From assembly GCA_963727445.1 (NCBI GenBank), contig CAVSGI010000009.1:32001-96000 (forward strand): 64,000 bases of DNA, written 5' to 3'. This DNA is from an uncultured delta proteobacterium (GTDB lineage Bacteria > Myxococcota_A > Polyangia > Polyangiales > B10-G4). Below, piece by piece: positions 1-64,000 of this stretch (positions are counted from its first letter, which is position 1; each line of letters starts with the position of its first letter). The position numbers and the translations under genes are program-made. A model generated the notes under the pieces. The model saw only the letters and a list, made by a program, of their open reading frames with translations. It did not search any database and was not told the origin of the DNA.

Positions 1-47
1 AACCCACGACATTCAGTTTCCGACAGGTCACTCCGCTGGCGGAACAC
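1..47 (-). ncRNA. Probable 5' part of a YrlA-type Y RNA / permuted tRNA mimic, cut by the window edge
   Basis: Minus strand reads GTTCCGCCAGCGGAGTGACCTGTCGGAAACTGAATGTCGTGGGTT. It ends in a V-loop plus start of a T-arm but has no upstream D-arm or acceptor, the order expected for YrlA; lies in a tRNA array. Confidence 0.45.
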
Positions 48-124
48 GTCCACCGGATACACGACGAAGACGAAGCCCATCGTGCACGGCGACGCACCGG
101 CATGATGCCTCTTGCCAGGCGATG

Positions 125-202
125 TGGTGCAAACGGGAGGATTCGAACCTCCACTGAGCCGGGTCTGAGCCGACCGCCTCTGCCGAGTTGGGCTACGTTT
201 GC
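125..202 (-). tRNA. tRNA-Leu(CAG) with short variable region
   Basis: Acceptor GCAAACG/CGTTTGC, anticodon arm GTCGG-CTCAGAC-CCGGC, T-loop TTCGAAT, encoded CCA; V region only 5 nt. Confidence 0.9.
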
Positions 203-1498
203 GAAATTCGGATGGACGGTACCGACGCGCGATCGACGGAGCGCCGTGCGCCGGGGAGCGTCGTGAGCGCGCCGCTCTCCGGAGCGTCGAGGGCGGAGAG
301 GAGCGCGTTCAGCGCCACCATGGTCCGCATGAGGAAGGGCATGAAGTAGGGCAGCTTGAATCGCTCCATCAAGAGCTGCTTCTTCATGGTGCCGGCCGCG
401 TCCACAATCTCGCGTACGCGCTCCGAGCCGATCGCTTCGCCCCGAATCACCCCGCCGATGGCGATCCACTGCACCTCGGCGATCGCCTCGGCCGCGCGCC
501 GATTGCCGATCTCGAGCGCGGCGTCCACGGCGCGGACGAAGCGCTCGCGGTCCGACGCGAGCGCGGCATCCCGCAAGTCGCCGAACGCCTCTCGCTGAGC
601 GTCGTCGAAACGAAAGACGCTCCCGAAGTCGAGCACGCCTACCGTGCCGTCCTCCCGAAAGAAGAAGTTGCCGGCGTGGGCGTCAGCGTAGAGCACGCCG
701 TGGTCGGCCAACGCCGACAGGACGACCCGGCGCACGGCGGCGGCCTGATTTCGCCGCACGTCCGCGTCGAAGGCCCGCGCGTGATCGACGGTCACCCCGT
801 CCAGGAAGGTCGTCGACAAGACGCGGGCGCTCGAGACGTCGAGGGCGACCGCGGGGATCTCCAGATCCGGATCGCCCTCGATGAGCGCGGCGAAGGTCGC
901 CATGTTGTCGGCTTCGCGCTCGTAATCGAGCTCGGCCAGAAAGCCCGACTGGATTCGGCCGATGAAGTCGCCGCTCTGTCCGCGCGGCATGAAGAACGCG
1001 GTGGCGACCTTCCCGATCGAGCCGACGTTCTCCATGTCGTGCTCGAAGGCTTCGCGAATGCCCGGGTGCTGCACCTTCACCGCGAGGTGTCGTCCGTCGT
1101 GGTGCTCGGCGTCGTGGACCTGACCGAGCGAGGCGCTGGCAAAGGGCTGGCGGTCGAAACGCGCGAAGACCTCTTCGGGCGGTGCGCCCGAGATCCTCCT
1201 CCACGAGCGCGGCGATCGCGTCGTAAGGGGAGCGCGCCGCCTGGGCGCGGAGTCTGGCGAGGGCGGGTCCGACCTGCTGTTGGACCTCAGGGGGGAGATT
1301 CGCCTCGAGGAGGCCAGCCATCTGACCGACCTTGGTGCCGAGGCCGCGGAGCTCGCCGAGGCGATCGACCGCGCTCTCGAGGCCCTTGCCCGAGCCGGCG
1401 ACCATCGAGGCCGCCGTCCCGACGCCCGCGCGCGCCATCGAGGCGAGGCGCCCGAGACGACCGGTCTTCAGCTTCTTGGAATCCCCGCCGTCCCCCAT
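193..1498 (-). CDS. ABC1/UbiB/AarF-family atypical kinase (one frameshift near 1187)
   Basis: LRGLGTKVGQ, ASASLGQVH, AVKVQHPG, ELDYEREA, ADAHAGN, LDFG motifs split over ORFs 683..1498 and 193..1080. Confidence 0.85.
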
Positions 1499-1564
1499 GA
1501 CCGAAGGATTGTGCCAATCGGCGGCCGAGGGAAGTGGGAGCCGACGCGTCGGCTACGCCACGAT

Positions 1565-1642
1565 TGGAGCCCCTGGGGGGAATCGAACCCTCCATTTCCG
1601 GTTTGAGAGACCGGCGTCCTCACCTGATTAGACGACAGAGAC
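1565..1642 (-). tRNA. tRNA-Glu(CTC)
   Basis: Anticodon arm CCGGT-CTCTCAA-ACCGG, T-loop TTCGATT, encoded CCA. Confidence 0.9.
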
Positions 1643-1687
1643 AGGAAGCGCCACGACCCGATACTGCTGGGCAGGGCGCAGACGAAA

Positions 1688-1758
1688 CGGAGCGGTTGGG
1701 GGGAGTCGAACCCCCTTCGCGAAGATGGCCACCTCGTTACTCACCAGCGAGCAACCGC
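1688..1758 (-). tRNA. tRNA-Gly(GCC), atypical (reduced D-arm, G33, ends CCG)
   Basis: Acceptor GCGGTTG/CAACCGC, anticodon arm CGAGG-TGGCCAT-CTTCG, T arm GGGGG-TTCGACT-CCCCC. Confidence 0.75.
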
Positions 1759-1760
1759 AT

Positions 1761-1852
1761 GTGCCGGCCTGCTCAGGTGCCTAATCCGAGCTTCCGGCAG
1801 TGAGCGCGAGCTTTAGGAGGGAGCTCTCACTCACCGAAATCTGTCTGGCTGC
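1761..1852 (-). ncRNA. Unassigned structured RNA between tRNA genes
   Basis: Long hairpin GTGAGTGAGAGCT...AGCTCGCGCTCAC followed by a second hairpin GCTCGG...CTGAGC. Confidence 0.35.
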
Positions 1853-1958
1853 CGGGATGCACTCCCGGCTCCGCGCTGCTGCGCTCCCGATCCCGCTGAC
1901 GCCGCTGCGCGGCTTTCGCGGGCTCGTACGCTCCGCAGCGCTCCGCCTTCTCCTAGAC

Positions 1959-2029
1959 TGGCACGCCGCCGAGGAGTCGCACCTCGTCCCACGGGTTTGG
2001 AATCCGATCGGCTCTCCAGCCTGCGACGT
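1959..2029 (-). tRNA. tRNA-Trp(CCA), atypical (short D-arm, T-loop TGCGACT)
   Basis: Acceptor ACGTCGC/GCGGCGT, anticodon loop TTCCAAA, encoded CCA. Confidence 0.75.
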
Positions 2030-2040
2030 ATGGAGGAAGA

Positions 2041-2129
2041 CGGAGGAAGACGGAGGAATCGAACCCCACACCCAGAGGTGCGCACTGTTTTCGAGACAGG
2101 CCTGACCGCCAGAGATCAGTTCGTCTTCC
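2041..2129 (-). tRNA. tRNA-Ser(CGA) with 8/4 acceptor/T geometry
   Basis: 8-bp acceptor GGAAGACG/CGTCTTCC, 6-bp D stem CTGATC/GGTCAG, anticodon loop CTCGAAA, long V arm, 4-bp T stem. Confidence 0.85.
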
Positions 2130-2133
2130 GAGA

Positions 2134-2209
2134 TGGCGCCTTTGGCAGGACTCGAACCTGCAACCTCTCGCTCCGCAAGCGAACGCTCCTCCAGTCGAGC
2201 TGCAAAGGC
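2134..2209 (-). tRNA. tRNA-Arg(GCG)
   Basis: Acceptor GCCTTTG/CAAAGGC, anticodon arm TTCGC-TTGCGGA-GCGAG, encoded CCA. Confidence 0.9.
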
Positions 2210-2212
2210 GGA

Positions 2213-2286
2213 TGGCGCCGCGTACGGGAATCGAACCCGTCTCGCCCGGGAGACAACCGGATCGCATCCCAGATGCGCAACGCGGC
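2213..2286 (-). tRNA. tRNA-Asp(GTC)
   Basis: Acceptor GCCGCGT/ACGCGGC, anticodon loop TTGTCTC, T-loop TTCGATT, encoded CCA. Confidence 0.88.
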
Positions 2287-2337
2287 TCGGACAGTGAGTC
2301 GACCGTCTCGCCCCGTCAGAGACGAGCCGGTCGTTAC

Positions 2338-2856
2338 TCAAACCATTTCACTGTTCCAGAAGAGCCAGCTCTTCCACGTCTGCGGGACGTCGGTGAGACG
2401 CACGTGGAAAGCCTCCATGGGAAGCCAGGTCGGCTTCGTCGGACGGCTCTTCAGGACCAGGCGCGCCTCCTTCGGAGTCTTCGCGCCCTTGTCGTGGTTG
2501 CACGGACCGCAAGCGGTCACGACGTTGTCCCACGTGGTCTTGCCGCCCCGCGAGCGCGGGATGACGTGGTCCATGGTCAGCTTCTTCGCCGGCAGCGTAT
2601 CGCCGCAGTACTGGCAGGTGAACTCGTCACGCACCATCACGTTGAAGCGCGAGAAGCGGATCGCCTGCTTGCGGCGGCTGATGCGGCGCACCAGGCGCAC
2701 GACAGCCGGCATGCGGATCGTGAGGCTCACCGAGCGGATCTCCTCGTCGTACTCCTCGACGACCTCGACCTTGCCCCCGAAGAGCATGGTGACGGCCTTC
2801 TGCCAGCTGACGATGCGGTGTGGTTGGTAGCCTTGGTCCAGTACAAGTGTACGCAT
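2338..2856 (-). CDS. HNH endonuclease (McrA-like) embedded in the tRNA array
   Basis: RDEFTCQYCG, TMDHVIPRSRGG, WDNVVTACGPCNHDK; AAGGAA upstream of ATG 2856. Confidence 0.92.
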   Translation of the reverse strand: MRTLVLDQGYQPHRIVSWQKAVTMLFGGKVEVVEEYDEEIRSVSLTIRMPAVVRLVRRISRRKQAIRFSRFNVMVRDEFTCQYCGDTLPAKKLTMDHVIPRSRGGKTTWDNVVTACGPCNHDKGAKTPKEARLVLKSRPTKPTWLPMEAFHVRLTDVPQTWKSWLFWNSEMV

Positions 2857-2999
2857 GGCTGCTTCCTTACCTGCGCGACCTCGCAGAGGAGACGCGCCAT
2901 GGCTGTTGATGGATGTGGGTTTGGGTTGGTTAAGTATGGGTCCGCCGTCTGAAGACGCACGAACGGCCGAGAAAAGTCTGTGTGAATCACTTCTGGAGA

Positions 3000-3076
3000 T
3001 GGTCTGCGTAGAGGGATTTGAACCCCCGGCCTCTCGGACCCGAACCGAGCGCTCTTCCAAGCTGAGCTACACGCAG
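3000..3076 (-). tRNA. tRNA-Pro(CGG)
   Basis: Canonical cloverleaf, anticodon arm CTCGG-TTCGGGT-CCGAG, encoded CCA. Confidence 0.93.
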
Positions 3077-3094
3077 GTGTGGGAAGCTGATCCG

Positions 3095-3186
3095 GCTCGT
3101 GGGCAACCCTCCGGTCGCTGCTGCGGCTTCGTGTCGCCTGGCGGCGCCACTGCGCTTCCGCCGCGCCCTGCGGGTTGCCCCCGAGC
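3095..3186. repeat. GC-rich palindromic spacer (REP-like)
   Basis: GCTCGTGGGCAACCC ... GGGTTGCCCCCGAGC inverted arms between two tRNAs. Confidence 0.45.
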
Positions 3187-3198
3187 ACTCCCGTAGAG

Positions 3199-3272
3199 TG
3201 GTGGACACGGTGGGACTCGAACCCACGTCTCCTGCTTACATGCAGGCGCTCTCCCAGTTGAGCTACGCACCC
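3199..3272 (-). tRNA. tRNA with Ala identity (G3-U70, A73) but 6-nt anticodon loop ATGTAA
   Basis: GGGTGCG-TAGCTCAACTGGGAGAGCG-CCTGC-ATGTAA-GCAGG-AGAC-GTGGGTTCGAGTCCCAC-CGTGTCC-ACCA. Confidence 0.75.
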
Positions 3273-3346
3273 CCGCAGGCGGATGACGATCACCCGCCTG
3301 CTTCTTGCGGCATCGGCCCTGCCCGCCACGGCCCCGACCGATGCCT

Positions 3347-3360
3347 GATTGTCAAAGACT
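3347..3360 (-). promoter_or_regulatory. boxA-like antitermination element
   Basis: Minus strand AGTCTTTGACAATC resembles rRNA-leader boxA, just upstream of the first tRNA. Confidence 0.6.
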
Positions 3361-3422
3361 CCTCCGCTTCTCCGGTGAGAAGACAGACCGCCACTTCGCG
3401 CACGCGCTCGCGTGACGGAACG

Positions 3423-3454
3423 AAAAAGGCCACCGCGGAATGTCCGTGGTGGCC
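3423..3454 (-). terminator. Leader (attenuator) intrinsic terminator of the tRNA operon
   Basis: GGCCACCACGGA-CAT-TCCGCGGTGGCC-TTTTT. Confidence 0.8.
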
Positions 3455-3477
3455 CCGGGTGCAGCTCTCCCCGAGAG

Positions 3478-3573
3478 CTACGTGAGGGTGCCCCTCCACG
3501 GACGAAGCAGGGCATCGCAACCGCGACCGAAAGGTCGCGCCAGATGAGATTCATTGCTCGTCCAGTACTTCAT
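3478..3573 (-). CDS. Putative leader peptide MKYWTSNESHLARPFGRGCDALLRPWRGTLT
   Basis: Hand-translated 31-aa uORF between promoter and terminator; its 3' end carries the antiterminator-complementary segment. Confidence 0.55.
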   Translation of the reverse strand: MKYWTSNESHLARPFGRGCDALLRPWRGTLT

Positions 3574-3582
3574 CGTTCCGCC

Positions 3583-3610
3583 CAGATAAGTCGCGCCTCG
3601 CGCATGTCAA
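3583..3610 (-). promoter_or_regulatory. sigma70-like promoter of the tRNA operon
   Basis: Perfect TTGACA, 16 nt spacer, imperfect -10 TATCTG. Confidence 0.5.
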
Positions 3611-3686
3611 CCGCCTTTGTCGTCTCGCGACGCCCGCCCGGTTGCTTACCGCGGGCGGCAGCGTATGGTCCGGCCACGGAGCTCCC

Positions 3687-4934
3687 TTGAAGACGATCCG
3701 AAAGCGCCGCGTGGTGATCACCGGGATCGGGATGGCGTCGCCCATCGGGCACGACCTCGACACGGTCAGCGATGCGCTGCGCCACGACCGCCACGGCATC
3801 CGCCACGTCTCCGAGTTCGAACGCATCGGCGAGCTGCAGACCCGACTCGCCGGCGTGGTCGACGACGTCGATCTCTCTCGGCGCTGGCCACGGCAGCGCA
3901 CGCGCTCGATGGGTCGCGTCGCGCTTCTCGCCGCGCACGCCACCGACGCTGCCCTCGAGGACGCCGGCATCGACGAAGAACGCCGCAGCGCGCCCGACGT
4001 CGGCCTCGCCTACGGCTCCACCCACGGCTCCTCGGTCGAGCTCGAGCGCTTCTGCCGCAAGGTGTTCGGCAACGACAGCCTCGAAGGGATCTCGTCCAGC
4101 TCCTATCTCCGGTTCATGAGCCACACCACCACCGCGAACCTCGCCGGCCTCTACGGCATTCGCGGGCGCGTCATCTCCACCTGCGCGGCCTGTGTGTCGG
4201 CGAGCCAGGCGGTCGGCGCCGGATACGAAGCCATCAGCGTCGGCGCACAGAAGGTGATGATCTGCGGCGGCTCCGAAGAGCTGCACTGGGTCCCGGCCGG
4301 CGTCTTCGACATCCTCTTCGCCACCAGTCATCGCTACAACGATCGTCCCCATCTCAGCCCGCGCCCCTTCGACGTGGCTCGCGACGGACTGGTGATCGCC
4401 GAAGGCGCCGGCACCGTCGTCCTCGAAGAGCTCGAGCACGCCAAGAAGCGCGGCGCGCACATCCATGCCGAGGTCCTGGGCTACGGTACGAACTGCGACG
4501 GCTCTCACCTCACCGCGCCGTCCGCCGAAGGCATGTCCGACGCGATGCGTCTCGCGCTACGGGACGCGGGTCTCGTAGCGAGCGACATTCAATACGTGAA
4601 CGCGCACGCGACCGCCACGCAGGTGGGCGACGTGAGCGAGAGCCACGCGACGCGGGCGGTGCTCGGCGAGAAGGTGCCGATCTCCTCGACGAAGGGATTC
4701 ACCGGCCATACACTCGGTGCCTGTGGAACGATCGAAGTCGCGCTCTGCATCGCGATGATGAGAGACGGTTTCCTCGCTCCCACGCGCAACCTCCGCGAGC
4801 TCGATCCCGAGTGTGCCTACCTCGACTACATCACCGATGAGCCGAGATACGAGACGGTCGATCGCATGATGAGCAACAACTTCGCCTTCGGCGGCATCAA
4901 CACCTCGCTGATCCTCGGCCGGTGCTCCGAATGA
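3687..4934 (+). CDS. Beta-ketoacyl-ACP synthase (FabF/aryl polyene KS type)
   Basis: RVVITGIG, catalytic Cys in AACVSASQA, NAHAT, GHTLGA, SNNFAFGG. Confidence 0.92.
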   Translation: MKTIRKRRVVITGIGMASPIGHDLDTVSDALRHDRHGIRHVSEFERIGELQTRLAGVVDDVDLSRRWPRQRTRSMGRVALLAAHATDAALEDAGIDEERRSAPDVGLAYGSTHGSSVELERFCRKVFGNDSLEGISSSSYLRFMSHTTTANLAGLYGIRGRVISTCAACVSASQAVGAGYEAISVGAQKVMICGGSEELHWVPAGVFDILFATSHRYNDRPHLSPRPFDVARDGLVIAEGAGTVVLEELEHAKKRGAHIHAEVLGYGTNCDGSHLTAPSAEGMSDAMRLALRDAGLVASDIQYVNAHATATQVGDVSESHATRAVLGEKVPISSTKGFTGHTLGACGTIEVALCIAMMRDGFLAPTRNLRELDPECAYLDYITDEPRYETVDRMMSNNFAFGGINTSLILGRCSE

Positions 4935-6172
4935 CCGAGGAGCGCCTCGACGTCGTGGTCCTCGGCGCGGGCCCCGCCGGCAGCACCTGTGCGCACCTCC
5001 TCGCGAAAGGCGGGGCGAAGGTCCGTGTGCTCGAAAAGGAGAGGTTCCCCCGCTTTCACGTGGGCGAGTCGCTTCTGCCCTGCGAGAACGCCATCTTCGA
5101 GCGGCTCGGCTTCGACATCGGGGGAGGTGATTACCTCTACAAGGCGGGCGCGGAGTTCATCGACGAGCGCACAGACGACATCGCCGACTATCCCTTCGCC
5201 GGCGGGCTCCCCGGAACGCCCTCCCACGCCTACCATGTCGAGCGCGCGCGATTCGATCACGAGCTCGCCCAGCTCGCGGCAAACGCGGGCGCCGAGATCC
5301 GTTTTGGCGTCAAGGTGCGGAACGTCGATGTTTCTGCCGACGAAGTGACCATCTCGGCCGAAGACGGGGAGCACCGCGCGCGCTTCGTGATCGACGCGAC
5401 CGGGCAGGACGCGTTCCTCGCCCGCCGCCGCAAGTCGATCCGTCCCATCAAGGACTTCGGCGTGGTGGCCGCGTTCGCACAATTTTCGGAGCTCTCACCC
5501 GAGTCGGTCGCCGAGCTGACCGAGACCGGCAACATCAAGATCCTGATCCACGACGACGGGTGGGCTTGGCTCATCCCCCTCACCGGTGGCCGCTTGAGCT
5601 TCGGCGTGGTCTCGCGCCGCGGCGGTCTGGGCACCGGCATGATCGACGCGGTGCAGTCGAAGTCGAAGCTCATCGCGCGCCTGACCCGCGGGGCGAAGCG
5701 CGCCGACCCGCAGCTCGTCCGCCACTTCGGCTACGTCAACGCCGAGCCCTACGGCGCGCGTTACGCGTGCATCGGGGATTCGGCGGCCTTCCTCGACCCC
5801 GTCTTCAGCTCCGGCATCTTCCTCGGGATGAAGAGCGCCGAGATGGCGGCGGACATTCTCGGACCCGCCCTCTCGGACGGGACCGAGGCGCGGCCGGATC
5901 TCCTCGATCCGGTGAAAGCGAAGATGCGCGAGGCCTACGTCGCCTTTGGGTCGCTGATCCGCAGCTTCTACTCGACCAATCTGGTCAAGCACTTCTTCTT
6001 CCACCCGGACCCGGAGCCCGAGCTCCGGGCGGGCCTCACCAGCATCCTCGCCGGCGACGTCTTCCGGGAAGACAACAAGTTCCAGAATTCGATCACCAAA
6101 GGCCGTCGCCTTTGGACGCCGGAATCCGTGGCCCAGGAGGAGCTCGGAGCGCGCTCGCCCCGCGGGCGTTGA
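4931..6172 (+). CDS. Flavin-dependent halogenase (carrier-protein substrate type)
   Basis: GAGPAG, FPRFHVGESL, WAWLIP (WxWxIP), GDSAAFLDPVFSSG. Confidence 0.85.
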   Translation: MTEERLDVVVLGAGPAGSTCAHLLAKGGAKVRVLEKERFPRFHVGESLLPCENAIFERLGFDIGGGDYLYKAGAEFIDERTDDIADYPFAGGLPGTPSHAYHVERARFDHELAQLAANAGAEIRFGVKVRNVDVSADEVTISAEDGEHRARFVIDATGQDAFLARRRKSIRPIKDFGVVAAFAQFSELSPESVAELTETGNIKILIHDDGWAWLIPLTGGRLSFGVVSRRGGLGTGMIDAVQSKSKLIARLTRGAKRADPQLVRHFGYVNAEPYGARYACIGDSAAFLDPVFSSGIFLGMKSAEMAADILGPALSDGTEARPDLLDPVKAKMREAYVAFGSLIRSFYSTNLVKHFFFHPDPEPELRAGLTSILAGDVFREDNKFQNSITKGRRLWTPESVAQEELGARSPRGR

Positions 6173-6233
6173 AGATTCGGGCTCGTAGGGCGGTCGTAGA
6201 CGCGTGTCTGCTTTCGGATTAACGTCACCCGCC

Positions 6234-7412
6234 ATGGCGAAGCGGCGAACGCCCCTGCCCATCACCGCCCATGCAGCGGTCAACGCCCTCGGCCGAAGCA
6301 CGGCGGAGGTGCTCGCGAACCTCGACGCGGGGAGGAGCGGCTTGCGCCCGCCCCCATTCGAGGTGCCCCTCACCACCGTCGTCGGCGCCATCCCAGGCGA
6401 GCTCGCGCCTCTGCCCTCCGAGTGGTCCGACTACGACTGCCGTCTCTCGCGCATGGCGAAGCTCGCCTACGACGAGGTCCACGCCGCGGTGGTGGCGGCG
6501 CGGGAACGCTGGGGCGCGGAGCGGGTGGCGGTGATCCTCGGCACCAGCACCGGCGGTCTCCACGCCACCGAGCGCGCGTATTTCCAGTGGCGTGACGACG
6601 GCACGGTGCCGGACGACTTCGACTTCCACCGCCAGCACGACTTCAACGGGTTGGGCGAGCTCCTCTCCAAGCTGTCCGGCATCGACGGTCCGACCTACAC
6701 GCTGAGCACCGCCTGTTCTTCGAGTGGCAAGGTGATGGCCGCGGCGTGGCGCTTGATCGAGGCGGACGTGATCGACGCGGCGCTGGTGGGCGGCGTCGAT
6801 AGCCTCTGTCGGATGACCCTTCAAGGCTTCCACGGTCTCGGCGTGCTCTCCGACACGCACTGCCGGCCCTTCAGCGCCGAGCGCAAGGGGATCAACATCG
6901 GCGAAGGGGCCGCCTTCCAACTCATCGAGCGCGAAGGCGACAGCGACGTGTGGGTCCTCGGCGTCGGCGAATCGAGCGATGCCCACCACATGAGCTCGCC
7001 CCACCCCGAAGGGCGCGGCGCGGCCGAAGCGATGAGCCGCGCGATGGCGCAGGCGGGCCTCGAGGTCGAGGACATCGATCACATCAACGCCCACGGCACC
7101 TCCACGCTGCTCAACGACAAGGCCGAGGCCATCGCCATCCACGCCCTCTTCGGCGATCGCGTTCCGGTGGTCTCCACCAAGGGATTCACCGGTCACCTCC
7201 TGGGCGCAGCCGGCGGGACCGAGGCCAGCTTCGCCATCCACGCCGTTCGGAGCAATCGCATCCCTGCGAACCTCGGCGTCGAGCCCAAGGATCCCGACGT
7301 CCACATCGACGTGCGCCCGGAGTCGCGCACGCAACGGGTGCGCCGCGTGCTCAGCAACAGCTTCGCCTTCGGCGGGAGCAACGTGAGCCTCCTGATCGGA
7401 GAGCGGCCGTGA
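6234..7412 (+). CDS. Beta-ketoacyl-ACP synthase (aryl polyene elongating KS type)
   Basis: STACSSS, GINIGEGAA, NAHGT, GHLLGAAG, SNSFAFGG. Confidence 0.92.
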   Translation: MAKRRTPLPITAHAAVNALGRSTAEVLANLDAGRSGLRPPPFEVPLTTVVGAIPGELAPLPSEWSDYDCRLSRMAKLAYDEVHAAVVAARERWGAERVAVILGTSTGGLHATERAYFQWRDDGTVPDDFDFHRQHDFNGLGELLSKLSGIDGPTYTLSTACSSSGKVMAAAWRLIEADVIDAALVGGVDSLCRMTLQGFHGLGVLSDTHCRPFSAERKGINIGEGAAFQLIEREGDSDVWVLGVGESSDAHHMSSPHPEGRGAAEAMSRAMAQAGLEVEDIDHINAHGTSTLLNDKAEAIAIHALFGDRVPVVSTKGFTGHLLGAAGGTEASFAIHAVRSNRIPANLGVEPKDPDVHIDVRPESRTQRVRRVLSNSFAFGGSNVSLLIGERP

Positions 7413-8161
7413 TCGGCGTCGACGGGATCGGGCTCTGGGCCCCGGGCTTCGCGAGCCTCGAGGCGTTTCGTGCGGGCGAGGCCGACGAGTCCGTCACCAT
7501 GCCCAGGTGCGCCGTCGCCAACGCTCGCGCCAAGCGCGGGGTGAGCCGCATCGCGCGGATGCTCGGTGAGGTCGTTCAGCAGGCGGCCGAGGACGCGGGC
7601 GCCGACCTCTCCGAGGTGCCGACCGTGTACGCGTCGGCCTGGGGTGAGATCGACATCATGATCAAGCTCCTCGACCAGATCGCGGACGGCGAGGTGGGCC
7701 TGAGCCCGCTGCGCTTCAAGCACAGCGTCCACAACTCCGCTTCGGGCCTGGTCTCCATCGCCGCCGAGAACCGCGGCTTCTCGACGGCCATCGCCGCCGG
7801 GCGCCGCACCTTCGAGCAGGGCGTCCTCGAGGCGCTGTCGCTGCTCCGATCTTCGGACGGTGAGCGGGTGATCCTCGCGGTCGCGGAAGACGAGCTGCCG
7901 ACGCCCCTCGATCGCTTCGGGCGCTACGCGCCGCTCGCCATCGGCCTCTGCTTCGCCAAGACGCCGCGCGAGGGCGCGCACGGCACGATCAGCTTCCCGA
8001 AGCGCGCGAGCGAGGTCCTTCGTCCGACGCTGCCCGACGCCTACGCGGCGAACCCCACCGCTCACGCGCTGCCCCTGCTCGATGCGCTCGCCTCGGGAGA
8101 GCCCGTGAAGGCGCTGGCGCTCTCGGCCGCCGATCGACCGTTCGCGATCGACGTCGGCTGA
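7409..8161 (+). CDS. Chain-length-factor-like KS partner
   Basis: VYASAWGE, LSPLRFKHSVHNSASG; no catalytic Cys; coupled to the KS. Confidence 0.8.
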   Translation: MIGVDGIGLWAPGFASLEAFRAGEADESVTMPRCAVANARAKRGVSRIARMLGEVVQQAAEDAGADLSEVPTVYASAWGEIDIMIKLLDQIADGEVGLSPLRFKHSVHNSASGLVSIAAENRGFSTAIAAGRRTFEQGVLEALSLLRSSDGERVILAVAEDELPTPLDRFGRYAPLAIGLCFAKTPREGAHGTISFPKRASEVLRPTLPDAYAANPTAHALPLLDALASGEPVKALALSAADRPFAIDVG

Positions 8162-8238
8162 TTGTCGACGCCGGTACGGCCGGGGGTGGGGTGTGGCGCG
8201 CTTCGCCTCCGTGTATCCTCGCCACTTCGGCAGAGGAA

Positions 8239-9120
8239 ATGCACTTCGACACGGAAGCCACGCGCCGGCGGATCGACCAGGCGCTCGCGACCGCCCTGGA
8301 TCAGGGTGAGCGCCAGGCGCCGCCCAAGCTCGCCGCCGCCATCCGTCACGCGGTCTTCCCGGGCGGCTCGCGCACCCGTCCCCTGCTCTGCATCGCCGTC
8401 GCCGAAGCCAATGGCGGAGGCGACCCGGCCCTCGTCGACGCGTTCGCCGCGGCCCTCGAGCTCCTGCACTGCGCGTCGTTGGTGCACGACGATCTCCCCT
8501 GTTTCGATGACGCGCCCACGCGACGCGGAGAGCCATCGGTTCATGCGGTCCACGGCGAGGCGCTCGCGGTTCTCGCGGGCGATGCACTGATCGTCTCGGC
8601 GTTCGAGGTGCTCGGCCGCGCTTCGCAGCACGCGCCCGCGCAGCTCCCGGCGCTCCTCGCCACCCTCGCCCGCGCCGCGGGCGCCTCCGAAGGGCTGGTG
8701 GCCGGGCAGGGTTGGGAAGCGGAGGACGGCGTCGCCCTCGAGCGCTATCACCGCGCGAAGACCGGTGCGCTCTTCGTGGCGGCCGCCACGGGTGGAGCCC
8801 TTTCGGCCGGCGTGGACGCCGAGCCGTGGCAACTTGTGGGCGTGCATCTCGGCGCGGCCTATCAGGTCGCGGACGACCTCCTCGACGCGCACGCCACCGA
8901 AGAGTCCGCGGGCAAGCCCACGGGTCGTGACGCTGCGCTCGGGAGACCGAGCGCGGTGGACTCCCTCGGCACGGAGGCGGCGCTCGCTCGGCTTCGCGCG
9001 CTCGTCGCGCAGGCAGCGGACGCCGTTCCCGCGTGCGACGGTCAGCCGATGCTCCGTGACCTCGTCGAAGAGATGGCGGAGCGCTTGGTTCCCGCGAGCC
9101 TCAAGCAGAGCGCTGCCTGA
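8239..9120 (+). CDS. crtE: Geranylgeranyl diphosphate synthase (polyprenyl synthetase)
   Basis: GGSRTRP, LVHDDLPCFD..RRG, KTGALF, YQVADDLLD, GKPTGRD. Confidence 0.85.
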   Translation: MHFDTEATRRRIDQALATALDQGERQAPPKLAAAIRHAVFPGGSRTRPLLCIAVAEANGGGDPALVDAFAAALELLHCASLVHDDLPCFDDAPTRRGEPSVHAVHGEALAVLAGDALIVSAFEVLGRASQHAPAQLPALLATLARAAGASEGLVAGQGWEAEDGVALERYHRAKTGALFVAAATGGALSAGVDAEPWQLVGVHLGAAYQVADDLLDAHATEESAGKPTGRDAALGRPSAVDSLGTEAALARLRALVAQAADAVPACDGQPMLRDLVEEMAERLVPASLKQSAA

Positions 9121-9128
9121 AGGCGGGG

Positions 9129-10577
9129 CTACGGCTTCGCGAGTAGCGCCGAGAGCGCGTGTGCCGTCGCGTCGGCGCGCAGGAGATGATGGGTGGGGGT
9201 GACCGGCCACGCGCCGTGCGCGGTCGCTGGATCGAGCGACGCGTGAAGGCTTCCGTTCGCGAGGAGCTGATGCGCGCGCAGAAAGTCGCGCCCGCGTTCG
9301 GCGACGCGTCGCGCATCCGCGCGCGGCGAGGCGGCGAGGAGCTCGGTGGCGAGGGCGGTGACGGGGATCTCCGGCAGCCGCTCCAGGCCGAAGCCGCCCC
9401 GATGCGGCGGCGCCTTTCGAAAGCGCTGCATCAGGGCTTTTTCGACGCGGCGCTCGGCACGCGCGTCACCCAGGGCGCGGGCGGCCGCGAGGAGCCACGG
9501 GTTTTCCCCGTGGGGATTTTCGAAGTCGAGGGTCACGCGCGCCATCACGCGCGCAGGGGCTCTGTTGCCAGCGGCTGCCACCACCTGGGCGGCGTGCCAG
9601 GGATTTTCGGCGAGGGGCCGCGCGCGATGCGCCTGCTCGACGAGCGCCTCGGTGAGCGGCAGGCCGGCGAGGGTCGCGAGGGCCAGGGTCGCCGCGCGGC
9701 GCGCTGCGTCCGTGGGAAATCCGTCGACGCGTGCTCCCGAGAGCGCGGCGTCGATCGCTTCGGCGAGCCAGCGCTTCGCCTTTCCGATACGCGCGCGCCG
9801 GCCCCCGAAGGCCGCGAGGGCGGCGATCACCGAGGCCGCGCGCCCGTGGAGCATCATGCCCGTCTCGAGGCGTCGACCGGCGCGCGCGTCGTAGCCGAAG
9901 CAGATCCGTCCCTCCGCGTCGATGCAGCCCGCGAGGAACTCGGCGGCGGCCGCTGCGCCATCGCTCTTGCGCGCGCTGCCTCCATCGAGCCGCGCGGTGA
10001 GGTGCTGCGCCTCGAAGATCACGACCTCGTCGTCGAAGGCAAGAGAGCGACCCGCCTTGCGTGCGAGGGCGTCGAGGAAGGCATCGGCGCTTGTCATGAG
10101 CCTGTCGCGCCCGACCTGCGGCAGAAGGATCGCGCTCCGCTCAGCAGGCGCGGCGAAGGCGAGGCCGTGAGTCCCGAGCTCGAGCGTCTCGGCGATCCGC
10201 CCGACGGAGCAGGGCCGCGGCGCGATGGGATACGAAACGTCCGCAGAGACCGATGCGCGATCGCCCGGAGCAATGGACGGACCGAGCCGGCGGTCGTTCA
10301 GCGCCGCCAGGAACGCACGCGCGAGTCGCTCCCCCGGCTTGCCCTCCGCGCTGCCCTGGCAGCCGCGGAGCCCCCCACGCACGTAGAGTGAGACGAAGGG
10401 GGTCGCGTCGGGGGCGGCGGGCGGCTTCGGCCATCGATCGAGGCTCTGCTGGAAGCGGAGCAGCGCGCCCAGGTAGCGCGCCGCGCTGTTCCGCGCCCGC
10501 GTCCCGAGCGGGCGCGCGAGGGCCCGATAGGGGAAGGCGGTGGCCTTCAGTCGACGGCGCGCTGTCGATCTCGCCAC
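9129..10577 (-). CDS. AMMECR1-domain protein fused to a helical (prenyltransferase/cyclase-like) C-terminal domain; start uncertain
   Basis: FVSLY..GGLRGCQG, LGTHGL, LLPQV, LARKAG; C-terminus RGRDFLRAHQL...GAWP...RADATAHAL. Confidence 0.75.
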   Translation of the reverse strand: MARSTARRRLKATAFPYRALARPLGTRARNSAARYLGALLRFQQSLDRWPKPPAAPDATPFVSLYVRGGLRGCQGSAEGKPGERLARAFLAALNDRRLGPSIAPGDRASVSADVSYPIAPRPCSVGRIAETLELGTHGLAFAAPAERSAILLPQVGRDRLMTSADAFLDALARKAGRSLAFDDEVVIFEAQHLTARLDGGSARKSDGAAAAAEFLAGCIDAEGRICFGYDARAGRRLETGMMLHGRAASVIAALAAFGGRRARIGKAKRWLAEAIDAALSGARVDGFPTDAARRAATLALATLAGLPLTEALVEQAHRARPLAENPWHAAQVVAAAGNRAPARVMARVTLDFENPHGENPWLLAAARALGDARAERRVEKALMQRFRKAPPHRGGFGLERLPEIPVTALATELLAASPRADARRVAERGRDFLRAHQLLANGSLHASLDPATAHGAWPVTPTHHLLRADATAHALSALLAKP

Positions 10578-11410
10578 GCTGCGCCAGCGTCCATGCCCAA
10601 CGCATCGAGCGCCGGCACGATCTGTTCTTCGACGACCTCGGCGAGGGTCTCGCGCTGGGGCGCCGTCGCGAGGACGCCGAGCGCCCGGGCGGCTTTCTTC
10701 GAGCCCCGCGGCGCGTCTCGGCCGCGACTGAAGCGCACCTCGAGGTTTCGGACGTGCTCGCGCACGATCGCCGCGATGCGCGCGTGCTCGCTGGGCGTCC
10801 AGCGCGGCGCCCGCCACTCCAGGTAGTACCAACCCAGTCGCGCGTGCCGGATCTCGTCGGCCACGATCGTCTCGAAGAGCGGGCGGGCCACCGGGTCCGA
10901 CGCCTCGGCGGCGCAGGCGGCGAGGAGCGCCGCGGAGATCGTCTCGCCGATGGCGCTGGTGATCGTCATCACCCGATCGAGCTCCTCGAGGGCGAAGATC
11001 GCGGCCACCCCCCTGGGGCGCATCCGCTGGACGTCGAGCTCCACCTCGTCGCGCTCTTTGCCCGCGCAGAGCGCGGCCATGTGTACCGCGAGCTCGGCGT
11101 GGGCGATCTCGTCCGAAGGGATCGCGGCGGCGGCGGCGATGATGTCGAAGGGAGCCCCGTGATGCGCGAGGGAGCCGGTGAGCCGTGAAAAGCCCTCCAC
11201 CGCCAGATACTCGCCGGTCGCCAGCATCCGCTGTGCGTCGTAGGCCAGCGCGAGGGCGGGCTCGGTGTAGTCGCCTCGCTCGAATCGCTCCCAGGGGATC
11301 CGGCGGCGTTCGCGCCGACCCTTGCGACGCTCGACTTCCGAGGCGAGCTGGCGCGCGAGGGGCGTGTCAGTGACGGTGCGGCGAAAGGGGCTGCGTGCGG
11401 TCGTGTGCAC
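10547..11410 (-). CDS. Ferritin-like diiron protein
   Basis: Ligand pattern GEY...DEIAH...GET...DEIRH. Confidence 0.8.
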   Translation of the reverse strand: MHTTARSPFRRTVTDTPLARQLASEVERRKGRRERRRIPWERFERGDYTEPALALAYDAQRMLATGEYLAVEGFSRLTGSLAHHGAPFDIIAAAAAIPSDEIAHAELAVHMAALCAGKERDEVELDVQRMRPRGVAAIFALEELDRVMTITSAIGETISAALLAACAAEASDPVARPLFETIVADEIRHARLGWYYLEWRAPRWTPSEHARIAAIVREHVRNLEVRFSRGRDAPRGSKKAARALGVLATAPQRETLAEVVEEQIVPALDALGMDAGAAWRDRQRAVD

Positions 11411-11414
11411 GGCG

Positions 11415-11780
11415 TCAGGCGTCGGCGGAGCCGTCCATCGAGCCATCCATCGCGCCGTCGGTGGAGCCGTCCATCGCGCCGTCGGTGGAGCCGTCCAACG
11501 AACCGTCGAACCCGGCGTCGGCGACTGAGAAGCCGCTGTCGGCGACCGAGAAGCCGGTATCGGCGACCGAGAAACCGACGTCCGCGACACCGGGGCTCGA
11601 GTCGAAGCCGATGTAGGCCACGCTGGCGACGGAGAAGGCGCTGTCGGCCACGGTCGGCGTGGGCTCGTCATCACCGCATCCCACCGCCAAGAGCGGTGGA
11701 GCCGCCGCCAGCGAAAGGCTCAGGACCGTGCGCGGCACGATCTTCGGAATGTGGCTACGTCGGCGCTTCTTCTTCGCCAT
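11415..11780 (-). CDS. Small lipoprotein / candidate precursor peptide with six VAxxxF repeats
   Basis: GGAGG RBS, basic N-terminus, lipobox LAVGC; VADSAF, VAYIGF, VADVGF, VADTGF, VADSGF, VADAGF, then DGSx/DGAM tail. Confidence 0.8.
   Translation of the reverse strand: MAKKKRRRSHIPKIVPRTVLSLSLAAAPPLLAVGCGDDEPTPTVADSAFSVASVAYIGFDSSPGVADVGFSVADTGFSVADSGFSVADAGFDGSLDGSTDGAMDGSTDGAMDGSMDGSADA
11418..11590. repeat. Coding tandem repeats (21-bp VADxGFS units; 24-bp DGSTDGAM units)
   Basis: Repeated CGGCGACCGAGAAGCCG and GGAGCCGTCCATCGCGCCGTCGGT units. Confidence 0.85.
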
Positions 11781-11880
11781 ATCGACCTCCCCGTCGTAGT
11801 GACGCTAACACATTCGAAATGCCCGTTGGGCCAGGGTGGGTGCAGACGCCTGCGAGCCGTGGCATCCTCGCTTCGTGGCG

Positions 11881-13506
11881 ATGCAGTGGGGATCGCTCGC
11901 GAGGGTGGGGCTGGTGGCGGCGTGCGCGCTGGCGCTGTCGAGCTGTAATGGCCTCATCGGCGACCCGGGCAGCTCCGGCGGAGGACCAGGCGGCCCGGGC
12001 GGCCCCACCGGGCCTGGCACCAATCCTGGAGACCCGCGCTTCGAGGTGCGCATGTGGCGCCTCTCGCCCGCGCAGTTCGACGGCGAGGTCGCGCGGCTCT
12101 TCGGCGACGGCGCGCCCGAGGTCGATCTTCCCGCCGGTGCCTCCGAGCACGGCATCACCAACATCTCCGCGACGGCGCGCATCGATCTGGGCAATGCGTC
12201 GCTCTTCGTCGAAGGCGCGCGGACGGTCGCCACCTGGGCCGCAGCCAATGGAGCCACCACCTCGCGCTGCACCGACTACGGCATGCCCGCGTGCATCGAC
12301 ACCGTGCTCGGCTGGCTTCCCGAGAGCGCCTTTCGCCGTCCGGTGACCGACGAAGAGACGACCGCGCTCCGCACGCTCTTCGAAGACCTCTCCCGCGACT
12401 ACGACTACGACTTCGCCTACGCCGGCGTGGTGCGCGCGGTGCTCCTCTCGCCGCACTTTCTCTATCGATCGGAGCTCGGCGACCTGAGCGACGGCATCGT
12501 CACGATGACGGACTACGAGATCGCGAACCTCCTGTCCTTTTCGATCACCGACCGCGCCCCGGACGACATGCTGCTGGCCGACGCAGCCGCCGGACGCCTC
12601 CGCGAGGCCGACGCCCGAGAGGCGCACGCGCGACGCCTGATGGAGGACTCCGGCGACGTGTGGCAGCGCTTCTTCTGGGAGTGGCTCGCCATGTCCACCC
12701 TCGAGAGTCAGGGCAACGAGGTCGGGCTCCCGAGCGCGCTGGTGACCGAGATGCAGGAGGAGCACCGGGCTTTCGTCACCGACGTGATCGTGACCCAGCG
12801 CGGCACTTTGAGCGACCTCCTCACCTCCACGCGCACCTTCGCGAGCCCGGAGCTCGCTGCGTACTACGGCGCCGCACACTCGGGGAGCGGCGTCGAGGCC
12901 ATCGACCTCGACTTCAGCCAGCGCGCCGGCCTCCTGACCCGCGCCGCCTGGCTCGTCTCTCATGGAAAGCGCGGCCGGGCGAACGTCGTGCGGCGCGGCA
13001 TGGGCATCTACCGCGACGCGATGTGCAACGACATCGCGCCGCTCATGATCGATCTCCAGGCGGCGCTCAGCGAGATCGTGTCGCCCGACGCGCCGGTCTC
13101 CGAGATCGTGCAGGCGCGCGGCAACGACCCGACCTGCGGCTCCTGTCACGCCCTCGCCGATCCCATCGGCCTCGCCTTCGAGAGCTATGCCGGTGACGGC
13201 ACCTGGCAGACCGTCTACGCCAGCGACGGCCTGCCGGTGGAGACGGGGATCGAGCTGGAAGGCGTGGGCCCGCTGCCCGACGCCATGGCTCTGTCGGCGG
13301 TGCTCGCCGACGACGTGAATTTCCAGCACTGCATGGTCCAGCGCTTCGTGCACTTCTTGATGGGGATCGACGTCGGCTCCCCCGACGCCGTTCGCTGGTC
13401 GAGCGACGCCCTGTCGGCCTTCGTCGAGAGCGGCGGCTCCTTCGAGGAGCTCCTTGTCGCCATCGTGCGCGACCCCTCCTTCGTCGAGCGGAGGAACAAC
13501 CCATGA
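11881..13506 (+). CDS. DUF1592/DUF1588/DUF1595-type lipoprotein with CxxCH
   Basis: Lipobox LSSC, MWRLSPAQF, AFRRPV, VLLSPHFLYRSE, RAGLLT, CGSCH..ADPIGLAFE. Confidence 0.85.
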   Translation: MQWGSLARVGLVAACALALSSCNGLIGDPGSSGGGPGGPGGPTGPGTNPGDPRFEVRMWRLSPAQFDGEVARLFGDGAPEVDLPAGASEHGITNISATARIDLGNASLFVEGARTVATWAAANGATTSRCTDYGMPACIDTVLGWLPESAFRRPVTDEETTALRTLFEDLSRDYDYDFAYAGVVRAVLLSPHFLYRSELGDLSDGIVTMTDYEIANLLSFSITDRAPDDMLLADAAAGRLREADAREAHARRLMEDSGDVWQRFFWEWLAMSTLESQGNEVGLPSALVTEMQEEHRAFVTDVIVTQRGTLSDLLTSTRTFASPELAAYYGAAHSGSGVEAIDLDFSQRAGLLTRAAWLVSHGKRGRANVVRRGMGIYRDAMCNDIAPLMIDLQAALSEIVSPDAPVSEIVQARGNDPTCGSCHALADPIGLAFESYAGDGTWQTVYASDGLPVETGIELEGVGPLPDAMALSAVLADDVNFQHCMVQRFVHFLMGIDVGSPDAVRWSSDALSAFVESGGSFEELLVAIVRDPSFVERRNNP

Positions 13507-14990
13507 CGAAGAAGAAGCAGGGCTTCGGACGGCGCCGCTTCGGAGCGATCGTGGGTGGGGCCGCCGCGGGTCTCGCCCTGACCCCGTCCTTGATGCGTCG
13601 CCTTCGGGTGAAGGCCCAACCGCCCATGGGTCCGATGCGCTTCTTGGCGGTGCGCACGCCCCACGGGGTCGATCGCGACTTCTGGATCCCCCGCAACGCC
13701 GACGGGAGCGAGCCAGCCACCGCAGACGAGGCGCTCTCCGGCCTGACCTGGGACTACGAGGGCGGGATCCTGCTGCCGCTCATGCCGTGGCGCGATCAGA
13801 TCACGGTCCTCGACGGCCTGGACACGCAGGTCTGCAAGGAGGGCACGCGGCCCGGGGTGCGCACGTTCCACGGGCACAACGAGCAGGGCACGATGCTCAC
13901 CGGCGCACAGCCGCCGGAGGATCGGATGGGGAACTTCGACAACCACCCCTCCCTCGATTTCTACCTCCACGGACGCATTCCTGCGCCCGCGCTGATCACC
14001 GCCAGCGTCGAAGGGACCGGCTCGTGGAAGTGCATGAGCTACGACGCCGCCGGGCTGCCGCGGACGCCGGAGTCCGATCCGCGCGCGGTCTTTCGAGCGG
14101 CCTTCCCCTCGGACTTCGCCCCGCCGGACCCTGGCGAGCCCACCGTCGACTACACCGCGGGTGAGCAGCAGATCTTCGGCTACGACGACGCACAGCTCGC
14201 GCGCCTGCAAGCGGTGCTGCGCCACGGCGAGCTCGACAAGATCAACGCCCATCGCGAGGCGATGCAGGCGCTCACGCCGAGCGGCATGGGCACGACCATG
14301 CTCGGGGCCTGCATGACCAGCGGGATGGACGTGCCCACCGTCGACGGCAACGTCGGCGACTACCTCGGCGTCGAGCGTGTGACGCGCGCGCACTCACAGG
14401 TGATCGCCCAGGCCTTCGCCTGCGGGCGGGCGCGCATCGCGACGCTACAGATCCTCAACGACTATCCGAACTACTACACCGACGTCCCGGAGGTGCGGGC
14501 CTCGGGCGCGATCGGGATCTACGGCGACACCTACCGCTTTCACGAGAACCTCGTGCACGACTACTGGGGCGCGTCGGGGGCGATGCTCGACACGCTGCGC
14601 GTGGGGTACCTCGCCGGTCTGCGCTGGGCGGCGGGGCACTTCGCGGCGGTGCTCGAGGAGCTCGACTCGGTGGTCGATCCCCTCGATCCGTCGGGCGGGT
14701 CGATCCTCGATAACACCGTCATCTTCTGGCACAACGAATTCGGCCATGACGGCCACGACAACCAGCACACCCGCCACCCTGCGGTGATCGCCGGCGGTGG
14801 CGGACGCACCCTGCGCCTCGGCCGCTACCTGCGTCTGCGCAACATCGACAGCAGCGAGCGGGTCCCCCACAACAAGCTCCTGGTGAGCCTGGCGCACGCC
14901 ATGGGCGTGACCGACATCAACTACTTCGGCGATCGGGACCTGACGGACCGGCCCGAGTATCAGGGCCCGCTCGAGCCACTCATGGCGTGA
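13503..14990 (+). CDS. DUF1552-family Tat-exported protein
   Basis: GRRRFG Tat-like signal, AFACGRARIATLQ, SILDNTVI, IAGGGG, HNKLLVSLAHAMG; coupled to the DUF1592-type gene. Confidence 0.82.
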   Translation: MTKKKQGFGRRRFGAIVGGAAAGLALTPSLMRRLRVKAQPPMGPMRFLAVRTPHGVDRDFWIPRNADGSEPATADEALSGLTWDYEGGILLPLMPWRDQITVLDGLDTQVCKEGTRPGVRTFHGHNEQGTMLTGAQPPEDRMGNFDNHPSLDFYLHGRIPAPALITASVEGTGSWKCMSYDAAGLPRTPESDPRAVFRAAFPSDFAPPDPGEPTVDYTAGEQQIFGYDDAQLARLQAVLRHGELDKINAHREAMQALTPSGMGTTMLGACMTSGMDVPTVDGNVGDYLGVERVTRAHSQVIAQAFACGRARIATLQILNDYPNYYTDVPEVRASGAIGIYGDTYRFHENLVHDYWGASGAMLDTLRVGYLAGLRWAAGHFAAVLEELDSVVDPLDPSGGSILDNTVIFWHNEFGHDGHDNQHTRHPAVIAGGGGRTLRLGRYLRLRNIDSSERVPHNKLLVSLAHAMGVTDINYFGDRDLTDRPEYQGPLEPLMA

Positions 14991-15003
14991 GCGGCCGGGC
15001 GCC

Positions 15004-15351
15004 TCAGCCCGTGCAGCGAAGGGCGATGTCGTGGTTGTGACCGTCGCCGGTGTCGCTGGCGGTCGAGCCCACCATCACCGTGTCGCCGACCTGGAGCATC
15101 TGGAAGAGCGCGGCGGTGAGGGTCACCGAGTGGGTGTGATCGGCGGTGCCCCGGATGTCGTAGGTCTTGGTGACGGCCGCGGCGACGTCGGAGGCTGGGA
15201 CGGTGAGCACGTGCCCGTGGTTCGTCGAGAAGTTCGCGCTGGGCGTGCAGCCGAGGGAGGCGTCGCCTTCACCGCCCCCGCCACACGCGTTCAACACGAG
15301 CCCGCCCCCAGCAGCGCCTACCACGACCAGTACGAAGTCTCGCCTGTCCAT
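15004..15351 (-). CDS. Small Tat lipoprotein with His motifs (putative metal binding)
   Basis: MDRRDF signal, LNAC lipobox, NHGH, DHTH, GHNH. Confidence 0.7.
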   Translation of the reverse strand: MDRRDFVLVVVGAAGGGLVLNACGGGGEGDASLGCTPSANFSTNHGHVLTVPASDVAAAVTKTYDIRGTADHTHSVTLTAALFQMLQVGDTVMVGSTASDTGDGHNHDIALRCTG

Positions 15352-15422
15352 GTCCACCTCCCCAGGCACGAGGGTACGCCCGTCGCCGAAGCCTGACGAC
15401 CCTGGTACGCTCGCGCGCCGAA

Positions 15423-16154
15423 ATGACGACGAAACCGAGAGCACTGGTCACGGGCGCGAGCCGGGGAATTGGCGCGGCCATCGCCAAGGACCTCGCCGCC
15501 GCCGGTCATCCCGTCATCCTCAACTACCGGAGCAACGAAGCGGCTGCCAAGGAAGTGAAGGCCGCCATCGAGCAAGCCGGGGGCACCGCCACGCTCGCGC
15601 CCTTCGACGTAGGCGACTTCGCCACCACCTCGCGCGCGATCGAGGAGCTCCTCGCCGCGGACGCAAACCCGATCGGTGTTCTGGTGAACAACGCCGGCGT
15701 CGCGCGCGACAACGTCTTCGCGATGATGAGCCTCGACGAGTGGCACGCGGTCATCCGCACCACACTCGACGGATTCTTCAACGTCACCCAGCCGTTGGTG
15801 ATGCAGATGATGCGCAAGCGCTGGGGACGCATCATCAACCTCAGCTCGATCAGCGGGGTCACGGGCACGCGCGGCCAGGTGAACTACTCGGCCGCCAAGG
15901 CCGGCATCATCGGGGCCACCAAGGCGCTGTCGAAGGAGTGCGCCAAGCGCAAGGTCACGGTGAATTGCGTGGCCCCGGGGCTCATCGACACCGAGATGAT
16001 CGCGGATGTCCGAATGGACATCGTCAAGCCCATGATCCCGATGCAGCGGGTGGGCACGCCGGAGGAGGTCTCGGCCCTGGTGGCTTTCCTGGCCAGCGAT
16101 GCCGCGAGCTACATCACCGGCCAGGTCATCGGCGTCAACGGCGGTTTCGCGTGA
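15423..16154 (+). CDS. fabG: 3-oxoacyl-ACP reductase
   Basis: TGASRGIG, NNAG, YSAAK. Confidence 0.92.
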   Translation: MTTKPRALVTGASRGIGAAIAKDLAAAGHPVILNYRSNEAAAKEVKAAIEQAGGTATLAPFDVGDFATTSRAIEELLAADANPIGVLVNNAGVARDNVFAMMSLDEWHAVIRTTLDGFFNVTQPLVMQMMRKRWGRIINLSSISGVTGTRGQVNYSAAKAGIIGATKALSKECAKRKVTVNCVAPGLIDTEMIADVRMDIVKPMIPMQRVGTPEEVSALVAFLASDAASYITGQVIGVNGGFA

Positions 16155-16227
16155 ATCCGGGAGGCGTCCCGGCGGTCTGACTGGTCGGCTTGCCTCCCCC
16201 CTTTTCCCACCTTAGAAAGCCTTCGCC

Positions 16228-16506
16228 ATGAATCAAGACCTCGAGAAGCAGCTCAAGGAAGTCATCGTCGAGTCGCTGATGCTCGAAGACGTCTCGCCCG
16301 AGGACATCGACTCCGAGGAGGCGCTCTTCGTCGACGGCCTGGGTCTCGACTCCATCGACGCCCTCGAGCTCGCCATCGCCATCGACAAGAAGTTCGGCGT
16401 GCGCATCAAGCCCGACGACGAGGACACCCGGAAGATCTTCGCGAGCGTTCGGAGCCTCGCGAGCTACCTCGCCGGACAGATGGCGGGCAGCGCCGCCGCT
16501 TCCTGA
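16228..16506 (+). CDS. Acyl carrier protein (aryl polyene type)
   Basis: GLGLDSIDALEL phosphopantetheine site. Confidence 0.93.
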   Translation: MNQDLEKQLKEVIVESLMLEDVSPEDIDSEEALFVDGLGLDSIDALELAIAIDKKFGVRIKPDDEDTRKIFASVRSLASYLAGQMAGSAAAS

Positions 16507-16518
16507 GGGCCGGCCCGC

Positions 16519-17148
16519 GTGCGCGTCTTCGCCACGGTGACGAGCGTCATCCTGACCCTCGTCTATCCCGTCGCGGTGTACTACGCGCTGACGCACTACT
16601 CGCCGCGCATGGTGGGCTTGCTCGGTCTGGCGATCGTCATCCCGCTCTTCGCGCTCCGCTTCCGCAACGCCGACCGCGCGCACCTCTTGGTCGTGCTCCG
16701 CGTTCCTCTGATCATCCTCGCCCTGCTCCTCTGCGGCGCCATCTTCGACGACCAGCGCTTCGTCCTCGCGATGCCGGTCCTGATCAGTCTCGCGCTCCTC
16801 GTCACCTTCGGCGCGACGCTCCGCAGCCCGGGACCGACGATGATCGAGCGCTTCGCCCGGATGACCGAGCCGGAGCTGTCGGAGGCCCAGGTGCGCCACT
16901 GCCGCCAGGCCACCCTCGCCTGGTGCGTCTTCTTCCTCGTCAATGCCGCCATCGCGGCGACCCTGGCCGTCCTCGAAATGACCGCCTGGTGGGCCGCCTA
17001 CACCGGGGGGATCGCCTACGCCGCGATGGGTGTGATGTTCGCGGGCGAATTCGTGATTCGGCGCTATAGATTCCGCGAGTACGGGCGGGGCCCCCACGAT
17101 CGGCTCCTCGCGCTACTCTTCCCGCCTCGCACCGTGAGAGATCGATGA
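16519..17148 (+). CDS. Membrane protein of aryl polyene clusters (COG4648-like)
   Basis: Several TM helices, TMIERFAR, YTGGIAY, GEFVIRR. Confidence 0.8.
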   Translation: MRVFATVTSVILTLVYPVAVYYALTHYSPRMVGLLGLAIVIPLFALRFRNADRAHLLVVLRVPLIILALLLCGAIFDDQRFVLAMPVLISLALLVTFGATLRSPGPTMIERFARMTEPELSEAQVRHCRQATLAWCVFFLVNAAIAATLAVLEMTAWWAAYTGGIAYAAMGVMFAGEFVIRRYRFREYGRGPHDRLLALLFPPRTVRDR

Positions 17149-18554
17149 GCGACCTTCCGCTTCCCCTCGGCAAGACACAACCCGGCGACGTCGTGGCCTT
17201 CGGCCCGCGGGGAGACGTGACGGCGCGCGAGGTCCTCGGGGGGGCGCGCGCCGTGGCCTCGGCGCTTCCCAAGGCCGACGTGGGCGACCAGGTGATCGTC
17301 CTGTGCCGGGACCGGCTCGCCTTTGCCGCTGCGCTCTTCGGCGCCTGGGAGGCGGGCTTCGGAGTGGCCCTGCCCCCCAACGCCCAGCCCGAGACCGTGA
17401 AGGCGATCCGTCATCGCCCGGAGATCGTCACCGTCCTCCACGACGGGGAAGGGCCGAAGGGCATCGACGTCCGCGGCATCCTCGACGCCGCACCACCCGA
17501 CGACGCGCCCCTGTCGCCCATCGCCGCGGAGCGCCATCTCGCCACCGTATTCACCTCCGGCTCCACCGGCGAGCATCGCGCCTGCCCCAAGACCGGCGCC
17601 CAGCTCCTGGGCGAAGTGAAGACGCTCCTCGCTGCGTTCCCCGAGGCGGCCGGCGCCCGCGTGCTCTCGGTGGTGCCGGCGCATCACATCTACGGCTTGC
17701 TCTTCGGCGTGCTCGTGCCCACCTGCGGAGGGGGCGCGTTCCATCGCGACGGACCGCGCGACGTCGAAGGTCTCGCGAAGGCGCTGAGCGAAAACGTACA
17801 CGTTTTGGTGAGCGTGCCCGCGCATCTGCGCAGCCTGCGCTTCGCGGAGGAAGGCCTCTTGCCGAAGGTCCAGCGCGTCTTCTCTTCGGGGGCGCCGCTG
17901 CCCGCGGACACCGCGAAGGACCTCGACAAGCGCGCGGGCTGGACAGTCACCGAGGTGCTGGGTTCCACGGAGACCGGAGGGATCGCCTGGCGCGATCGGA
18001 GCGCCGCGCCGGCCACGCCCTGGCAGCCCTTCCCCGGTGTCACGGTCGACGCAGGCGATGGCGAGCTGATGCTCCTCGAGTCGCCGCTCCTCTCGGCGGA
18101 CCTGCCCCAGCCCTACATCGGCGGCGACCGGGTCAAGCCTCTCCCCGATGGCCGCTTCGAGCACCTGGGCCGCGCCGACGGCGTCCTCAAGGTCGGCAGC
18201 AACCGCGTGTCGGTGGCCGAGCTCGCCGCGCGCCTGGCCGAGATCGACGGCGTGAACGACGCCGCGGTCCTGCCGGTGGAGGTGGGCGGCGCGCGCGGGG
18301 TGGAGACCTGGGCGGCGCTCGTAGCACCGGGGCTCGACGCCAAGACGATCCGCACGGCCCTCCGCAAGTGGCTCGCGCCGGTGGTCATCCCGCGCCGCTT
18401 TCGTTTCGTCGACGCGCTGCCGCGGCAGGAGAGCGGCAAGCTCCGGCGGGAGGACCTGCTCTCACTCTTCGAGACGCCGATGGAGGACGATCGCGAGGGC
18501 GTGACCTCGCCGGGGGTGCTCAGCGCACCGGAGAGGTCCGGGGGCGACGCGTGA
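17145..18554 (+). CDS. AMP-dependent acyl/aryl-ACP ligase
   Basis: FTSGSTG, HHIYGLLFG, SSGAPL, GSTETGG, GRADGVLK, LPRQESGK. Confidence 0.88.
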   Translation: MSDLPLPLGKTQPGDVVAFGPRGDVTAREVLGGARAVASALPKADVGDQVIVLCRDRLAFAAALFGAWEAGFGVALPPNAQPETVKAIRHRPEIVTVLHDGEGPKGIDVRGILDAAPPDDAPLSPIAAERHLATVFTSGSTGEHRACPKTGAQLLGEVKTLLAAFPEAAGARVLSVVPAHHIYGLLFGVLVPTCGGGAFHRDGPRDVEGLAKALSENVHVLVSVPAHLRSLRFAEEGLLPKVQRVFSSGAPLPADTAKDLDKRAGWTVTEVLGSTETGGIAWRDRSAAPATPWQPFPGVTVDAGDGELMLLESPLLSADLPQPYIGGDRVKPLPDGRFEHLGRADGVLKVGSNRVSVAELAARLAEIDGVNDAAVLPVEVGGARGVETWAALVAPGLDAKTIRTALRKWLAPVVIPRRFRFVDALPRQESGKLRREDLLSLFETPMEDDREGVTSPGVLSAPERSGGDA

Positions 18555-19303
18555 ACGCGGGGGCCGCGGTGAAGGTCACCGGGGTCGTGCCTACCTACGA
18601 CAACCCGGCGACGATTCGACAGGTCGCCGAGCGGCTGCGCACGCACCTCGACCACGTGATCGTCGTCGACGACGGGTCGGGCGAAGAGGGACGAAAGGCC
18701 TGCGAAGCGCTCGCCGAGGACGGGACCGCGCACGTGGTTCACCGTCAGTTCAACGGCGGCAAGGGGGCCGCCGTGAAGACCGGCCTCGTGGCTGCGAAAG
18801 AGCTCGGCTTCACCCACGCGCTCCAGGTCGACGCGGACATGCAGCACGACCTCGACGACGTGCCCCGCTTTCTCGAGACGATGCGGAAAAGCCCCGACGC
18901 GTTGATCCTCGGTGACCCGCGCTACGACGAGAGCGCCCCCGGCGCGCGTCAGGTGGGGCGCAGGATCAACACCTTCTGGATCACCGTCGAGTGCGGCAAG
19001 GGCGTGATCGGCGACGCCATGTGCGGCTTCCGCATGTATCCGGTCGACGCCGCGCTCGCGGTCGACGCGCGCGGCGACGCCATGGACTTCGATCCCGAGA
19101 TCGCGGTGCGCATGGTTTGGGCGGGCGTGCCGGTGATCAACCTGCCGACGAAGGTCCGCTACCTCGGCGAAGGGGAGGGCGGCGTCAGCCACTTCCGCGT
19201 CTTCCGCGACAACTTCCTGCTCAGCTGGCTTCACTTCCGCCTCTCGGTCCGCCGCGTCTTCGGGTTGATCTTCGGCGCGCGTCCGAAAGCGCTTCCCGGG
19301 TGA
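18551..19303 (+). CDS. Glycosyltransferase family 2
   Basis: VPTYDN, VVDDGS, NGGKGAA, QVDADMQH, DAMCGFRMYP. Confidence 0.9.
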   Translation: MNAGAAVKVTGVVPTYDNPATIRQVAERLRTHLDHVIVVDDGSGEEGRKACEALAEDGTAHVVHRQFNGGKGAAVKTGLVAAKELGFTHALQVDADMQHDLDDVPRFLETMRKSPDALILGDPRYDESAPGARQVGRRINTFWITVECGKGVIGDAMCGFRMYPVDAALAVDARGDAMDFDPEIAVRMVWAGVPVINLPTKVRYLGEGEGGVSHFRVFRDNFLLSWLHFRLSVRRVFGLIFGARPKALPG

Positions 19304-19308
19304 GCGCC

Positions 19309-20239
19309 ATGGGAGAGGAAGCGCAAGCGGCCCCCGTCGAGCGGGCGGGATGGAAGGATCACGACGAGGTCGGCGCCGGCTGGGGCCTCGCCTTCCTGGT
19401 CCGCATCGCGACGGCCCTCGGCCGCGCTCCGGCGCGCTTCGTGGTCCGGATCATCGCCTTCTACTACGCCATCTTCTCCGCGCAGGCGCGCCGCACCGCC
19501 AACGCCTTTCTCGCGCGCGTCGGTGAGCGCACCGGGTTCTGGGCCGCGCACCGGCAGATCCTGCGCTTTGCGCAGGTGGCCCTCGACGCGCTCTTCTTCG
19601 TGCGCGGCAAGCTTCGCCACTTCGATGTGACCCGCGACGGCAAGGAGCACCTCGCCCACCTTCGCGACACCAAGACCGGCGCGGTGCTCCTCGGCGCGCA
19701 CGTCGGCTCGTTCTACGCGATGCGGGCGGCGGGGCAGAACGAGACGCTCCCGCTCTATCCGCTGGTCTTCACCAAGAACGCCCGGATGTTCAACGGCGCG
19801 CTCCGGCGTCTCGACCCCGAGAGCCAGACGCAGCTCATCGAGATGGACGACAAGGACATCGGCTTCATGCTGAAGGTGCGCGAGCTGGTGGAGAGCGGGG
19901 GTCTCATCGCCATCCTCGCCGACCGCCTCGCCGACGGCGCCAAGCACACGGAGGTCGACTTCCTCGGAAAGAAGGCGCGGCTCCCGGTCGGCCCCTACAT
20001 CCTCGCGGCCAGCCTGCGCTGCCCCGTCTATTTCGTCTGCGGCATCTACCGTGACCCGAAGCGATACGAGCTGCATTGCGAGCCCTTCGCCGAACGCATC
20101 GAGCTGCCGCGCCGCACGCGAAAAGAGGCGCTCGCAGAAGTACGCTCAACGGTACGCCGACGTCCTCGCCCGCTACGCGCGCGAGGCGCCCGACAATTGG
20201 TTCAACTTCTACGACTTCTGGGTGGACGACGATGAGTGA
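19309..20239 (+). CDS. Lipid A lauroyltransferase-like acyltransferase (frameshift near 20136)
   Basis: LLGAHVGS, ILADR, VDFLG..ARLPVGPY; WFNFYDFW in the shifted frame. Confidence 0.82.
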
Positions 20240-21767
20240 GTCAGAGGTGCCTCTCGGCGCGGGCCACGTGACGATCGAGGACGTGGTGGCGATCGCCGCG
20301 GGTCGCGCGGTGCCGGTGATCGACGCCGACGAGGAGATCCGTTCGCGCATCGCGCGGAGCGCCGGCATGGTGCAGGCCGCGGTGGACGATGGGCGCGTGG
20401 TCTACGGCGTCACCACCGGCTACGGCGCGTCGGCGAAGTTCGGCGTCGACTCCGAGATCGCGCCACGACATGCCGCTGAACCTGCTCCGCTATCACGGCT
20501 GCGGCACGGGCGAGCCTTTCAGCGCCGCCGAGAGCCGCGCCATCGTGGCGGTGCGCGCGGCGTCGCTCTCCCGCGGCTACTCGGGCGTGCGCCTCGCGCT
20601 GCTCGAGCGCCTCTGCGCGTTGGTCCAGAACGACATCGTCCCGGTCATCCCGCAGGAGGGCTCGGTGGGCGCGAGCGGAGACCTGACGCCGCTCTCCTAC
20701 GTGGCTGCCGCGCTCGTCGGCGAGCGCGAGGTCTGGAAGGAGGGCGCGCAGGTGCCGGCGGCGGAAGCCCTCGCCGCCGCGGGCCTCGAGCCGCTCAGCC
20801 TCCGCGCAAAGGAGGGCCTCGCGGTGCTCAACGGCACCAGCGTGATGACCGCCCTCGCGTGCCTGGCCTGGGATCGCGCGCGGCGCCTCGCGCGCCTCGC
20901 ATGCGCCACCACCGCGATGGTCTCGGACGTCCTCGACGGGGAGCCCGGTCACTTCACGACCGCATCTTCGAGCTCAAGCCGCACGCCGGCCAGCGCGGTC
21001 GCCGCGCGCTGGATCCGCGAGATCCTCGACCGCGAGAGCGACGAAGGAGGCGGCGCGCGGTCCAGGACCCGTATTCGATCCGCTGTGCGCCGCACGTGAT
21101 CGGCGTGCTCCTCGACGCGCTGCCCTTCACCCGCACGCTCATCGAGACCGAGGCGAACGGCGTGAACGACAACCCGCTGATCGATCCGGATCAGGGCCGG
21201 TATCTGCACGGCGGCAACTTCTACGGCGGGCACAGCTGCCTCGCGACCGACACCTTGAAGAACGTCGTCGCCAACGTCGCCGACCTGTTGGACCGCCAGC
21301 TCGCGCTCCTCTGCAATCCCGCCTCCAACCACGGCCTGCCCGCGAACCTCGTCGCGCGCACGGGCTACGACCGCTACGCGCATCACGGCTTCAAGGCGAT
21401 GGAGATCACGGCTAGCGCGCTGACCGCCGAGGCGCTGAAGATGGCGGGGCCGACCAGCGTCTTCAGCCGCTCCACCGAGTCGCACAACCAGGACAAGGTC
21501 AGCATGGGCACCATCAGCGCCCGCGAGGCGCTGCGCATCCTCGAGCTCAGCGAGACGGTGGCCGTGATGCATCTCCTCGCGCTGGTGCAGGCGGTGGATC
21601 TGCGCGGGCCCGAGACGGTGAGCGAGGCGGGGCGCGCCGTCTGGGAGGCCGTCCGCGCCGAGGTCCCGAAGAACGAGGCCGATCGCCGGATGGACGGCGA
21701 CATCCGGACCGTCCTCGCGATGCACCACGCCGGGCGACTTCCGGTGGGCGAGGTCGACTTCGGATGA
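20232..21767 (+). CDS. Aromatic amino acid ammonia-lyase, HAL/PAL/TAL family (about 4 frameshifts)
   Basis: VYGVTTGYG, GSVGASGDL (MIO), KEGLAVLNGT, QDPYSIRC, HGGNFYG, NQDKVSMG across two frames. Confidence 0.85.
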   Translation: MSESEVPLGAGHVTIEDVVAIAAGRAVPVIDADEEIRSRIARSAGMVQAAVDDGRVVYGVTTGYGASAKFGVDSEIAPRHAAEPAPLSRLRHGRAFQRRREPRHRGGARGVALPRLLGRAPRAARAPLRVGPERHRPGHPAGGLGGRERRPDAALLRGCRARRRARGLEGGRAGAGGGSPRRRGPRAAQPPRKGGPRGAQRHQRDDRPRVPGLGSRAAPRAPRMRHHRDGLGRPRRGARSLHDRIFELKPHAGQRGRRALDPRDPRPRERRRRRRAVQDPYSIRCAPHVIGVLLDALPFTRTLIETEANGVNDNPLIDPDQGRYLHGGNFYGGHSCLATDTLKNVVANVADLLDRQLALLCNPASNHGLPANLVARTGYDRYAHHGFKAMEITASALTAEALKMAGPTSVFSRSTESHNQDKVSMGTISAREALRILELSETVAVMHLLALVQAVDLRGPETVSEAGRAVWEAVRAEVPKNEADRRMDGDIRTVLAMHHAGRLPVGEVDFG

Positions 21768-22192
21768 AGATTCCAGCCGATCACGTCGTCTACGAGGCCC
21801 GGGTCCCCTTCCACGACTGCGACCCCCTGGCCATCGTATGGCACGGCAATTACTACAAATATCTGGAGATCGCCCGGGAGAAGCTCCTCGGCCGCTACCG
21901 CCTGAGCGTGCGCGACTTCATGGAGATGGGGTGGCGCCTGGTGATGATCGAGACTCGCTGCAGACACGTGTCGCCTCTGCGCCACGACGACCGTTTCCAA
22001 GTCAAAGCCTGGTTCATCGAGACCGACATGCGTCTTCACATCGGCTACGAGATCCGCAACCTCTCGAACGACGACCGCCGCGTGGCGAAGGCGTGGACGA
22101 CGCTGGTCTGCACCGATGCGAACGAGGTGATGCAGCTCGAGGTGCCTCGGGACGTGCGGCAGCGAATCCTGGCGGGGCCGACCGATGAGTGA
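21764..22192 (+). CDS. Hotdog-fold acyl thioesterase
   Basis: VPFHDCDPLAIVWHGNYYKYLEIAR. Confidence 0.88.
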   Translation: MKIPADHVVYEARVPFHDCDPLAIVWHGNYYKYLEIAREKLLGRYRLSVRDFMEMGWRLVMIETRCRHVSPLRHDDRFQVKAWFIETDMRLHIGYEIRNLSNDDRRVAKAWTTLVCTDANEVMQLEVPRDVRQRILAGPTDE

Positions 22193-22842
22193 GGGGGCGA
22201 AGATCACCCGGCGCGATTTCCTGGCGCTCGCGGGCGCTGGCCTGCGCCGCCGCGCTGCCGCTCCCGCTGCGCGCCTTCGCTCAAGAGCGGCGCATGACCC
22301 TCGAGCGGCTGCTCACGGCGTTCTCCTCCATGCCTGGGCTCAGCGCGAGGTTCACCGAGGAGAAGCGCATGGCGATGCTCGCCGTGCCGCTGGTGAGCGA
22401 AGGGGAGATCCTCTTCGCGCCGCCGGACGCGCTCCTGCGCAAGATCACCTCGCCCACGCCCAGCGTCGCGCTCCTCGACGGCGGCCATCTCACCCTCGAG
22501 AGCGGCGGCCGGCGCCAGGAGATGGATCTCAGCCAGAACGCCGTGGTGGAGGGCTTCGTGGACACCTTCCGCCACGTCCTCGCCGGCGACCAGGAGGCCC
22601 TCGAGGCGACCTATCGCATCAGCTTCGAGGCGAACGAAGACGGCTGGCGCCTCACCCTCCGCCCCAAGACGCGCGCGCTTCAGCGCTTCTTGCGCGACAT
22701 GGTCCTCGAGGGTGACGGCGCCTCGCTCCAGAAGATGACGATGAACGAGGCCAACGGCGACACCAGCGTCACCACCTTCCACGACGTGAACGCCCACCGC
22801 CGCTTCAGCGCGGCCGAGCGCGCGCGCCTCTTCCGGATCTGA
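22185..22842 (+). CDS. LolA-like carrier protein with Tat-like signal (frameshift near 22240)
   Basis: TRRDFL signal; ARFTEEK, PLVSEG, WRLTLRPK, EANGDTS. Confidence 0.78.
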
Positions 22843-22854
22843 ACGGGGACACGC

Positions 22855-23923
22855 CTAGTCCGCGATGAAGAGTGCGGTGAGCTGGCGCCGCCAGAAGCCG
22901 GCTTCTCCGCGCCGGATCTTCCCGCGCAGGTAGAACGTGTGGTCGCCCGCGCCGCCCACTGGGAACGTGGCGGTTCGGCTCAGGGAGAGGGTCGAGTTGG
23001 CCGTCACCCAGAAGAAGGATCGAATCCCCCATCGAGGCTGGCGTCGTCGCATCGTCGGTGACCTTCAGGTAGCCCTCGCTGCGATCGACCGAGGGATCGC
23101 AGTCGAAGCCGTCGCCGGAGGCCGGCGACGCACAGAAGACCTCGGTGGTCCCGAAGACGACGACCACACCCGTTCCTGGCGCGGTGATGGTCACCTGCTG
23201 CAGGGTGGTGTCCACGCTTCCGGTGAGGTTGAGGTTGGGCTCGGTGAAGCTCGAGGCGGTCAAGGCGGGCCCCGCGGAGGACCCGTTGCAAGCGTAGCTC
23301 GTCGACGTGATCTCCGAGGGATCCAGCGTGCCGCTTCCGTCCGTGTCTGGCCCGCTGTCGATCCGCGTTCCCCCGTCGGCGCAGCTGGCTCCAGCCGGCT
23401 CCGGGGTCGAGCGCGTCAGATACGTCACGCCGTCGACACCATCGACGCCATCGACGCCGTCCACCCCATCGACGCCGTTGCAGACGAAGCCGGTGGCGAG
23501 GATCTCGTCGGTACCGAGCATTCCATCCGCGTCCGTGTCGGCTCCCGAGTCGATTCGGAACCCGCCGGCTTCGCAGTTCACGCCAGGCGCTTCTGGAGAC
23601 ACCTGGGTCAGGTAGGACACGCCGTCGGCGCCATCGGCGCCATCGGCGCCAGCCACTCCGTCGGTCCCATCCGTGCCGCTCACGCCGTCCACCCCGTCGG
23701 TGCCATCCGTGCCGTCGCACACCAGTTGTTCATCGCGCACTTCGCTCGGATCGAGCGTGCCGCTCCCATCGGCGTCGGTTCCCACCGAAACGCGAATACC
23801 GCCGCTCGGGCACATGCCACCCGCCTCTTCACGGGCCAACGTGGTCAGCTCGGCGCTATCACCAGCGCAACCCAAGCCGCCGACCCACACCATCGCCACG
23901 GCGAAAACCCACACCATCTTCAT
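22855..23923 (-). CDS. Lipoprotein with three Cys/Asp-rich modules and collagen-like DGx linkers (frameshift near 23025)
   Basis: Lipobox LGC; 3x E-x-x-G-x-x-C-x-x-GG-x-R...D-x-D-x-x-G-x-L...C; DGTDGTDGVDG runs. Confidence 0.75.
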
Positions 23924-23991
23924 CTCGAACGTCTCCTCTCTGGCCCCTGAGGGCAGGACAAACATCGGTCGTTCCACCAACTTCTCGAGGG

Positions 23992-25275
23992 CTAGCGCCA
24001 GTCGCGTGACCAGGTCACGCGCCAGCCGACCGGGAAGTGCTCCAGGAGAACTGCGAAGGAGGCCCAGCGTCCGTTGCCGCGGCTGACAATCGCCATCGCG
24101 GTCGGGTAGTTCTTCTGGCCGGTGACATAGACGGGCCCCACGGTGGTCTCCATATCAGACCGGGAGTCGACGATCTGCTGGGCGAGGGCGACCCGCGCGG
24201 GCTCGTCGAGCCAGTCGCAGTAGAAGCCCTCCATCGTCGCCCGGTAGGCGGCGGCGTCCGAATCGTTCATCGCTGCATCGGCGTGCTGGATGAGTGCGAC
24301 GATCTCGCGGCGGTCGGCTTCGGAGACCTGGGAGTCGTAATAGGAGCTGACGTCTTCCACGGTGGTGCGCCAGTACGCCTTGAAAGAGCGCCAACTGTCG
24401 CCGGTTGCTTCGGGCACCGCGTAACGCATGAGCGTGTCGATCGCCCGGGCGGAGTCGATGCAGCCCTCGATGTCGTGTTCGAAGCAGGAGCTGCCGCTCC
24501 GAACCGCAGTGGCCCGGATGAGCTTGACCAACCCGGTGATGCCGTACGCATCGACGAACGCCTGCACGAAGGAGCCCGCACGGCCGTAGGCATCGCCCCG
24601 CACGTCCACGTCCTCGAAGGTGGCGACGTGAAGACTGGAATCCACGGCCAACTCGGCGGCATACGCCTCGTGTAGGTCGCGGGAGGCCTGGTCGAAGTAC
24701 TCGGCAACGCCCTCGCTCAGGAACGGGAGCAGCGAATACGTGGGCCCCACGAGGTAATAGGTGAGGATGTGCGTGATCTCGTGTCCGTAGCGCACCGACT
24801 CGTACGCGTTCTCATCACCGGTATAGATGACGTAGTATCGGTCCTGCCCCGGACGGGCGTTCCCGACGCCGACGTGATGCGCCCGGGCGGCCAGGCGACT
24901 CGGCGAGAGATAGGCGTCGACCACCGGAGTCTCCCTGATCCCGAGGGTCGTTCGGATGTCGTCGTACGCACGCTGGCGCCTTTCCGCGATGAGGTCCAAG
25001 TCGCCTTCGGCCGCGGTCCCCGGAAGATAGTGGAATCGGAACGAGCCACGCGTCGCAACTGTCCAGGGCACGTCTGCGAACGTCGGCTCGTCGCACGAGT
25101 CGAGCTCGAGTGCCGCGAGAGGCGCGGTGGCCGCGGCGCCAGACCCGGCGTCCGCGTCCTGCCCGCTACTCCTGACGGACTCGCTGACGGCGGAGACACT
25201 CGGGTCGATGTCGGCGCACGCGGCGAAGATGGTGAGAGAGACGATGAGGGATAGCGCGGTGAGGACATTGTTCAT
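23992..25275 (-). CDS. Lipoprotein zinc metallopeptidase (HExxH...E), paralog 1
   Basis: Lipobox FAAC, HEITH, LSEGVAEY. Confidence 0.78.
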   Translation of the reverse strand: MNNVLTALSLIVSLTIFAACADIDPSVSAVSESVRSSGQDADAGSGAAATAPLAALELDSCDEPTFADVPWTVATRGSFRFHYLPGTAAEGDLDLIAERRQRAYDDIRTTLGIRETPVVDAYLSPSRLAARAHHVGVGNARPGQDRYYVIYTGDENAYESVRYGHEITHILTYYLVGPTYSLLPFLSEGVAEYFDQASRDLHEAYAAELAVDSSLHVATFEDVDVRGDAYGRAGSFVQAFVDAYGITGLVKLIRATAVRSGSSCFEHDIEGCIDSARAIDTLMRYAVPEATGDSWRSFKAYWRTTVEDVSSYYDSQVSEADRREIVALIQHADAAMNDSDAAAYRATMEGFYCDWLDEPARVALAQQIVDSRSDMETTVGPVYVTGQKNYPTAMAIVSRGNGRWASFAVLLEHFPVGWRVTWSRDWR

Positions 25276-25282
25276 GCAAGTG

Positions 25283-25310
25283 TCATCGACCGACTCGCGC
25301 TGTGGTTGAG
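25283..25310 (-). promoter_or_regulatory. sigma28-like promoter, near-leaderless
   Basis: CTCAAC-N14-GTCGATGA, 7 nt, then ATG 25275. Confidence 0.55.
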
Positions 25311-25318
25311 GTACGAAC

Positions 25319-25719
25319 GTGCAGGAACATCACTTCGCGACGATTCGCCGCGCGCGTCCGTCAACTGCCCCGAGCCCGACAGTCACTGTCCAGCGGAAGT
25401 TCGCAGCCGAGGCGCTGGTCGATGCGCTGGCGGCCATCGAGCTGAGAGCGAGCGTCCGCCGGAGCGCCTCGCGGCGCTCCTCGCGGAGCGTCAAGAAATC
25501 CTCACCCGGATCCAAGAATCTGACACCAGCGCGCTCGCCGAAGAACACCGGCGAACCCTCCACGACCGCCTTCGGGCCGTGCTCGAGCGCGACGTAGTGC
25601 TCGCACGGTTCTACTGGCGCAGCAGAAGTCCTTGGATTCACGGCGCGACGATGCGCTGGGCGCGCAACCCCATGCGTGGCTACCAGCTCGCGGCCGAGAT
25701 CACGAAGCGCTCGGCCTGA
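25319..25719 (+). CDS. Small helical protein, FliT-like (frameshift near 25457)
   Basis: ERLAALLAERQEILTRIQ resembles FliT/FlgN-type helices; weak. Confidence 0.3.
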
Positions 25720-25764
25720 CGGGCACGGTCGTTGCTCTGTCCTCCCCCGAACGTGGAGGTCAGC

Positions 25765-26430
25765 ATGGAGGTAGAGCGAGCGAGCGGCGATTTCACACCG
25801 ACACTCGAAGACGTGGTGACGGCTGTCCAAACGTCGCTCGACCAGGTGGCGATGGATGCACGGGCGGTTCATCGCAAGGGCATCAGCCCGGAGACCATCG
25901 AGGAGCTCTTCACGGTGCGCTTTCTCAAGCTCCGTCTCGAGCACCGTCTCGACGCACTCCTCGAAGGCGGGCTCCTCAACCTGAGCGTTTGCCGCGAGGA
26001 GCGGCCCGTCGAGATGCTGGCGCGCGTCCTCGACGAGATTCGGCCCGAATGCCAGCGGCTGGGGATCGAGTGCAACGCCCCGATCGCAGCGTCCGGAGCC
26101 ACCGTTCGGATCGACGGCCACCAGCTCGAAGAGGCCCTGCGCGGCCTCGTGGAGGAGCTGGTCGTCGGCGCCGGGGTCGACGACGTGATCCACGTGACGG
26201 CCACCGAACCCGGTGACGGAAGCATCGAGTTGACGATGCGCCGTCAGGGAAAGCCGGTCGAGCCGTCCCTGAGCCGTTCGGGCATCGCGCTCCTCCTCGA
26301 CGCGGACGAAGCGTCCGGCGTCCGCCTCGACGTCGACCATTCGGGCTTTCGAGCCACCATTCGGCCTGCGCTCGAGAACCGACGACGGACCACCCGAGGA
26401 CCCTGGCTCTTCCCCGCGCCGGCGGCATGA
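25765..26430 (+). CDS. Degenerate HATPase-like protein
   Basis: VRIDGHQLEEALRGLVEE...IHVTA...IELTMRRQG follows the kinase ATPase pattern but lacks N-box Asn and G boxes. Confidence 0.45.
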   Translation: MEVERASGDFTPTLEDVVTAVQTSLDQVAMDARAVHRKGISPETIEELFTVRFLKLRLEHRLDALLEGGLLNLSVCREERPVEMLARVLDEIRPECQRLGIECNAPIAASGATVRIDGHQLEEALRGLVEELVVGAGVDDVIHVTATEPGDGSIELTMRRQGKPVEPSLSRSGIALLLDADEASGVRLDVDHSGFRATIRPALENRRRTTRGPWLFPAPAA

Positions 26431-26500
26431 TTCAGGCTCGCCGCTTCGCCACGTTCGCGACGAGTGGCTCGGGTCTCTCCGGCGTCGGTGGGGACGGCGG

Positions 26501-27694
26501 CTAGTGGTTCCGCGCCCGTTCGCGCCAACGCGGCAGATGCTCGCGCACACCTGGAACGTCGAGGATGCGTGCGTCCAGCTCGGCGTCCGGAGCGTGCACC
26601 AGGCGGCTGCTGATCTGAACGACCTCCTCGACGCCGAGTGCTTCGATCGCTCGCGTCGGTTGGCGGTGATGAAACGCCACTCCATCGACGATCGCGTCGT
26701 CGAGACCCCAGACCCCGAGGATGAAAGCACCCACCTCGGCGTGGGAGCTCCCCAGGATCTGGCGTTCGGCGATTTCGAGTGGCTCGTCGAGGCGCTTTGC
26801 GCGCTCGGCCGCCATGACCCAGCGTTCCGGCATTCGGGATGCGAGCACGAGCAGGCCCACGTCGTGGAGCAGAGTCGCGATGACGGCTACGGGCTCGACG
26901 CCCAGATCGCTGACGATCGCGCGCGCGACGAGCGAGGCGGTGTAGCTGTGCCGCTGGAGCTCGCCCACGTCGAGGTGGCGAAAACCGGGGGGGAGGCCTT
27001 CGAAGAGCTCTGCCTGAAGCACGAGGGCACGGACCAGGTCGCCGCCTAGAAACGCGATGGCTTCGCGGAGATCCTGAGCGCGGCGCGGCAGGGCGAAGAA
27101 CGCCGAGGAGGCCACGTGGAGGAGCCGAGCGGTCATCGCCGGGTCCTGCTCGATGATCGACGCCACCTCCTCGAAGGAGGCGTCGGCGTCGTCCAACGTT
27201 TGTGTGAGCTGAGCGAAGAGCAAAGGCGCGACGACGAGGGCGTTGTCGCCGGTGAGCCGTTCCCGCAACACGGGATCCGCGATGATGCCGCGCAGGGCGC
27301 GGGCCCGCTCGAGGGCTTCGCGGAGCCTCTGGAGCGAGCCACCCTTGTCGAGGAACTGATGTGCCGCCTGGGTAGCCATGGTGGCGCGCGTCCGGTCGTT
27401 GTTGCCGCTCAGGAGGATCCGGATCGCTTCGGGATGGCGGCGCTGCACCTCCTTCAGGAGGTCGACGCCATCCATGTCCGGCATGTGGAGATCGCTCACC
27501 ACGATATCGAAGGCGTATTCGTCGAGCGTCTTCAGGGCCACCGCTGGTTGGCTGACGCAGACGACCTCCCAGGAATCGGGCCACGTCTTGACGTAGCGCG
27601 CGATGCTCCGGAGGAGCAGGCGCGAGTCGTCCACGAACAGGACGCGTGATGGGGCGGGCGGTGGCGATGAAGGTGGATGGGTAGCTACTCTCAT
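26501..27694 (-). CDS. Response regulator with HDOD domain
   Basis: VLFVDD, VSDLHMP, EQDPAMTARLL, LLHDVG, HAEVGA. Confidence 0.9.
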   Translation of the reverse strand: MRVATHPPSSPPPAPSRVLFVDDSRLLLRSIARYVKTWPDSWEVVCVSQPAVALKTLDEYAFDIVVSDLHMPDMDGVDLLKEVQRRHPEAIRILLSGNNDRTRATMATQAAHQFLDKGGSLQRLREALERARALRGIIADPVLRERLTGDNALVVAPLLFAQLTQTLDDADASFEEVASIIEQDPAMTARLLHVASSAFFALPRRAQDLREAIAFLGGDLVRALVLQAELFEGLPPGFRHLDVGELQRHSYTASLVARAIVSDLGVEPVAVIATLLHDVGLLVLASRMPERWVMAAERAKRLDEPLEIAERQILGSSHAEVGAFILGVWGLDDAIVDGVAFHHRQPTRAIEALGVEEVVQISSRLVHAPDAELDARILDVPGVREHLPRWRERARNH

Positions 27695-27722
27695 GGGTCG
27701 TCGCGATGCTCGCGTCCGAAAG

Positions 27723-27750
27723 GATCGAACGGTCCGCCCGAAGACTTGAG
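27723..27750 (-). promoter_or_regulatory. sigma28-like promoter
   Basis: CTCAAG-N14-GTTCGATC upstream of the REC-HDOD gene. Confidence 0.45.
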
Positions 27751-27786
27751 CCGGAAGAGAGCCGCGGAGGTGGTGGCGGAGCTCTC

Positions 27787-27814
27787 TAAAGATCTCCCGC
27801 GGTCATGCCGATGC
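27787..27814 (+). promoter_or_regulatory. sigma28-like promoter
   Basis: TAAAG-N15-GCCGATGC upstream of the REC-EAL operon. Confidence 0.7.
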
Positions 27815-27930
27815 ATTGGGGGTGACGAAGCGAAACCGAAACGAAGCTCGTGCGAAGCAGCGCGAGATATCGCGCGCCAGAGGCGCGGGAAGGCGCGTGG
27901 CCTGAGCGGCCGCGCGAGGAGGAAACGGCG

Positions 27931-29178
27931 ATGCCAAACAAGGCCGCACTCGAATCGCTGATTCCAGGTCTGCGCGAGAGTGTCCCCGGTGTGATGGGGG
28001 CTGCGCGCGTTCTGGTCGCGGATGCCGAAGCCGGAGGGTCCGAGACGGTGAAGGCGCTTCGGTCCGCGGGGATGACCGTGGTCCGCGCCCAAGACGGTGC
28101 CGACGTCCTCTGCCGCCTCGGCTCGGAGGACTTCGATGCCTTCGTGTTGGACATGAGCTTTGGCGGCGTGAATGGAGCCGCCCTCGTGCACGAGCTGCCC
28201 GACGGCGCGTCGGACGTGCCGGTCGTCCTGATGACCCGTTGTCCCTCGGCCGAAGGCGCTGTGGAGGCAATCGAGATGGGGGCGGTGGGCTATCTGGAGA
28301 AGCCTGCGTCCCGGGGTCTGCTCCTCTCCTATGTGGAGCGTGCCCAGCGGGTGCGCGAGGTGCTCCGCCTGCAGCGGCGCCTGCGGAAGGCGGTGGGACG
28401 AGCGGAGTCGGAGCGCGCGGAGCTCGACGCCTGCTTCGACCGCGCGCTTCAGTCGGTGCACATCGTGCTTCAGCCGGTGGTCTGCTGGTCCGAGCGCTCC
28501 GTTCTCGGGTGGGAGGCCTTCGTGCGCACTCACGAGCCCACGCTCAGCCGTCCAACGGAGCTCCTGGCTGTCGCAGAGCGCCTCGGTCGGATGCAGGAGC
28601 TCGGACGGTCGATGCGCGCGCGATGCGCGGAGGTCTTCGAGCATGCGCCGGCGGATGCCATCCTCTTCGTCAACCTCCACCCGATGGAGCTCGACGATCC
28701 ACTGCTGACCAGCCCCCAGGGTGCGCTCAGCCCGTTCGCCAACCGCGTGGTGCTGGAGCTCACCGAGCGCAGTTGTCTGGGGCGTGTCCACAACGGCGCC
28801 GCGCGGATCGAAGCGCTGCGCGCGCTCGGTTTCGGCATCGCCATCGACGACATCGCGGAGGGGTATGCCAGTCTCAAGACGCTGGCCGCGATCGAACCCG
28901 ACTACATGAAGCTCGATCGAACCCTCATCGCGGGGATCGAGCGACGCGGCATGAAGAGCCGCCTGGTGCGCGCCTTTGCGCATCTGTGCGAGGACCTCGA
29001 CGCGGTCCTGATCGCCGAAGGGGTCGAGACCGTTGCGGAGCTGGAGACGCTCGTCGAATCGGGTTGCGACCAGTTTCAAGGACACCTCTTCGCGCTGCCT
29101 GCGGAACAACTGTCCCATCCACGCTTTCCCCGCCTGGAGCGGAGAGAGACCAAGGAGGAATCCAATGCTCGACGTTGA
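27931..29178 (+). CDS. REC-EAL c-di-GMP phosphodiesterase
   Basis: LQPVV, WEAFVR, FVNLHP, LELTER, IAIDD, IAEGVET, FQGHLF. Confidence 0.9.
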   Translation: MPNKAALESLIPGLRESVPGVMGAARVLVADAEAGGSETVKALRSAGMTVVRAQDGADVLCRLGSEDFDAFVLDMSFGGVNGAALVHELPDGASDVPVVLMTRCPSAEGAVEAIEMGAVGYLEKPASRGLLLSYVERAQRVREVLRLQRRLRKAVGRAESERAELDACFDRALQSVHIVLQPVVCWSERSVLGWEAFVRTHEPTLSRPTELLAVAERLGRMQELGRSMRARCAEVFEHAPADAILFVNLHPMELDDPLLTSPQGALSPFANRVVLELTERSCLGRVHNGAARIEALRALGFGIAIDDIAEGYASLKTLAAIEPDYMKLDRTLIAGIERRGMKSRLVRAFAHLCEDLDAVLIAEGVETVAELETLVESGCDQFQGHLFALPAEQLSHPRFPRLERRETKEESNARR

Positions 29179-30275
29179 CGCGACCACGCTCGTATTCGCC
29201 GATACCCGCCGATCCAGGGAAGCGATCGCGTCTGCCGTTCGGCGGGCGGGCACTCACGTGATGCTCTCGAGAGACGTCCACGAGGTCGCCACGATCCTGC
29301 AGTCGCCAACCGCGCTCTGCGCGGTCGTGGTCGACGCGTCGGCGCATCGTGCACGGCAAGTTCTACGCGCGCTCAGGGAGGAGCCCAGCCTCTACGCGCT
29401 GCCGGTGATCGTCGTCGTTCCGCGCGCATCGGACGATGCGTTCGCCGAAGCGCACGAGCTCGGCGCCGATGGCGTGGTGTCAGCCACGCACATCGAGGAG
29501 CTCACCCACTGCCTCACGCCGCTGTTGGCTTCCGAGCGGCCGGATCGCGTCCCGGAGGTGCATGGCACCGTGCTGGTGGCGCATCCCGACCCGGAGCGCA
29601 GGCGTACTCTCGCGCGCACGATCCGTCGCGTGGGCTTCGGGGTCTCCTTTGCGGAAGGAACGGAGGGCTGGGTGCAGGACAAGGGCCGTGCGCCAGTCGC
29701 CGTGCTGGTCGCGTCCGAGCTCTGCCCGGAAACCCTGGATTTCTCCGTGCCGGCGATCGTGCTGGCGCCGGGTCGCGATGTCGAGCCGCTCCGATGCGCG
29801 ACGCGTACCCAGCCGCACGTGGCGGTGGTGTCGACCGACGCCCCCGCCGCAGATCTCGTGTTCCGTCTGGGAGAGCTCCTTCGCGGTGGCTACGTCGACG
29901 TGCGTGCCAGTCGCCGCGTCCTCTTCCCGACCCTCTGTCGGTTCAGGGAGGCAGGGACGGGCGAGGTGCGCCACGGGTCGACGTACAACATCAGCGCAGG
30001 TGGGATTCTACGTGCGTACGCTCGCACCCCTCGCACGCGGTACCCGTGCGTGGGTCGAGCTCGCCCCACCTGGTCACGACCGGCTCGTCCACCTGCGCGT
30101 GGAGGTTGCCTGGAGTCGCGGTGCGTGGCCGTCCAGCGGTGGTGGGCCCACGCCTCCCGGCTTCGGCGCCCGCCTCCTGGCGGACCAATGCCCGCCCCCG
30201 GACCTGCAAGTCTACCGCGCGGCGTACGAAGCCCTGCGCCGATCCGAGGAGGGGGGATACGCCCATGCAGCATGA
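29165..30275 (+). CDS. Pseudo-receiver plus PilZ domain protein (frameshift near 30000)
   Basis: RASRR, YNISAGG, then FYVRT...PPGFGARL in the shifted frame. Confidence 0.75.
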
Positions 30276-31410
30276 CACGAGTGATCCCCGGCGCGTCCTC
30301 GTGGTCGAGGACGAGGCCTCACTCAGGCGGACGGTCGTCCGCGTCCTGCGACGAGCGGGCTACGACGTCTGCTCGGTCGCTGATGGCGAGGAGGCGCTGG
30401 ACGCCATCGCCGAGTCGTCCTTCGACGTCGTGGTCACCGATCTGGCGATGCCTCGGGTCGACGGGATGAGCCTGGTGAGGGCGCTTCGCGACCGCGGCGT
30501 GGACAAGCCCGTCATCGTGATGACGGGCGTCAGCACCACCCACCAGACGGCGACCGAAGCGCTCGAGCGGGGCGTGACCTCCTATCTGCAGAAGCCGTTC
30601 AGCCCGGAGGCGGTCGTCGCGGCCGTCGAGAAGGGGCTTCGCCGCTACCAATCCGTCGATGCGGCGACACGCCGACTGGTGGAGGAGTATCACGCCCTCG
30701 ATCGGGTGATCGACAGCCTCTACATCGTCCGGCAGCCCATCGTGAGCCATTCTCGGCGTCAGGTCTCGGGCTATGAGTGCCTGCTCCGCGCCTCTGAGCC
30801 GGTGCTTCCTCATCCTGGTGCGATCCTCGACGCGGCCGAGCGATTCGGGCGGCTCGACGAGCTCGGTCTGATCGTGCGACAGCGGGCGGCCGAGCTCCCG
30901 CCCGTGGGTGATGCCTCGATCTTCGTCAATCTCCATCCGCTGGAGTTGTGCGACCCGGCTCTGTTCTCGCCGGACGCACCGCTCTCGCAGATGAGCGATC
31001 GCGTGGTGATCGAGATCACCGAGCGCGCTCGACTCGAGGAGATCCACGGCGCTTACGACGCCATCGACCGTCTGCGGGCGCTCGGTTTCCGCATCGCCCT
31101 CGACGACATCGGGGCGGGCTTCGCCAGCCTCTCGACGCTCACCACCCTCGCGCCGGACATCGTCAAGATCGACATGAGCCTCGTTCGCGACATCCACAGC
31201 TCGCGCATCAAGCAGCACCTCGTCGACGCGCTGCTGCACATCTGCCGTGACCACGACATCGACGTCATCGCCGAGGGTGTCGAGACCCCGGAGGAGCTCG
31301 ACACCCTCCGGGACCTCGGATGTGACACCTTCCAGGGCTACCTCTTCGCCAAGCCCGCCCGCGGCTTCCCCGCCCCCGCCTGGCCGGACCCGCTCGCCCT
31401 CGCGGGCTGA
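30265..31410 (+). CDS. REC-EAL c-di-GMP phosphodiesterase
   Basis: VLVVEDE, TDLAMP, YECLLR, IEITER, ALDDIGAG, IAEGVET, FQGYLF. Confidence 0.92.
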   Translation: MQHDTSDPRRVLVVEDEASLRRTVVRVLRRAGYDVCSVADGEEALDAIAESSFDVVVTDLAMPRVDGMSLVRALRDRGVDKPVIVMTGVSTTHQTATEALERGVTSYLQKPFSPEAVVAAVEKGLRRYQSVDAATRRLVEEYHALDRVIDSLYIVRQPIVSHSRRQVSGYECLLRASEPVLPHPGAILDAAERFGRLDELGLIVRQRAAELPPVGDASIFVNLHPLELCDPALFSPDAPLSQMSDRVVIEITERARLEEIHGAYDAIDRLRALGFRIALDDIGAGFASLSTLTTLAPDIVKIDMSLVRDIHSSRIKQHLVDALLHICRDHDIDVIAEGVETPEELDTLRDLGCDTFQGYLFAKPARGFPAPAWPDPLALAG

Positions 31411-31455
31411 GCGTCTTTCGAAACGCGCTCGAGGCTGGGCAACGATGCCGCAGGC

Positions 31456-31480
31456 GCGGGTTCAGATCCCGCTGGGGACA
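31456..31480 (+). other. tRNA 3'-half-like remnant
   Basis: GCGGG-TTCAGAT-CCCGC-TGGGGAC-A (T arm plus acceptor strand) with no 5' half. Confidence 0.35.
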
Positions 31481-31515
31481 CTGACCCCATGAGATGCGTT
31501 CGACAATCGAGCGGC

Positions 31516-32436
31516 TCATGGGGTCTCCTTTCCCCCGGACTCGACCACTCGCTCGCGGAGGCGCTGGAAGAACAGCGCCGTCTCGATGGTGTCGAGGAGC
31601 CCAGCAACCTGCCCGTCACCAAGCTCGATGATGCGCCAGTTGCGGTCGCGGCCCATCGCGAGGTCCATCGTGAAGAACCGACTGCGGACGGCCTTCATGA
31701 TCCCCGCGAATTCGCCGAGCGGGACGTCATCGTCGCCATAGTCCGCATCGGACCAATAGCGACCCGTCACGAGGGGTTCACCATCGAGCACGAACACGCG
31801 GTGTTCGCGGGTGAGCGGCATCCCGCTCTTCGGATGGCTGCCCACCGATTGGAGATCGATGAACTCACGCAGCACTACTCCACCCACGAGTAGGTCACCC
31901 TGTCGCTCCAAGAACGTGGAAACGACTGATCGGAGCCGCTTCTCATCGGCAGCGGACGGGACGAAGCACGCATCGTCCCACTCGTGCTTCCGCGACTTGA
32001 CGTAGTCCTTCACGATCACCGGCCGATCTCCGAACCGACGAGCGGCCTCCACCACCTTCTCGATGTCGACTCCTTCGGGCCCACACGGCACCCAGACGGA
32101 CGGGGGCGTTCTCGACGCGATCATGTGGAACGACTCCGGTAGGTGGTGGCAGTGCCGATATTCCTCGGGGGTATTGATCAGCGCGATGCCCCGTTCCTGG
32201 AGCGCCCCATGCAACTCGGCGTATCGCTCGGAGGTCAGCATCCAGCCGCGGTACACCGCAGCCCCCTCGGCGGAGATGGCACGAACTGCGCGAGCGCAGC
32301 CACCCTCGTCGAGACGGTCCTGGTTGATCAAGGCCGTCTCGAACCCCGCAGCGCGGGCGGCCTCCTCCTGTTCGGCGAAAGCGTCGTCGACCCTGCGCGG
32401 CTCGAACATTTGGCTGGGAAACAGGATTGTCGTCAT
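31516..32436 (-). CDS. ATP-grasp protein (R2K/DUF4343-like)
   Basis: VYRGWML, IVKDYVKSRKHEW, VLREF, EHRVF, FTMDLA, IELGDGQVAG. Confidence 0.8.
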   Translation of the reverse strand: MTTILFPSQMFEPRRVDDAFAEQEEAARAAGFETALINQDRLDEGGCARAVRAISAEGAAVYRGWMLTSERYAELHGALQERGIALINTPEEYRHCHHLPESFHMIASRTPPSVWVPCGPEGVDIEKVVEAARRFGDRPVIVKDYVKSRKHEWDDACFVPSAADEKRLRSVVSTFLERQGDLLVGGVVLREFIDLQSVGSHPKSGMPLTREHRVFVLDGEPLVTGRYWSDADYGDDDVPLGEFAGIMKAVRSRFFTMDLAMGRDRNWRIIELGDGQVAGLLDTIETALFFQRLRERVVESGGKETP

Positions 32437-33512
32437 GACGGTCGCCCCTCAGCCTGGGTGACATCGGCAAACGCAGGCTGCGCGCGTCGAACCATGTCGC
32501 GTACGAACTCGCCGTACGCCTCCTTCATCGGCAGCTCGATGTCCACCTTCACGCGCCGACGAGTCGCGGTGACCTCTTCGCCCGTCTTCGGGTTGCGCCC
32601 CGGCTTCTCGAACGTCTCCCAGTACAAGCCGATGCCGCGCTTCTGCCACGACGGCAGCTCGTTGAAGTTGATCCCGTTCTCGAACAGCAGCTCGTTTCTC
32701 GCGGCCACCGACGTCCCGTCGAGCTGCCTGGTGGCCTCTCGATCGGACATTCCCTGACCGCGCAGCAGCCAGTAGCAGTGGCCGCTGAGCGCGTTGCGGT
32801 GCGCGTCCTCCTGGCGCCATCGGAAGTAGTCGACGACGTCCTTCTCGGTCGGGAGCTGCGAGATTCGGCAGTCGAACGCGGCCGGAGCACCCAGCTCGTG
32901 AGTGAACGTCGCGCTCGCCTCGCCAGCGAGGATCGAGTTGTACTTCCGGAGCTTGCGACCGAAGGTCAGCTCGTCTCGTCGGAAGAGCAGTGAAATCTCA
33001 TCGCTCTGTGTGTAGCCGTAGACCACCCCGAAGCCGCACTCCAACAGGCGCCGCACAGCGGCCACCATGCAGTCGCGGAAGCGCTCGTCGTAGGGCGCCT
33101 CGAAGTCTTGCAGCTCGCGCGTGAGACGGGTGAAGGACCGGCCGTCGATCCGCGGCACCTCGAGCTGGCCGTAGGTGCCCAGCACCCCCTTGTCCGGGAT
33201 GCGGTCGGCGTCGTCCCGCTCGCTGTTCCGTTGGAGCGCCGCCTTGATCTCCGACTGGAAGTAGTAGCCGACGACCCGGAAGCCGGAGTCCCTCGCCGAC
33301 TGGATGTACCGATCGCGGTCCTGTCGGCGGGGATTGGTGTTGTCGACCACGAACGGCTGCCCCGTCCGCAGGCAGGCACCCACGAGCGTCCGCTCGCGAT
33401 TCCGGGTCCGGACCTGGTCCAAGCTGATCCGGACGTGGGATCGGAAGAAGCGCTCCTTGTAGAAGCTCGACTTTCCGGTGGCTTGGATGCCTATGAACAA
33501 GATCGCTTCCAT
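32433..33512 (-). CDS. AAA_33/PNK-like P-loop kinase fused in frame to a Thg1-like 3'-5' polymerase
   Basis: GIQATGKS, VVDNTN; then RIDGRSF, YTQSDEIS, AFDCRI, WRQEDAHRN. Confidence 0.88.
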   Translation of the reverse strand: MEAILFIGIQATGKSSFYKERFFRSHVRISLDQVRTRNRERTLVGACLRTGQPFVVDNTNPRRQDRDRYIQSARDSGFRVVGYYFQSEIKAALQRNSERDDADRIPDKGVLGTYGQLEVPRIDGRSFTRLTRELQDFEAPYDERFRDCMVAAVRRLLECGFGVVYGYTQSDEISLLFRRDELTFGRKLRKYNSILAGEASATFTHELGAPAAFDCRISQLPTEKDVVDYFRWRQEDAHRNALSGHCYWLLRGQGMSDREATRQLDGTSVAARNELLFENGINFNELPSWQKRGIGLYWETFEKPGRNPKTGEEVTATRRRVKVDIELPMKEAYGEFVRDMVRRAQPAFADVTQAEGRPS

Positions 33513-33524
33513 CGATCGACCATG

Positions 33525-33556
33525 AAAAAAGCCGCCTTCGGATTTCCGAGGCGGCT
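33525..33556 (-). terminator. Leader terminator just upstream of kinase-Thg1
   Basis: AGCCGCCTCGGA-AA-TCCGAAGGCGGC-TTTTTT, 12 nt before the ATG. Confidence 0.8.
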
Positions 33557-33584
33557 CCCACACAACGCGCAAACGTCGCCGCCC

Positions 33585-33641
33585 CTACGAGACCCCCTCG
33601 TAGGCGTGGTTGCCGGCGACGATGCTGCGGACGTTGTTCAC
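33585..33641 (-). CDS. Putative leader peptide MNNVRSIVAGNHAYEGVS
   Basis: GTG-start 18-aa uORF between promoter and terminator. Confidence 0.5.
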   Translation of the reverse strand: MNNVRSIVAGNHAYEGVS

Positions 33642-33650
33642 GAGATGATC

Positions 33651-33679
33651 AGGTTGGTCACTGAGGAGTGGTCGGTCAA
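33651..33679 (-). promoter_or_regulatory. sigma70-like promoter
   Basis: TTGACC-N17-CAACCT. Confidence 0.45.
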
Positions 33680-33733
33680 GTCGGGACGAGTGGCGAACCG
33701 CGTTACCGGGTGCGATCGAGAGAGACTGCTCAT

Positions 33734-33827
33734 GGGGACGCTAGATTGACAATTGACTTTCGCCCCTGCTCCCGAGCGTGACCGCCTCACCGGGCCGGCG
33801 AAAGTCAATTGTCAATCTAGCGTCCCC
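33734..33827. repeat. 94-bp element with perfect 31-bp inverted repeats (MITE/REP-like)
   Basis: GGGGACGCTAGATTGACAATTGACTTTCGCC, 32-nt spacer, exact reverse complement. Confidence 0.85.
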
Positions 33828-33874
33828 GCGTCCTCCGCTCTTGCGTGCGGCGCCTTCGCCCCACTACACCGTCT

Positions 33875-34132
33875 TCAGAGCTCCTCTCGGAGCATCATGT
33901 CGGCGATGCGGCTCGGGTCGATGGCGAACATGCCGTCCCGGATCGCTTTCTTCAGCGAGGCGACCTTCGCCTCATCGGGCGCCTCTGGAGCGCGAGCCTC
34001 CATCAGGCTGCGCGCCTCCGCCGATACCCGCACCTCTTCGGCGCGCGCGGGGCCGGGCGGCGTGGCGCGATCGCCGTCGGACCGGCGGGCGGCATCGATG
34101 GCGGTGGGGCTCTGAGCGTTGCGGATCTTCAT
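33875..34132 (-). CDS. flgM: Anti-sigma28 factor FlgM
   Basis: EEVRVSAEA...DEAKVASLKKAIRDGMFAIDPSRIADMML; downstream of fliA. Confidence 0.88.
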   Translation of the reverse strand: MKIRNAQSPTAIDAARRSDGDRATPPGPARAEEVRVSAEARSLMEARAPEAPDEAKVASLKKAIRDGMFAIDPSRIADMMLREEL

Positions 34133-34154
34133 GGAGGTCACTCCTCAACCTCTC

Positions 34155-34183
34155 CCATCGGTCGGTCATCCGTCTGCCTTGAG
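34155..34183 (-). promoter_or_regulatory. sigma28-like promoter of flgM
   Basis: CTCAAG-N15-ACCGATGG. Confidence 0.65.
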
Positions 34184-34336
34184 CCGAATTCGTCGAAGAG
34201 CGACGTGCCGGTTCGCCGGGAGAGGGGCACCACCTCCCGGCCTCCTGCACGAGCTCAATGATTTCAACGTGTTCGAAGCCATAGCCGCGTTGCTGCGCGA
34301 TCGCGCTTGAGAGCGCACTGTAGATCCCGTCGGATA

Positions 34337-35077
34337 TCAGCTGGCCCTCCGGGCGATGGTCTGCGCCGTTGGAGCCTCACTCATCATGGCGCGGAGACGC
34401 GCGGCGGTCTCGCCCAGGATCTGGCAGACCCGGCTCTCGGTGACACCGAGGATCTCGCCGATCTCCGCCTGGGTGCACTCCTCCTGGTAGTAGAGCGCCA
34501 GGACCATGCGCTTGCGCTCGGGGAGCGCCTCGATGGCCTCGATGAGGCGGCGGCGAAGCTCCTTGGCCTCGTAGGTCGAGGAGGGGTTGTCCTGGCTCGG
34601 CAGGATGTCGTCCGGGTCGGACTCGGTGGCGGCGCCGAGCGCGGGCCCGCGCGCGAGTGACTCCGAGAGCTTCTGGTAATCCTCGAGCGTCATGCCCAGG
34701 GCCTCGGCCACCTCTTCCTCGCTGGGCTGGCGGCCGAGCTCCTGCGCCAGATTGCGGATGGTCCGCGTCACCTGAGTGAGCCGGCGACGCCCGTGGCGAG
34801 TCATGGCGTCGTAGCGCCGGAGCTCGTCGAGTATCGCGCCGCGCGCCCGCATCTCCACGTACGCCTCGAAGGCGGGGCAGCGGGCCGGATCGTAGGCCTC
34901 GACCGCCTTGAGGAGACCTTCGCTCCCTGCGCCGATGAGGTCGCCTACGTCGACGCTGGCCGGCAGGCGTCGCGCGAGCCGAAACGCCAGGCGTCGGACG
35001 ATCGGCAGCCCGACCTGGATGAGCTCCTCGCGCGAGCGCGGGGGAGTCGGGACTGTCTCTAGGGCTTCCATCAGCAT
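34337..35077 (-). CDS. fliA: FliA/WhiG-family sigma28 factor
   Basis: LPASVDVGDLIGAG..GL, RGAILDELR, LGRQPSEEEVA, LYYQEE..EIGEILGVTESRVCQI. Confidence 0.92.
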   Translation of the reverse strand: MLMEALETVPTPPRSREELIQVGLPIVRRLAFRLARRLPASVDVGDLIGAGSEGLLKAVEAYDPARCPAFEAYVEMRARGAILDELRRYDAMTRHGRRRLTQVTRTIRNLAQELGRQPSEEEVAEALGMTLEDYQKLSESLARGPALGAATESDPDDILPSQDNPSSTYEAKELRRRLIEAIEALPERKRMVLALYYQEECTQAEIGEILGVTESRVCQILGETAARLRAMMSEAPTAQTIARRAS

Positions 35078-35925
35078 ACCTCCTCGGCATGGGGGCCGGA
35101 ATTGGCCTGGGTCTCGCGGGCGAGTCGGCCTGCGATTCGTTGGATGGCGAGGGACGCAGCCGTCGACGGATGTCCGACGACCACCGGCTCCCCCGTCCGG
35201 ACGGCGGCGGCGACGCGCGGATCGCGCGGCACTGCGCCGAGAATTTCGAGGTCGAGGTCGAGGAACCTCCGCGCGATGGAGTCGAGACGCTCGTGGAGCT
35301 CGACGCCCTCCTCGTCGGAAGCGACCTGGTTCGAGACGGTGTGGATGCGCTCGACGCCGCCCCGACGGTGCAGCACCTTCACCATCGCGTAGGCATCACG
35401 CAGGCTCGAGGGATCGGGCGTCGTGACGAGCAGCACGTGGGCCGCCCTCGACGCGAAGGCGACGGCGTTGCTACCGATCCCGGCCCCGGTGTCGACGACG
35501 ACGTCATCGAAGTCGTCCCGCACCGTGTCGATCGCCGCGAAGAGCGCCGCGCGCTGCCGAACGTCCAGGTTCGCCATTTCGTAGCGGCCGGGACAGGCCG
35601 CAAGGAGCGAGACACCGAGGCGCGTGTCGTAGAGCGCATGCGCGACCGCGCAGTCGCCGTCGAGCACGTGCATGAGGTTGTGCAGCGGGCGCACGCCGAG
35701 GGCGAGATCGAGGCTGGCGAGGCCGAGATCCGCGTCGATCACCAGGACGCGACGACCCAGGCTCGCTAGCGAAATCGAAAGGTTGGCAGAGATTTGCGTC
35801 TTGCCGACGCCGCCCTTTCCGCTGGTGACCGCGATCACGTTGTGCGCGTACGGCCCAGATGGCACGCGGGTGGAGATGCGGGGTGCAGCACGCAACCCAG
35901 CGGCTCGATCGATCGCTCTCATCAT
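35071..35925 (-). CDS. flhG: FlhG/FleN MinD-like ATPase
   Basis: VTSGKGGVGKT, DADLGLA, DTGAGI, TPDPSSLRDAYA. Confidence 0.88.
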   Translation of the reverse strand: MMRAIDRAAGLRAAPRISTRVPSGPYAHNVIAVTSGKGGVGKTQISANLSISLASLGRRVLVIDADLGLASLDLALGVRPLHNLMHVLDGDCAVAHALYDTRLGVSLLAACPGRYEMANLDVRQRAALFAAIDTVRDDFDDVVVDTGAGIGSNAVAFASRAAHVLLVTTPDPSSLRDAYAMVKVLHRRGGVERIHTVSNQVASDEEGVELHERLDSIARRFLDLDLEILGAVPRDPRVAAAVRTGEPVVVGHPSTAASLAIQRIAGRLARETQANSGPHAEEVC

Positions 35926-36212
35926 TCCTCCTCACTGTCGGAGAGGTGCGCTGCCAGCCGCGCGGGGCTCGCAGGCTCGAGGTCTTCAGGGACGCGCTGG
36001 CCAGTGGTGAGCCAGGCGAGTGGGAGGGCGCTCGTCGACTGCGCGGCGACGATCGGCCCAAGACAGAACGCCTCGTCTACCTGGGTGACGACGAGCTTCG
36101 ACGGGCCAAGCACCGACCAGCACTGCAGCGTCGCGTCGAGCTCGAGCTCACGTCGCGCGCGCTCGACGGCGTCGTCGAATCTCCCAGCTCCCAGACTCCA
36201 CTGCTCGCTCAT
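35922..36212 (-). CDS. flhF: 96-aa protein matching only the FlhF C-terminus
   Basis: LVVTQVDEA...LPLAWLTTGQRVPEDLEPA; no P-loop; immediately upstream of flhG. Confidence 0.7.
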   Translation of the reverse strand: MSEQWSLGAGRFDDAVERARRELELDATLQCWSVLGPSKLVVTQVDEAFCLGPIVAAQSTSALPLAWLTTGQRVPEDLEPASPARLAAHLSDSEEE

Positions 36213-36226
36213 GACCGACGGGACAA

Positions 36227-36243
36227 AGCAACCGCCGTGCCCA
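36227..36243 (-). promoter_or_regulatory. sigma54 -24/-12 promoter of the flhF-flhG-fliA operon
   Basis: TGGGCACGGCGGTTGCT (GG-N10-GC). Confidence 0.7.
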
Positions 36244-36328
36244 CGTGCCGCGAGCCGTTTTCATCGGGAAAAGCGGCCTATCACCCGCTCTTCTCCCCCG
36301 TGATGCCAAAACCCTGACGCTGTCGAAG

Positions 36329-37730
36329 TCAGTCGTCCGTCGCTTCGAGCTGCTTCTTCTTCAGCTTCTCGAGGAGCGTGGTCCGGTTCATCCGCAACAG
36401 CTCGGCCGCCTGCTTCTTGTTCCACCCGGTCCGCTCGAGAGCCTGGAGGATGAGGGCGTTTTCGAACTCCTCGATGGCGTCCTTGAGGTCGAGCCCGTCC
36501 TCCGGGAGCACCGGACGGGAAGAGCTCCGCTGCGAGCCCCGCTTCGACGCGCGCCTGATGGCCGGAGGAAGGTCCTCCCGGGTCAGGCGACCCTCCCCGC
36601 GCAGGATCACCATGCGTTCGACGATGTTCTCGAGCTGCCGGACGTTGCCCGGCCAGTTGTAGGCCGCGAGCGCGTCCATCACGTCGTCGTCGATCCCCTG
36701 GATCGCGCGGCGGCGGCGCTGGTTCGAGCGGTCTACGAAGGCGCGGACGAGCTCCGGAATGTCCCCTTTGCGCTCCCTCAAGGTCGGGAGCTCGATGGGG
36801 ATCACGTTGAGCCGGTAGATCAGAATCCTCGCGAAACGCGCCCGAGGTCACCATCTCGTCGAGGTCGCGGTTCGTCGCTGCGACCACCCGAACGTCGACC
36901 TTGATGGGGCGATGATCACCCACCGGGGTGACCTCCTTCTCCTGCAGAACGCGGAGCATCTTCGCCTGCAACGACAGCGGAAGCTCGCCGATCTCGTCGA
37001 GGAAGAGCGTGCCTCCGTCTGCGCCTCGGAAGCTCCCGACGCGCGACGATCCGGCCCCGGTGAAGGCCCCTTTGACGTGTCCGAAGAGCTCGCTCTCGAT
37101 GAGGTTCTCCGGGATCGCGGCGCAGTTCACCGTGATGAAGGGGCCCTGGGCGCGGGCGCTGGCGTCGTGAAGGGCGCGTGCCACGAGCTCCTTGCCCGTT
37201 CCGCTCTCGCCCGTGACCAGGATCGAGCAGTCGGTGTCACCCACGCGCTCGATGATCCCGAAGACCCGCATCAGGGCCGGGTCGTGGCCCAATATCCGGG
37301 GCGCATAGCGTCGCCGCCACTCGGCGACCCGACCGGGATCGTCGTCGGGCATCGAAGGCGAGCTGAGAGAGGCATCTTCGATGGCTCGATCGAGGGCCTC
37401 GAAGGAGAAGGGCTTCAGCAGGAAATCCGTGGCGTGGTGTTTGACCGCCCGGATCGCGTGATCGATGTTGTCGTCGCCGGTCATGATCACCACCGGCAGG
37501 TCCTGCGAGCGCTCTGCCGCGCGGGAGGCGACGTCGAAACCGTCACCGTCGGGCAGGTGGACGTCGGTCAGGACGAAGTCGATGGATGGGGAATCTCGAA
37601 GCTGCTCGGTGGCTTCCTCCAACGTGGCGGCCAATTGCACGTCGTACCCCGAACGAGTGAGGTAGCGGCCCACCGCTTTTCTCACCGAGGGGTCGTCGTC
37701 GACGATCAAGACGCACTGCGGCATGGCCAT
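36329..37730 (-). CDS. sigma54-dependent response regulator, FleQ/FlrA/NtrC-like (frameshift near 36820)
   Basis: [33 protein letters not shown], Fis-type HTH. Confidence 0.88.
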
Positions 37731-37844
37731 GGCACTCTAAACGAACTCGTTGAGCGTGCGGCTACTTTTCTCTGCGCGCTCACGGCGCGACGTCGCCCAT
37801 GACCGGGAACGAACGACCGCTGCTCTCTTGATCCGATCCCGTCC

Positions 37845-37871
37845 TAAAGTCTGGACGCCCACGGCCGTCTT
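37845..37871 (+). promoter_or_regulatory. sigma28-like promoter, near-leaderless
   Basis: TAAAG-N14-GCCGTCTT, 7 nt, then ATG 37879. Confidence 0.5.
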
Positions 37872-37878
37872 CTCTTGC

Positions 37879-39351
37879 ATGGGAGGAGCCCTCATCAAGC
37901 CCGGCATTGGGCCTCGCGCTCCGATGTCGGTCGCCGCCGCTCGGATCGTGCAGGAAGCGTCGAAGCCCGACGTCGAATTCGCCCGCCTCGCCAGGCTGGT
38001 GCAGTGCGAGCCGGGGATGGCGATGCGCGTCCTGTCCGTCGTCAACAGTCCGCCCTATCACCTGGCGGTCCGGGTGAGTGACGTACAGCAGGCGATCTCC
38101 ATGATCGGGCTGCGGGGCCTGCGCAACATCGCCCTCAGTTTGATGTTGGTGGATGTGATCCCGCCATCAAAGGGTGCGCAGGCACTGCTGAGCAACGCGC
38201 TCAGGCGCGCGGTGGCTTGTCAGCGGATCGGCGCCCGCACGGGTGCAGGGGACGATGGGAGCTACTTCACGACGGGTCTCTTCCTCGAAGCTGGGTACTT
38301 TCTCCACGCCGCCGGGGATCTGAAGTCGACCCTCGAGATCGTTCAGGAGCCGGCGGCCCGTCGAATCGTCCACGAGCGGCGTCTCGGCTGGGAACCTCAC
38401 CCGCGGCTCGGTGCGGAGTTCGCGCTCGAGCTCGCGCTACCGACCTCCATGGCCAACGCGATCGGGCGGCATCACGATGACGAGCCCTCGCCCGAGCCGC
38501 TCGCCCGAGCCGCGTGGCTGGCGGAGCGGATCGCGGCGCTCTTCGAGGGAGACAGGGCGGGGTTGGTGATGCGCGCGACGTGGTCCGCGCGGCGATTGGG
38601 CCTGACGAAGCGCGATGTCGACCAACTGCTCGAGGAGATCCCCGAGGCAGTCGCCGAGATCGCCGAGTCGCTCAGCTGCGAGGTCTCGTCCGCCGACGAG
38701 ATGGATCAGCTCCTCGTGGAGTCTCGTCATGCGTTGGTCGAGCTGAACCAGCAGTACGAGCAACTGGTCCGAACGCTCGAGCGCGTCGTCGCCGAAAAAG
38801 AAGACCTCGCCGAGCGCCTTCGCCACGCCAACCTGCACCTCGAGAGGCTCGCCGTCACGGACCCTCTCACGCTCCTGCCGAACAAACGTGGGCTCGTCGA
38901 CTTTCTGCGCCGGACGATGTCGCGCGCGGCACGCGAGAACACACCCGTCAGTCTGTTGATGGTCGACGTCGATCACTTCAAGTCCTTCAACGACCGCTGG
39001 GGGCATTCCATGGGGGACGAGGTCCTCCGCAAGGTCGCTTCCGTGCTCCAGAGCTCGCTGAGAAGCAGCGACATGGCCGCGCGCTATGGGGGGGAGGAGT
39101 TCACGATCGTCCTGCCGATGGCGGACGCGGCGGGAGCGTTCGAGGTTGCCGATCGGCTGCGGCGGTCGGTGGCGGATGCGCGAGTGGAAGGACCCGAGGG
39201 GCCGCTCTCGATCACCGTGAGCGTGGGTGCGGCGACGGCGCTCGGCCGAGGGCCTGCCGCAATGGAGACGCTCTTCAATCAGGCGGACGAAAAGCTCTAC
39301 CGCGCCAAGCACGCCGGCCGAAATCGCGTCTGCGGCGCCCAGGCGGCCTGA
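37879..39351 (+). CDS. HDOD-GGDEF diguanylate cyclase
   Basis: HDOD (VLSVVNS, AISMIG), coiled coil, DPLT, DVDHFK, RSSD..ARYGGEEF. Confidence 0.92.
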   Translation: MGGALIKPGIGPRAPMSVAAARIVQEASKPDVEFARLARLVQCEPGMAMRVLSVVNSPPYHLAVRVSDVQQAISMIGLRGLRNIALSLMLVDVIPPSKGAQALLSNALRRAVACQRIGARTGAGDDGSYFTTGLFLEAGYFLHAAGDLKSTLEIVQEPAARRIVHERRLGWEPHPRLGAEFALELALPTSMANAIGRHHDDEPSPEPLARAAWLAERIAALFEGDRAGLVMRATWSARRLGLTKRDVDQLLEEIPEAVAEIAESLSCEVSSADEMDQLLVESRHALVELNQQYEQLVRTLERVVAEKEDLAERLRHANLHLERLAVTDPLTLLPNKRGLVDFLRRTMSRAARENTPVSLLMVDVDHFKSFNDRWGHSMGDEVLRKVASVLQSSLRSSDMAARYGGEEFTIVLPMADAAGAFEVADRLRRSVADARVEGPEGPLSITVSVGAATALGRGPAAMETLFNQADEKLYRAKHAGRNRVCGAQAA

Positions 39352-39405
39352 GCCGCTGACCAGGCACTCGATGATCACTGCGCACGGACGATTGAGGGAA
39401 AGGAA

Positions 39406-39984
39406 ATGACGGCCCGCCTCCGCACGACGCTCTTTGCGCTGACGCTCCTCACCCCCGCTGCCGCGCTCGCCGAAGAGGGGGAAGAAGCGCAGCGGGATTT
39501 CTACCTCGACCTCGACGTGTCGATGCTTCAGCTGGATCTCGGTTTCCTCCAGACGAACGACTTCGTCAGCACCTGCGCGCCGGGTGCCTCGTGCGGCTTC
39601 CAGGGGCTGACGGATCTCGCCGTTCGTGGCGGCGCGGCGGTGGGCGTCGGTGGAACCGCCCTCGAGGCGACGATGACCACGCTGGTGGGCGATGGCAGTC
39701 CGCCGCTCGCGGTCTTCTCGGGCGGCGTTCGCTTCGACACCTCCCGCGAGGCCGTCGTGAGCGTTCAGATCCGCCTCGCGTACGTATACCGCTGGGGCCT
39801 GGCAGAGGGGATGGGAGGGCGCGCCGGCCTGGGCTTGGTGATCCACCCGGTTTGGTGGCTGGCCGGCTATGCCGAGGCGTCGGCGGAGATCACCACGGTG
39901 CCCACCGAGATGAACGCCCTCGGCGCGCTCTTCTCCTACACCACCTACCTGGGGGGAGGGCTGCGGCTCTCCTTCGGCACATGA
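39406..39984 (+). CDS. Secreted, probably outer-membrane beta-barrel protein
   Basis: Signal peptide, alternating beta pattern, ends YLGGGLRLSFGT. Confidence 0.55.
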   Translation: MTARLRTTLFALTLLTPAAALAEEGEEAQRDFYLDLDVSMLQLDLGFLQTNDFVSTCAPGASCGFQGLTDLAVRGGAAVGVGGTALEATMTTLVGDGSPPLAVFSGGVRFDTSREAVVSVQIRLAYVYRWGLAEGMGGRAGLGLVIHPVWWLAGYAEASAEITTVPTEMNALGALFSYTTYLGGGLRLSFGT

Positions 39985-40226
39985 AACGCGTCAACACGCC
40001 GATGAGTGGTGGCCCGCTGCTTGCTCGGACGTACGTACCATCCGCAAATGGGTGGGCCGCTGCATCCGATCGATGTCGTAGGTAGTCGAACGGTCCGTGC
40101 TCGGGGATGCATGGAAAACCTCGGTGCGGTGTTGGCTAGGCACTACAACGTCGGTTCAATACTACGCATGATGCTCGCGGGGAGGGAGCGTTTCGGTGTG
40201 CGGGGGACCGGCACATCGTTTGCGAG

Positions 40227-42626
40227 ATGCAATCGGATCCAATGTCGACGACACAGGAAGTTGAGCGGAGACGGCCGGCGTTCATCCTCGATCACTTGTT
40301 GGAGGGATGTCAGGTCATCAGTCCCGACTACCGCTATCTGTACGTCAACGACGCCGTCGTTCGTCACGGGCGCACGAAGCGAGACGCATTGCTCGGGAAG
40401 AAGATGGAGGAGGTGTACCCCGGCATCGAACAGACCGAGATGTTCGCGACGCTCCAGCAATGCATGAAGACCCAGAAGGTCGCGTTGCTCGAGAACGAGT
40501 TTTCCTTTCCCGACGGTTCTTCGGGGTGGTTCGAGCTGCGATTCGAGCCGGTACCGGAGGGGATCGCCATCCTCTCGATCGACATCACGGCGCGCAAGCG
40601 CGCCGAGGACGCACTCCGCCGGACGATGCGCGCGTTGGCGACGCTCTCCCGCTGTAATCAAGCGCTCATCCGTGCCGTAGACGAAGTCGAGGTCGCGCGG
40701 GACGTCTGTCGACTCATCGTCGAGGTCGGGGAGCATCGAGCCGCGTGGATCGACCTCGTCGTTCGGGGGGGACCGGGTAGCGTGGAGACGATCGCATCTG
40801 CGGGTCCGAGCCCGAGCACGACAAGTGGTCTCGATTGGTGCCAGCGACTCGCGAGCCGAGCGCTCAGGGACGGCAAGTCGTTGTTCGCGCGCACGCAGTC
40901 GAGCGAACGCGAGTCTTCCCCCTCTGCCTCCTGCGCCGTCTTCGTACTCGAAGGCGACGGGTCAATCCTGGGCACCCTCACCATCGTCTCCTCTCGACGG
41001 CACGCCTTCGACACCGAGGAGATCGCGCTCCTCGACGAGGTCGCGACCAATCTCGCTCACGGGATCTGGACGATCCGAGCCCGAAGGGAGCACGAACAGA
41101 CGCACGCGCGACTCCAAGAAGCGGAGTTACGGGTCCGCGCGACATACGACCATCTTCCGCACGCGACCTATGTCTGGGGCGAGTACGAAGGTGTCCCCGT
41201 TCTCCTCGACTACAACGAAGCAGCTCGAAGGAGCACGGACGATGCCGTGGTCGCGCTTCTGGGGAGCTCGTGTGGAGAGGGTTGGGCGGGGGTGCCCGAA
41301 ATCGCCAACGACCTCGCCAGGTGTCTCGAGAGTGGGGAGGCGATCGAGCGTGAAGTCGACGCCGTCCTCCCGGGCAGGAAGGCGTCGAGACGCCTCGTGC
41401 TCTCCTACGGCTACATCGACAGTGGGATGGTGCTTCTTCACGCCGAGGACATCACGGAGCAACGTCGGACCGAAGCGCAGTTGGTCGGCGCGCAGAGGCT
41501 CGAGGCCGTGGGGCGCCTCGCCGGGGGAGTTGCGCACGACTTCAACAACATCTTGAGCGTCATCATGTCGTATTCGGAGTTCGCGGCTCAGCAGCTCCAC
41601 GCGGCGGATCCGATTCGCCAGGACCTGGAAGAGGTGCGCAGCGCGGGACATCGCGCGGCGCACCTCACGCGGCAGTTGCTGGCCTTCAGTCGGAAACAGC
41701 CACTGGAGCCGCGGGTGACCAACCTCAACAAGGTCATCGGAGACATCGATGGGATGATCCGTCGCCTCGTGAGAGAGAACATCGAGATCATGGTCCACGC
41801 CGAGGTGGGCCTCGGGAACATCCTGGCAGACCCGGGTCAGCTGGAGCAGGTGCTGATGAACCTGGTGGTCAACGCTCGGGATGCCATGCCCGAAGGCGGC
41901 ACGCTCACCATCGAGACAGCGAACGTGGAGCTCGATCAGCGTTTCGCGAGCGAGCGTATGCTCTCAGGCCCCGGCATGTACGTGCAGCTCGCCGTCTCGG
42001 ATACCGGGGAGGGGATGGACGCCGAGACGCGCACGAGGGTTTTCGAGCCGTTCTTCACCACGAAGGAGAAGGGCAAGGGGACGGGACTCGGGCTCTCGAC
42101 GGTGTATGGGATCGTGAAGCAGAGCGGCGGCAGCATTTCGGTGTACAGCGAGCTGGGCTCGGGAACCTCCTTCAAGATCCACTTCCCGCGAATCGACGCG
42201 CCCGTGATGGAACCCGAGCAGAGGCGAGAGTCGGGGGCTGCCATCACGGGAGACGAGACCATTCTCGTCGTGGAGGACGACTCCGCGGTACGGGGGGCCG
42301 CTGCGCGCATTCTCGAAGCAGCGGGCTATTCGGTATTGACCGCAGCGAACGGTATCGAAGCGCTTGCCCTCAGCGAGCAGGAGGAGCACGGCATCGACGT
42401 TCTTCTCACCGACGTGATCATGCCACGAATGAGTGGCACCGAGCTGTCGAGGCGTCTCAACGAGAAGTATCCGGGGATGCGGACGATCTTCACCTCGGGC
42501 TACGCAGATCACGCCGCGATCAATCACGGGCTGCTCACGTCCTCGGCCAACTTCGTGAGCAAGCCCTTCTCGAGCCGCGCTCTGACGAAGAAGATTCGCC
42601 ACGTGCTCGACGAAGAGCCAGAGTGA
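40227..42626 (+). CDS. PAS-GAF-PAS hybrid histidine kinase with REC
   Basis: AHDFNNIL, NLVVNARDAM, EPFFTTK..GKGTGLGL, LTDVIMP. Confidence 0.93.
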   Translation: MQSDPMSTTQEVERRRPAFILDHLLEGCQVISPDYRYLYVNDAVVRHGRTKRDALLGKKMEEVYPGIEQTEMFATLQQCMKTQKVALLENEFSFPDGSSGWFELRFEPVPEGIAILSIDITARKRAEDALRRTMRALATLSRCNQALIRAVDEVEVARDVCRLIVEVGEHRAAWIDLVVRGGPGSVETIASAGPSPSTTSGLDWCQRLASRALRDGKSLFARTQSSERESSPSASCAVFVLEGDGSILGTLTIVSSRRHAFDTEEIALLDEVATNLAHGIWTIRARREHEQTHARLQEAELRVRATYDHLPHATYVWGEYEGVPVLLDYNEAARRSTDDAVVALLGSSCGEGWAGVPEIANDLARCLESGEAIEREVDAVLPGRKASRRLVLSYGYIDSGMVLLHAEDITEQRRTEAQLVGAQRLEAVGRLAGGVAHDFNNILSVIMSYSEFAAQQLHAADPIRQDLEEVRSAGHRAAHLTRQLLAFSRKQPLEPRVTNLNKVIGDIDGMIRRLVRENIEIMVHAEVGLGNILADPGQLEQVLMNLVVNARDAMPEGGTLTIETANVELDQRFASERMLSGPGMYVQLAVSDTGEGMDAETRTRVFEPFFTTKEKGKGTGLGLSTVYGIVKQSGGSISVYSELGSGTSFKIHFPRIDAPVMEPEQRRESGAAITGDETILVVEDDSAVRGAAARILEAAGYSVLTAANGIEALALSEQEEHGIDVLLTDVIMPRMSGTELSRRLNEKYPGMRTIFTSGYADHAAINHGLLTSSANFVSKPFSSRALTKKIRHVLDEEPE

Positions 42627-43365
42627 ACACCACGCCGAGGAACAGAAGCAATACGGCGCCGTTTCGCCTTTCGCCGAATCGCCCGACGGCCGAGCACGAG
42701 GGGCTGGCCGAAAGCGCCGAGGCCTCATAGAGCGCGAACACTCCTTCCTCGTCATCCGGTTCCAGGGTTCGCTGCCGAGTGTCACCTCGTGAGGTCTTCG
42801 CCCACATGGTTGCCGATCGCACGTCGCTCTCGTCGAGGCCGAGGACGTGCCCGACCTCGTGCGTGAGCACGGAGGCGAGGTCGTAGCGCCGGTCGCCGGC
42901 GGCGTCGGCTTCGTCCAGCAGGGCGAGCTCGCGCTCTCCGTTGATCGCGATGTCGGCATCGAGCAGACGTCCAGAGCCGGTCTCGTGAGTGCTCACGGTC
43001 ACCGCGAGCGCGTCGCCGAAGGGCCAGTCGCAAAGGACGTATACCCCGTTTCCGTTCACCTCGCGCGGGTCGTAGCCCACGGCTTCGGGAGGGCGGCCGG
43101 GGACGACGACGACGTCGGGCACGCCTTCGAACCCTCGCCACGCGTCGGTCGCGATCTGCAGTGCCTGGCGCACCTCGGCAGGGGTCGGACCGCAAGGGCT
43201 GGTGGTGTCGACGTGGAGCTGGACATCGCTTTGAAACCAACGAACGTTGGCGCCAGACTCGGTGCGTTTGAGCACGAAGCCGCGAGCGACCCCGGGGAAC
43301 GACGCGAAGCTCAGGGCCGCGACGAACACGGCGAGGGCCCATCGATGCTCAGGACGCACAGACAC
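42535..43365 (-). CDS. Matrixin-like (M10) metalloprotease with C-terminal sorting-like tail
   Basis: DADI, HEVGHVLGLDES, ATM Met-turn, CSA...hydrophobic...RRAR. Confidence 0.75.
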   Translation of the reverse strand: MSVRPEHRWALAVFVAALSFASFPGVARGFVLKRTESGANVRWFQSDVQLHVDTTSPCGPTPAEVRQALQIATDAWRGFEGVPDVVVVPGRPPEAVGYDPREVNGNGVYVLCDWPFGDALAVTVSTHETGSGRLLDADIAINGERELALLDEADAAGDRRYDLASVLTHEVGHVLGLDESDVRSATMWAKTSRGDTRQRTLEPDDEEGVFALYEASALSASPSCSAVGRFGERRNGAVLLLFLGVVFTLALRRARGESSSSERGSRRACSRSWPRT

Positions 43366-44351
43366 AGCGGTCGCGTCCCGTTTGCTTTGCTTCGTAGAGG
43401 GCGCCGTCGGCCACGCCGATGATCTCGGTGACCGACGAGAATCGCTGCCCGGCGTGATGAGTGGCGACTCCGATGCTGACCGTGATTTCGATGGTCCCTC
43501 CGCGCCAGGGGACGCGCGTCTCCGCGCAGGCCCGTCGCAACCGCTCTGCGAGGATGAAAGCGTTGCGGGGGTCGAGGTCGCGGGCCACGACGACGAACTC
43601 CTCGCCGCCGTAGCGACCGACCACGTCCTCGGCACGGAGGATCTTTCGGAGCGTTGCCGACACCACCCGCAACGCGAGAATCGCCTGCCTGGTGCCCGTA
43701 GGTGTCGTTGACGTGCTTGAAGTGGTCGACGTCGAGCATGAGGACCGACAGCGTTCGATCGTGGCGCTGCGCGAAGCTGAGCTCCTCCCTGAGCCGCTGG
43801 TCGAGGTAGCCGCGGTTGAACGCGCGCGTCAGCGGGTCGCGGATGGCTGCGGTGTAGAGCTGGGCGGCGGCGCTCTGCTCCTCCTCGTCGTCGAGAGAGA
43901 CCCGGATCGACGCTTCGCGCCCGACGAAGATCCGTTCTCCGCCCTCGAGCATCCGGGGAGCGAGCAGGCGCTCGTCCCCCACCAGAGTCCCGTTCTGGCT
44001 GGCGAGGTCCTCGACGTGCCAGCGACCCGCCTTGATGAAGAAGCGAACGTGCGACCGCGACACGCCGGTGTCGTGCACGACCGCGTCTGTCGCGTCGCTG
44101 CGTCCGAGGATCCACGAATCGCCCCGAACTGGAACCAGCCGAAACGGCGACTGATCGTCGCGAATGACCAGCGTCAAGTGGTTGCGTACGGCGCGTCGAC
44201 TTCCGCTCTGCGCCGACAGCGCGATCTGAGCGGTCTCGTCATCGCGAAAGCGATGCCCTCGCGGGGGACGCGTCGTGGGTGCGCGGGAGGGCCTACCGGT
44301 CGGCCGGAGAGTATCGCTTGCCGCGTTGTCCGATATCATCGTCACCTCCAC
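43349..44351 (-). CDS. FHA-GGDEF diguanylate cyclase (frameshift near 43676)
   Basis: LGRS, VSRSH, SQNGT; DPLT, DVDHFK, RYGGEEF. Confidence 0.88.
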
Positions 44352-44352
44352 C

Positions 44353-45849
44353 TCAGAAGAGAGCCAGGGTCAGGGGCGAGGCCCCGGACGACAGGGTGAA
44401 AGCCGCGTTGACCAGCTCCCCGGTCCGCACGTTCGCCATCGAGCTGAGGGCCTTCCGTCGCGAACCGTCCTCGGTGGCCCCGCGCAGCCCGGCGATGTCG
44501 AAGCGCCACTCGTCCGATCGAGCGTCTCGCACCCGGGGAATGTCGGTGCGGCCCGCTCCACGGCGGCGGATGGTGTAGCCACCGAGTCGAACGTGAACCC
44601 ACAGGGCGTCGCTCGGGAGCTCGTCCCGGCTGCGCACCAGCTCGAGGGGTACGGTGCGGGGAACGCCGTTCGGGCCGCGCGCGAGAAGCGCCGGCGAAGA
44701 CATGCCCGCGCGCCGTAGCGAAAGAAACATTCGCGACAGGACGTGAGCGCTCACGTCGGGCTGAGACCCGAGCGCGACGACGGCGCCCTCGGGGAGATGC
44801 GCCGACAGCTCGGCGAGGATGGGAGCGGCAGACTCGATCGCCCGGGGAACGGGGTTCAGCTCGGACGGGAAACGAACCTCGCGCGTCTCGGGGAGGACGG
44901 GCTCACCGTACACAACCGCCCGCGGTCCCGCGTCCGTGATCCGCACACCGAGCGGGACCCACGAATAACGGAAACCCTCTGGCGTGACGATGAGGATCAG
45001 CGACGGGCGCGTCTCGGGACCCGACGCGTCGATCGAGACGAGCGGTAGGTCGTCGAGGCGCGCGTGCGGCCGGAGGATCACGTCGTCCAGCGCCGTTCGA
45101 TCCTGCGTGAGCTCTTCACCGACGAAATCCCAGAAGGGGCCTGCGAGCTCCGCCTGGTCGATTCGTCGGATCGCCGCGCGGGCTTCGACCACCGCGGCGA
45201 TCGACCGGCGGTCTACCTCGCCGAAGCTTCGGTAGATCCCCTGGCAGCGGCCGCGCTCGCAGGGGTCGTTGGCCAGCGTAGCGAGACGCGCCGCCGAGTC
45301 CTGCGCGCCGAGCGCATCGCGGACGCGGCGCGCGAAGACCAGGTCACGCCGAAGGCCGACGTGAGACGACCAGTCGACGGGCTCATGGTGTCGGCGCTCC
45401 TCCTGGAGGAGGCGAATGGCTCGCTCGAGGTCCTCGGCGGGGTCCTCTTCCGTGGTGACGGGAACGATCGTCAGGCCGTCGAGCACGACCTGCTCCAGGA
45501 TCGGCTCCGGTTCCACGAGCGCTTCCGCGAGACGCATACGAAGATGGGGGTCGCGGCGATATCCCGAGAGGATCAGGAGGTCTGCCGCGGTCAGCCAACG
45601 CGCGATCTCGACCTTCCGGACCTCGTCCGACCTCCGATCGACGGCCCTGCGCACGATGTCCGTCATCGACGTCAGCTCGCGGACCATCCCCGAGACGTCG
45701 CGGGCGTCGCCAGACGTCCGATGTTGCGCCGCCGCGTCAGGCGCATCGACGAGCCAAGTGGCCGTGAGCGCGAGGGTGGCCACGATGCGGAGCGCCGATT
45801 TGGCCATGGTCTCCGCTCCATTTCTCGACGTCGGTTCCATCATCGCCAC
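44353..45849 (-). CDS. Secreted hypothetical protein, C-terminus weakly ExbD-like
   Basis: Signal peptide; coupled to the upstream peptidase. Confidence 0.5.
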   Translation of the reverse strand: MAMMEPTSRNGAETMAKSALRIVATLALTATWLVDAPDAAAQHRTSGDARDVSGMVRELTSMTDIVRRAVDRRSDEVRKVEIARWLTAADLLILSGYRRDPHLRMRLAEALVEPEPILEQVVLDGLTIVPVTTEEDPAEDLERAIRLLQEERRHHEPVDWSSHVGLRRDLVFARRVRDALGAQDSAARLATLANDPCERGRCQGIYRSFGEVDRRSIAAVVEARAAIRRIDQAELAGPFWDFVGEELTQDRTALDDVILRPHARLDDLPLVSIDASGPETRPSLILIVTPEGFRYSWVPLGVRITDAGPRAVVYGEPVLPETREVRFPSELNPVPRAIESAAPILAELSAHLPEGAVVALGSQPDVSAHVLSRMFLSLRRAGMSSPALLARGPNGVPRTVPLELVRSRDELPSDALWVHVRLGGYTIRRRGAGRTDIPRVRDARSDEWRFDIAGLRGATEDGSRRKALSSMANVRTGELVNAAFTLSSGASPLTLALF

Positions 45850-47199
45850 TCCTCCATCCAGGTGATCCGCCAGCCCACGGGAAACTGCTCCAGCCAGACC
45901 GCGAAGGTGCTGCGCCCGCCGTCTGCGTCGCTACGAACGACCACGGCTTTGGCCGTGGGGAAGTTGGAGCGCAGGGTCGGGTAGACGGCGACGACGGAGG
46001 TGTCGGCCTGGTCGAGGGTGTCGACCATGCGCTCCGCGATGGCAACGCGCCCATCCTCTCCGGCCCAATCGCAGTAGAACCCTTCCATCGTCGCGCGGTA
46101 GGCGGCGGCGTCGGAGTCCTCAATCGCTTGGTCGGCGCGCCGGAGGAGCCATTGGATCTCCGTCCGGTCTCGTCCCTCGACCTCTACGGTGCGGTAGGCG
46201 AGGATGTCCTCGACCGTCGTTCGCCAGTAGGCCTGGACTTCCTCCCAGGTCGAGTCACTGACCTCCGGGATGACTCCGGCAAAGAGCTCCTCGAGAGCAT
46301 CGGGCGAGTCGATGCACCCGTAGTCGGCGTGCAGATAGCACCCATGGTCCCGGCGGACGGCGGTTGCGCCGATGAGAGCGGGCAGGGCGTCGAGGCCGGC
46401 GACCTCGACGAACGCCTTCACGAAGGAGCTGGCCCGACCGTAGTTGTCGCCCCGGACGTCGTAGGAATCGAAGGAGGCGACGTGCGCCCTGGTCTCCTCA
46501 CCTGCGGTCAGCTGCTCGGCGTACGATTCGTGGTAATCGCGGCCCGACTGGTCGAGGTACTCCGCCACACCTTCGGACAAGAACGCGAGCATCTGCGCGC
46601 CTTCGGGGACGAGGTAGTAGGTCAACACGTGCGTGAGCTCGTGCCCGTACTGAACGGCTTCGAACGCGCGCGGGGCCCCGGTGTAGATGACGTCGTATCG
46701 GTCCCGTCCCGGCAGCGCGCGGCCGAGCCCCACGTGGTGGGCCCGAGCCGCCAGGCGGTTCGGTGACAGGTAGACGTCGACGACTGGGGATGCGTCGAAT
46801 CCCGAGCGTCGAACGAATGGATGCGTACGCCCGCTGGCGTCGCTCGGCGATGGCGTCGACGTCGCGCTCTGCTGCGGTGTCGGGGAAGTAGTGGAATCGG
46901 AACGAGCCGATCTCGGTTTCGACCCACTCCGCGTCGGCGTAGCTGGACTCGTCACATCGATCGACGACGAGAGGCGCTGGCGCTTGCTCGAGCGGGGGGC
47001 TCCCGATGCTCGGAACCTCGGGCGCCATCGAGTAGTCGTAGTGCCCGCGGTACACCGGACGTGCGACTCGGTCCTCGATGGAGACGGTGACGAGCTGGTC
47101 CGGGGCGGCGATGGGGGCGGCGACCTCACCGGTGCATCCGATGACGAACAGCGTGAGACAGGGGGCGAGACGCCGGACCGGGCGCTGGGCGTTGTCCAT
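45840..47199 (-). CDS. Lipoprotein zinc metallopeptidase (HExxH...E), paralog 2 (frameshift near 46800)
   Basis: VIGC lipobox, HELTH, LSEGVAEY; shares AAAYRATMEGFYCDW with 23992..25275. Confidence 0.78.
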
Positions 47200-47206
47200 G
47201 CCCAGT

Positions 47207-47233
47207 TCATCGGATGGGCCCGCCGGAACTTGA
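47207..47233 (-). promoter_or_regulatory. sigma28-like promoter, near-leaderless
   Basis: TCAAG-N14-TCCGATGA, 7 nt, then ATG 47199. Confidence 0.6.
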
Positions 47234-47270
47234 TGCGAAAGAAGGAGCGTTCTCGGAACGCGTGCTCGCG

Positions 47271-47299
47271 CTCAAGTTCTCGAATGTCCCGACCGATGG
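47271..47299 (+). promoter_or_regulatory. sigma28-like promoter
   Basis: CTCAAG-N15-ACCGATGG, same boxes and spacing as the flgM promoter. Confidence 0.65.
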
Positions 47300-47374
47300 A
47301 TCGATGGCGACGAGCCGGCTGCACTCACCCGTGTGATCGGCGCGCCCGTTTCATCTGAGGCCCAAGGAGACACG

Positions 47375-47755
47375 ATGCAGGACACCGCCATCAACGAAGC
47401 GCACGCGCCGGAACCGGCCGCGGAAAGAAGGCGCAACATCCGGGTGCCGCTCGAGACCAACGTCGGTGTCGTGAGCGAGTCGAACTTCTACGCGGGCTTC
47501 TCTCAGGACGTCTCGGAGGGCGGTCTCTTCGTGGCGACCTATCAGCTGTTGCCCGTGGGCACTGAGGTGTGCGTCAGCTTTGCGGTGGGGGACGTGGAGA
47601 TCGAGGCGCACGGCACGGTTCGTTGGCTCCGAGAGCCTTTGAGCGGTGACGTCAGCCCCGGCATGGGGATCGAGTTCGAAGGGCTCCCCCGCGAGCAGGA
47701 GGATGCCATTCGGGCGTTCGTCCGGCTCCGCGAGCCGCTCTTCTTCGACCTCTGA
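47375..47755 (+). CDS. Stand-alone PilZ protein (TIGR02266-like)
   Basis: RRNIR, SNFYAGFSQDVSEGGLFVAT, PGMGIEF, REPLFFD. Confidence 0.88.
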   Translation: MQDTAINEAHAPEPAAERRRNIRVPLETNVGVVSESNFYAGFSQDVSEGGLFVATYQLLPVGTEVCVSFAVGDVEIEAHGTVRWLREPLSGDVSPGMGIEFEGLPREQEDAIRAFVRLREPLFFDL

Positions 47756-47758
47756 TCG

Positions 47759-50575
47759 TCACGAGACCGCGTGGTCCCCTTTGGCGAGGGGAAGGCGAAT
47801 CGTGAACGCCGCGCCCCCGAGGTCGCATCCACCGACGTCGAGCGTCCCCCCGTGCTGGCGCACGACGTCACGGGCGATCGCCAGGCCGAGGCCGGTCCCT
47901 TCCCCAGCGCCGCGCGTGGTGACGAAGGGCTCGAAGATCTTCGAGCGAAGCTCGGCGGACACGCCGGGGCCGGAGTCCATGACCTCCACCACGTACTCGT
48001 CGCCTTCGCTGCGGCCTTCGACGCGAATCGTTCCGCCCTCGTCTCCCACCGCGCGAGCGGCGTTGTCGACGAGGTTCAGAAACACGTGGTTCATGTCGCC
48101 GGGACGGCCGAAGACGACGACCGTCTCGTCGACCTCCGCAGTGATCTCCACGCTGGGAGGGACCTTCGCCGACACGAGGCGCACCGACGCGAGCAGCCCG
48201 TGTCCTGGTTGAAATTTCCCCTGCTTCTCCTTTTCGATCCGCGAAAGATCGAGCAGGTCCGTCGAGAGGCGAGCGATCCGGTCCGCGCTGTCTTGCATCA
48301 CGTCGAACATCTGCTCGCTTCCCTCGTCGAGGGACGCCGAGAGGCGAGAGCGCACCGAGGGAAGACCGGAGGTGAGCGGCAAGAGGGCGTTGCGCACGTT
48401 GTGTGCGACCGAGGCGGCGACGACGCCCAGGGCGGCGAGGCGCTCCTGGTGCGCGAGGTGTTGCATCACCTTGCGAATACGAAGGTGGACGTCCACGCGC
48501 GCGAGGAGCTCGCGTCCATGGAAGGGCTTGGTCAGATAGTCGTCCGCGCCGGCTTCGAAACCTTCGAGGACCTGGCGGGTGTCCGAGCGGGCGGTGACGA
48601 GGAGGATGGGGGTGGTTCGCGTACGCTCGAGCTGCCTGAGCGCTTTCGTCAGCTCGATGCCGTCGATGCCTGGCATCGCCACGTCGGATACGACCACGTC
48701 GGGGACCACGAGCTCGACCGCCTCGAGCGCCCGCCTTCCGTCTGCCACGGCATGAACGGCGAACCGCGGTGCGAGGACGTCGGCGATGAACGCCCGCAGG
48801 TCGGGATCGTCCTCCACGACCAGGGCGACGGGCGCGCCCGCACGCGGAGGCTCACGGGTGAGCTCCGCGGTCGCAGTCGGGGGAGGGAGGCTCGCGAGCT
48901 CCGCCGGTGATTGGCGTGCGTTGGGCGCCGGGGGGGTCGACGCCTGGGCCACGATGCGGGGCAGGACGAGCCTGAACACCGTCCGCACGTTCGGCTCGCT
49001 CACGACCGTCACCTCGCCACCATGCAGCCGCGCCGTCTCCCGAACCAGAGCGAGGCCGAGGCCCGTACCACCGGGCCGCCGGGCGCCCGCCCCTGGCTGC
49101 GAGAAGCGCTCGAAGAGATCCTTCTGCTGTTCGGTGGGAATGCCGACCCCATCGTCCTCCACCGAGAAGAGGATCTCGCCTCCCGTGTCCTCCGCCTGAA
49201 TGGAGATACGGCGGGCGGCGAAGCGCAGCGCGTTCGCCACCAGGTTGGTGAGCGCCGCCTCGATGCGATCCACGTCGAGGGCCATCGAGGTCTGACCCGT
49301 CGGGACGGAGGTGACGAGCGCGATGCCCCGCGAGGCCGCGGCGGGCTGGAAGGCGTCGGCGACACGACGGACGAGGTCCGCCGGGCGGATCGCGGTGCGC
49401 GTGAGGGTCGCCGCTCCGGCGTCGATCTTCGCGAGGTCGAGGAGCTGGTTGATCAGCGTGAGCAGGCGGGTGCCGTTCCGCTTCATCGCCGCCAGGGTCG
49501 CATCGCGACCGCCGGGGGGGGCCGTGCCTGCGGCCAGGTCGTCGAGGGGCGCCAACATCAGGGTCAGTGGGGTGCGCAGCTCGTGCGACACGTTGGAGAA
49601 GAAGTCGGTCTTCGCCTGATCGAGGTTGCGCACCTCTTCGAGGGTCTCGGCAAGCTGTCGGCTCGTCTCGGCCAGCTCAGCGGTGCGCTCCTCGACCTTG
49701 GCGTCGACCTCTCGTTTCGCTTCCAGCAGCTCCTCGAAGCGGAGCTCGTTGTCCCGAACGCTCCGCCCCAGCGCGTCGTGGTGGTCCTGAATGTCCGCGA
49801 TGCGGTCCGCGAGGTCGCGTCGCTGTCGATAGGCGAGCACCGTGGCCCAGGTGGCGACACCGCCGAGCACGGTGGTCGCGATCAAGGGGTAGAGGGCCGC
49901 TCCGAGCAGAGAGCCGAGGACGAATCCGCCGCCGCTTCCGGCGAGCAGCACCAGCCACGGAGAGACGCGTCCATCGGCTTCCTGCCACTCGATCTCGAAG
50001 ATGCACTCGTCCGCGCCCCGGTGGTAGCACTCGTCGTGCACCACCCGCGCAGGTGGCAGGTCGAAGAGCACCGGGACCGAGGCCATCTGGGCGCGCAGGA
50101 CCTCGCAGAGATGGCTGGTGCCCGTGCGCGGGACGTCGATCTGACGATGCCCCGTGAGCCGGATCCGCCGCGGCCCGAGCTTGTCCAGCTCCCAGCTCAC
50201 CACTTTGTTGAAACGGGGAGTCGCGCCCACGATGCGCTCGTAGGTGAACAGCGGCGTCCCGAAGCTTCGGACGAAGGGGTAGATGGCCCCCATGTGCTTC
50301 GGGGTCATGACGCCGCGCCCCACCCGGGTGACGAGCTCGCGCCCGCCTTCGGTTGCCAGCCGGTCCAGCACCTTTTCGCAAAAACCCCAGGAGACCCAGG
50401 ACTGCGTTTCGATCAGGTGCCGGACGTCCACCCCCCACTCGTCCACCCAACGCTGGACGGTCTGCTTTCCCAGCTCTTCCTCCGCGAGATCGAGGATGCT
50501 CCCGAGCCCATACGCATGCATGTGCGGCATCAGCACGTCGTCTTCGCGTTCGCGCTGCTTCGCGGGTGCGGTCAT
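47759..50575 (-). CDS. Membrane hybrid kinase: HNOB/V4R-like sensor, TM, HK, REC, second HK
   Basis: HDECYHRGADECIFEIEW; SHELRTPLT; SDVAMP; VAHNVRN; two GTGLGL boxes. Confidence 0.88.
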   Translation of the reverse strand: MTAPAKQREREDDVLMPHMHAYGLGSILDLAEEELGKQTVQRWVDEWGVDVRHLIETQSWVSWGFCEKVLDRLATEGGRELVTRVGRGVMTPKHMGAIYPFVRSFGTPLFTYERIVGATPRFNKVVSWELDKLGPRRIRLTGHRQIDVPRTGTSHLCEVLRAQMASVPVLFDLPPARVVHDECYHRGADECIFEIEWQEADGRVSPWLVLLAGSGGGFVLGSLLGAALYPLIATTVLGGVATWATVLAYRQRRDLADRIADIQDHHDALGRSVRDNELRFEELLEAKREVDAKVEERTAELAETSRQLAETLEEVRNLDQAKTDFFSNVSHELRTPLTLMLAPLDDLAAGTAPPGGRDATLAAMKRNGTRLLTLINQLLDLAKIDAGAATLTRTAIRPADLVRRVADAFQPAAASRGIALVTSVPTGQTSMALDVDRIEAALTNLVANALRFAARRISIQAEDTGGEILFSVEDDGVGIPTEQQKDLFERFSQPGAGARRPGGTGLGLALVRETARLHGGEVTVVSEPNVRTVFRLVLPRIVAQASTPPAPNARQSPAELASLPPPTATAELTREPPRAGAPVALVVEDDPDLRAFIADVLAPRFAVHAVADGRRALEAVELVVPDVVVSDVAMPGIDGIELTKALRQLERTRTTPILLVTARSDTRQVLEGFEAGADDYLTKPFHGRELLARVDVHLRIRKVMQHLAHQERLAALGVVAASVAHNVRNALLPLTSGLPSVRSRLSASLDEGSEQMFDVMQDSADRIARLSTDLLDLSRIEKEKQGKFQPGHGLLASVRLVSAKVPPSVEITAEVDETVVVFGRPGDMNHVFLNLVDNAARAVGDEGGTIRVEGRSEGDEYVVEVMDSGPGVSAELRSKIFEPFVTTRGAGEGTGLGLAIARDVVRQHGGTLDVGGCDLGGAAFTIRLPLAKGDHAVS

Positions 50576-51570
50576 CAGTCGGCGGAAGTGCTCGGCTCGG
50601 TCGCGGCAGCCGCAGGGAGGCTGATCAACGGTACGCCCGTGGCGCTCGCGACCTCTCGAAACTGGCGGCGGCGTCGCACGATGTTCCAGCCCACGCCCTC
50701 GGCTTCGTTGTACCGGTCTCCGAGCACCTCCCGAACGAGCTCGCGGCACGCGCGCAATCGATACCAGGGCAGGGTGGGGAAGAGGTGATGCTCGGTGTGG
50801 AAGTTGAAGTTGAGCATCAGCAGCTCACTCACCCCGCGCGGGTAATAGCCCGAACGGCTCACTCGCCACTGCTCCCAGAGCCGCAGTGGGCGATCGAATC
50901 CCGGCAGCATGGTGTGGTGCGGAAGGTTCACCAACTCGTTCATCATGAGATAGAGGACGAGGGCAGGGAGGATGTCGAAGGACAGGCCAAAATGGAGCAC
51001 CGTCCACCCAATCCCCCCGTAGGCCACGAGCAGAAATAACACGGACGACACGCATTCGCGGAGCTTGTTGGATTCCCCCTTCCGCGCCAGCGACAGGGGG
51101 TAGGTCCAGAAGACGAGATGCTGGGCGAACGCCACCAGGGGCACCCACGACCGCCACCCGAAGCGCACCGCCCATGGGATCTCTCCGGTCTCGCGCCACC
51201 CCACGAAAGCGGCCGCCGTCGGATCCTTCTCGAGAAAGCCCACGTAGAAGTGGTGCTGGCGGTGCATGTGCTTCCACGAGGCGTAGGGCTGAAAGCAGAA
51301 GAGACTGGCCCAGTGGCCGATGGCGTCGTTCACCTTCCTCTTGCGCACGAAAGCTCCGTGACCGCATTCGTGCAAGATCGCGAAAGCCTGGAAGAAGCCC
51401 ACACAGAGAAGCAGCTGTGAGGCGAGGTAGCTCGGCCAGTCGGCCCGCTGCATGAGAGCGACTCCGGCGGCCAGCACCGCCGCGTTTCCGAGCAGCGTCG
51501 CCGCCGCCATGACGGCGCCGGGTTCGAAGACCAGATGCCCCCGGATCGTGGCGTACTGCGCCTTGGTCAT
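50575..51570 (-). CDS. Membrane fatty acid desaturase
   Basis: His boxes HECGH, HRQHH, HTEHH. Confidence 0.9.
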   Translation of the reverse strand: MTKAQYATIRGHLVFEPGAVMAAATLLGNAAVLAAGVALMQRADWPSYLASQLLLCVGFFQAFAILHECGHGAFVRKRKVNDAIGHWASLFCFQPYASWKHMHRQHHFYVGFLEKDPTAAAFVGWRETGEIPWAVRFGWRSWVPLVAFAQHLVFWTYPLSLARKGESNKLRECVSSVLFLLVAYGGIGWTVLHFGLSFDILPALVLYLMMNELVNLPHHTMLPGFDRPLRLWEQWRVSRSGYYPRGVSELLMLNFNFHTEHHLFPTLPWYRLRACRELVREVLGDRYNEAEGVGWNIVRRRRQFREVASATGVPLISLPAAAATEPSTSAD

Positions 51571-53333
51571 CCGTCCGCGATCCCCGTCTCGATGAACCCA
51601 GCGAGGCAGAGTCGATTGAGGAGTACGAGCTGGCGCTCGCTCAAGTTCGACCGAAGGGAGCCGAATGACTCGGAACGCCCCCGGAGTCGGCGGAACAGCT
51701 CCACCCCTCCCTCGATCTCGTCGCGAAACTTGATGGCCGGCACCGCTGGATCCTCCAGGCAGAAGCGGTGACAGGGGCGAGGGCTGGCGTAGAGCGGCGG
51801 CATGACGTCTGCGTGGGCGACGGGGTCCTTCCAATACCGCTCCATCGTCCGTCGGGCCTCGTCACTGAAGGCCTCTGATGCACTTTTCACACGGACCACT
51901 TCGATGGTCTTGCCCTCGCGCAGGGAGACGTCCTCTCGAAACCGCAAATGTTCGGAGTCGCCGAGATCCTCGCCCCGAAAGCGGCGACGCGTCTCGAAGA
52001 GCGGGCCTTCGACGGCCTGGGCGTCGCCCTTCCCGAGATCGACACCCAGCACGTGGATGAGATCCGGGCTGATGTCCGTATCCACCAACGCGTGGAAGGT
52101 CCGATCGCGCGCGTCCCTCGACGTCGCGTCGGCTCTGCGCTTCCAATAAACGCTCGACGGATGGCGCTCGGCGATGGCGTGGTACCACTGGTCGATCGCC
52201 AAGGCGAAGGAGCGCGCAACGGCGTGCCAGTCGGTGTCGAAGTCGCGCCACAGCTCCCGTTTTTCCGCGTCGCTGACCGAGTCGTCGAAGGTGGTTCGGA
52301 TCAAGAGCGCGGCCGTGGCCGCGTAGACGAGCGCGAAGGCGACACCCGAAGAGAAGAGGGGATCGACGAAATGCGCGGAGTCGCCGATGAGCAGCCAGCG
52401 TCGGTCGAAATCGCAGAATTGGTCACTGATCATCGAGTAGTTCGTAGCCGTGAGGAGCCGGTCGCGGGTCGGCTTTGCATCCTCGAGGAGGTCCCCCAGA
52501 AGCGGGACCTCTCGCGCGAGCTGCAGGAAGCGCCCTGGATCGTCCTGGGGCACGGCCAGGTCGGCGAGTGCGGCGGGGTCCGTGACGAGACCCAGCGAGT
52601 GTGTGAGCACGCGCTCGCCATCGACGATCTTCGGTACGGGGATGTACCAGAACCACCCGTGCTCGAAAGCGAAGCAGCCGATCGCCGACCGATCGTCTGC
52701 GCGGAAGATGTTCCAGTCCCCCTCGAGGCTCTGCGCCGACTTCCCTCCCACCACGTGCATCCAGAGCGCGACGTTCTTGTAGGCGGAGAGGAACTCCTTG
52801 GGCTTTCGCGTCACCACACTGGTCTGGCGGCCCGACGCTTCCACGAAGAGACGTGCGCCGAACCTCCGCCCGTCCGCGGTGATGACCGCGTGACCCTCCT
52901 CTGCGTCTTCGACACGCGCGACAGCGGTGCCCTGAAACACGTCGACCCCACAATCGGCCGCGTGATCGAGGAGGAGCGCATCGAACTCCGCGCGATCGCA
53001 GTGGATCGCCCACCGGAGCACTCCGTCTCTGAGGTAATGCTCGTGCTCGAAGAAGGTCGCGGCGGGGGCCTGGGGATCCCAGGCGTAGTAGCCACCGAAC
53101 TTCTTGACCCAGCAGTCGCTCGACAGGACGCGTTCGAGGGCGCCGCTCTCGGAAAGCACCGGAATCACTCGGTGCGAGAACGATTCCCCGATGTGCTCTC
53201 TCGGGAAGTGCTCCTTTTCGAGGATGGCGATACGAAGGTCGGTCTGGCGCGCGAGAAGCGCGCCGAGGGTCGCCCCTGCGGGGCCACCGCCCATGATGAC
53301 CACGTCATAATCGTGCTGGGCCGAGCTGCTCAC
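51567..53333 (-). CDS. Flavin-dependent halogenase with C-terminal extension
   Basis: GGGPAG, FPREHIGES, WFWYIP, GDSAHFVDPLFSSG. Confidence 0.85.
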   Translation of the reverse strand: MSSSAQHDYDVVIMGGGPAGATLGALLARQTDLRIAILEKEHFPREHIGESFSHRVIPVLSESGALERVLSSDCWVKKFGGYYAWDPQAPAATFFEHEHYLRDGVLRWAIHCDRAEFDALLLDHAADCGVDVFQGTAVARVEDAEEGHAVITADGRRFGARLFVEASGRQTSVVTRKPKEFLSAYKNVALWMHVVGGKSAQSLEGDWNIFRADDRSAIGCFAFEHGWFWYIPVPKIVDGERVLTHSLGLVTDPAALADLAVPQDDPGRFLQLAREVPLLGDLLEDAKPTRDRLLTATNYSMISDQFCDFDRRWLLIGDSAHFVDPLFSSGVAFALVYAATAALLIRTTFDDSVSDAEKRELWRDFDTDWHAVARSFALAIDQWYHAIAERHPSSVYWKRRADATSRDARDRTFHALVDTDISPDLIHVLGVDLGKGDAQAVEGPLFETRRRFRGEDLGDSEHLRFREDVSLREGKTIEVVRVKSASEAFSDEARRTMERYWKDPVAHADVMPPLYASPRPCHRFCLEDPAVPAIKFRDEIEGGVELFRRLRGRSESFGSLRSNLSERQLVLLNRLCLAGFIETGIADG

Positions 53334-53391
53334 GTCGCGCCTCCTGCCTCCCCCCGCGAAGATGTAGGTCGGTGACGCCGAGCCTGCAACC

Positions 53392-55659
53392 TCAGGCGCC
53401 TTCCGCGAGCTTGCTCGCCAGGCGCTGGGCGCGGATCTCGCCGTAGCGCTCGCGGAGGAAGTAGTACCAGCGATGCAGGCCCGCGCGGTTGTAGCAGTTG
53501 ACCATCACGTCGGCCTCGTGCACGAAGCCGGCCTCGACGAACGGCCGGGAGTCGAAACCGGTCGGGAGCATCACGAATCGGTCTCCCGCGCCAACGGCCT
53601 CGGCCTGCGCGGCGACGTGTCGCGCCGCGGCGCGCAGCGCATCCTCGGGGCGGATCTCCGAATGGATCGGCAGCACCCAGGTCGTGTTGACGAGCCACGT
53701 GAGGTTGAACCCCGGGTCGGCCCGATCCTCGATGAGCGCGACGAGCGGGTGGCCGCGATCGGTGATGATGTGATTGCGCCGCCTCCGCGAGACACCGCCG
53801 CGAGCGAAGGACTTCCGAGACTCGTCGAGGCGTACGTCGTCGACGCGGAAGGAGAGCGCGGCCGCCCCGAGGCGCGTGAAGATGCGCTCCGCGGCTCGCT
53901 GCACCACTCTCTCATCGCGCCGGCGGAGCGCGCGCACGACAAGGTCCGAGGGGCGAGTGAGCGTCGGTGGTGGGCCGTCGCCGCGGAGAACCCAAAGGCC
54001 CACGCTGCGGGATGCGATGGCCTCGGGCGTGCCGGTGAGCGCAAAGAAGCCCTCGAGAAACGCGATGATCGGACGATTCGCCGTGTTGACGAAGACCACC
54101 ATGTAGCGGCCGTCGGGCCGCGGCAGGATGTAGTCGAGGTAGGCCATGTGGAGTAGACCGGGCTCGCGATGCTTCCGCGCCGGCGCCGCGGCCATGTGCT
54201 GGATGACCCACGAGTGCTCCCAGGCGCGCACTGCGGAAACGGCGGCCACCGGGCGCCCCTCCTCTCGCTGGACGAGCGTTCGGCAGAGATCGGTGGCGTG
54301 GAGCTTGCGCCAGACCACGCGGGCGCGGTCCTCCACCGGGGGCAGGTTCCGCGTCATGTGCGGGCCGAAGAGGCCGACCTCTCGATAGAGGCGAAGAAGG
54401 CCGTCGAAGTCGTGGCCCATCCCGACGTCCAGGTGCGGATACCGAAGACGGGCGATCAGGTCGACGAACGCCGGAGAGTCGACGCCGCGTTGATCGCACC
54501 ATTGCGCGCGGCAGCTCTCGCCATCCACGCCGGTGATCTGCATTTCGCCGACCGGGATCAGGCCCGTCTGCGCGCGGAGCTTGGCGTCCTCGAGGGTCAG
54601 CCCGCGCCACAGGACGTCTTCTTTCGGGTTGGCCTCGAAGCTAAGGCCACCGAAGGAGAGGTCGTGCACTGCGCGGGAAAGGCGTTCCCCCGTGGCGAGG
54701 TTCCGGCCGGAGATGCGCACCGCCACGCCGTCGGGGACGCGCGTGCGAAAGTGGTAGCGACGCTGCCGTCGGGACACCATCAGCGGGAACGAGAGGGAGA
54801 CGACCGATCCACTCCATCGCAGGACCCGAACCGTCATGGCATAGCTGACGGAGAAGAGCTCGAAGGCGAGGCGCCCTCGAGACGCGACCAAGGGCGATTC
54901 GAGGGCTTCGAGTGTGATCGTCGAGCCTTCGGCGGCGACGAGTCGGCCCCGGATGGTGGCGCCTCCCGGGAGCTCGAAGGTCGCTATCGTCTCCGACAGA
55001 GCCGCGACCTCCAGGATCCGCCGAACGCGCCTCGCGTCGCTCAGCTGATCCGACCGGCGGGGGAGCCCTTCTTCCTGTGGCGACAGGCGAAGACGCATCC
55101 GAAAGCGCCGTGCCCCATCCGGCGACCTCCAGGGAATCGACTCCAGTACCCGAGCCCGGGCGCGGCGGAGTAGACGCCGGTCTCCCCACAGCTCGACGAT
55201 CGGTATCACCGACGCTGGGGAGAGCGCGTGGGAGGACTCGACCGCGCACCCATCTCGGGAGACGTCGATGAGTGGCATGGCATAGAGATCGAGGTCGTCG
55301 CCGCCGTCCGGGACGATGAGAACGCTGGGATCGCGGGGCATTCGACGGGCCATCGAGCGCTCCAACCGGATTGGCGTGAGACGAGCTCCCGCGATTGGCA
55401 GCACGATTCGTCCCGGCTCGACTCGGGCCGGGCCTCCGAAGAGAACGCGCTCCGGCTCCGAGTGAATCACCAGCCGGACGCGGTCCAGCCGCCCCGGCAG
55501 AGCATCGGTGGCCACCGGGCTCAACACCAGCTCGCGACTTGCTCCTCGCCCTCGCACGCCCGAGAGAAACGTTTCGAGTCGAGCGCTCATCGCTCCCACA
55601 TCGAGCACGGCCGGAGCCAATTCCCGGGCGGCGCGCTCGATGTACGACCGACGGCTCAT
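53392..55659 (-). CDS. Tandem PilZ domains plus C-terminal GNAT-like region
   Basis: DVSRDG, QRRYHFR...DLSFGG; AAVSAVRAWEHSWVIQHMAA acyltransferase-like strands. Confidence 0.65.
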   Translation of the reverse strand: MSRRSYIERAARELAPAVLDVGAMSARLETFLSGVRGRGASRELVLSPVATDALPGRLDRVRLVIHSEPERVLFGGPARVEPGRIVLPIAGARLTPIRLERSMARRMPRDPSVLIVPDGGDDLDLYAMPLIDVSRDGCAVESSHALSPASVIPIVELWGDRRLLRRARARVLESIPWRSPDGARRFRMRLRLSPQEEGLPRRSDQLSDARRVRRILEVAALSETIATFELPGGATIRGRLVAAEGSTITLEALESPLVASRGRLAFELFSVSYAMTVRVLRWSGSVVSLSFPLMVSRRQRRYHFRTRVPDGVAVRISGRNLATGERLSRAVHDLSFGGLSFEANPKEDVLWRGLTLEDAKLRAQTGLIPVGEMQITGVDGESCRAQWCDQRGVDSPAFVDLIARLRYPHLDVGMGHDFDGLLRLYREVGLFGPHMTRNLPPVEDRARVVWRKLHATDLCRTLVQREEGRPVAAVSAVRAWEHSWVIQHMAAAPARKHREPGLLHMAYLDYILPRPDGRYMVVFVNTANRPIIAFLEGFFALTGTPEAIASRSVGLWVLRGDGPPPTLTRPSDLVVRALRRRDERVVQRAAERIFTRLGAAALSFRVDDVRLDESRKSFARGGVSRRRRNHIITDRGHPLVALIEDRADPGFNLTWLVNTTWVLPIHSEIRPEDALRAAARHVAAQAEAVGAGDRFVMLPTGFDSRPFVEAGFVHEADVMVNCYNRAGLHRWYYFLRERYGEIRAQRLASKLAEGA

Positions 55660-55752
55660 TTAGCAAAGAGGCTAGCGCCCACCTCCTATCGCGCAAACCC
55701 CCCCCACCCACGTGGTACTCTGCAGCAGCGATTCGGCCGCGTGACGACTTTC

Positions 55753-56910
55753 ATGAACATCGACTTTCGCGCCTACCCGATCCTCTACGTAGACGACGAA
55801 GCGGCGAACCTCATCACGGTGCGCTACCTGCTGGAAGGCAGCTTCGAGCTCCTGACCGCGCAGACCGGAGAGGACGCCCTCGCGCAACTCGCCGCGCGCG
55901 ACGACATCGCCGTGCTTCTCTGCGACCAGCGCATGCCCGGAATGTCCGGCGTCGAGGTCTGTGAACGCGCACGCGCGATCCGACCGGACGCCGTGCGGAT
56001 CATGATCACTGCGTACACCGACCTTCACGCCGCGGTGGACGCCATCAACCGCGGTCAGGTCGCGCGATACGTTCAGAAGCCTTTCCGGAACGAAGAGCTC
56101 GTCGCGGTTCTCCAGACGGCGATCTCTCTCGTGCACGTGCAGCGCACGGTGCAGTCGTTGGAGGTCGGGCTCCTCTCCTCTGGACAGGTGATGGGGGCGC
56201 GCACCGTCGAGGCGCAGATCGGCCACGAGCTCGGGAACGTCCTGGTCGGGGTGGAGGCGAACGTGGCGTACGCTTCCGACCTGATCAAGACGGCGCTGGA
56301 GATCGTCGGCGAAGACGGGGGCCGGTTGCGAGATCTGCTGGAAGAAGCGGCGGCGGGGCACGTCGACGCTCACATCAGCGTCGAGCAGATGAAGAACATC
56401 CTGCGCCGGCTGAAGCAGGGGGAGCTGTCGAAGCGCCCACCTCGCTGCCACGTCGATCGCGTGGTGGACTCGACGGTTCGCATTCTTCGCAACGAAGTCG
56501 AGAAGGTCGCCCGCATACAACTCATCATCGCGGGAACACCCCGGGTCGAGATGGAGGCCTCGGTGCTCGCGCAAGTCGTGACCAACCTCCTGCTGAACGC
56601 GGCGCAGGCCGTGCAGGAGCACGGGGTGAAGGACGATGCGATCGTCGTCGAGGTCGTCGCCGAGGACGACAAGGCGATCCTACGTGTCCGCGATCGCGGG
56701 CCCGGTATCGCGGACGAGCACCTCGAACGCATCTTCGATCCGCACTTCACGACGAAGAGCGGCGGTAATGGGCTCGGGTTGGCAATCGTTCGCGAGATGG
56801 TCACCAGCGCGGGGGGGCGGGTAAGGGTTCAATCGACACCGGAAGGGTCGACCTTCACCGTCGAGCTCCCCCTGTTGCCGCCAGCATCATCGCATCCGCC
56901 CTCGCACTGA
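55753..56910 (+). CDS. REC-histidine kinase
   Basis: YVDDE, CDQRMP, GHELGN, NLLLNA, DRGPG, GNGLGL. Confidence 0.9.
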   Translation: MNIDFRAYPILYVDDEAANLITVRYLLEGSFELLTAQTGEDALAQLAARDDIAVLLCDQRMPGMSGVEVCERARAIRPDAVRIMITAYTDLHAAVDAINRGQVARYVQKPFRNEELVAVLQTAISLVHVQRTVQSLEVGLLSSGQVMGARTVEAQIGHELGNVLVGVEANVAYASDLIKTALEIVGEDGGRLRDLLEEAAAGHVDAHISVEQMKNILRRLKQGELSKRPPRCHVDRVVDSTVRILRNEVEKVARIQLIIAGTPRVEMEASVLAQVVTNLLLNAAQAVQEHGVKDDAIVVEVVAEDDKAILRVRDRGPGIADEHLERIFDPHFTTKSGGNGLGLAIVREMVTSAGGRVRVQSTPEGSTFTVELPLLPPASSHPPSH

Positions 56911-57015
56911 TACGACGTTCGATACGTCGCTACTTGGGATAAGCAATAGTGCGTATGGGCCAGTCCACACTCGGCTCGATACTCCGAAGGTCGTCGACTT
57001 CGTATCCTGACCGAC

Positions 57016-57648
57016 GTGCAGGGTCTACGACTCGATGGGCTCGGCGAATCGGAAGCACGAGCCATCCTTGCCGCTCTTGCGGCGGCGCAGGACATCATCG
57101 TCCTCACCGCCTCCGACGGGTCGATCGTCTTCGTCAATCGGGATCTGCCGTCGCTGTCCCGCGAGCGATTGGTCGGTACCAGGCTCCACGACCACGTCGA
57201 AGCAGCGGATCGTGCTCGGCTGCAGGAGGCGATCCACACCGCACTCGAAAGTGGTGAGCACGTTGGCACCAGCGTCTCCCTCGTCTCACCGGCTGGCCCG
57301 ACGCCCGTGTCCATCCGCATCCTGCCCATTCGAGAGCCCGGCATCGGTCCGCGCCTCGTGCTCTTCGTGCAGGCCGCGTCCGCCCATCGCCGAGCCGGCG
57401 AGGGCAAGGACACGAGCGTCACGATGCAGGACATCGGCCGCAAGGCCGTCCACGATTTCAACAACGTCCTGACGGCCGTTCGTTACCACGCAGCGTTCGC
57501 TATCGAAGACCTCCCGGCGGAATCACCGGTGCTCCGGGAGCTCAGAGACATCGACGAGGCAGCCCAGCGCGGAATGGAGATCGCGGCGCGAGTCCTCGAC
57601 GAGATCAGCTCTGCTTCGGACGCGTCGGCATCGCGAAACGGAACATGA
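57016..57648 (+). CDS. PAS plus HisKA protein lacking the ATPase domain
   Basis: PAS (DGSIVFVN), VHDFNNVL, then stop overlapping the hypD ATG. Confidence 0.7.
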
Positions 57649-58757
57649 GGTATCTCGACGAGTATCGTGACTCGGCGGCGACGCGCGCCGTGGTGGAGGA
57701 GATTCGCCGCGTCGCCACGCGACGCTGGGTGGTCATGGAGGTCTGTGGCGGGCAGACCCACAGCATCATCAGGCACGGAATCGACGGCCTCCTCCCCGAC
57801 GAGGTCGAGCTCTTGCACGGGCCTGGATGTCCGGTGTGCGTCACCCCGCTCGGGGCCATCGACCGGGCCCACGCCATCGCCCGTCACGAGGACGTCGTCT
57901 TCTGCACCTTCGGTGACATGCTGCGCGTGCCCGGCTCGCAAGGAGATCTGCTCGCGCTCCGCGCGGAGGGGGCCGACGTCCGGATCGTCTACTCCCCGCT
58001 CGACGCGGTCGCGCTGGCGCGCGAGCTTCCGGATCGGCGCGTGGTCTTCTTCGCCGTCGGCTTCGAGACGACGGCCCCAGCGAACGCAATGGCTTTGGCA
58101 GTTGCGCGCCGCGAGGGGCTGACCAACTTCAGCGTCCTGGTGTCGCACGCGCTGGTCCCGCCGGCGATCGCCTCGATACTGCAGGCGCCCGACAACCGCG
58201 TTCAAGGCTTCTTGGGTCCAGGCCACGTGTGCACCGTGATGGGCACCGGCGAGTACGAAAGCCTCGCACGACGCTTCGAGGTCCCCATCGCCATCACCGG
58301 CTTCGAGCCGCTCGACCTCCTGCACGGCTTGCTCACCGTCGTTCGGAGACTCGAGCGCGGCGAAGTCGCGGTCGACAACGCCTATGCGCGGGCCGCTCGG
58401 ATCGGCGGCAACGAACGGTCGAAGCAGCTCATGGAGGAGGTGTTCGAGGTCTGCGACCGAAAGTGGCGCGGCATCGGGAGCCTGCCCAAGAGCGGCTATC
58501 GACTCTCCTGGGAGTACCGCGCACACGACGCCGAGCGGCTCTTCGACGTCGCCGACGTCGACGCGGAGGAGCCCGCCGTTTGCATCAGTGGACAGGTCCT
58601 GCGCGGTTTGAAGAAGCCGGATCAGTGTCCGGCGTTTGGACGCGAGTGCACCCCCGAATCCCCACTCGGCGCGACCATGGTTTCGAACGAAGGCGCGTGC
58701 GCCGCCTACTATCAATACGGGCGCATCGTGCAGCTGGAACGGAGGCCGGTGCCATGA
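57645..58757 (+). CDS. hypD: Hydrogenase maturation protein HypD
   Basis: [32 protein letters not shown]. Confidence 0.96.
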
Positions 58758-59350
58758 GCATCCAGAGTCTCAGCGGTGCGGCGGTGCGAAAGGCCGACGA
58801 GAGCGCCCGCACCATCCGAACCTTCGTCGAGGCCGAGGGCCGAGGTCTCGCCGAGTGCGCGACCGCCATCGCTGGTCGACTCCGTGAAGGGGCCGGCATC
58901 TTCACGATGGGCAATGGGGGAAGCGCCTGCGACGCCCAGCACCTCGCGGTCGAGTTCACGCACCCCATCCTGGAAAAGCGTCGCGCGTTTCGCGCCCAGG
59001 CCTTGTGTACCGACACGACGCTGCTCACCGCGGTCGGTAACGACGAGGACTTCTCCCTGGTCTACGCGGCGCAGCTCCGACTTTCTGCACGGCGAGGAGA
59101 CATCGTCTTCGCGAGCTCGACCAGTGGGTCGTCCGCGAGCATCAATCGCGGCCTGAAAGTGGCCGAGGAGATGGGACTCTTCCGCGTGGGCCTCAGCGGC
59201 AAGGACGGTGGTCGCATGGTCGACTCGTGCGATCACTGCTTCACGGTCCCCAGCTACAGCATTCACCGCATTCAGGAGTGTCACGTCGTCTTGCTGCACC
59301 TCCTGTGGGACCTGGTGCACGTCGCGCTCGGAGAGGAGGACGTGCTGTGA
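58754..59350 (+). CDS. gmhA: SIS-domain GmhA-like protein
   Basis: [23 protein letters not shown]. Confidence 0.82.
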
Positions 59351-60396
59351 GTGGCGGTTCCGGATGGGTCTGCCCGACGCCTGTCGGTCGATACGAGAGC
59401 GTCGTGATGGGACACGGGAGCGGCGGACGCCTCAGCGCACGGCTCCTGTCCGAGGTCATCCTGCCCGCACTCTGTCCGAACGTGGGCGCGCTGGAGGATC
59501 AGGCGACCGTCTCCGTAGCGGAACTCTCGCGCATCGCGATCACCACGGACTCGTTCGTGGTCGATCCCATCTTCTTTCCCGGTGGTGACCTCGGATCGCT
59601 GGCTGTGAACGGAACGGTGAACGACCTCGCGGTCGGCGGCGCTCGCCCGCACGTCCTTTCCGCGGCGTTCATCCTCGAGGAGGGGCTCCCGCTCACCGAG
59701 CTCGAGCGCGTCGCCGAATCGATGAGGGAGGCGTGCGCGGCGGCTTCGGTGCGCGTCGTGACCGGAGACACCAAGGTCGTGCAGAAGGGGAAGGGTGACC
59801 GTCTCTTCATCACCACCACGGGGATCGGAATCGTCCCGGACGGGCGCCAGCTCTCCGTCGAGGACGCACGGCCTGGTGATCGGGTGATCGTCTCGGGGAC
59901 CCTGGGAGACCATGGCATCGCGATCATGTCGGTGCGTGAGGGGCTGAGCTTCGAGACGGCGCTCGAGAGTGACTGCCGGCCGCTCTGGGACCTGTGTCAT
60001 CTGATGCTCGAGACCTGTCCCGAGATTCGCTTCATGCGGGATCCGACGCGGGGAGGCCTCTCCAGCGTGCTGAACGAGCTCGCCGCGGGGTCGAAGGTCG
60101 GAGTCCGCCTCGACGAATCGGCCCTGCCGCTGCGTGACGGCGTTCGCGGCGCATGCGAGTTGCTCGGCCTCGATCCGCTCTACGTCGCCAACGAAGGCAA
60201 GGTGGTGGCCGTCGTTCCCGCCGCGGATGCCGAGGAGTTGGTGGCCGTGATGAGAATGCATCCGGATGGTCGGGATGCGACATGCATCGGCGAGATCGTC
60301 GATGCACACCCAGGAATGGTGACCATGACGACCACCATCGGTGGGGAGCGCGTCGTCGCCATGCTCTCGGGTGAACAGCTGCCGAGGATCTGCTGA
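59347..60396 (+). CDS. hypE: Hydrogenase maturation protein HypE
   Basis: HGSGG, TTDSFVV, GTVND, RDPTRGG, terminal LPRIC. Confidence 0.96.
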   Translation: MSGGSGWVCPTPVGRYESVVMGHGSGGRLSARLLSEVILPALCPNVGALEDQATVSVAELSRIAITTDSFVVDPIFFPGGDLGSLAVNGTVNDLAVGGARPHVLSAAFILEEGLPLTELERVAESMREACAAASVRVVTGDTKVVQKGKGDRLFITTTGIGIVPDGRQLSVEDARPGDRVIVSGTLGDHGIAIMSVREGLSFETALESDCRPLWDLCHLMLETCPEIRFMRDPTRGGLSSVLNELAAGSKVGVRLDESALPLRDGVRGACELLGLDPLYVANEGKVVAVVPAADAEELVAVMRMHPDGRDATCIGEIVDAHPGMVTMTTTIGGERVVAMLSGEQLPRIC

Positions 60397-61452
60397 ATGT
60401 CCGACGACAACTCTCTGCGTTCAGAACCCGACGTCACCGAGATCGACGTGATCTGGGTGACGGCTGGCCTGAGTTGCGATGGCGACACCATCGCGGTCAC
60501 TTCGGCCACCCAGCCCGCGATCGAAGACGTCATCGCAGGCTCGATCCCCGGCCTCCCGCGGGTGCGGCTTCACAATCCGGTCCTCGCATACGAGACCGGG
60601 GACGACTTTCTCCGTGTGATGCACGACGCCGCCGCCGGACGGCTCTCACCGTATGTGCTCGTCGTCGAGGGGTCGATCCCCAACGAGGCGGTGAGCGGCG
60701 ACGGCTATTGGGCTGCGGTCGGCAACGACCCCGAGACCGGTGAGGCGATCCGGACGACCGAGTGGATCGACCGGCTCGCCCCGAATGCCCTCGCCGTCGT
60801 CGCCATCGGCACCTGCGCAACCTACGGGGGGATTCCCGCCATGAGCGGCAACCCCACGGGCGCGATGGGCCTGCCGGATTATCTGGGTTGGGACTGGAAG
60901 AGCAGCGCTGGCATCCCGATCGTCTGCGTTCCCGGCTGTCCCGTGCAGCCGGACAACTTCATGGAGACGCTGACCTACCTGCTCTTTCAGGCCGCGGGAC
61001 GAGCGCCCATGATTCCGCTCGACGAAGCGCTGAGGCCGACCTGGCTCTTTTCACTCACGGCCCACGAGAGCTGTGACCGTGGCGGCTTCTACGAGTCGGC
61101 CGACTTCGCCACGGCCTACGGCCGATCCCAGTGCATCGTCAAGCTGGGCTGTTACGGCCCGGTGGTGAACTGCAACGTGCCGCGGCGCGGATGGATCAAC
61201 GGCGTGGGCGGTTGCCCCAACGTGGGCGGCATCTGCATCGGCTGCACGATGCCCGGCTTCCCCGACAAGTTCATGCCCTTCATGGAGGAGCCACCGGGCG
61301 CGAAGATGTCGTCGACCGCGGTCGTGATGTACGGCCGCACGGTGCGCGCGCTCCGAAAGTTCACGCAACAGCAGTTGAACAAAGAACCGAAGTGGCGCTC
61401 GCCTGGCGACACGCTCACGACCGGCTACGAGCCACCGAAAGAACAGTCATGA
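60397..61452 (+). CDS. hhyS: Group 1h [NiFe]-hydrogenase small subunit (no Tat signal)
   Basis: GLSCDGD, GTCATYGG, PGCP, GGCPNVGGICIGCTMPGFPD. Confidence 0.92.
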   Translation: MSDDNSLRSEPDVTEIDVIWVTAGLSCDGDTIAVTSATQPAIEDVIAGSIPGLPRVRLHNPVLAYETGDDFLRVMHDAAAGRLSPYVLVVEGSIPNEAVSGDGYWAAVGNDPETGEAIRTTEWIDRLAPNALAVVAIGTCATYGGIPAMSGNPTGAMGLPDYLGWDWKSSAGIPIVCVPGCPVQPDNFMETLTYLLFQAAGRAPMIPLDEALRPTWLFSLTAHESCDRGGFYESADFATAYGRSQCIVKLGCYGPVVNCNVPRRGWINGVGGCPNVGGICIGCTMPGFPDKFMPFMEEPPGAKMSSTAVVMYGRTVRALRKFTQQQLNKEPKWRSPGDTLTTGYEPPKEQS

Positions 61453-63218
61453 GCAACATCGTGGACATGTCTTGGGATCCGATCACCCGCATCGTCGGCA
61501 GTCTCGGGATCCACACCAAGATCGATTTCGCGAACCGCGAGGTGAAAGAGTGCTGGAGCACCTCGAGCATCTTCCGCGGATTCAGCGTCTTCCTTCAGGG
61601 CAAAGATCCCCGCGACGCTCACTTCATCACCAGCCGCATCTGCGGCATCTGCGGCGACAACCACGCCACGTGCTCGATCTACGCCCAGAACATGGCCTAC
61701 GGCGTCGTCCCGCCTCCGCTCGCCGAGTGGATCATCAACCTCGGCGAGGCGGCCGAGTACATGTTCGACCACAACATCTATCAGGAGAATCTGGCGGGGG
61801 TCGACTACTGCGAACGCATGGTGTCCGAGACGAACCCCTCGGTGCTGGCCCTGGCGGAGAAGACCGAAGCGCCGCACGCCGACGTTCACGGCTACCGGAC
61901 GATCGCGGACATCATGCGCGGGTTCAATCCGTTCGAGGGTGAGATCTACCGTGAAGCGCTGCACGTCTCCCGCTACACGCGGGAGATGTTCTCGCTCATG
62001 GAGGGGCGCCACACGCATCCCTCATCGCTCTATCCGGGGGGCGTCGGGACGGTGCCGACGGTTCAGGTGTTCACGGACTATCTCGTGCGGCTCACCAAGT
62101 ACTGCGAGTTCCTGCATCGAATGGTCCCGCTGCACGACGACCTCTTCGACTTCTTCTACGAAGCGCTCCCCGGATACGAGGAGGTCGGTCGCCGGCGCGT
62201 GCTGCTCGGCTGTTGGGGCAGCTTTCAGGACCCGGACGTCTGCGATTACAGCTACGCGAAGATGGCCGACTGGGGTCGGGCGATGTACGTGACGCCGGGT
62301 GTGGTGGTCGATGACGAGCTGGTCACCACGGACCTCGTGAAGATCAACCTCGGCATGAGGATCCTCCTCGGCAGCAGCTATTACGACGACTGGCAACAGG
62401 GCGAGCGCTTCGTCGAGCAGGACCCGTTGGGGAACCCGATCGACATGCGACATCCGTGGAACCAGACCACCATACCTCGACCCCAGAAACGCAACCTCGA
62501 CGACAAGTACACCTGGGTCGTCTCGCCGCGGTGGTACGACGACCGTACGGACGAGCATCTCGCCCTCGACACGGGGGGCGGCGCGCTCGCCCGCTTGTGG
62601 GTGACCGCGCTCGCGAACGAGGTGGACATCGGTTACGTCCAGGCGACGGGAAAGAGCGTCAAGATCCGGCTCCCCAAGACCGCCGCCCAGCCGGAGCGCG
62701 AGCTCGAGTGGCACATCCCGAAGTGGAGCAACACCATCGAGCGCAACCGCGCCCGCACGTACTTTCAAGCGTTCTCGGCCGCCGCTGCGTTCTACTTCCT
62801 GGAGAAGGCGCTGGCCGAGGTTCACGCCGGGCGTACCGATACCTCCGCGCCCTTCAAAGTCCCGGAGGAAGCGATCGGCTGCGGCTTCCACGAAGCGGTT
62901 CGTGGGGTGCTGTCCCACCACATGGTGATTCGCGACGGCCGTATTGCGAACTATCACCCCTATCCGCCCACCCCCTGGAACGCCAGCCCCAGGGACAGCT
63001 TCGGGACGCCGGGCCCCTACGAGGACGCGGTCGCCGGGACCCCGATCTTCGAAGAGAACGGACCCGACGATTTCAAGGGGATCGACGTCATGCGAACCGT
63101 GCGCAGCTTCGACCCCTGTCTGCCCTGTGGCGTTCACATGTATCTCGGTGACGGCCGTGAGCTGGACGTCCCTCACTCGCCGACCTTCGGCGTGCGTTTC
63201 GCGAAGGAGATCGATTGA
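61449..63218 (+). CDS. hhyL: Group 1h [NiFe]-hydrogenase large subunit
   Basis: L1 TSRICGICGDNH; L2 SFDPCLPCGVH; WDPITRIVGSLG. Confidence 0.94.
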   Translation: MSNIVDMSWDPITRIVGSLGIHTKIDFANREVKECWSTSSIFRGFSVFLQGKDPRDAHFITSRICGICGDNHATCSIYAQNMAYGVVPPPLAEWIINLGEAAEYMFDHNIYQENLAGVDYCERMVSETNPSVLALAEKTEAPHADVHGYRTIADIMRGFNPFEGEIYREALHVSRYTREMFSLMEGRHTHPSSLYPGGVGTVPTVQVFTDYLVRLTKYCEFLHRMVPLHDDLFDFFYEALPGYEEVGRRRVLLGCWGSFQDPDVCDYSYAKMADWGRAMYVTPGVVVDDELVTTDLVKINLGMRILLGSSYYDDWQQGERFVEQDPLGNPIDMRHPWNQTTIPRPQKRNLDDKYTWVVSPRWYDDRTDEHLALDTGGGALARLWVTALANEVDIGYVQATGKSVKIRLPKTAAQPERELEWHIPKWSNTIERNRARTYFQAFSAAAAFYFLEKALAEVHAGRTDTSAPFKVPEEAIGCGFHEAVRGVLSHHMVIRDGRIANYHPYPPTPWNASPRDSFGTPGPYEDAVAGTPIFEENGPDDFKGIDVMRTVRSFDPCLPCGVHMYLGDGRELDVPHSPTFGVRFAKEID

Positions 63219-64000
63219 ACACTCCGGGCGAGGACTTCGACCGCGCGATGCAACGCATCGAGTCGTCCCTCGAGCGCCTCGATGCGCTTCCAGAGTCTCT
63301 CGAGCAGCAGATCGCTCGAGAGCTGGTCTCTGCGCTGCTCGACGTACATCGAATCGGGCTCGCGCGGATGAAGGCGCTGGCCGAGAAAGCTGGAGAGCCG
63401 GGCCGGCGCATCGCGACCGCGTGGGCGGATGACCCGCGGGTTGCCGCGCTCTGGTCGATGCACGAGGCCGAGGAGGCGCCGGCGCCGGGAGAGGAGCTGG
63501 TTCAGCTTCGAGTTCCTCACGACGCATCGCCGCCGGCGGAGGTCCACCCGGAACATCGCTGCGACATCTGTGGTCAGGCGCTCCCCGATGAGCACGCCCA
63601 CATGCTCGACAGAGAGGCACGGTCGTTGTCGTGTGTGTGCCGGACGTGCGGACCCCTCTTCCTCGCCGACGGCGCGAAACGACGGTCGGTATCGCCCCTG
63701 GCGGTCGAGCTATCCGACTTCCGAATCGACGACACCCGCTGGCGCGCGTTCGACCTGCCCATCGACCTCGCGTTCTTCAACCGAGCTCCTTCAGGCGAAA
63801 TCGTCGCGCACTACCCGAGCCCGGTCGGCACCGTCGATGCCGTCGCACGCGCCGAGGCCTGGGGCGCGCTGGAGCGCGACAACCCCGTCTTGTCCGACGC
63901 CGACCTCGACGTCAACGCCCTGCTGGTCCACCGGCTCGGAGCGAACCGCGAGCACTTCCTCGTATCCATCGACAAGTGCTACGAGCTGGCCGGCCTCTTG
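63215..64000 (+). CDS. Hydrogenase accessory protein (helical domain plus DUF5947-like Cys domain), runs off the window
   Basis: Hand translation from TTG 63215: ARELVSALLDVH...CDICG...EHAH...CVCRTC...LPIDLAFF...YPSPVG. Confidence 0.75.
   Translation, partial: MNTPGEDFDRAMQRIESSLERLDALPESLEQQIARELVSALLDVHRIGLARMKALAEKAGEPGRRIATAWADDPRVAALWSMHEAEEAPAPGEELVQLRVPHDASPPAEVHPEHRCDICGQALPDEHAHMLDREARSLSCVCRTCGPLFLADGAKRRSVSPLAVELSDFRIDDTRWRAFDLPIDLAFFNRAPSGEIVAHYPSPVGTVDAVARAEAWGALERDNPVLSDADLDVNALLVHRLGANREHFLVSIDKCYELAGLL

Follow-up and report, generated by a model that had tools for sequence, protein, structure and literature searches.

The region 3610-3340 on the minus strand of the analyzed DNA (64,000 nucleotides, hereafter the window) is read here, with moderate confidence, as a leader that most likely acts as a ribosome-dependent transcription attenuator and that serves a 'spare' tRNA array of the L type, reduced in size and with an HNH gene embedded in it. 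In the best reading of this attenuator, expression is OFF when ribosomes promptly read through a short upstream open reading frame (uORF) and ON when translation is slow; as judged from the sequence, the spare tRNA block is probably switched on by a slowing of the ribosome. The signal received by the uORF is more likely a general slowing of translation than antibiotics specifically. The host genome belongs to the Polyangiales (Myxococcota) and comprises 9.47 Mb. An earlier note on this DNA had proposed that ribosome stalling switches on a tRNA operon by attenuation, and this proposal is supported by the anatomy of the leader, the comparison with a congener (G001), and 24 distinct leaders from other Polyangiales loci. 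The 'tRNA operon' in question has shrunk to a partly degenerate remnant, of which the HNH gene is also a part (Table 1).

Table 1. Features of the leader and of the tRNA array in the window. All positions refer to the window.
Feature	Position	Strand	Remarks
Promoter-like region	3583..3610	-	-35 and weak -10-like element; predicted
-35 element TTGACA	3610-3605	-	sequence read
Weak -10-like element TTATCT/TATCTG	3589-3583	-	sequence read
uORF, 31 codons + TAG	ATG 3573 to TAG 3480-3478	-	peptide MKYWTSNESHLARPFGRGCDALLRPWRGTLT
Antiterminator outer helix, 5' strand GUCCGUGG	3496..3503	-	uORF codons 24-26; partner 3449-3442
Stop-codon hairpin, 9 bp	3461..3481	-	TAG in 5' strand; apical part of composite antiterminator
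Intrinsic terminator	3423..3456	-	stem 3454-3428, loop ACAUU, U5 3427-3423; from folds
CGUUCCGU, directly 3' of U-tract	3415..3422	-	closing helix in minimum-free-energy folds
boxA-like motif GTCTTTGACAATCAGG	3359-3344	-	downstream of terminator; identical in G001
First tRNA-like gene	3272-3199	-	56.1 bits; CCA encoded
Rest of reduced array	125..3076	-	
Pro(cgg)	3076-3000	-	
HNH gene	2856-2338	-	PF14279 and PF01844 matches
Asp	2286-2213	-	
Arg(gcg)	2209-2134	-	
Ser(cga)	2129-2042	-	
Gly(gcc)	1758-1689	-	unseen by Rfam
Glu(ctc)	1642-1565	-	
Split ABC1-kinase-like ORF	1498-193	-	divided between two frames
Leu(cag)-like	202-125	-	without long arm

Elements and alternative pairings of the leader

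The order of elements given for the minus strand in the earlier note, namely TTGACA, an uORF of 31 amino acids, a terminator, a boxA-like motif, and the first tRNA-like gene, was confirmed by locating each element. A consensus promoter scan returned 0 promoters and did not call the TTGACA site. As the ATG of the uORF lies only 31 nt downstream of the -35 element, the predicted transcript would be leaderless or nearly so with respect to the uORF; no Shine-Dalgarno sequence is present upstream of the ATG. The putative peptide contains 17 amino-acid types among 31 codons (P about 0.012-0.018, using two null models from the host genome), and a hand comparison of the uORF codons with the anticodons of the array gave no special match. 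An open frame of 31 codons is as such unremarkable at 69% G+C.

The arms of the predicted terminator stem (GGCCACCACGG and CCGCGGTGGCC) pair at 10 of 11 positions with one internal A.C mismatch, and folding yielded energies of -21.4 to -22.5 kcal/mol; a simple terminator scan missed this structure. The 10/11 complementarity claimed between the uORF 3' end and the terminator 5' arm was recovered for GTCCGTGGAGG (3503-3493) and CCACCACGGAC (3452-3442) with eight contiguous Watson-Crick pairs. When the uORF region was dinucleotide-shuffled 2000 times, 25 shuffles contained a perfect complement of at least 8 nt to the terminator 5' arm plus loop, and 10 of 2000 reached the observed duplex energy of -21.5 kcal/mol. 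The alternative hairpin that was said to end at the stop codon is present in the minimum-free-energy fold at about 3499-3482, its end lying just before the stop codon.

In the nascent RNA, i.e. with the terminator 3' arm absent, a composite antiterminator hairpin of 23 bp (3503-3442) is formed, in which the pairing of the earlier note constitutes the outer helix. Its 5' strand consists of the last eight uORF codons and the stop, and the hairpin sequesters the whole terminator 5' arm (3456-3442). Local energies lie close together (-40.4 kcal/mol for the antiterminator hairpin, -22.5 kcal/mol for the terminator), the stop hairpin being present in either conformer. Compared with its shuffles, the whole leader is more stably folded (z = -5.9 for 166 nt and -4.2 for 308 nt). 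Folding of both conformations, as suggested in the earlier note, thus gave the antiterminator in the nascent RNA, whereas the equilibrium fold was always the terminator: its pairing probability in the window was 1.0 at every masked ribosome position, and its conformer was preferred by 12.9 kcal/mol in the window and by 10.0 kcal/mol in G001. Because equilibrium folding always favors the terminator of the window, any switch must be kinetic.

Two further elements follow the terminator. CGUUCCGU is complementary to CGGAACGA (3580-3573), which lies just upstream of and overlaps the uORF ATG. GTCTTTGACAATCAGG is called boxA-like by comparison with the E. coli consensus of rrn-type boxA (NusB/NusE) antitermination sites. 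The 11-mer CTTTGACAATC of this motif has a single occurrence in the 9.47-Mb genome; the rRNA leader of the same genome carries the similar TCCTTGAAAAC (8 of 11 positions in common with the window motif), and the counterpart in locus L044 is TGCTCTTTGACAATC. A TTGACA is also found inside the boxA-like motif, at 3355-3350. The spacing between the U-tract and the first tRNA is about 150 nt in the window.

The reduced array and the leader of a congener

The window array comprises eight tRNA-like genes on one strand over 3.1 kb, compared with 26-43 genes in L-type arrays (Santamaria-Gomez et al. 2021), and several of the eight look defective; the housekeeping tRNAs are located elsewhere in the host genome. 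In the first tRNA-like gene, the anticodon loop has 6 nt and the acceptor stem includes three G.U pairs; the gene is 87% identical to an array tRNA-Ala(tgc) of another genome (G003). This identity, together with the residual gene order Ala-like, Pro(cgg), ... Ser, Gly(gcc), Glu(ctc), points to a reduced descendant of an L-array. Homologues of the HNH gene (57-67% identity) lie inside or adjoin the arrays of L014, L016, L054, L080, L084, and L089. Among 20 fetched HNH loci, tRNAs were found upstream of the homologue in 11; our own scan found no leader in five of the nine without upstream tRNAs.

BLAST searches with the window leader in 60 relatives and then in 400 other Polyangiales genomes yielded a leader match in G001 only; the other matches were rejected because they covered the tRNA part or were short G+C-rich chance matches. 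The two leaders share GGTTGACA, GACTTATCTG, and the identical 31-nt spacing from the -35 element to the ATG. Also kept in G001 are a uORF with a TAG end (26 codons, same place), the stop-codon hairpin, the terminator, the boxA-like motif, and an identical CGUUCCGU, while the spacer and the uORF body are diverged or replaced. MAFFT misplaced a gap inside the antiterminator strand, so per-sequence folds were compared instead. The stop-codon hairpin of G001 differs in sequence (GAUCCCC/GGGGAUU) and again contains the stop codon, and the same composite hairpin is formed in the same codon phase, with GUCUGCGG:CCGCGGAU as the equivalent of the outer helix. Three changed pairs of this helix still pair (U-A to C-G, C-G to U.G, G-C to G.U). 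The double change (U-A to C-G) lies at the very position left mismatched in the terminator stem and therefore speaks for the antiterminator, not for the terminator; the terminator itself is conserved with a compensatory A-U to G-C change. The earlier note had proposed to look for covariation among homologous leaders; the pairing is kept in G001, and as only two sequences of the window type are at hand, the covariation is based on three changed pairs. The antiterminator duplex energy in G001 did not stand out from chance, with 992 of 2000 shuffles equally good, and with a free 5' UTR its terminator arm preferred another partner.

Small shares of the window were contained in 24 sequencing runs, from which three RNA libraries and one DNA run were compared as contigs. 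RNA-library contigs cover the HNH gene; as contigs they cannot show transcript ends or levels, and the libraries may contain DNA. A 217-nt RNA-library contig from a relative, possibly derived from DNA, spans 3364-3455 and continues upstream. It keeps AGCUCU/AGAGCU of the stop-codon hairpin, with a loose end at 3455.

The state of the array raises the question of whether the leader is a decaying relic that was inherited with a once-complete L-array, now eroding in the genus, and that regulates nothing useful. Such decay would be in line with the small number of tRNA-like genes, their aberrations (the 6-nt anticodon loop, the Leu type without a long arm, the Gly gene unseen by Rfam), the ABC1-like ORF split between two frames, and the single tRNA-like remnant before the HNH gene in G001 (27.5 bits on a tmRNA model, under the family threshold). 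Against it stands the pattern of conservation, in which promoter, terminator, stop hairpin, boxA-like motif, and -35-to-ATG spacing are kept in both species while uORF body and spacer have diverged, and in which helix changes preserve pairing. The downstream HNH gene is moreover intact, and its copies in the two species share 84% identity, indicating that something is still there to regulate. A relic is unlikely on this evidence, and the attenuator remains the preferred reading.

Related leaders across Polyangiales

Pattern and similarity searches identified the 24 distinct leaders of the same logic before Polyangiales tRNA arrays or their HNH gene. Their design is plainer than that of the window: the stop codon of the uORF opens the antiterminator hairpin, the 3' arm of which is the terminator 5' arm. 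Of the 20 main-type leaders, 18 have an antiterminator whose first nucleotide is the G of the stop codon UAG. With -18.4 to -28.3 kcal/mol, main-type antiterminators are of equal or greater stability than the corresponding terminators (-17.9 to -19.8 kcal/mol), and in several leaders the antiterminator is part of the minimum-free-energy fold. As MAFFT misaligned the variable inner stems of the 20 main-type leaders, these were evaluated by per-sequence folds and shuffles: 19 different inner-stem sequences were obtained, 18 of which folded better than the mean of their own shuffles. The main-type terminator arms are almost identical among the collected leaders, which is partly by construction because the leaders were collected by pattern or terminator similarity.

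Arrays found by tRNA similarity alone (G003, G022) also have an upstream uORF, the stop of which is followed by a hairpin overlapping a terminator. Loci fetched by their HNH gene, i.e. blind to the leader, provided variants with unrelated terminator sequences and the same design (G205, G118, G024). In G205, the antiterminator 5' strand comprises the last three codons and UAG, as the uORF end does in the window. The leaders of family f7 (L117, L118) differ in design, with a 9-codon uORF and the stop inside the terminator arm. Among the pattern matches, 7 of 22 lay outside Myxococcota; these, like 8 of the 21 found in metagenomes, were rejected as ordinary terminators. The single match on a viral contig was rejected as well, as its 600-nt flanks contain no tRNA genes. 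In Rfam, window positions 1-8000 gave no leader family match beyond tRNA-type models at E<=1 and no T-box, and at gathering score no family covered the leader in 10 related loci.

All 20 amino acids are represented in the uORFs (48-74 codons) of L014, L015, L018, L021, L033, and L078, and 19 in those of L019 (48-codon form), L020, L074, and L083; for 20 amino acids in 48 codons, P is about 0.0015. Such amino-acid diversity fits a sensor of translation in general. Among the uORFs of 48-52 codons, frames are kept open despite divergence. Between subfamilies, the peptides show no conservation. GAGG is positioned exactly 12 nt before the stop (GAGG-N8-stop) in 16 of 25 leaders, whatever the reading frame.

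These leaders also bear on the idea that promoter, uORF, and terminator are a small gene of their own, encoding a peptide or an sRNA of ~150 nt, with the tRNAs and the HNH gene transcribed from a promoter downstream of 3423. The long spacer before the first tRNA in the window and the TTGACA inside the boxA-like motif would suit this arrangement, and attenuator-derived sRNAs are known, such as rnTrpL of Sinorhizobium (PMC7968998). No -10-like hexamer follows the spacer TTGACA in the window, G001, or L044, however, and the terminator ends only 15-60 nt before the first tRNA in related arrays; the gap of about 15 nt in L018 leaves no room for another promoter. Since a free-standing gene would not need a stop codon fixed relative to the antiterminator, as observed in the 18 main-type leaders, and the peptides lack conservation between subfamilies, we regard an independent gene as distinctly unlikely. 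Control by a trans-acting factor (a protein, or uncharged tRNA as in T-boxes), with an incidental open frame and no sensing by the ribosome, is improbable: the near-identical main-type terminator arms and the frame-independent GAGG could be binding sites, but that near-identity is in part an artefact of collection, the terminators of G205, G118, G024, and the window are different, neither a T-box nor another Rfam family matched, and frames stay open across diverged uORFs, several of them with 19-20 amino-acid types.

Proposed mechanism and relation to known systems

In the proposed attenuation mechanism, transcription would begin at or beside the uORF ATG. The last eight uORF codons (from GUCCGUGG) and the stop-codon hairpin would pair with the terminator 5' arm in the nascent RNA, giving the 23-bp antiterminator. 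A leading ribosome that arrives promptly at the TAG would unwind or cover the antiterminator 5' strand, the terminator with its U5 would form, and transcription would stop at about 3423 (OFF). A ribosome that slows down at any point of the uORF, be it through scarcity of a charged tRNA or through inhibition, or one that never loads, would allow the antiterminator to persist and the polymerase to read through (ON). After read-through, the boxA-like site may aid the polymerase across the untranslated tRNA genes and the HNH gene. We tentatively extend this reading, as a possibility, to the Polyangiales as a whole and perhaps beyond: attenuation would be the general and ancestral way of controlling L-type tRNA arrays and the HNH gene that accompanies them, the ~48-codon uORF would serve as a 'pan-tRNA' test track, and the window would represent a shortened, diverged member. 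If so, any tRNA shortage or damage (e.g. by anticodon nucleases) or any ribosome slowing would switch on the back-up tRNA set, and the fixed GAGG, 8 nt upstream of the stop codon, would keep the ribosome on the antiterminator arm as it terminates.

Classical attenuators (trp, his, leu, pheA) combine a promoter-proximal short ORF with mutually exclusive antiterminator and terminator hairpins, and the lead ribosome decides between them. The leader described here is predicted to share these properties with the leader-peptide attenuators of amino-acid operons (PMC1183508). Whereas a single regulatory codon recurs in runs in the latter, which govern biosynthetic enzymes, the leaders of the spare arrays have no codon run, a high amino-acid diversity, and tRNA genes downstream. 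Furthermore, their antiterminator 5' strand starts at or just before the stop, so finishing the uORF would correspond to the OFF state. In the antibiotic-sensing attenuators of bmrCD in Bacillus subtilis (PMC4191407) and of mef/mel (PMC4335068), a ribosome that stalls within a short leader ORF lifts the block imposed by an intrinsic terminator, as predicted here; these systems, in contrast, respond to particular drugs via particular stalling peptides and serve efflux or protection genes, and no such peptide motif is evident in the present leader.

The attenuator of whiB7 (wblC) in mycobacteria and other Actinobacteria, as described in PMC10274678, also consists of a leader uORF followed by a terminator, and stalled uORF translation is held to cause anti-termination. 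According to the same source, whiB7 is induced by many translation insults, including depletion of amino acids, tRNAs, and synthetases, and is thus a general translation sensor. The likeness is in this order of elements and in general translation sensing, the latter as a prediction for the present leaders. The two systems differ in the controlled gene (a transcription factor there, tRNA genes here) and in the uORF, which is alanine-enriched in whiB7 and contains many amino-acid types in Polyangiales; they have no sequence relation and occur in different phyla.

The L-array (trn operon) of Anabaena sp. PCC 7120 is normally silent and is induced on impaired translation, together with its HNH gene (PMC8421152). 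Its promoter is controlled via tandem 9-nt direct repeats, which overlap the -10 element and the transcription start and are bound by the RHH repressor TrcR (PMC8421152, PMC10272220), and the words 'terminator' and 'attenuat' are absent from the main text of PMC8421152. Both systems combine supernumerary tRNA genes on one strand with a linked HNH endonuclease gene; in Anabaena TrcR acts at the promoter, whereas premature termination is proposed here, and the window array is much shorter. TrcR is the one known case found in the literature for the control of horizontally acquired spare tRNA arrays, and no description of an attenuator for tRNA arrays was found there. If true, attenuation would be a second, mechanistically different control of such arrays and would wire them directly to ribosome performance, in a feedback loop in which failing translation leads to more tRNA. 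Leader-peptide attenuation would then act on tRNA genes as well as on enzyme genes, the leader would be a natural sensor of general translation capacity, and the role of L-arrays and of the conserved HNH gene could be framed in a concrete, testable model. Specific targets for experiments are the fixed GAGG-N8-stop motif and those 48-codon uORFs in which 19-20 amino-acid types are represented.

Architecture and folding of the leader

The window (G000:C9:32001-96000) belongs to a 9.47-Mb genome of 69% G+C (27 contigs, 85.6% complete). Eight tRNA-like genes lie on its minus strand, and their run is interrupted by an HNH endonuclease gene matching PF14279 and PF01844 and by an ABC1/UbiB-type kinase-like ORF divided over two overlapping frames, a split pointing to a frameshift or to an error in sequencing. 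Because a divergent beta-ketoacyl synthase gene starts at 3642, the region 3641-3273 was taken as the upstream region of the array. Promoter, uORF, terminator, boxA-like motif and first tRNA, as listed in the earlier note, were all present there in this order on the minus strand; simple consensus scans of the window called neither the leader promoter nor the leader terminator. The rRNA leader of the same genome (G000:C21:691180-691330), upstream of a 16S gene, has a promoter-like TTGACG...TACACT and a boxA-like TCCTTGAAAACTGAATC.

Features of the tRNA-like array and its leader in the window
Feature	Position	Strand	Basis
Beta-ketoacyl synthase gene	starts 3642	+	
-35 TTGACA	3610-3605	-	sequence reading
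Weak -10-like TTATCT/TATCTG	3589-3583	-	sequence reading
uORF, 31 codons	ATG at 3573, TAG 3480-3478	-	sequence reading
Stop-codon-containing hairpin, 9 bp	3481-3461	-	sequence reading
Terminator stem, one internal mismatch, then U5	stem 3454-3428, U5 3427-3423	-	sequence reading
CGUUCCGU	3422-3415	-	sequence reading
boxA-like motif GTCTTTGACAATCAGG	3359-3344	-	sequence reading
Run of tRNA-like genes	3272 to 125	-	
First tRNA-like gene	3199-3272, starts 3272	-	sequence reading
HNH endonuclease gene	2856-2338	-	
Ser(cga)	2042-2129	-	
Gly(gcc)	1689-1758	-	
ABC1/UbiB-type kinase-like gene	193-1498 (frames 683-1498 and 193-1080)	-	
Leu(cag)	125-202	-	

The segments GTCCGTGGAGG (3503-3493) and CCACCACGGAC (3452-3442) were complementary at 10 of 11 positions, eight of them contiguous Watson-Crick pairs, confirming the proposed complementarity to the terminator 5' arm. 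It is rare in dinucleotide shuffles of the uORF region: 25 of 2000 contained an equally long perfect complement to the terminator 5' arm with its loop, and 10 of 2000 attained the duplex energy seen here, -21.5 kcal/mol. The whole leader also folded more stably than shuffles (z = -5.9 and -4.2). Folding of both conformations gave a divided outcome, with the terminator always formed at equilibrium and the antiterminator hairpin in the nascent RNA. At equilibrium, the ten terminator pairs all had a probability of 1.0, either without a ribosome or with its footprint masked at six uORF positions, and blocking the terminator 3' arm cost 12.9 kcal/mol. In contrast, the minimum-free-energy fold of the nascent RNA before the terminator 3' arm was a composite hairpin with 23 bp (-40.4 kcal/mol). 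Its outer part, GUCCGUGG:CCACGGAC, is the pairing named in the earlier note; GGC:GCC and CCC:GGG occupy the middle and the stop-codon hairpin the tip. The 5' strand consists of the final eight uORF codons and the stop, and the hairpin sequesters 3456-3442, the entire terminator 5' arm.

The leader design fits a kinetic attenuator, because the terminator arm is buried in a nascent hairpin whose 5' strand would be opened by a ribosome arriving at the TAG. If the ribosome were delayed earlier in the uORF, or if there were none, the hairpin would stay; prompt uORF reading would thus mean OFF and slow translation ON. Attenuation by ribosome stalling, as originally proposed, is the best-supported reading, with which the nascent-RNA fold, the G001 comparison and the related leaders are consistent. 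For the window leader itself we hold it to be fairly probable; our confidence in an attenuator design across the leader family is higher.

Comparison with the congener G001

A similarity search with the window leader in 60, then 400 other Polyangiales genomes matched only G001, a member of the same genus. Its locus, L013, is syntenic with the window and has the divergent synthase gene, GGTTGACA and GACTTATCTG. The -35 to ATG distance is 31 nt in both, U5-CGUUCCGU and the boxA-like motif are identical, and the G001 uORF has 26 codons and a TAG stop. The terminator differs by a compensatory change (A-U to G-C), and the stop-codon hairpin (GAUCCCC/GGGGAUU) is unrelated in sequence to that of the window. 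Folded from the ATG, the G001 nascent RNA adopted a composite hairpin of the same four parts (-31.0 kcal/mol), with GUCUGCGG:CCGCGGAU as outer helix, in equal codon phase (CGU CUG CGG versus CGU CCG UGG). Three of the eight outer pairs changed from the window to G001 with pairing retained (U-A to C-G, C-G to U.G, G-C to G.U). The pairing is therefore conserved, including one double change, on three altered pairs in two sequences, a thin basis for covariation in the window-type leader. As the U-A to C-G double change hits the nucleotide that forms the internal terminator-stem mismatch in both genomes, it is evidence for the antiterminator specifically. Against this, the energy of the G001 antiterminator duplex was ordinary, being equalled or bettered by 992 of 2000 shuffles, and with the 5' UTR free the terminator arm paired preferentially with the latter. 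We consider it unlikely that the window leader is a relic without present function.

Downstream of the G001 leader, a single tRNA-like remnant is followed by an HNH gene 84% identical to that of the window; within this genus, control by the leader would thus fall on the HNH gene no less than on tRNAs. Window 3364-3455 was matched with four differences by a 217-nt RNA-library contig (run X13); both of its flanks are a relative's sequence, which retains the two arms of the stop-codon hairpin and the core CTTTGAC. The environment thus holds a third relative.

Related leaders ahead of tRNA arrays and HNH genes

Similarity to the first tRNA-like gene led to arrays of 21-23 tRNAs in two other Polyangiales genomes, G003 and G022; G005 yielded fragments of arrays. 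The two large arrays, located independently of any leader, each have an upstream uORF and, directly after its stop codon, a hairpin that shares an arm with a U-tract terminator, the 3' arm of the hairpin being the 5' arm of the terminator. At the first-gene position of G003 (tRNA-Tyr in relatives), tRNA-like 5' and 3' ends are separated by ~230 nt extra (L014 ~8590-8830 (-) and L019 ~1560-1800); this tRNA-like sequence was not called by ARAGORN and matched no Rfam intron family at gathering score. With the G003/G022 leader element and the terminator core as queries, species genomes yielded 22 loci, 15 of them in Myxococcota-type records and 14 of these followed by tRNA arrays. The other seven, from other phyla, had no tRNAs and were discarded. 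Metagenomes yielded 21 loci (10 new members, three duplicates and eight ordinary terminators), giving 24 distinct leaders in total. An Rfam search of the leaders found no covering family.

Twenty leaders, with closely similar terminators, are of the main type. The antiterminator starts at the stop-codon G (UAG) in 18 of them; in one it starts a base later (UAA), and one is without a stop at that place. Antiterminator energies ranged from -18.4 to -28.3 kcal/mol versus -17.9 to -19.8 kcal/mol for the terminators, whose sameness is partly by construction because the leaders were collected through the terminator core. Several antiterminators lay within the full-length minimum-free-energy fold. 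Among the 19 different inner-stem sequences, 18 were more stable than the shuffle mean (median z = -1.8) and nine were matched by ≤25 of 500 shuffles. Since the first tRNA of L018 follows the U-tract by ~15 nt, array transcription must cross the terminator there. For the window, an independent small gene together with a separate array promoter is unlikely, slightly more so than a relic. Factor-dependent anti-termination is quite improbable.

All 20 amino-acid types occur in the uORFs of L014, L018, L021 (48 codons), L078 (50), L033 (58) and L015 (74), and 19 in those of L019 (48-codon form), L020, L074 and L083. Samples of 48 residues from this genome had a mean of 14.2 types (P(20) ~0.0015), to be read with several of the highly diverse uORFs being mutually related and hence not independent trials. 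The 31 residues of the window uORF comprise 17 types (P ~0.012-0.018), and the 26 of the G001 uORF comprise 15 (P ~0.05-0.06). Diversity was unremarkable in L022, L068 and L044, and the 15-codon uORFs (L023, L058) are too short for the effect. The stop was UAG in 23 of 25 leaders, and GAGG stood exactly 12 nt ahead of the stop in 16 of 25 (0.07 expected) in varying reading frame; in the window it stands at -16, and in G001 its place is taken by GGAG. Example leaders are L014:8874-8968 and L015:4854-4946. We suggest a putative role in which this Shine-Dalgarno-like GAGG would keep the ribosome, at termination, over the arm of the antiterminator.

Of 401 Polyangiales genomes searched, 251 had HNH homologues (E ≤ 1e-30), a tally including the unpublished G122; this genome and the unpublished G396 enter as tally rows only, and their sequences underlie none of the conclusions. 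As a less biased sample, 20 loci were obtained through the HNH protein (L103-L122). tRNAs preceded the HNH gene in 11 of them, mostly as a run with Leu genes last, and a leader scan found nothing at five. In L084, L089, L107 and L110, a terminator-bearing leader directly precedes the HNH gene. G205, the one array start in view, and the tRNA-less HNH loci of G118 and G024 repeat the design of the main-type leaders, with terminators of unrelated or compensated sequence; as in the window, the antiterminator strand of G205 is made of the last codons, CCC AGG CGG UAG. Loci L117 and L118 (family f7) are arranged differently: 40 nt ahead of the HNH gene lies a terminator-like hairpin, and its 5' arm includes the UGA stop of a 9-codon uORF; the regulatory logic may be opposite to that of the other leaders.

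The window leader and those of family f3 have the start context GAACGAUGA in common. The uORF N-terminus reads M-x-W-N-x-E in G001 and L021 and, more loosely, MKYWTSNE in the window, which also has the family's GGAGG close to the uORF end, U-tract-CGU, residual tRNA order and HNH gene (57-67% identical). On these sequence likenesses, the window leader is read as a shortened, diverged family member.

Known systems and the tRNAs of the array

Leader-peptide attenuation is a known kind of control, and the whiB7 uORF attenuator (PMC10274678) is the nearest working analogue of these leaders. L-arrays, their horizontal spread and a linked HNH gene are described in the main text of PMC8421152, as is induction of the Anabaena trn operon under translational stress; control of this operon was ascribed there to promoter repeats and later to the repressor TrcR (PMC10272220). 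The main text of PMC8421152 mentions no terminator, attenuation, Myxococcota or Deltaproteobacteria. Among the matches listed in a literature search, none concerned a uORF or attenuator before tRNA arrays or operons, or tRNA arrays in myxobacteria. As far as the searches reach, the proposed placing of leader-peptide attenuation before spare tRNA arrays and their HNH gene, by leaders with near-complete amino-acid sets and with the stop codon built into the antiterminator, is a new form of this known kind.

Several tRNAs of the window array look non-canonical. In the first tRNA-like gene the anticodon loop is 6 nt long and the acceptor stem includes three G.U pairs, Leu(cag) is without a long variable arm, and Gly(gcc), of 70 nt, had no Rfam match at E ≤ 1. 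The sole match of Ser(cga) was to the tRNA-Sec model, under the family threshold. CCA is encoded in the first tRNA-like gene, Pro(cgg), Arg(gcg), Asp, Glu(ctc) and Leu(cag), and the Gly(gcc) and Ser(cga) genes have a 3' CC in the ARAGORN drawing.

Follow-up and report, generated by a model that had tools for sequence, protein, structure and literature searches.

A repeat-bearing lipopeptide gene, a ferritin-like diiron protein and an AMMECR1-toroid fusion form a candidate RiPP-like system in Polyangia

In a 64,000-nucleotide stretch of the genome of an uncultured delta proteobacterium (hereafter the window: contig CAVSGI010000009.1 of the assembly GCA_963727445.1, positions 32,001 to 96,000), three tightly packed genes of the minus strand (9129-11780), designated pep, fer and amm, encode a precursor peptide with repeated cores, a ferritin-like diiron protein and a protein combining an AMMECR1 domain with an (alpha/alpha)6 toroid. 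The presence of the peptide gene at 58 of 63 ortholog loci, the linkage of the AMMECR1-toroid gene and the occurrence of gene fusions together make it well supported that the three form a functional trio, in which the peptide belongs to the enzymes. On balance we favour, with some reserve, a RiPP-like system where the diiron enzyme, together with the toroid and AMMECR1, would oxidatively modify each core of the peptide in the cytoplasm, after which the lipoprotein pathway would cut the leader and lipid-anchor the product.

The gene boundaries, drawn from GC3 frame analysis and a listing of start codons, bear out the compact minus-strand three-gene set that an initial annotation, made from the letters of the DNA, had placed here. 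The pep gene (11415..11780, minus strand; stop codon 11415-11417) starts with an ATG at 11780 behind a GGGGAGG Shine-Dalgarno sequence and encodes a 121-residue precursor with a lipoprotein-type signal and repeat cores; GC3 reaches 0.8-0.93 in the pep frame only. The fer gene (10547..11410, minus strand) begins with a GTG at 11410, 4 nt past the pep stop, and encodes a 287-residue, presumably cytoplasmic, ferritin-like diiron protein of an unclassified family; an alternative fer ORF from 11674 (375 residues) overlaps pep in a frame of low GC3. The amm gene (9129..10577, minus strand; 482 residues) overlaps the 3' end of fer by 31 nt, also from a GTG start. A promoter and terminator scan of both strands between 8900 and 12100 returned no matches and was uninformative at 72% GC. 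The sequencing runs listed for this DNA comprise four DNA metagenomes with small shares and no RNA run.

The leader/signal peptide of Pep (residues 1-34; 11679..11780, minus strand) comprises KKKRRR, the family motif IVPRTVL, a hydrophobic stretch and LAVG. It is followed by Cys35 (11676..11678, minus strand), which fits the PROSITE PS51257-type pattern and is the predicted lipidation site, i.e. position +1 of the mature lipopeptide. Residues V44-F91 (11508..11651, minus strand) contain six non-overlapping VAxx[G/A][F/Y] core units, four of which lie in GFSVADx heptads: VADSAF, VASVAY, VADVGF, VADTGF, VADSGF and VADAGF. The basic leader, the LAVG-C lipobox and the six units had been correctly recognised in the initial annotation, but not their last residues, which it gave as F throughout whereas five are F and one is Y. 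VAYIGF, a seventh unit, overlaps the others and is included in the motif-enrichment count given below. Residues 92-121 (11418..11507, minus strand) make up an acidic DGSxDGAM repeat tail encoded by a 24-nt tandem repeat, a feature that the annotation had not mentioned. At the DNA level, the tandem repeats are 21 nt x3.4 (11517-11588) and 24 nt x2.9 (11440-11508), and the mature part of the peptide contains 17 D+E and no K/R. Scanning the peptide against Pfam and NCBIfam found no family. A relaxed leader pattern matched the 9.47-Mb genome three times, and a real ORF followed only at the window pep (the other tails are 3 and 8 residues long); hence, the leader is not generic to the signal peptides of this organism.

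The initial annotation had also named beforehand, as fatal to its proposal, the lack of an adjacent repeat peptide beside the homologs of the enzymes. The proposal withstood this check: one to three peptide genes were found upstream at the 58 loci mentioned above, all from Polyangia-type MAGs. When only the 59 loci whose upstream DNA extends to 300 nt or more are counted, the gene lies immediately upstream of fer in 58. Among the five loci lacking a peptide, four have less than 300 nt of upstream DNA, so that true absence occurs in L070 only; two or three tandem peptide genes are present at 11 loci. These peptide loci come from a regex search, plus five loci recognised by eye, and the resulting set of 70 peptides leaves out the false or partial rows L031:3125, L038:3128 and L076:3302 and the leader-only piece L016:3571. 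The peptides have in common the leader (K/R)n-[I/F]-V-P-(R/K)-x-V-[F/L]...[A/G]-C, in the [IF]-V-P motif of which P is present in 70/70 and V in 68/70 peptides, the Cys lying 17-32 residues further on. Conservation is far higher in the leader than in the rest of the peptide, and the homologous ORFs with this leader have protein identities down to about 25-40%. The strict PROSITE PS51257-type lipobox occurs at the chosen Cys in 38/70 peptides, the others having E/Q/N/P at -2 to -4, and the NCBIfam models, run on 40 of the 70 peptides, gave no family, only sub-threshold matches to generic lipoprotein signals.

The cores are short, number 2 to about 10 copies and vary in type with the clade. The [VLI]Axx[GA][FYM] motif was observed 178 times in the 70 peptides, as compared to 4.0 times expected from shuffled sequences; 12 peptides have no match at all, and the variants include Pro-rich forms that read VVAA[Y/M], and Met in place of the aromatic residue. 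The cores are heterogeneous, and the sequences point to no single target residue. A gene-encoded precursor with a conserved leader and variable cores, beside putative modifying enzymes, is the generic layout of a RiPP locus, and it was found at 58/63 loci. The fer clades track the core type of the peptides (18 label changes on the tree versus 44.5 after shuffling), but as adjacent genes are inherited together this correlation is weaker evidence than it appears. In two genomes with two cassettes each (JAICTZ..., L050/L052 versus L061; DATJXW..., L045 versus L060), each fer paralog is paired with the core type found in its clade. A more distant fer paralog in the genome of the window (26% identity) is likewise preceded by two tandem lipopeptide genes, with a different repeat, DAPVANLLPP.

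Turning to the enzymes, the residues E67, D100-E101-xx-H104, E156 and D185-E186-xx-H189 of Fer are invariant in 30/30 orthologs, confirming the full E...DExxH...E...DExxH ligand set read earlier in this gene. The AF2 model (pLDDT 92.9) is a ferritin-like helical bundle, with VIA Z values of 17.6 (6d9f), 17.2 (4mud), 16.8 (RNR R2), 16.5 (sMMOH) and 16.1 (R2lox). Fer thus combines two E and two (D)ExxH on a four-helix core, the hallmarks of ferritin-like diiron-carboxylate proteins, with Z values of 14-17.6 to diiron oxygenases. The invariance of all six diiron ligands and a fold like that of O2-activating diiron oxygenases argue that Fer may be catalytically competent. The fold and ligand set are common to PaaA/PaaC, aldehyde-deformylating oxygenase, sMMO hydroxylase, RNR R2, R2lox and AurF/CmlI, whereas sequence identity to them is 8-19%, the presumed substrate of Fer is a peptide, and Fer has motifs of its own, namely the N-terminal tail RRxLTxTPLARxHE, then HARLGWYYLxWRAPxW and GRDAP. 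No Pfam or NCBIfam family scored above its cut-off: we rejected membership of DUF455 (15.0 bits against a gathering cut-off of 34.3) and AurF (13.8 against 29.6), weak matches to which recur in 24/30 and 13/30 orthologs, respectively. Searching PDB sequences with a profile of Fer yielded a designed helical bundle and noise only, and the nearest ESM Atlas clusters are Myxococcota proteins without names. The cassette encodes no reductase partner.

In Amm, the AMMECR1 domain (about residues 20-200; 9978..10520, minus strand) matches PF01871 with an E-value of 2.5e-14 (53.6 bits against a cut-off of 25) and carries an LRGCQG motif in which Cys73 is invariant in 34/34 ortholog sequences; its Foldseek matches are 1zq7 (E 2.6e-8), 1vaj and 1wsc. 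The rest of the protein (about residues 204-482; 9132..9968, minus strand; AF2 pLDDT 93) is predicted to be an (alpha/alpha)6 toroid, with VIA Z values of 19.5 (5z3a, rmsd 3.4, 250 aligned), 19.0 (8zg0) and 18.9 (8paj). The fusion of AMMECR1 (LRGCxG) to a helical toroid-like domain, as first annotated, therefore holds in the Pfam match, the motif and the predicted fold. Conserved toroid residues, among them a set of polar ones, are W214, R246, R266, W327, H328, Q331, E403, T407, Q437, D469 and H473. The six-hairpin fold is common to class II terpene cyclases, GH88/GH105 and other glycosidases, and 2-epimerases (Z 15-19.5), the top structural matches lying within about 1 Z of each other and indicating no particular family. 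A toroid homolog search gave seven scored matches, six of which carry Pfam AMMECR1 (three are named 'AMMECR1 domain-containing protein'), and is silent on other architectures. LanC cyclases are toroid-fold enzymes with Cys/Cys/His zinc ligands; we found no support for this identity, the toroid part of the 34 orthologs having no conserved Cys for a zinc site and no LanC appearing among the matches listed. We rejected the equivalog AmmeMemoRadiSam system protein A (TIGR04335; 47.7 bits against a cut-off of 99). Amm resembles that protein in its AMMECR1 fold, LRGC motif and genetic tie to a redox metalloenzyme, but differs from it in its toroid fusion and in its coupling to a diiron protein, no Memo-like or radical-SAM gene being present among the window ORFs scanned (3.6-18.6 kb).

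The AMMECR1-toroid gene lies directly downstream of fer in 43 of the 63 loci. At six loci the toroid is fused in frame with Fer in a single ORF, and at one locus, L027, the ferritin-like, toroid and AMMECR1 domains are all in one ORF. The toroid occurs without AMMECR1 at seven loci, and neither is found at ten loci with at least 1.1 kb of downstream DNA; as judged from the gene content of these loci, AMMECR1 is not an obligatory part of the cassette. In one genome (G002), an AMMECR1-toroid gene stands on another contig, the ORF list of its 9-kb locus comprising neither fer nor a family-type peptide. Beyond the trio, we found no conserved gene family around the cassette at the ortholog loci, and in this sense the cassette is self-contained.

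From these data we infer that Pep is the substrate of the enzymes and that its VAxxxF cores undergo chemical modification by them, and we propose the following pathway, in which the order of events, the lipidation and all the chemistry are inferred. Pep would be translated as a precursor whose family-specific leader doubles as a lipoprotein signal peptide and whose cores, [V/L/I]-A-x-x-[G/A]-[F/Y/M], are set in acidic or Gly-rich spacers. The ortholog alignments show no signal peptide in Fer and Amm, which could therefore meet Pep only before its export. Fer would use O2 in the cytoplasm for the oxidative modification of each core, forming a complex with the toroid that in most lineages would also include AMMECR1; the likeliest reactions are a hydroxylation or a cross-link within the unit. 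R2lox, which forms a Val-Tyr ether cross-link within itself, is a chemical precedent, not evidence. The modified precursor would then be exported, lose its leader at Cys35 through signal peptidase II and be acylated on this Cys, to give a membrane-anchored, multiply modified lipopeptide. A dedicated protease or transporter would be unneeded, because the general lipoprotein pathway would do that work.

The closest logical precedent is provided by the DAG-RiPPs, which, in the available text of PMC13056109, are lipobox-bearing multi-core precursors modified by cytoplasmic iron enzymes (MNIO) and then triacylated, for example DybA/DybH and NedA/NedBC, NedA having three EGKCG units. As far as that text goes, both systems have short precursors with repeated short cores and an N-terminal signal-peptidase-II lipoprotein signal with a lipobox Cys (predicted, for Pep), and both rely on an iron-type oxidative enzyme without signal peptide (putative, for Fer) acting before export, without dedicated protease or exporter. 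On the same basis, they differ in the enzyme (a ferritin-like four-helix-bundle diiron protein versus an MNIO, or DUF692, TIM barrel), in the partners (the toroid and AMMECR1 versus MbnC/DUF2063-type proteins) and in the cores, which are Cys-free in most types of the Pep family whereas MNIO cores centre on Cys. In addition, the leader of the Pep family has an extra conserved [IF]-V-P-(R/K)-x-V motif, and the support for the present cassette is comparative. Fer itself is not an MNIO, in view of its helical bundle and the absence of any Pfam match above cut-off.

The initial annotation had invoked multicore precursors beside diiron oxidases as a RiPP hallmark, which does not carry over to Fer, because what the literature means by this, in the available text of PMC13056109, are MNIO/DUF692 TIM barrels and not ferritin-like proteins. 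Its further statement that no characterised pathway has this trio agrees with our literature searches, which retrieved no description of a peptide/ferritin-like/AMMECR1-toroid trio and no ferritin-like enzyme acting as a RiPP maturase. Looking up terms in PMC13445942 gave no account of the trio either. Given the DAG-RiPP precedent, as described in the text available, the concept of a lipoprotein-anchored RiPP is itself not new, and only this enzyme set and peptide family are; the DAG-RiPP survey, according to the same text, mined MNIO neighbourhoods only (PMC13056109). A new RiPP class, in which a ferritin-like diiron oxygenase helped by the toroid and AMMECR1 would oxidise every V-A-x-x-G/A-F/Y unit (by hydroxylation or intra-unit cross-link) ahead of anchoring through the lipoprotein pathway, is a reading that we advance tentatively, as a serious possibility falling a little short of probable.

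We consider it rather unlikely that Fer, the toroid and AMMECR1 serve to produce or alter a small molecule or a lipid (for instance an isoprenoid-type or aryl-polyene-type envelope lipid), with Pep serving the same process as a co-transcribed, unmodified and disordered envelope lipoprotein. The nearest fold relatives of Fer are indeed small-molecule enzymes (PaaA, aldehyde-deformylating oxygenase and sMMO), two of the best toroid matches (8zg0 and 8paj) are class II terpene cyclases, and the window cassette sits inside a lipid-type cluster with ketosynthases, a halogenase-like flavoprotein and a polyprenyl synthase. However, these neighbours are conserved at none of the 63 other loci, where the polyprenyl synthase gave 0 matches and the others 0-2, and for this reason we exclude the polyprenyl synthase/ketosynthase cluster from the system. 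Similarly, we do not regard the toroid as a class II terpene cyclase, since the window protein lacks the DxDD motif (present in 2/34 orthologs) and scores 22.8 against a cut-off of 851 with TIGR03463, the fold alone being common. A separate substrate would also leave unexplained the family-specific leader and the cognate core types of the fer paralogs within one genome.

It seems improbable, too, that Pep is a lipid-anchored partner of the enzymes instead of their substrate, its repeated hydrophobic units binding Fer (with the toroid and AMMECR1) so as to tether the enzymes or to carry them across the membrane by a twin-arginine 'hitch-hiker' route towards another substrate in the envelope. 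The n-region of the leader is often R-R (R at -4 in 36/70 and at -3 in 41/70 peptides), with [IF]-V two residues on, and is thus loosely Tat-like, but K replaces R at these positions in 9-16/70 peptides, the spacing is RR-x-x-hydrophobic rather than RR-x-hydrophobic, and the NCBIfam Tat-signal models, run on 40 of the 70 peptides, gave no match at E <= 1. The genome that contains the window also encodes three distant paralogs with the ferritin-like domain behind their own N-terminal signal/lipobox (one N-terminus reads RRRLLLS...SACGG), so that lipid-tethered extracytoplasmic ferritin-like domains seem to exist in this organism; they hint that some members of the family may work outside the cytoplasm, but their similarity to Fer is confined to about residues 60-225 (E 1e-5 to 1e-9). 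A variable repeat number is compatible with a multivalent docking scaffold as well, whereas substrates, more typically than structural subunits, come with divergent peptide genes in tandem and with hypervariable spacers. Lastly, high-GC genomes are rich in spurious long ORFs, dozens of which figure in the ORF list of this window, but the notion that pep is a chance frame upstream of fer is effectively refuted by the conservation of the leader-bearing ORF and its motif enrichment, along with the strong Shine-Dalgarno sequence, the ATG and the frame-specific GC3.

Were the peptide modified as we favour, ferritin-like diiron proteins, as a new enzyme class, and new partner domains would join RiPP biosynthesis, and the idea of RiPPs using the lipoprotein pathway would, in comparison with what the available DAG-RiPP text covers, reach past MNIO enzymes. 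If the reading as a new class is true, Fer would be the first ferritin-like RiPP maturase, the AMMECR1 domain would for the first time have a defined biochemical context, and the roughly 2,000 related ferritin-like clusters, several of which neighbour other small lipoproteins, would point to a much larger hidden family of modified lipopeptides. The AMMECR1 domain is conserved from archaea to humans and is tied to a human X-linked syndrome, and we know of no biochemical function for it; with a modified peptide, a bacterial system of three genes would make it tractable. In the Polyangia, which are rich in natural products and mostly uncultured, modification of the peptide would provide a new marker for surface or periplasmic chemistry.

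On the minus strand of the window (64 kb on contig C9 of the 9.47-Mb G000 genome, GC about 70%) lies the compact group of three genes noted in the initial annotation, at 9129-11780; GC3 periodicity and start-codon context determine the frame and start of each. The repeat-peptide gene pep (11780-11415; 121 aa) begins with an ATG located 7 nt after GGGGAGG; the ferritin-like diiron gene fer (11410-10547; 287 aa) begins with a GTG 4 nt past the pep stop; and the AMMECR1-toroid gene amm (10577-9129; 482 aa) begins with a GTG and overlaps fer by 31 nt. Longer ORFs of 375 and 567 aa were rejected, as their 5' extensions lie in frames without coding GC3 and receive no support from ortholog alignments. 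Related genomes are Polyangia-type myxobacterial MAGs.

Using a fer-ortholog profile search of a species-representative genome collection, we collected 63 loci, all from MAGs, which answer the question set beforehand as a refutation test, namely whether the homologs keep an adjacent repeat peptide. A pattern search found the peptide gene upstream of fer in 53 loci, and inspection of the ten misses brought out the peptide in five of them (L032, L042, L045, L050 and L052), where the leader deviates a little. Four other misses have less than 300 nt of upstream DNA (L027, L058, L067 and L074), and inspection of the last one, L070, showed that the upstream peptide is truly absent. The peptide is thus present in 58 of the 63 loci, i.e. 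in 58 of the 59 able to show it, and 11 loci have two or three tandem peptide genes. Downstream of fer, where the linkage of the two amm halves was scored by tblastn with each half, 43 loci have both AMMECR1 and toroid, seven have the toroid alone (in one ORF with fer in six of them), one has the AMMECR1 half followed by the end of the contig, and 12 have neither half, two of these ending at fer so that they cannot be judged. The all-against-all ORF comparison of the 63 loci brought up no further gene family that is conserved, be it a protease, a transporter, a regulator or a reductase.

Several loci depart from this arrangement. In L027 (2-2332), fer, AMMECR1 and toroid share one 777-codon stop-free frame, open at the contig 5' end; it is the sole triple fusion seen, and an assembly indel is possible. 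Four of the six best fer matches among 50%-identity representatives are 571-594 aa long, which, judging by length alone, fits fusions with toroid/AMMECR1. In genome G002, the gene after fer is amidohydrolase-like (judged by eye on its translation), and the amm ortholog (43% identity) lies on another contig (L078, G002:C14:22787-24307), in a 9-kb locus with neither fer nor a family-type peptide in its ORF list. One cassette was binned outside Myxococcota, in a Gemmatimonadaceae MAG (L053), with amm broken into several frames; misbinning, gene transfer or decay of the copy could each explain this. In L067 and L070, a fer-toroid fusion follows a geranylgeranyl-reductase-like flavoprotein, which resembles the halogenase-like ORF of the window and itself follows a multi-pass membrane ORF (both named by eye). 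This clade alone may function with no peptide encoded next to it.

The neighbouring genes of the window are not common to the other loci. The cassette is surrounded by a lipid-type cluster (3642-9120 and 15423-18554, plus strand) encoding two beta-ketoacyl synthases, a Trp-halogenase-like flavoprotein, a PF13723 ketosynthase-like protein, an FPP/GGPP-type polyprenyl synthase, an SDR reductase and an AMP-ligase; the whole resembles a cluster of the aryl-polyene or flexirubin type, and it is not conserved at the other ortholog loci. Divergently from pep, a plus-strand pair (11836-14990) encodes a DUF1592/DUF1588/DUF1595/DUF1585 protein and then a DUF1552 (HXXSHH) protein, a pair present at only one or two other loci.

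The pep product reads MAKKKRRRSHIPKIVPRTVLSLSLAAAPPLLAVG-C35, and its mature part of 87 residues comprises 17 Asp/Glu and no Lys or Arg. Six VAxx[G/A][F/Y] units occur in it, of which four lie within GFSVADx heptads; DGSxDGAM repeats come next, and DNA tandem repeats underlie both arrays. The 70 family peptides (69 plus that of the window) have a common leader, (K/R)(K/R)RR-(T/S)-(A/R)-[I/F]-V-P-(R/K)-x-V-[F/L]...V-[V/I]-P...[A/G]-C-[G/S], in which, upon leader-based alignment, the Pro of [I/F]-V-P occurs in 70/70 and the Val in 68/70 peptides. A relaxed version of this pattern has three matches in the 9.47-Mb genome, and a real ORF follows only the one at pep; the leader is therefore not a generic signal-peptide feature. 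The mature parts have nearly nothing in common beyond short repeated units, the flavour of which depends on the clade: GVAAVAYCCFEA; FLGVAAVAYPAYEAG; GFSVADx / FSVAAPxD, the type of the window; [Y/F]IVLA[I/V]GAFGG with Gly-rich spacers; PPVVAA[Y/M] with Pro-rich spacers; FIALAQQGFD; and GVAYRGY. The generalised unit [VLI]Axx[GA][FYM] was counted 178 times in the 70 peptides vs 4.0 expected by shuffling, with at least one copy in 58 and at least two in 44 of them. In the closest trio ortholog, L016, the peptide gene (3571-3942, corresponding to the L014 7874-8250 region, G023) is split into a 41-aa leader ORF and, in another frame, a 75-aa repeat ORF, owing to a frameshift or else to misassembly of a repeat.

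According to its AlphaFold model (pLDDT 92.9), fer has the fold of a ferritin-like diiron oxygenase. The best Foldseek match is PaaA/PaaC (E 5e-3), and the VIA Z values are 17.6 (6d9f), 17.2 (4mud), 16.8 (an RNR R2), 16.5 (sMMO hydroxylase) and 16.1 (R2lox). The full diiron ligand set read from the sequence (E67, D100-E101-H104, E156 and D185-E186-H189) proved invariant in 30 orthologs. The N-terminal tail of fer bears a conserved motif, RRxLTxTPLARxHE (residues 9-24; window 11339-11386; R11, T14, T16, P17, L18 and R20 invariant), with no hydrophobic stretch after it and a low-to-middling model confidence (mean pLDDT by consecutive ten-residue block from the N-terminus: 53, 76 and 72); a possible role is docking of the toroid, AMMECR1 or the peptide. 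In amm, the predicted fusion of an AMMECR1 domain to a toroid-like domain is borne out by a PF01871 match at 53.6 bits, Foldseek matches to 1zq7/1vaj/1wsc and, at residues ~204-482, an (alpha/alpha)6 toroid; the Cys of the LRGC motif is invariant in the ortholog alignment. The toroid is about equally close to glycosidases, class II terpene cyclases and epimerases (VIA Z 19.5, 19.0 and 18.9), and it lacks the DxDD motif. Its conserved polar residues (R246, H328, Q331, E403, D469 and H473) suggest, with their His/Glu/Asp/His/Arg set, a putative second active or binding site.

In the DAG-RiPPs (PMC13056109), cytoplasmic MNIO iron enzymes act on precursors that carry a signal-peptidase-II signal, and the general lipoprotein pathway then triacylates the lipobox Cys; one such peptide, NedA, has three repeated EGKCG cores. 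Our cassette is likewise RiPP-like in its predicted anatomy: the leader is conserved and specific to the family, the cores are short, repeated and variable, precursor genes occur in tandem, and a putative metallo-oxidase with fused accessory domains is encoded alongside. Both fer and amm lack a signal peptide; the enzymes being cytoplasmic and pep being built for export, they can meet only before export. From this RiPP anatomy, the DAG-RiPP precedent and this restricted meeting, we propose that fer, complexed with the toroid and usually AMMECR1, would oxidise each core unit in an O2-dependent manner, after which pep would be exported, separated from its leader and lipidated. The Val/Ala portion of the core is the most constant. 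Since Met can take the aromatic position in Pro-rich types, a modification of the ring is unlikely to be obligatory. R2lox makes a Val-Tyr cross-link within itself, and by analogy one idea is that a cross-link of this kind could form in the core units.

Alternatively, rather than being a substrate, pep could bind the enzymes as their lipid anchor or scaffold, possibly with Tat hitch-hiking in view of its RR-rich leader; against the latter, the RR spacing is atypical, K often replaces R and no NCBIfam Tat-signal model matches (E <= 1) in the 40 of 70 peptides scanned. The enzymes could also act on a small molecule, pep being merely co-transcribed, a reading that accounts neither for the specific leader nor for the way fer paralogs keep to their core types. 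In a fer tree (64 rows, quick IQ-TREE), the core types are strongly clustered (18 label changes vs 44.5 shuffled), the Pro-rich, PAYEAG, LDVAY and FIALAQQGF types each forming a single starred clade; such clustering alone is weak evidence, because adjacent genes are inherited together. In two genomes with two coexisting cassettes (L050/L052 vs L061; L045 vs L060), each fer paralog retains the core type of its own clade. A spurious pep ORF is excluded by its conservation.

Among 1.84 billion representatives, the fer orthogroup comprises 42 clusters at E <= 1e-30, 2,019 at 1e-10 and 7,281 at 1e-3, and the 90% clustered set holds more than 500 members, nearly all named 'hypothetical protein'. An ortholog at E <= 1e-40 occurs in at least 8 of 401 sampled genomes of the class, a lower bound because only six candidates per genome were scored. 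G000 itself has 10 further, distant fer paralogs. One of them, a 294-aa protein 26% identical to fer, belongs to a plus-strand mini-cassette (C8 ~331574-333097): directly upstream of its gene lie two small lipoprotein genes in tandem, for products of 107 and 99 aa (lipobox LIGC/FIGC; repeats DAPVANLLPP / VANLLPPPD), and neither AMMECR1 nor a toroid lies downstream. Cys-rich small lipoprotein ORFs precede two others (C1 ~32.8 kb and C10 ~422.7 kb), another lipoprotein-type ORF precedes the paralog at C26 ~6.9 kb, and several paralogs in relatives are likewise preceded by short lipoprotein-type ORFs. Three paralogs of 469-526 aa (C20 ~172, C6 ~577 and C10 ~534 kb) have a signal/lipobox themselves and carry the ferritin-like domain C-terminally; one of these three has a twin-arginine-like N-terminus, RRRLLLS...SACGG.

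Our literature searches returned no paper in which a RiPP precursor is tied to AMMECR1 or to a ferritin-like protein, and none describing this leader/[VLI]Axx[GA][FYM] peptide family. No Pfam or NCBIfam model matches the window peptide or fer (sub-threshold DUF455 and AurF matches only, for fer), nor does any NCBIfam model match the peptides scanned (40 of the 70). The DAG-RiPP study (PMC13056109) mined MNIO neighbourhoods only; it describes the same logic as that proposed here, a cytoplasmic iron enzyme followed by the lipoprotein pathway. Lipoprotein-pathway RiPP logic is thus already known, since 2025-26, and the enzyme set and peptide family of the cassette are, by these searches, new. The fer paralogs of G000 that lie behind lipoprotein ORFs or have their own signal/lipobox suggest a wider ferritin-like/lipoprotein partnership, part of which is perhaps extracytoplasmic.
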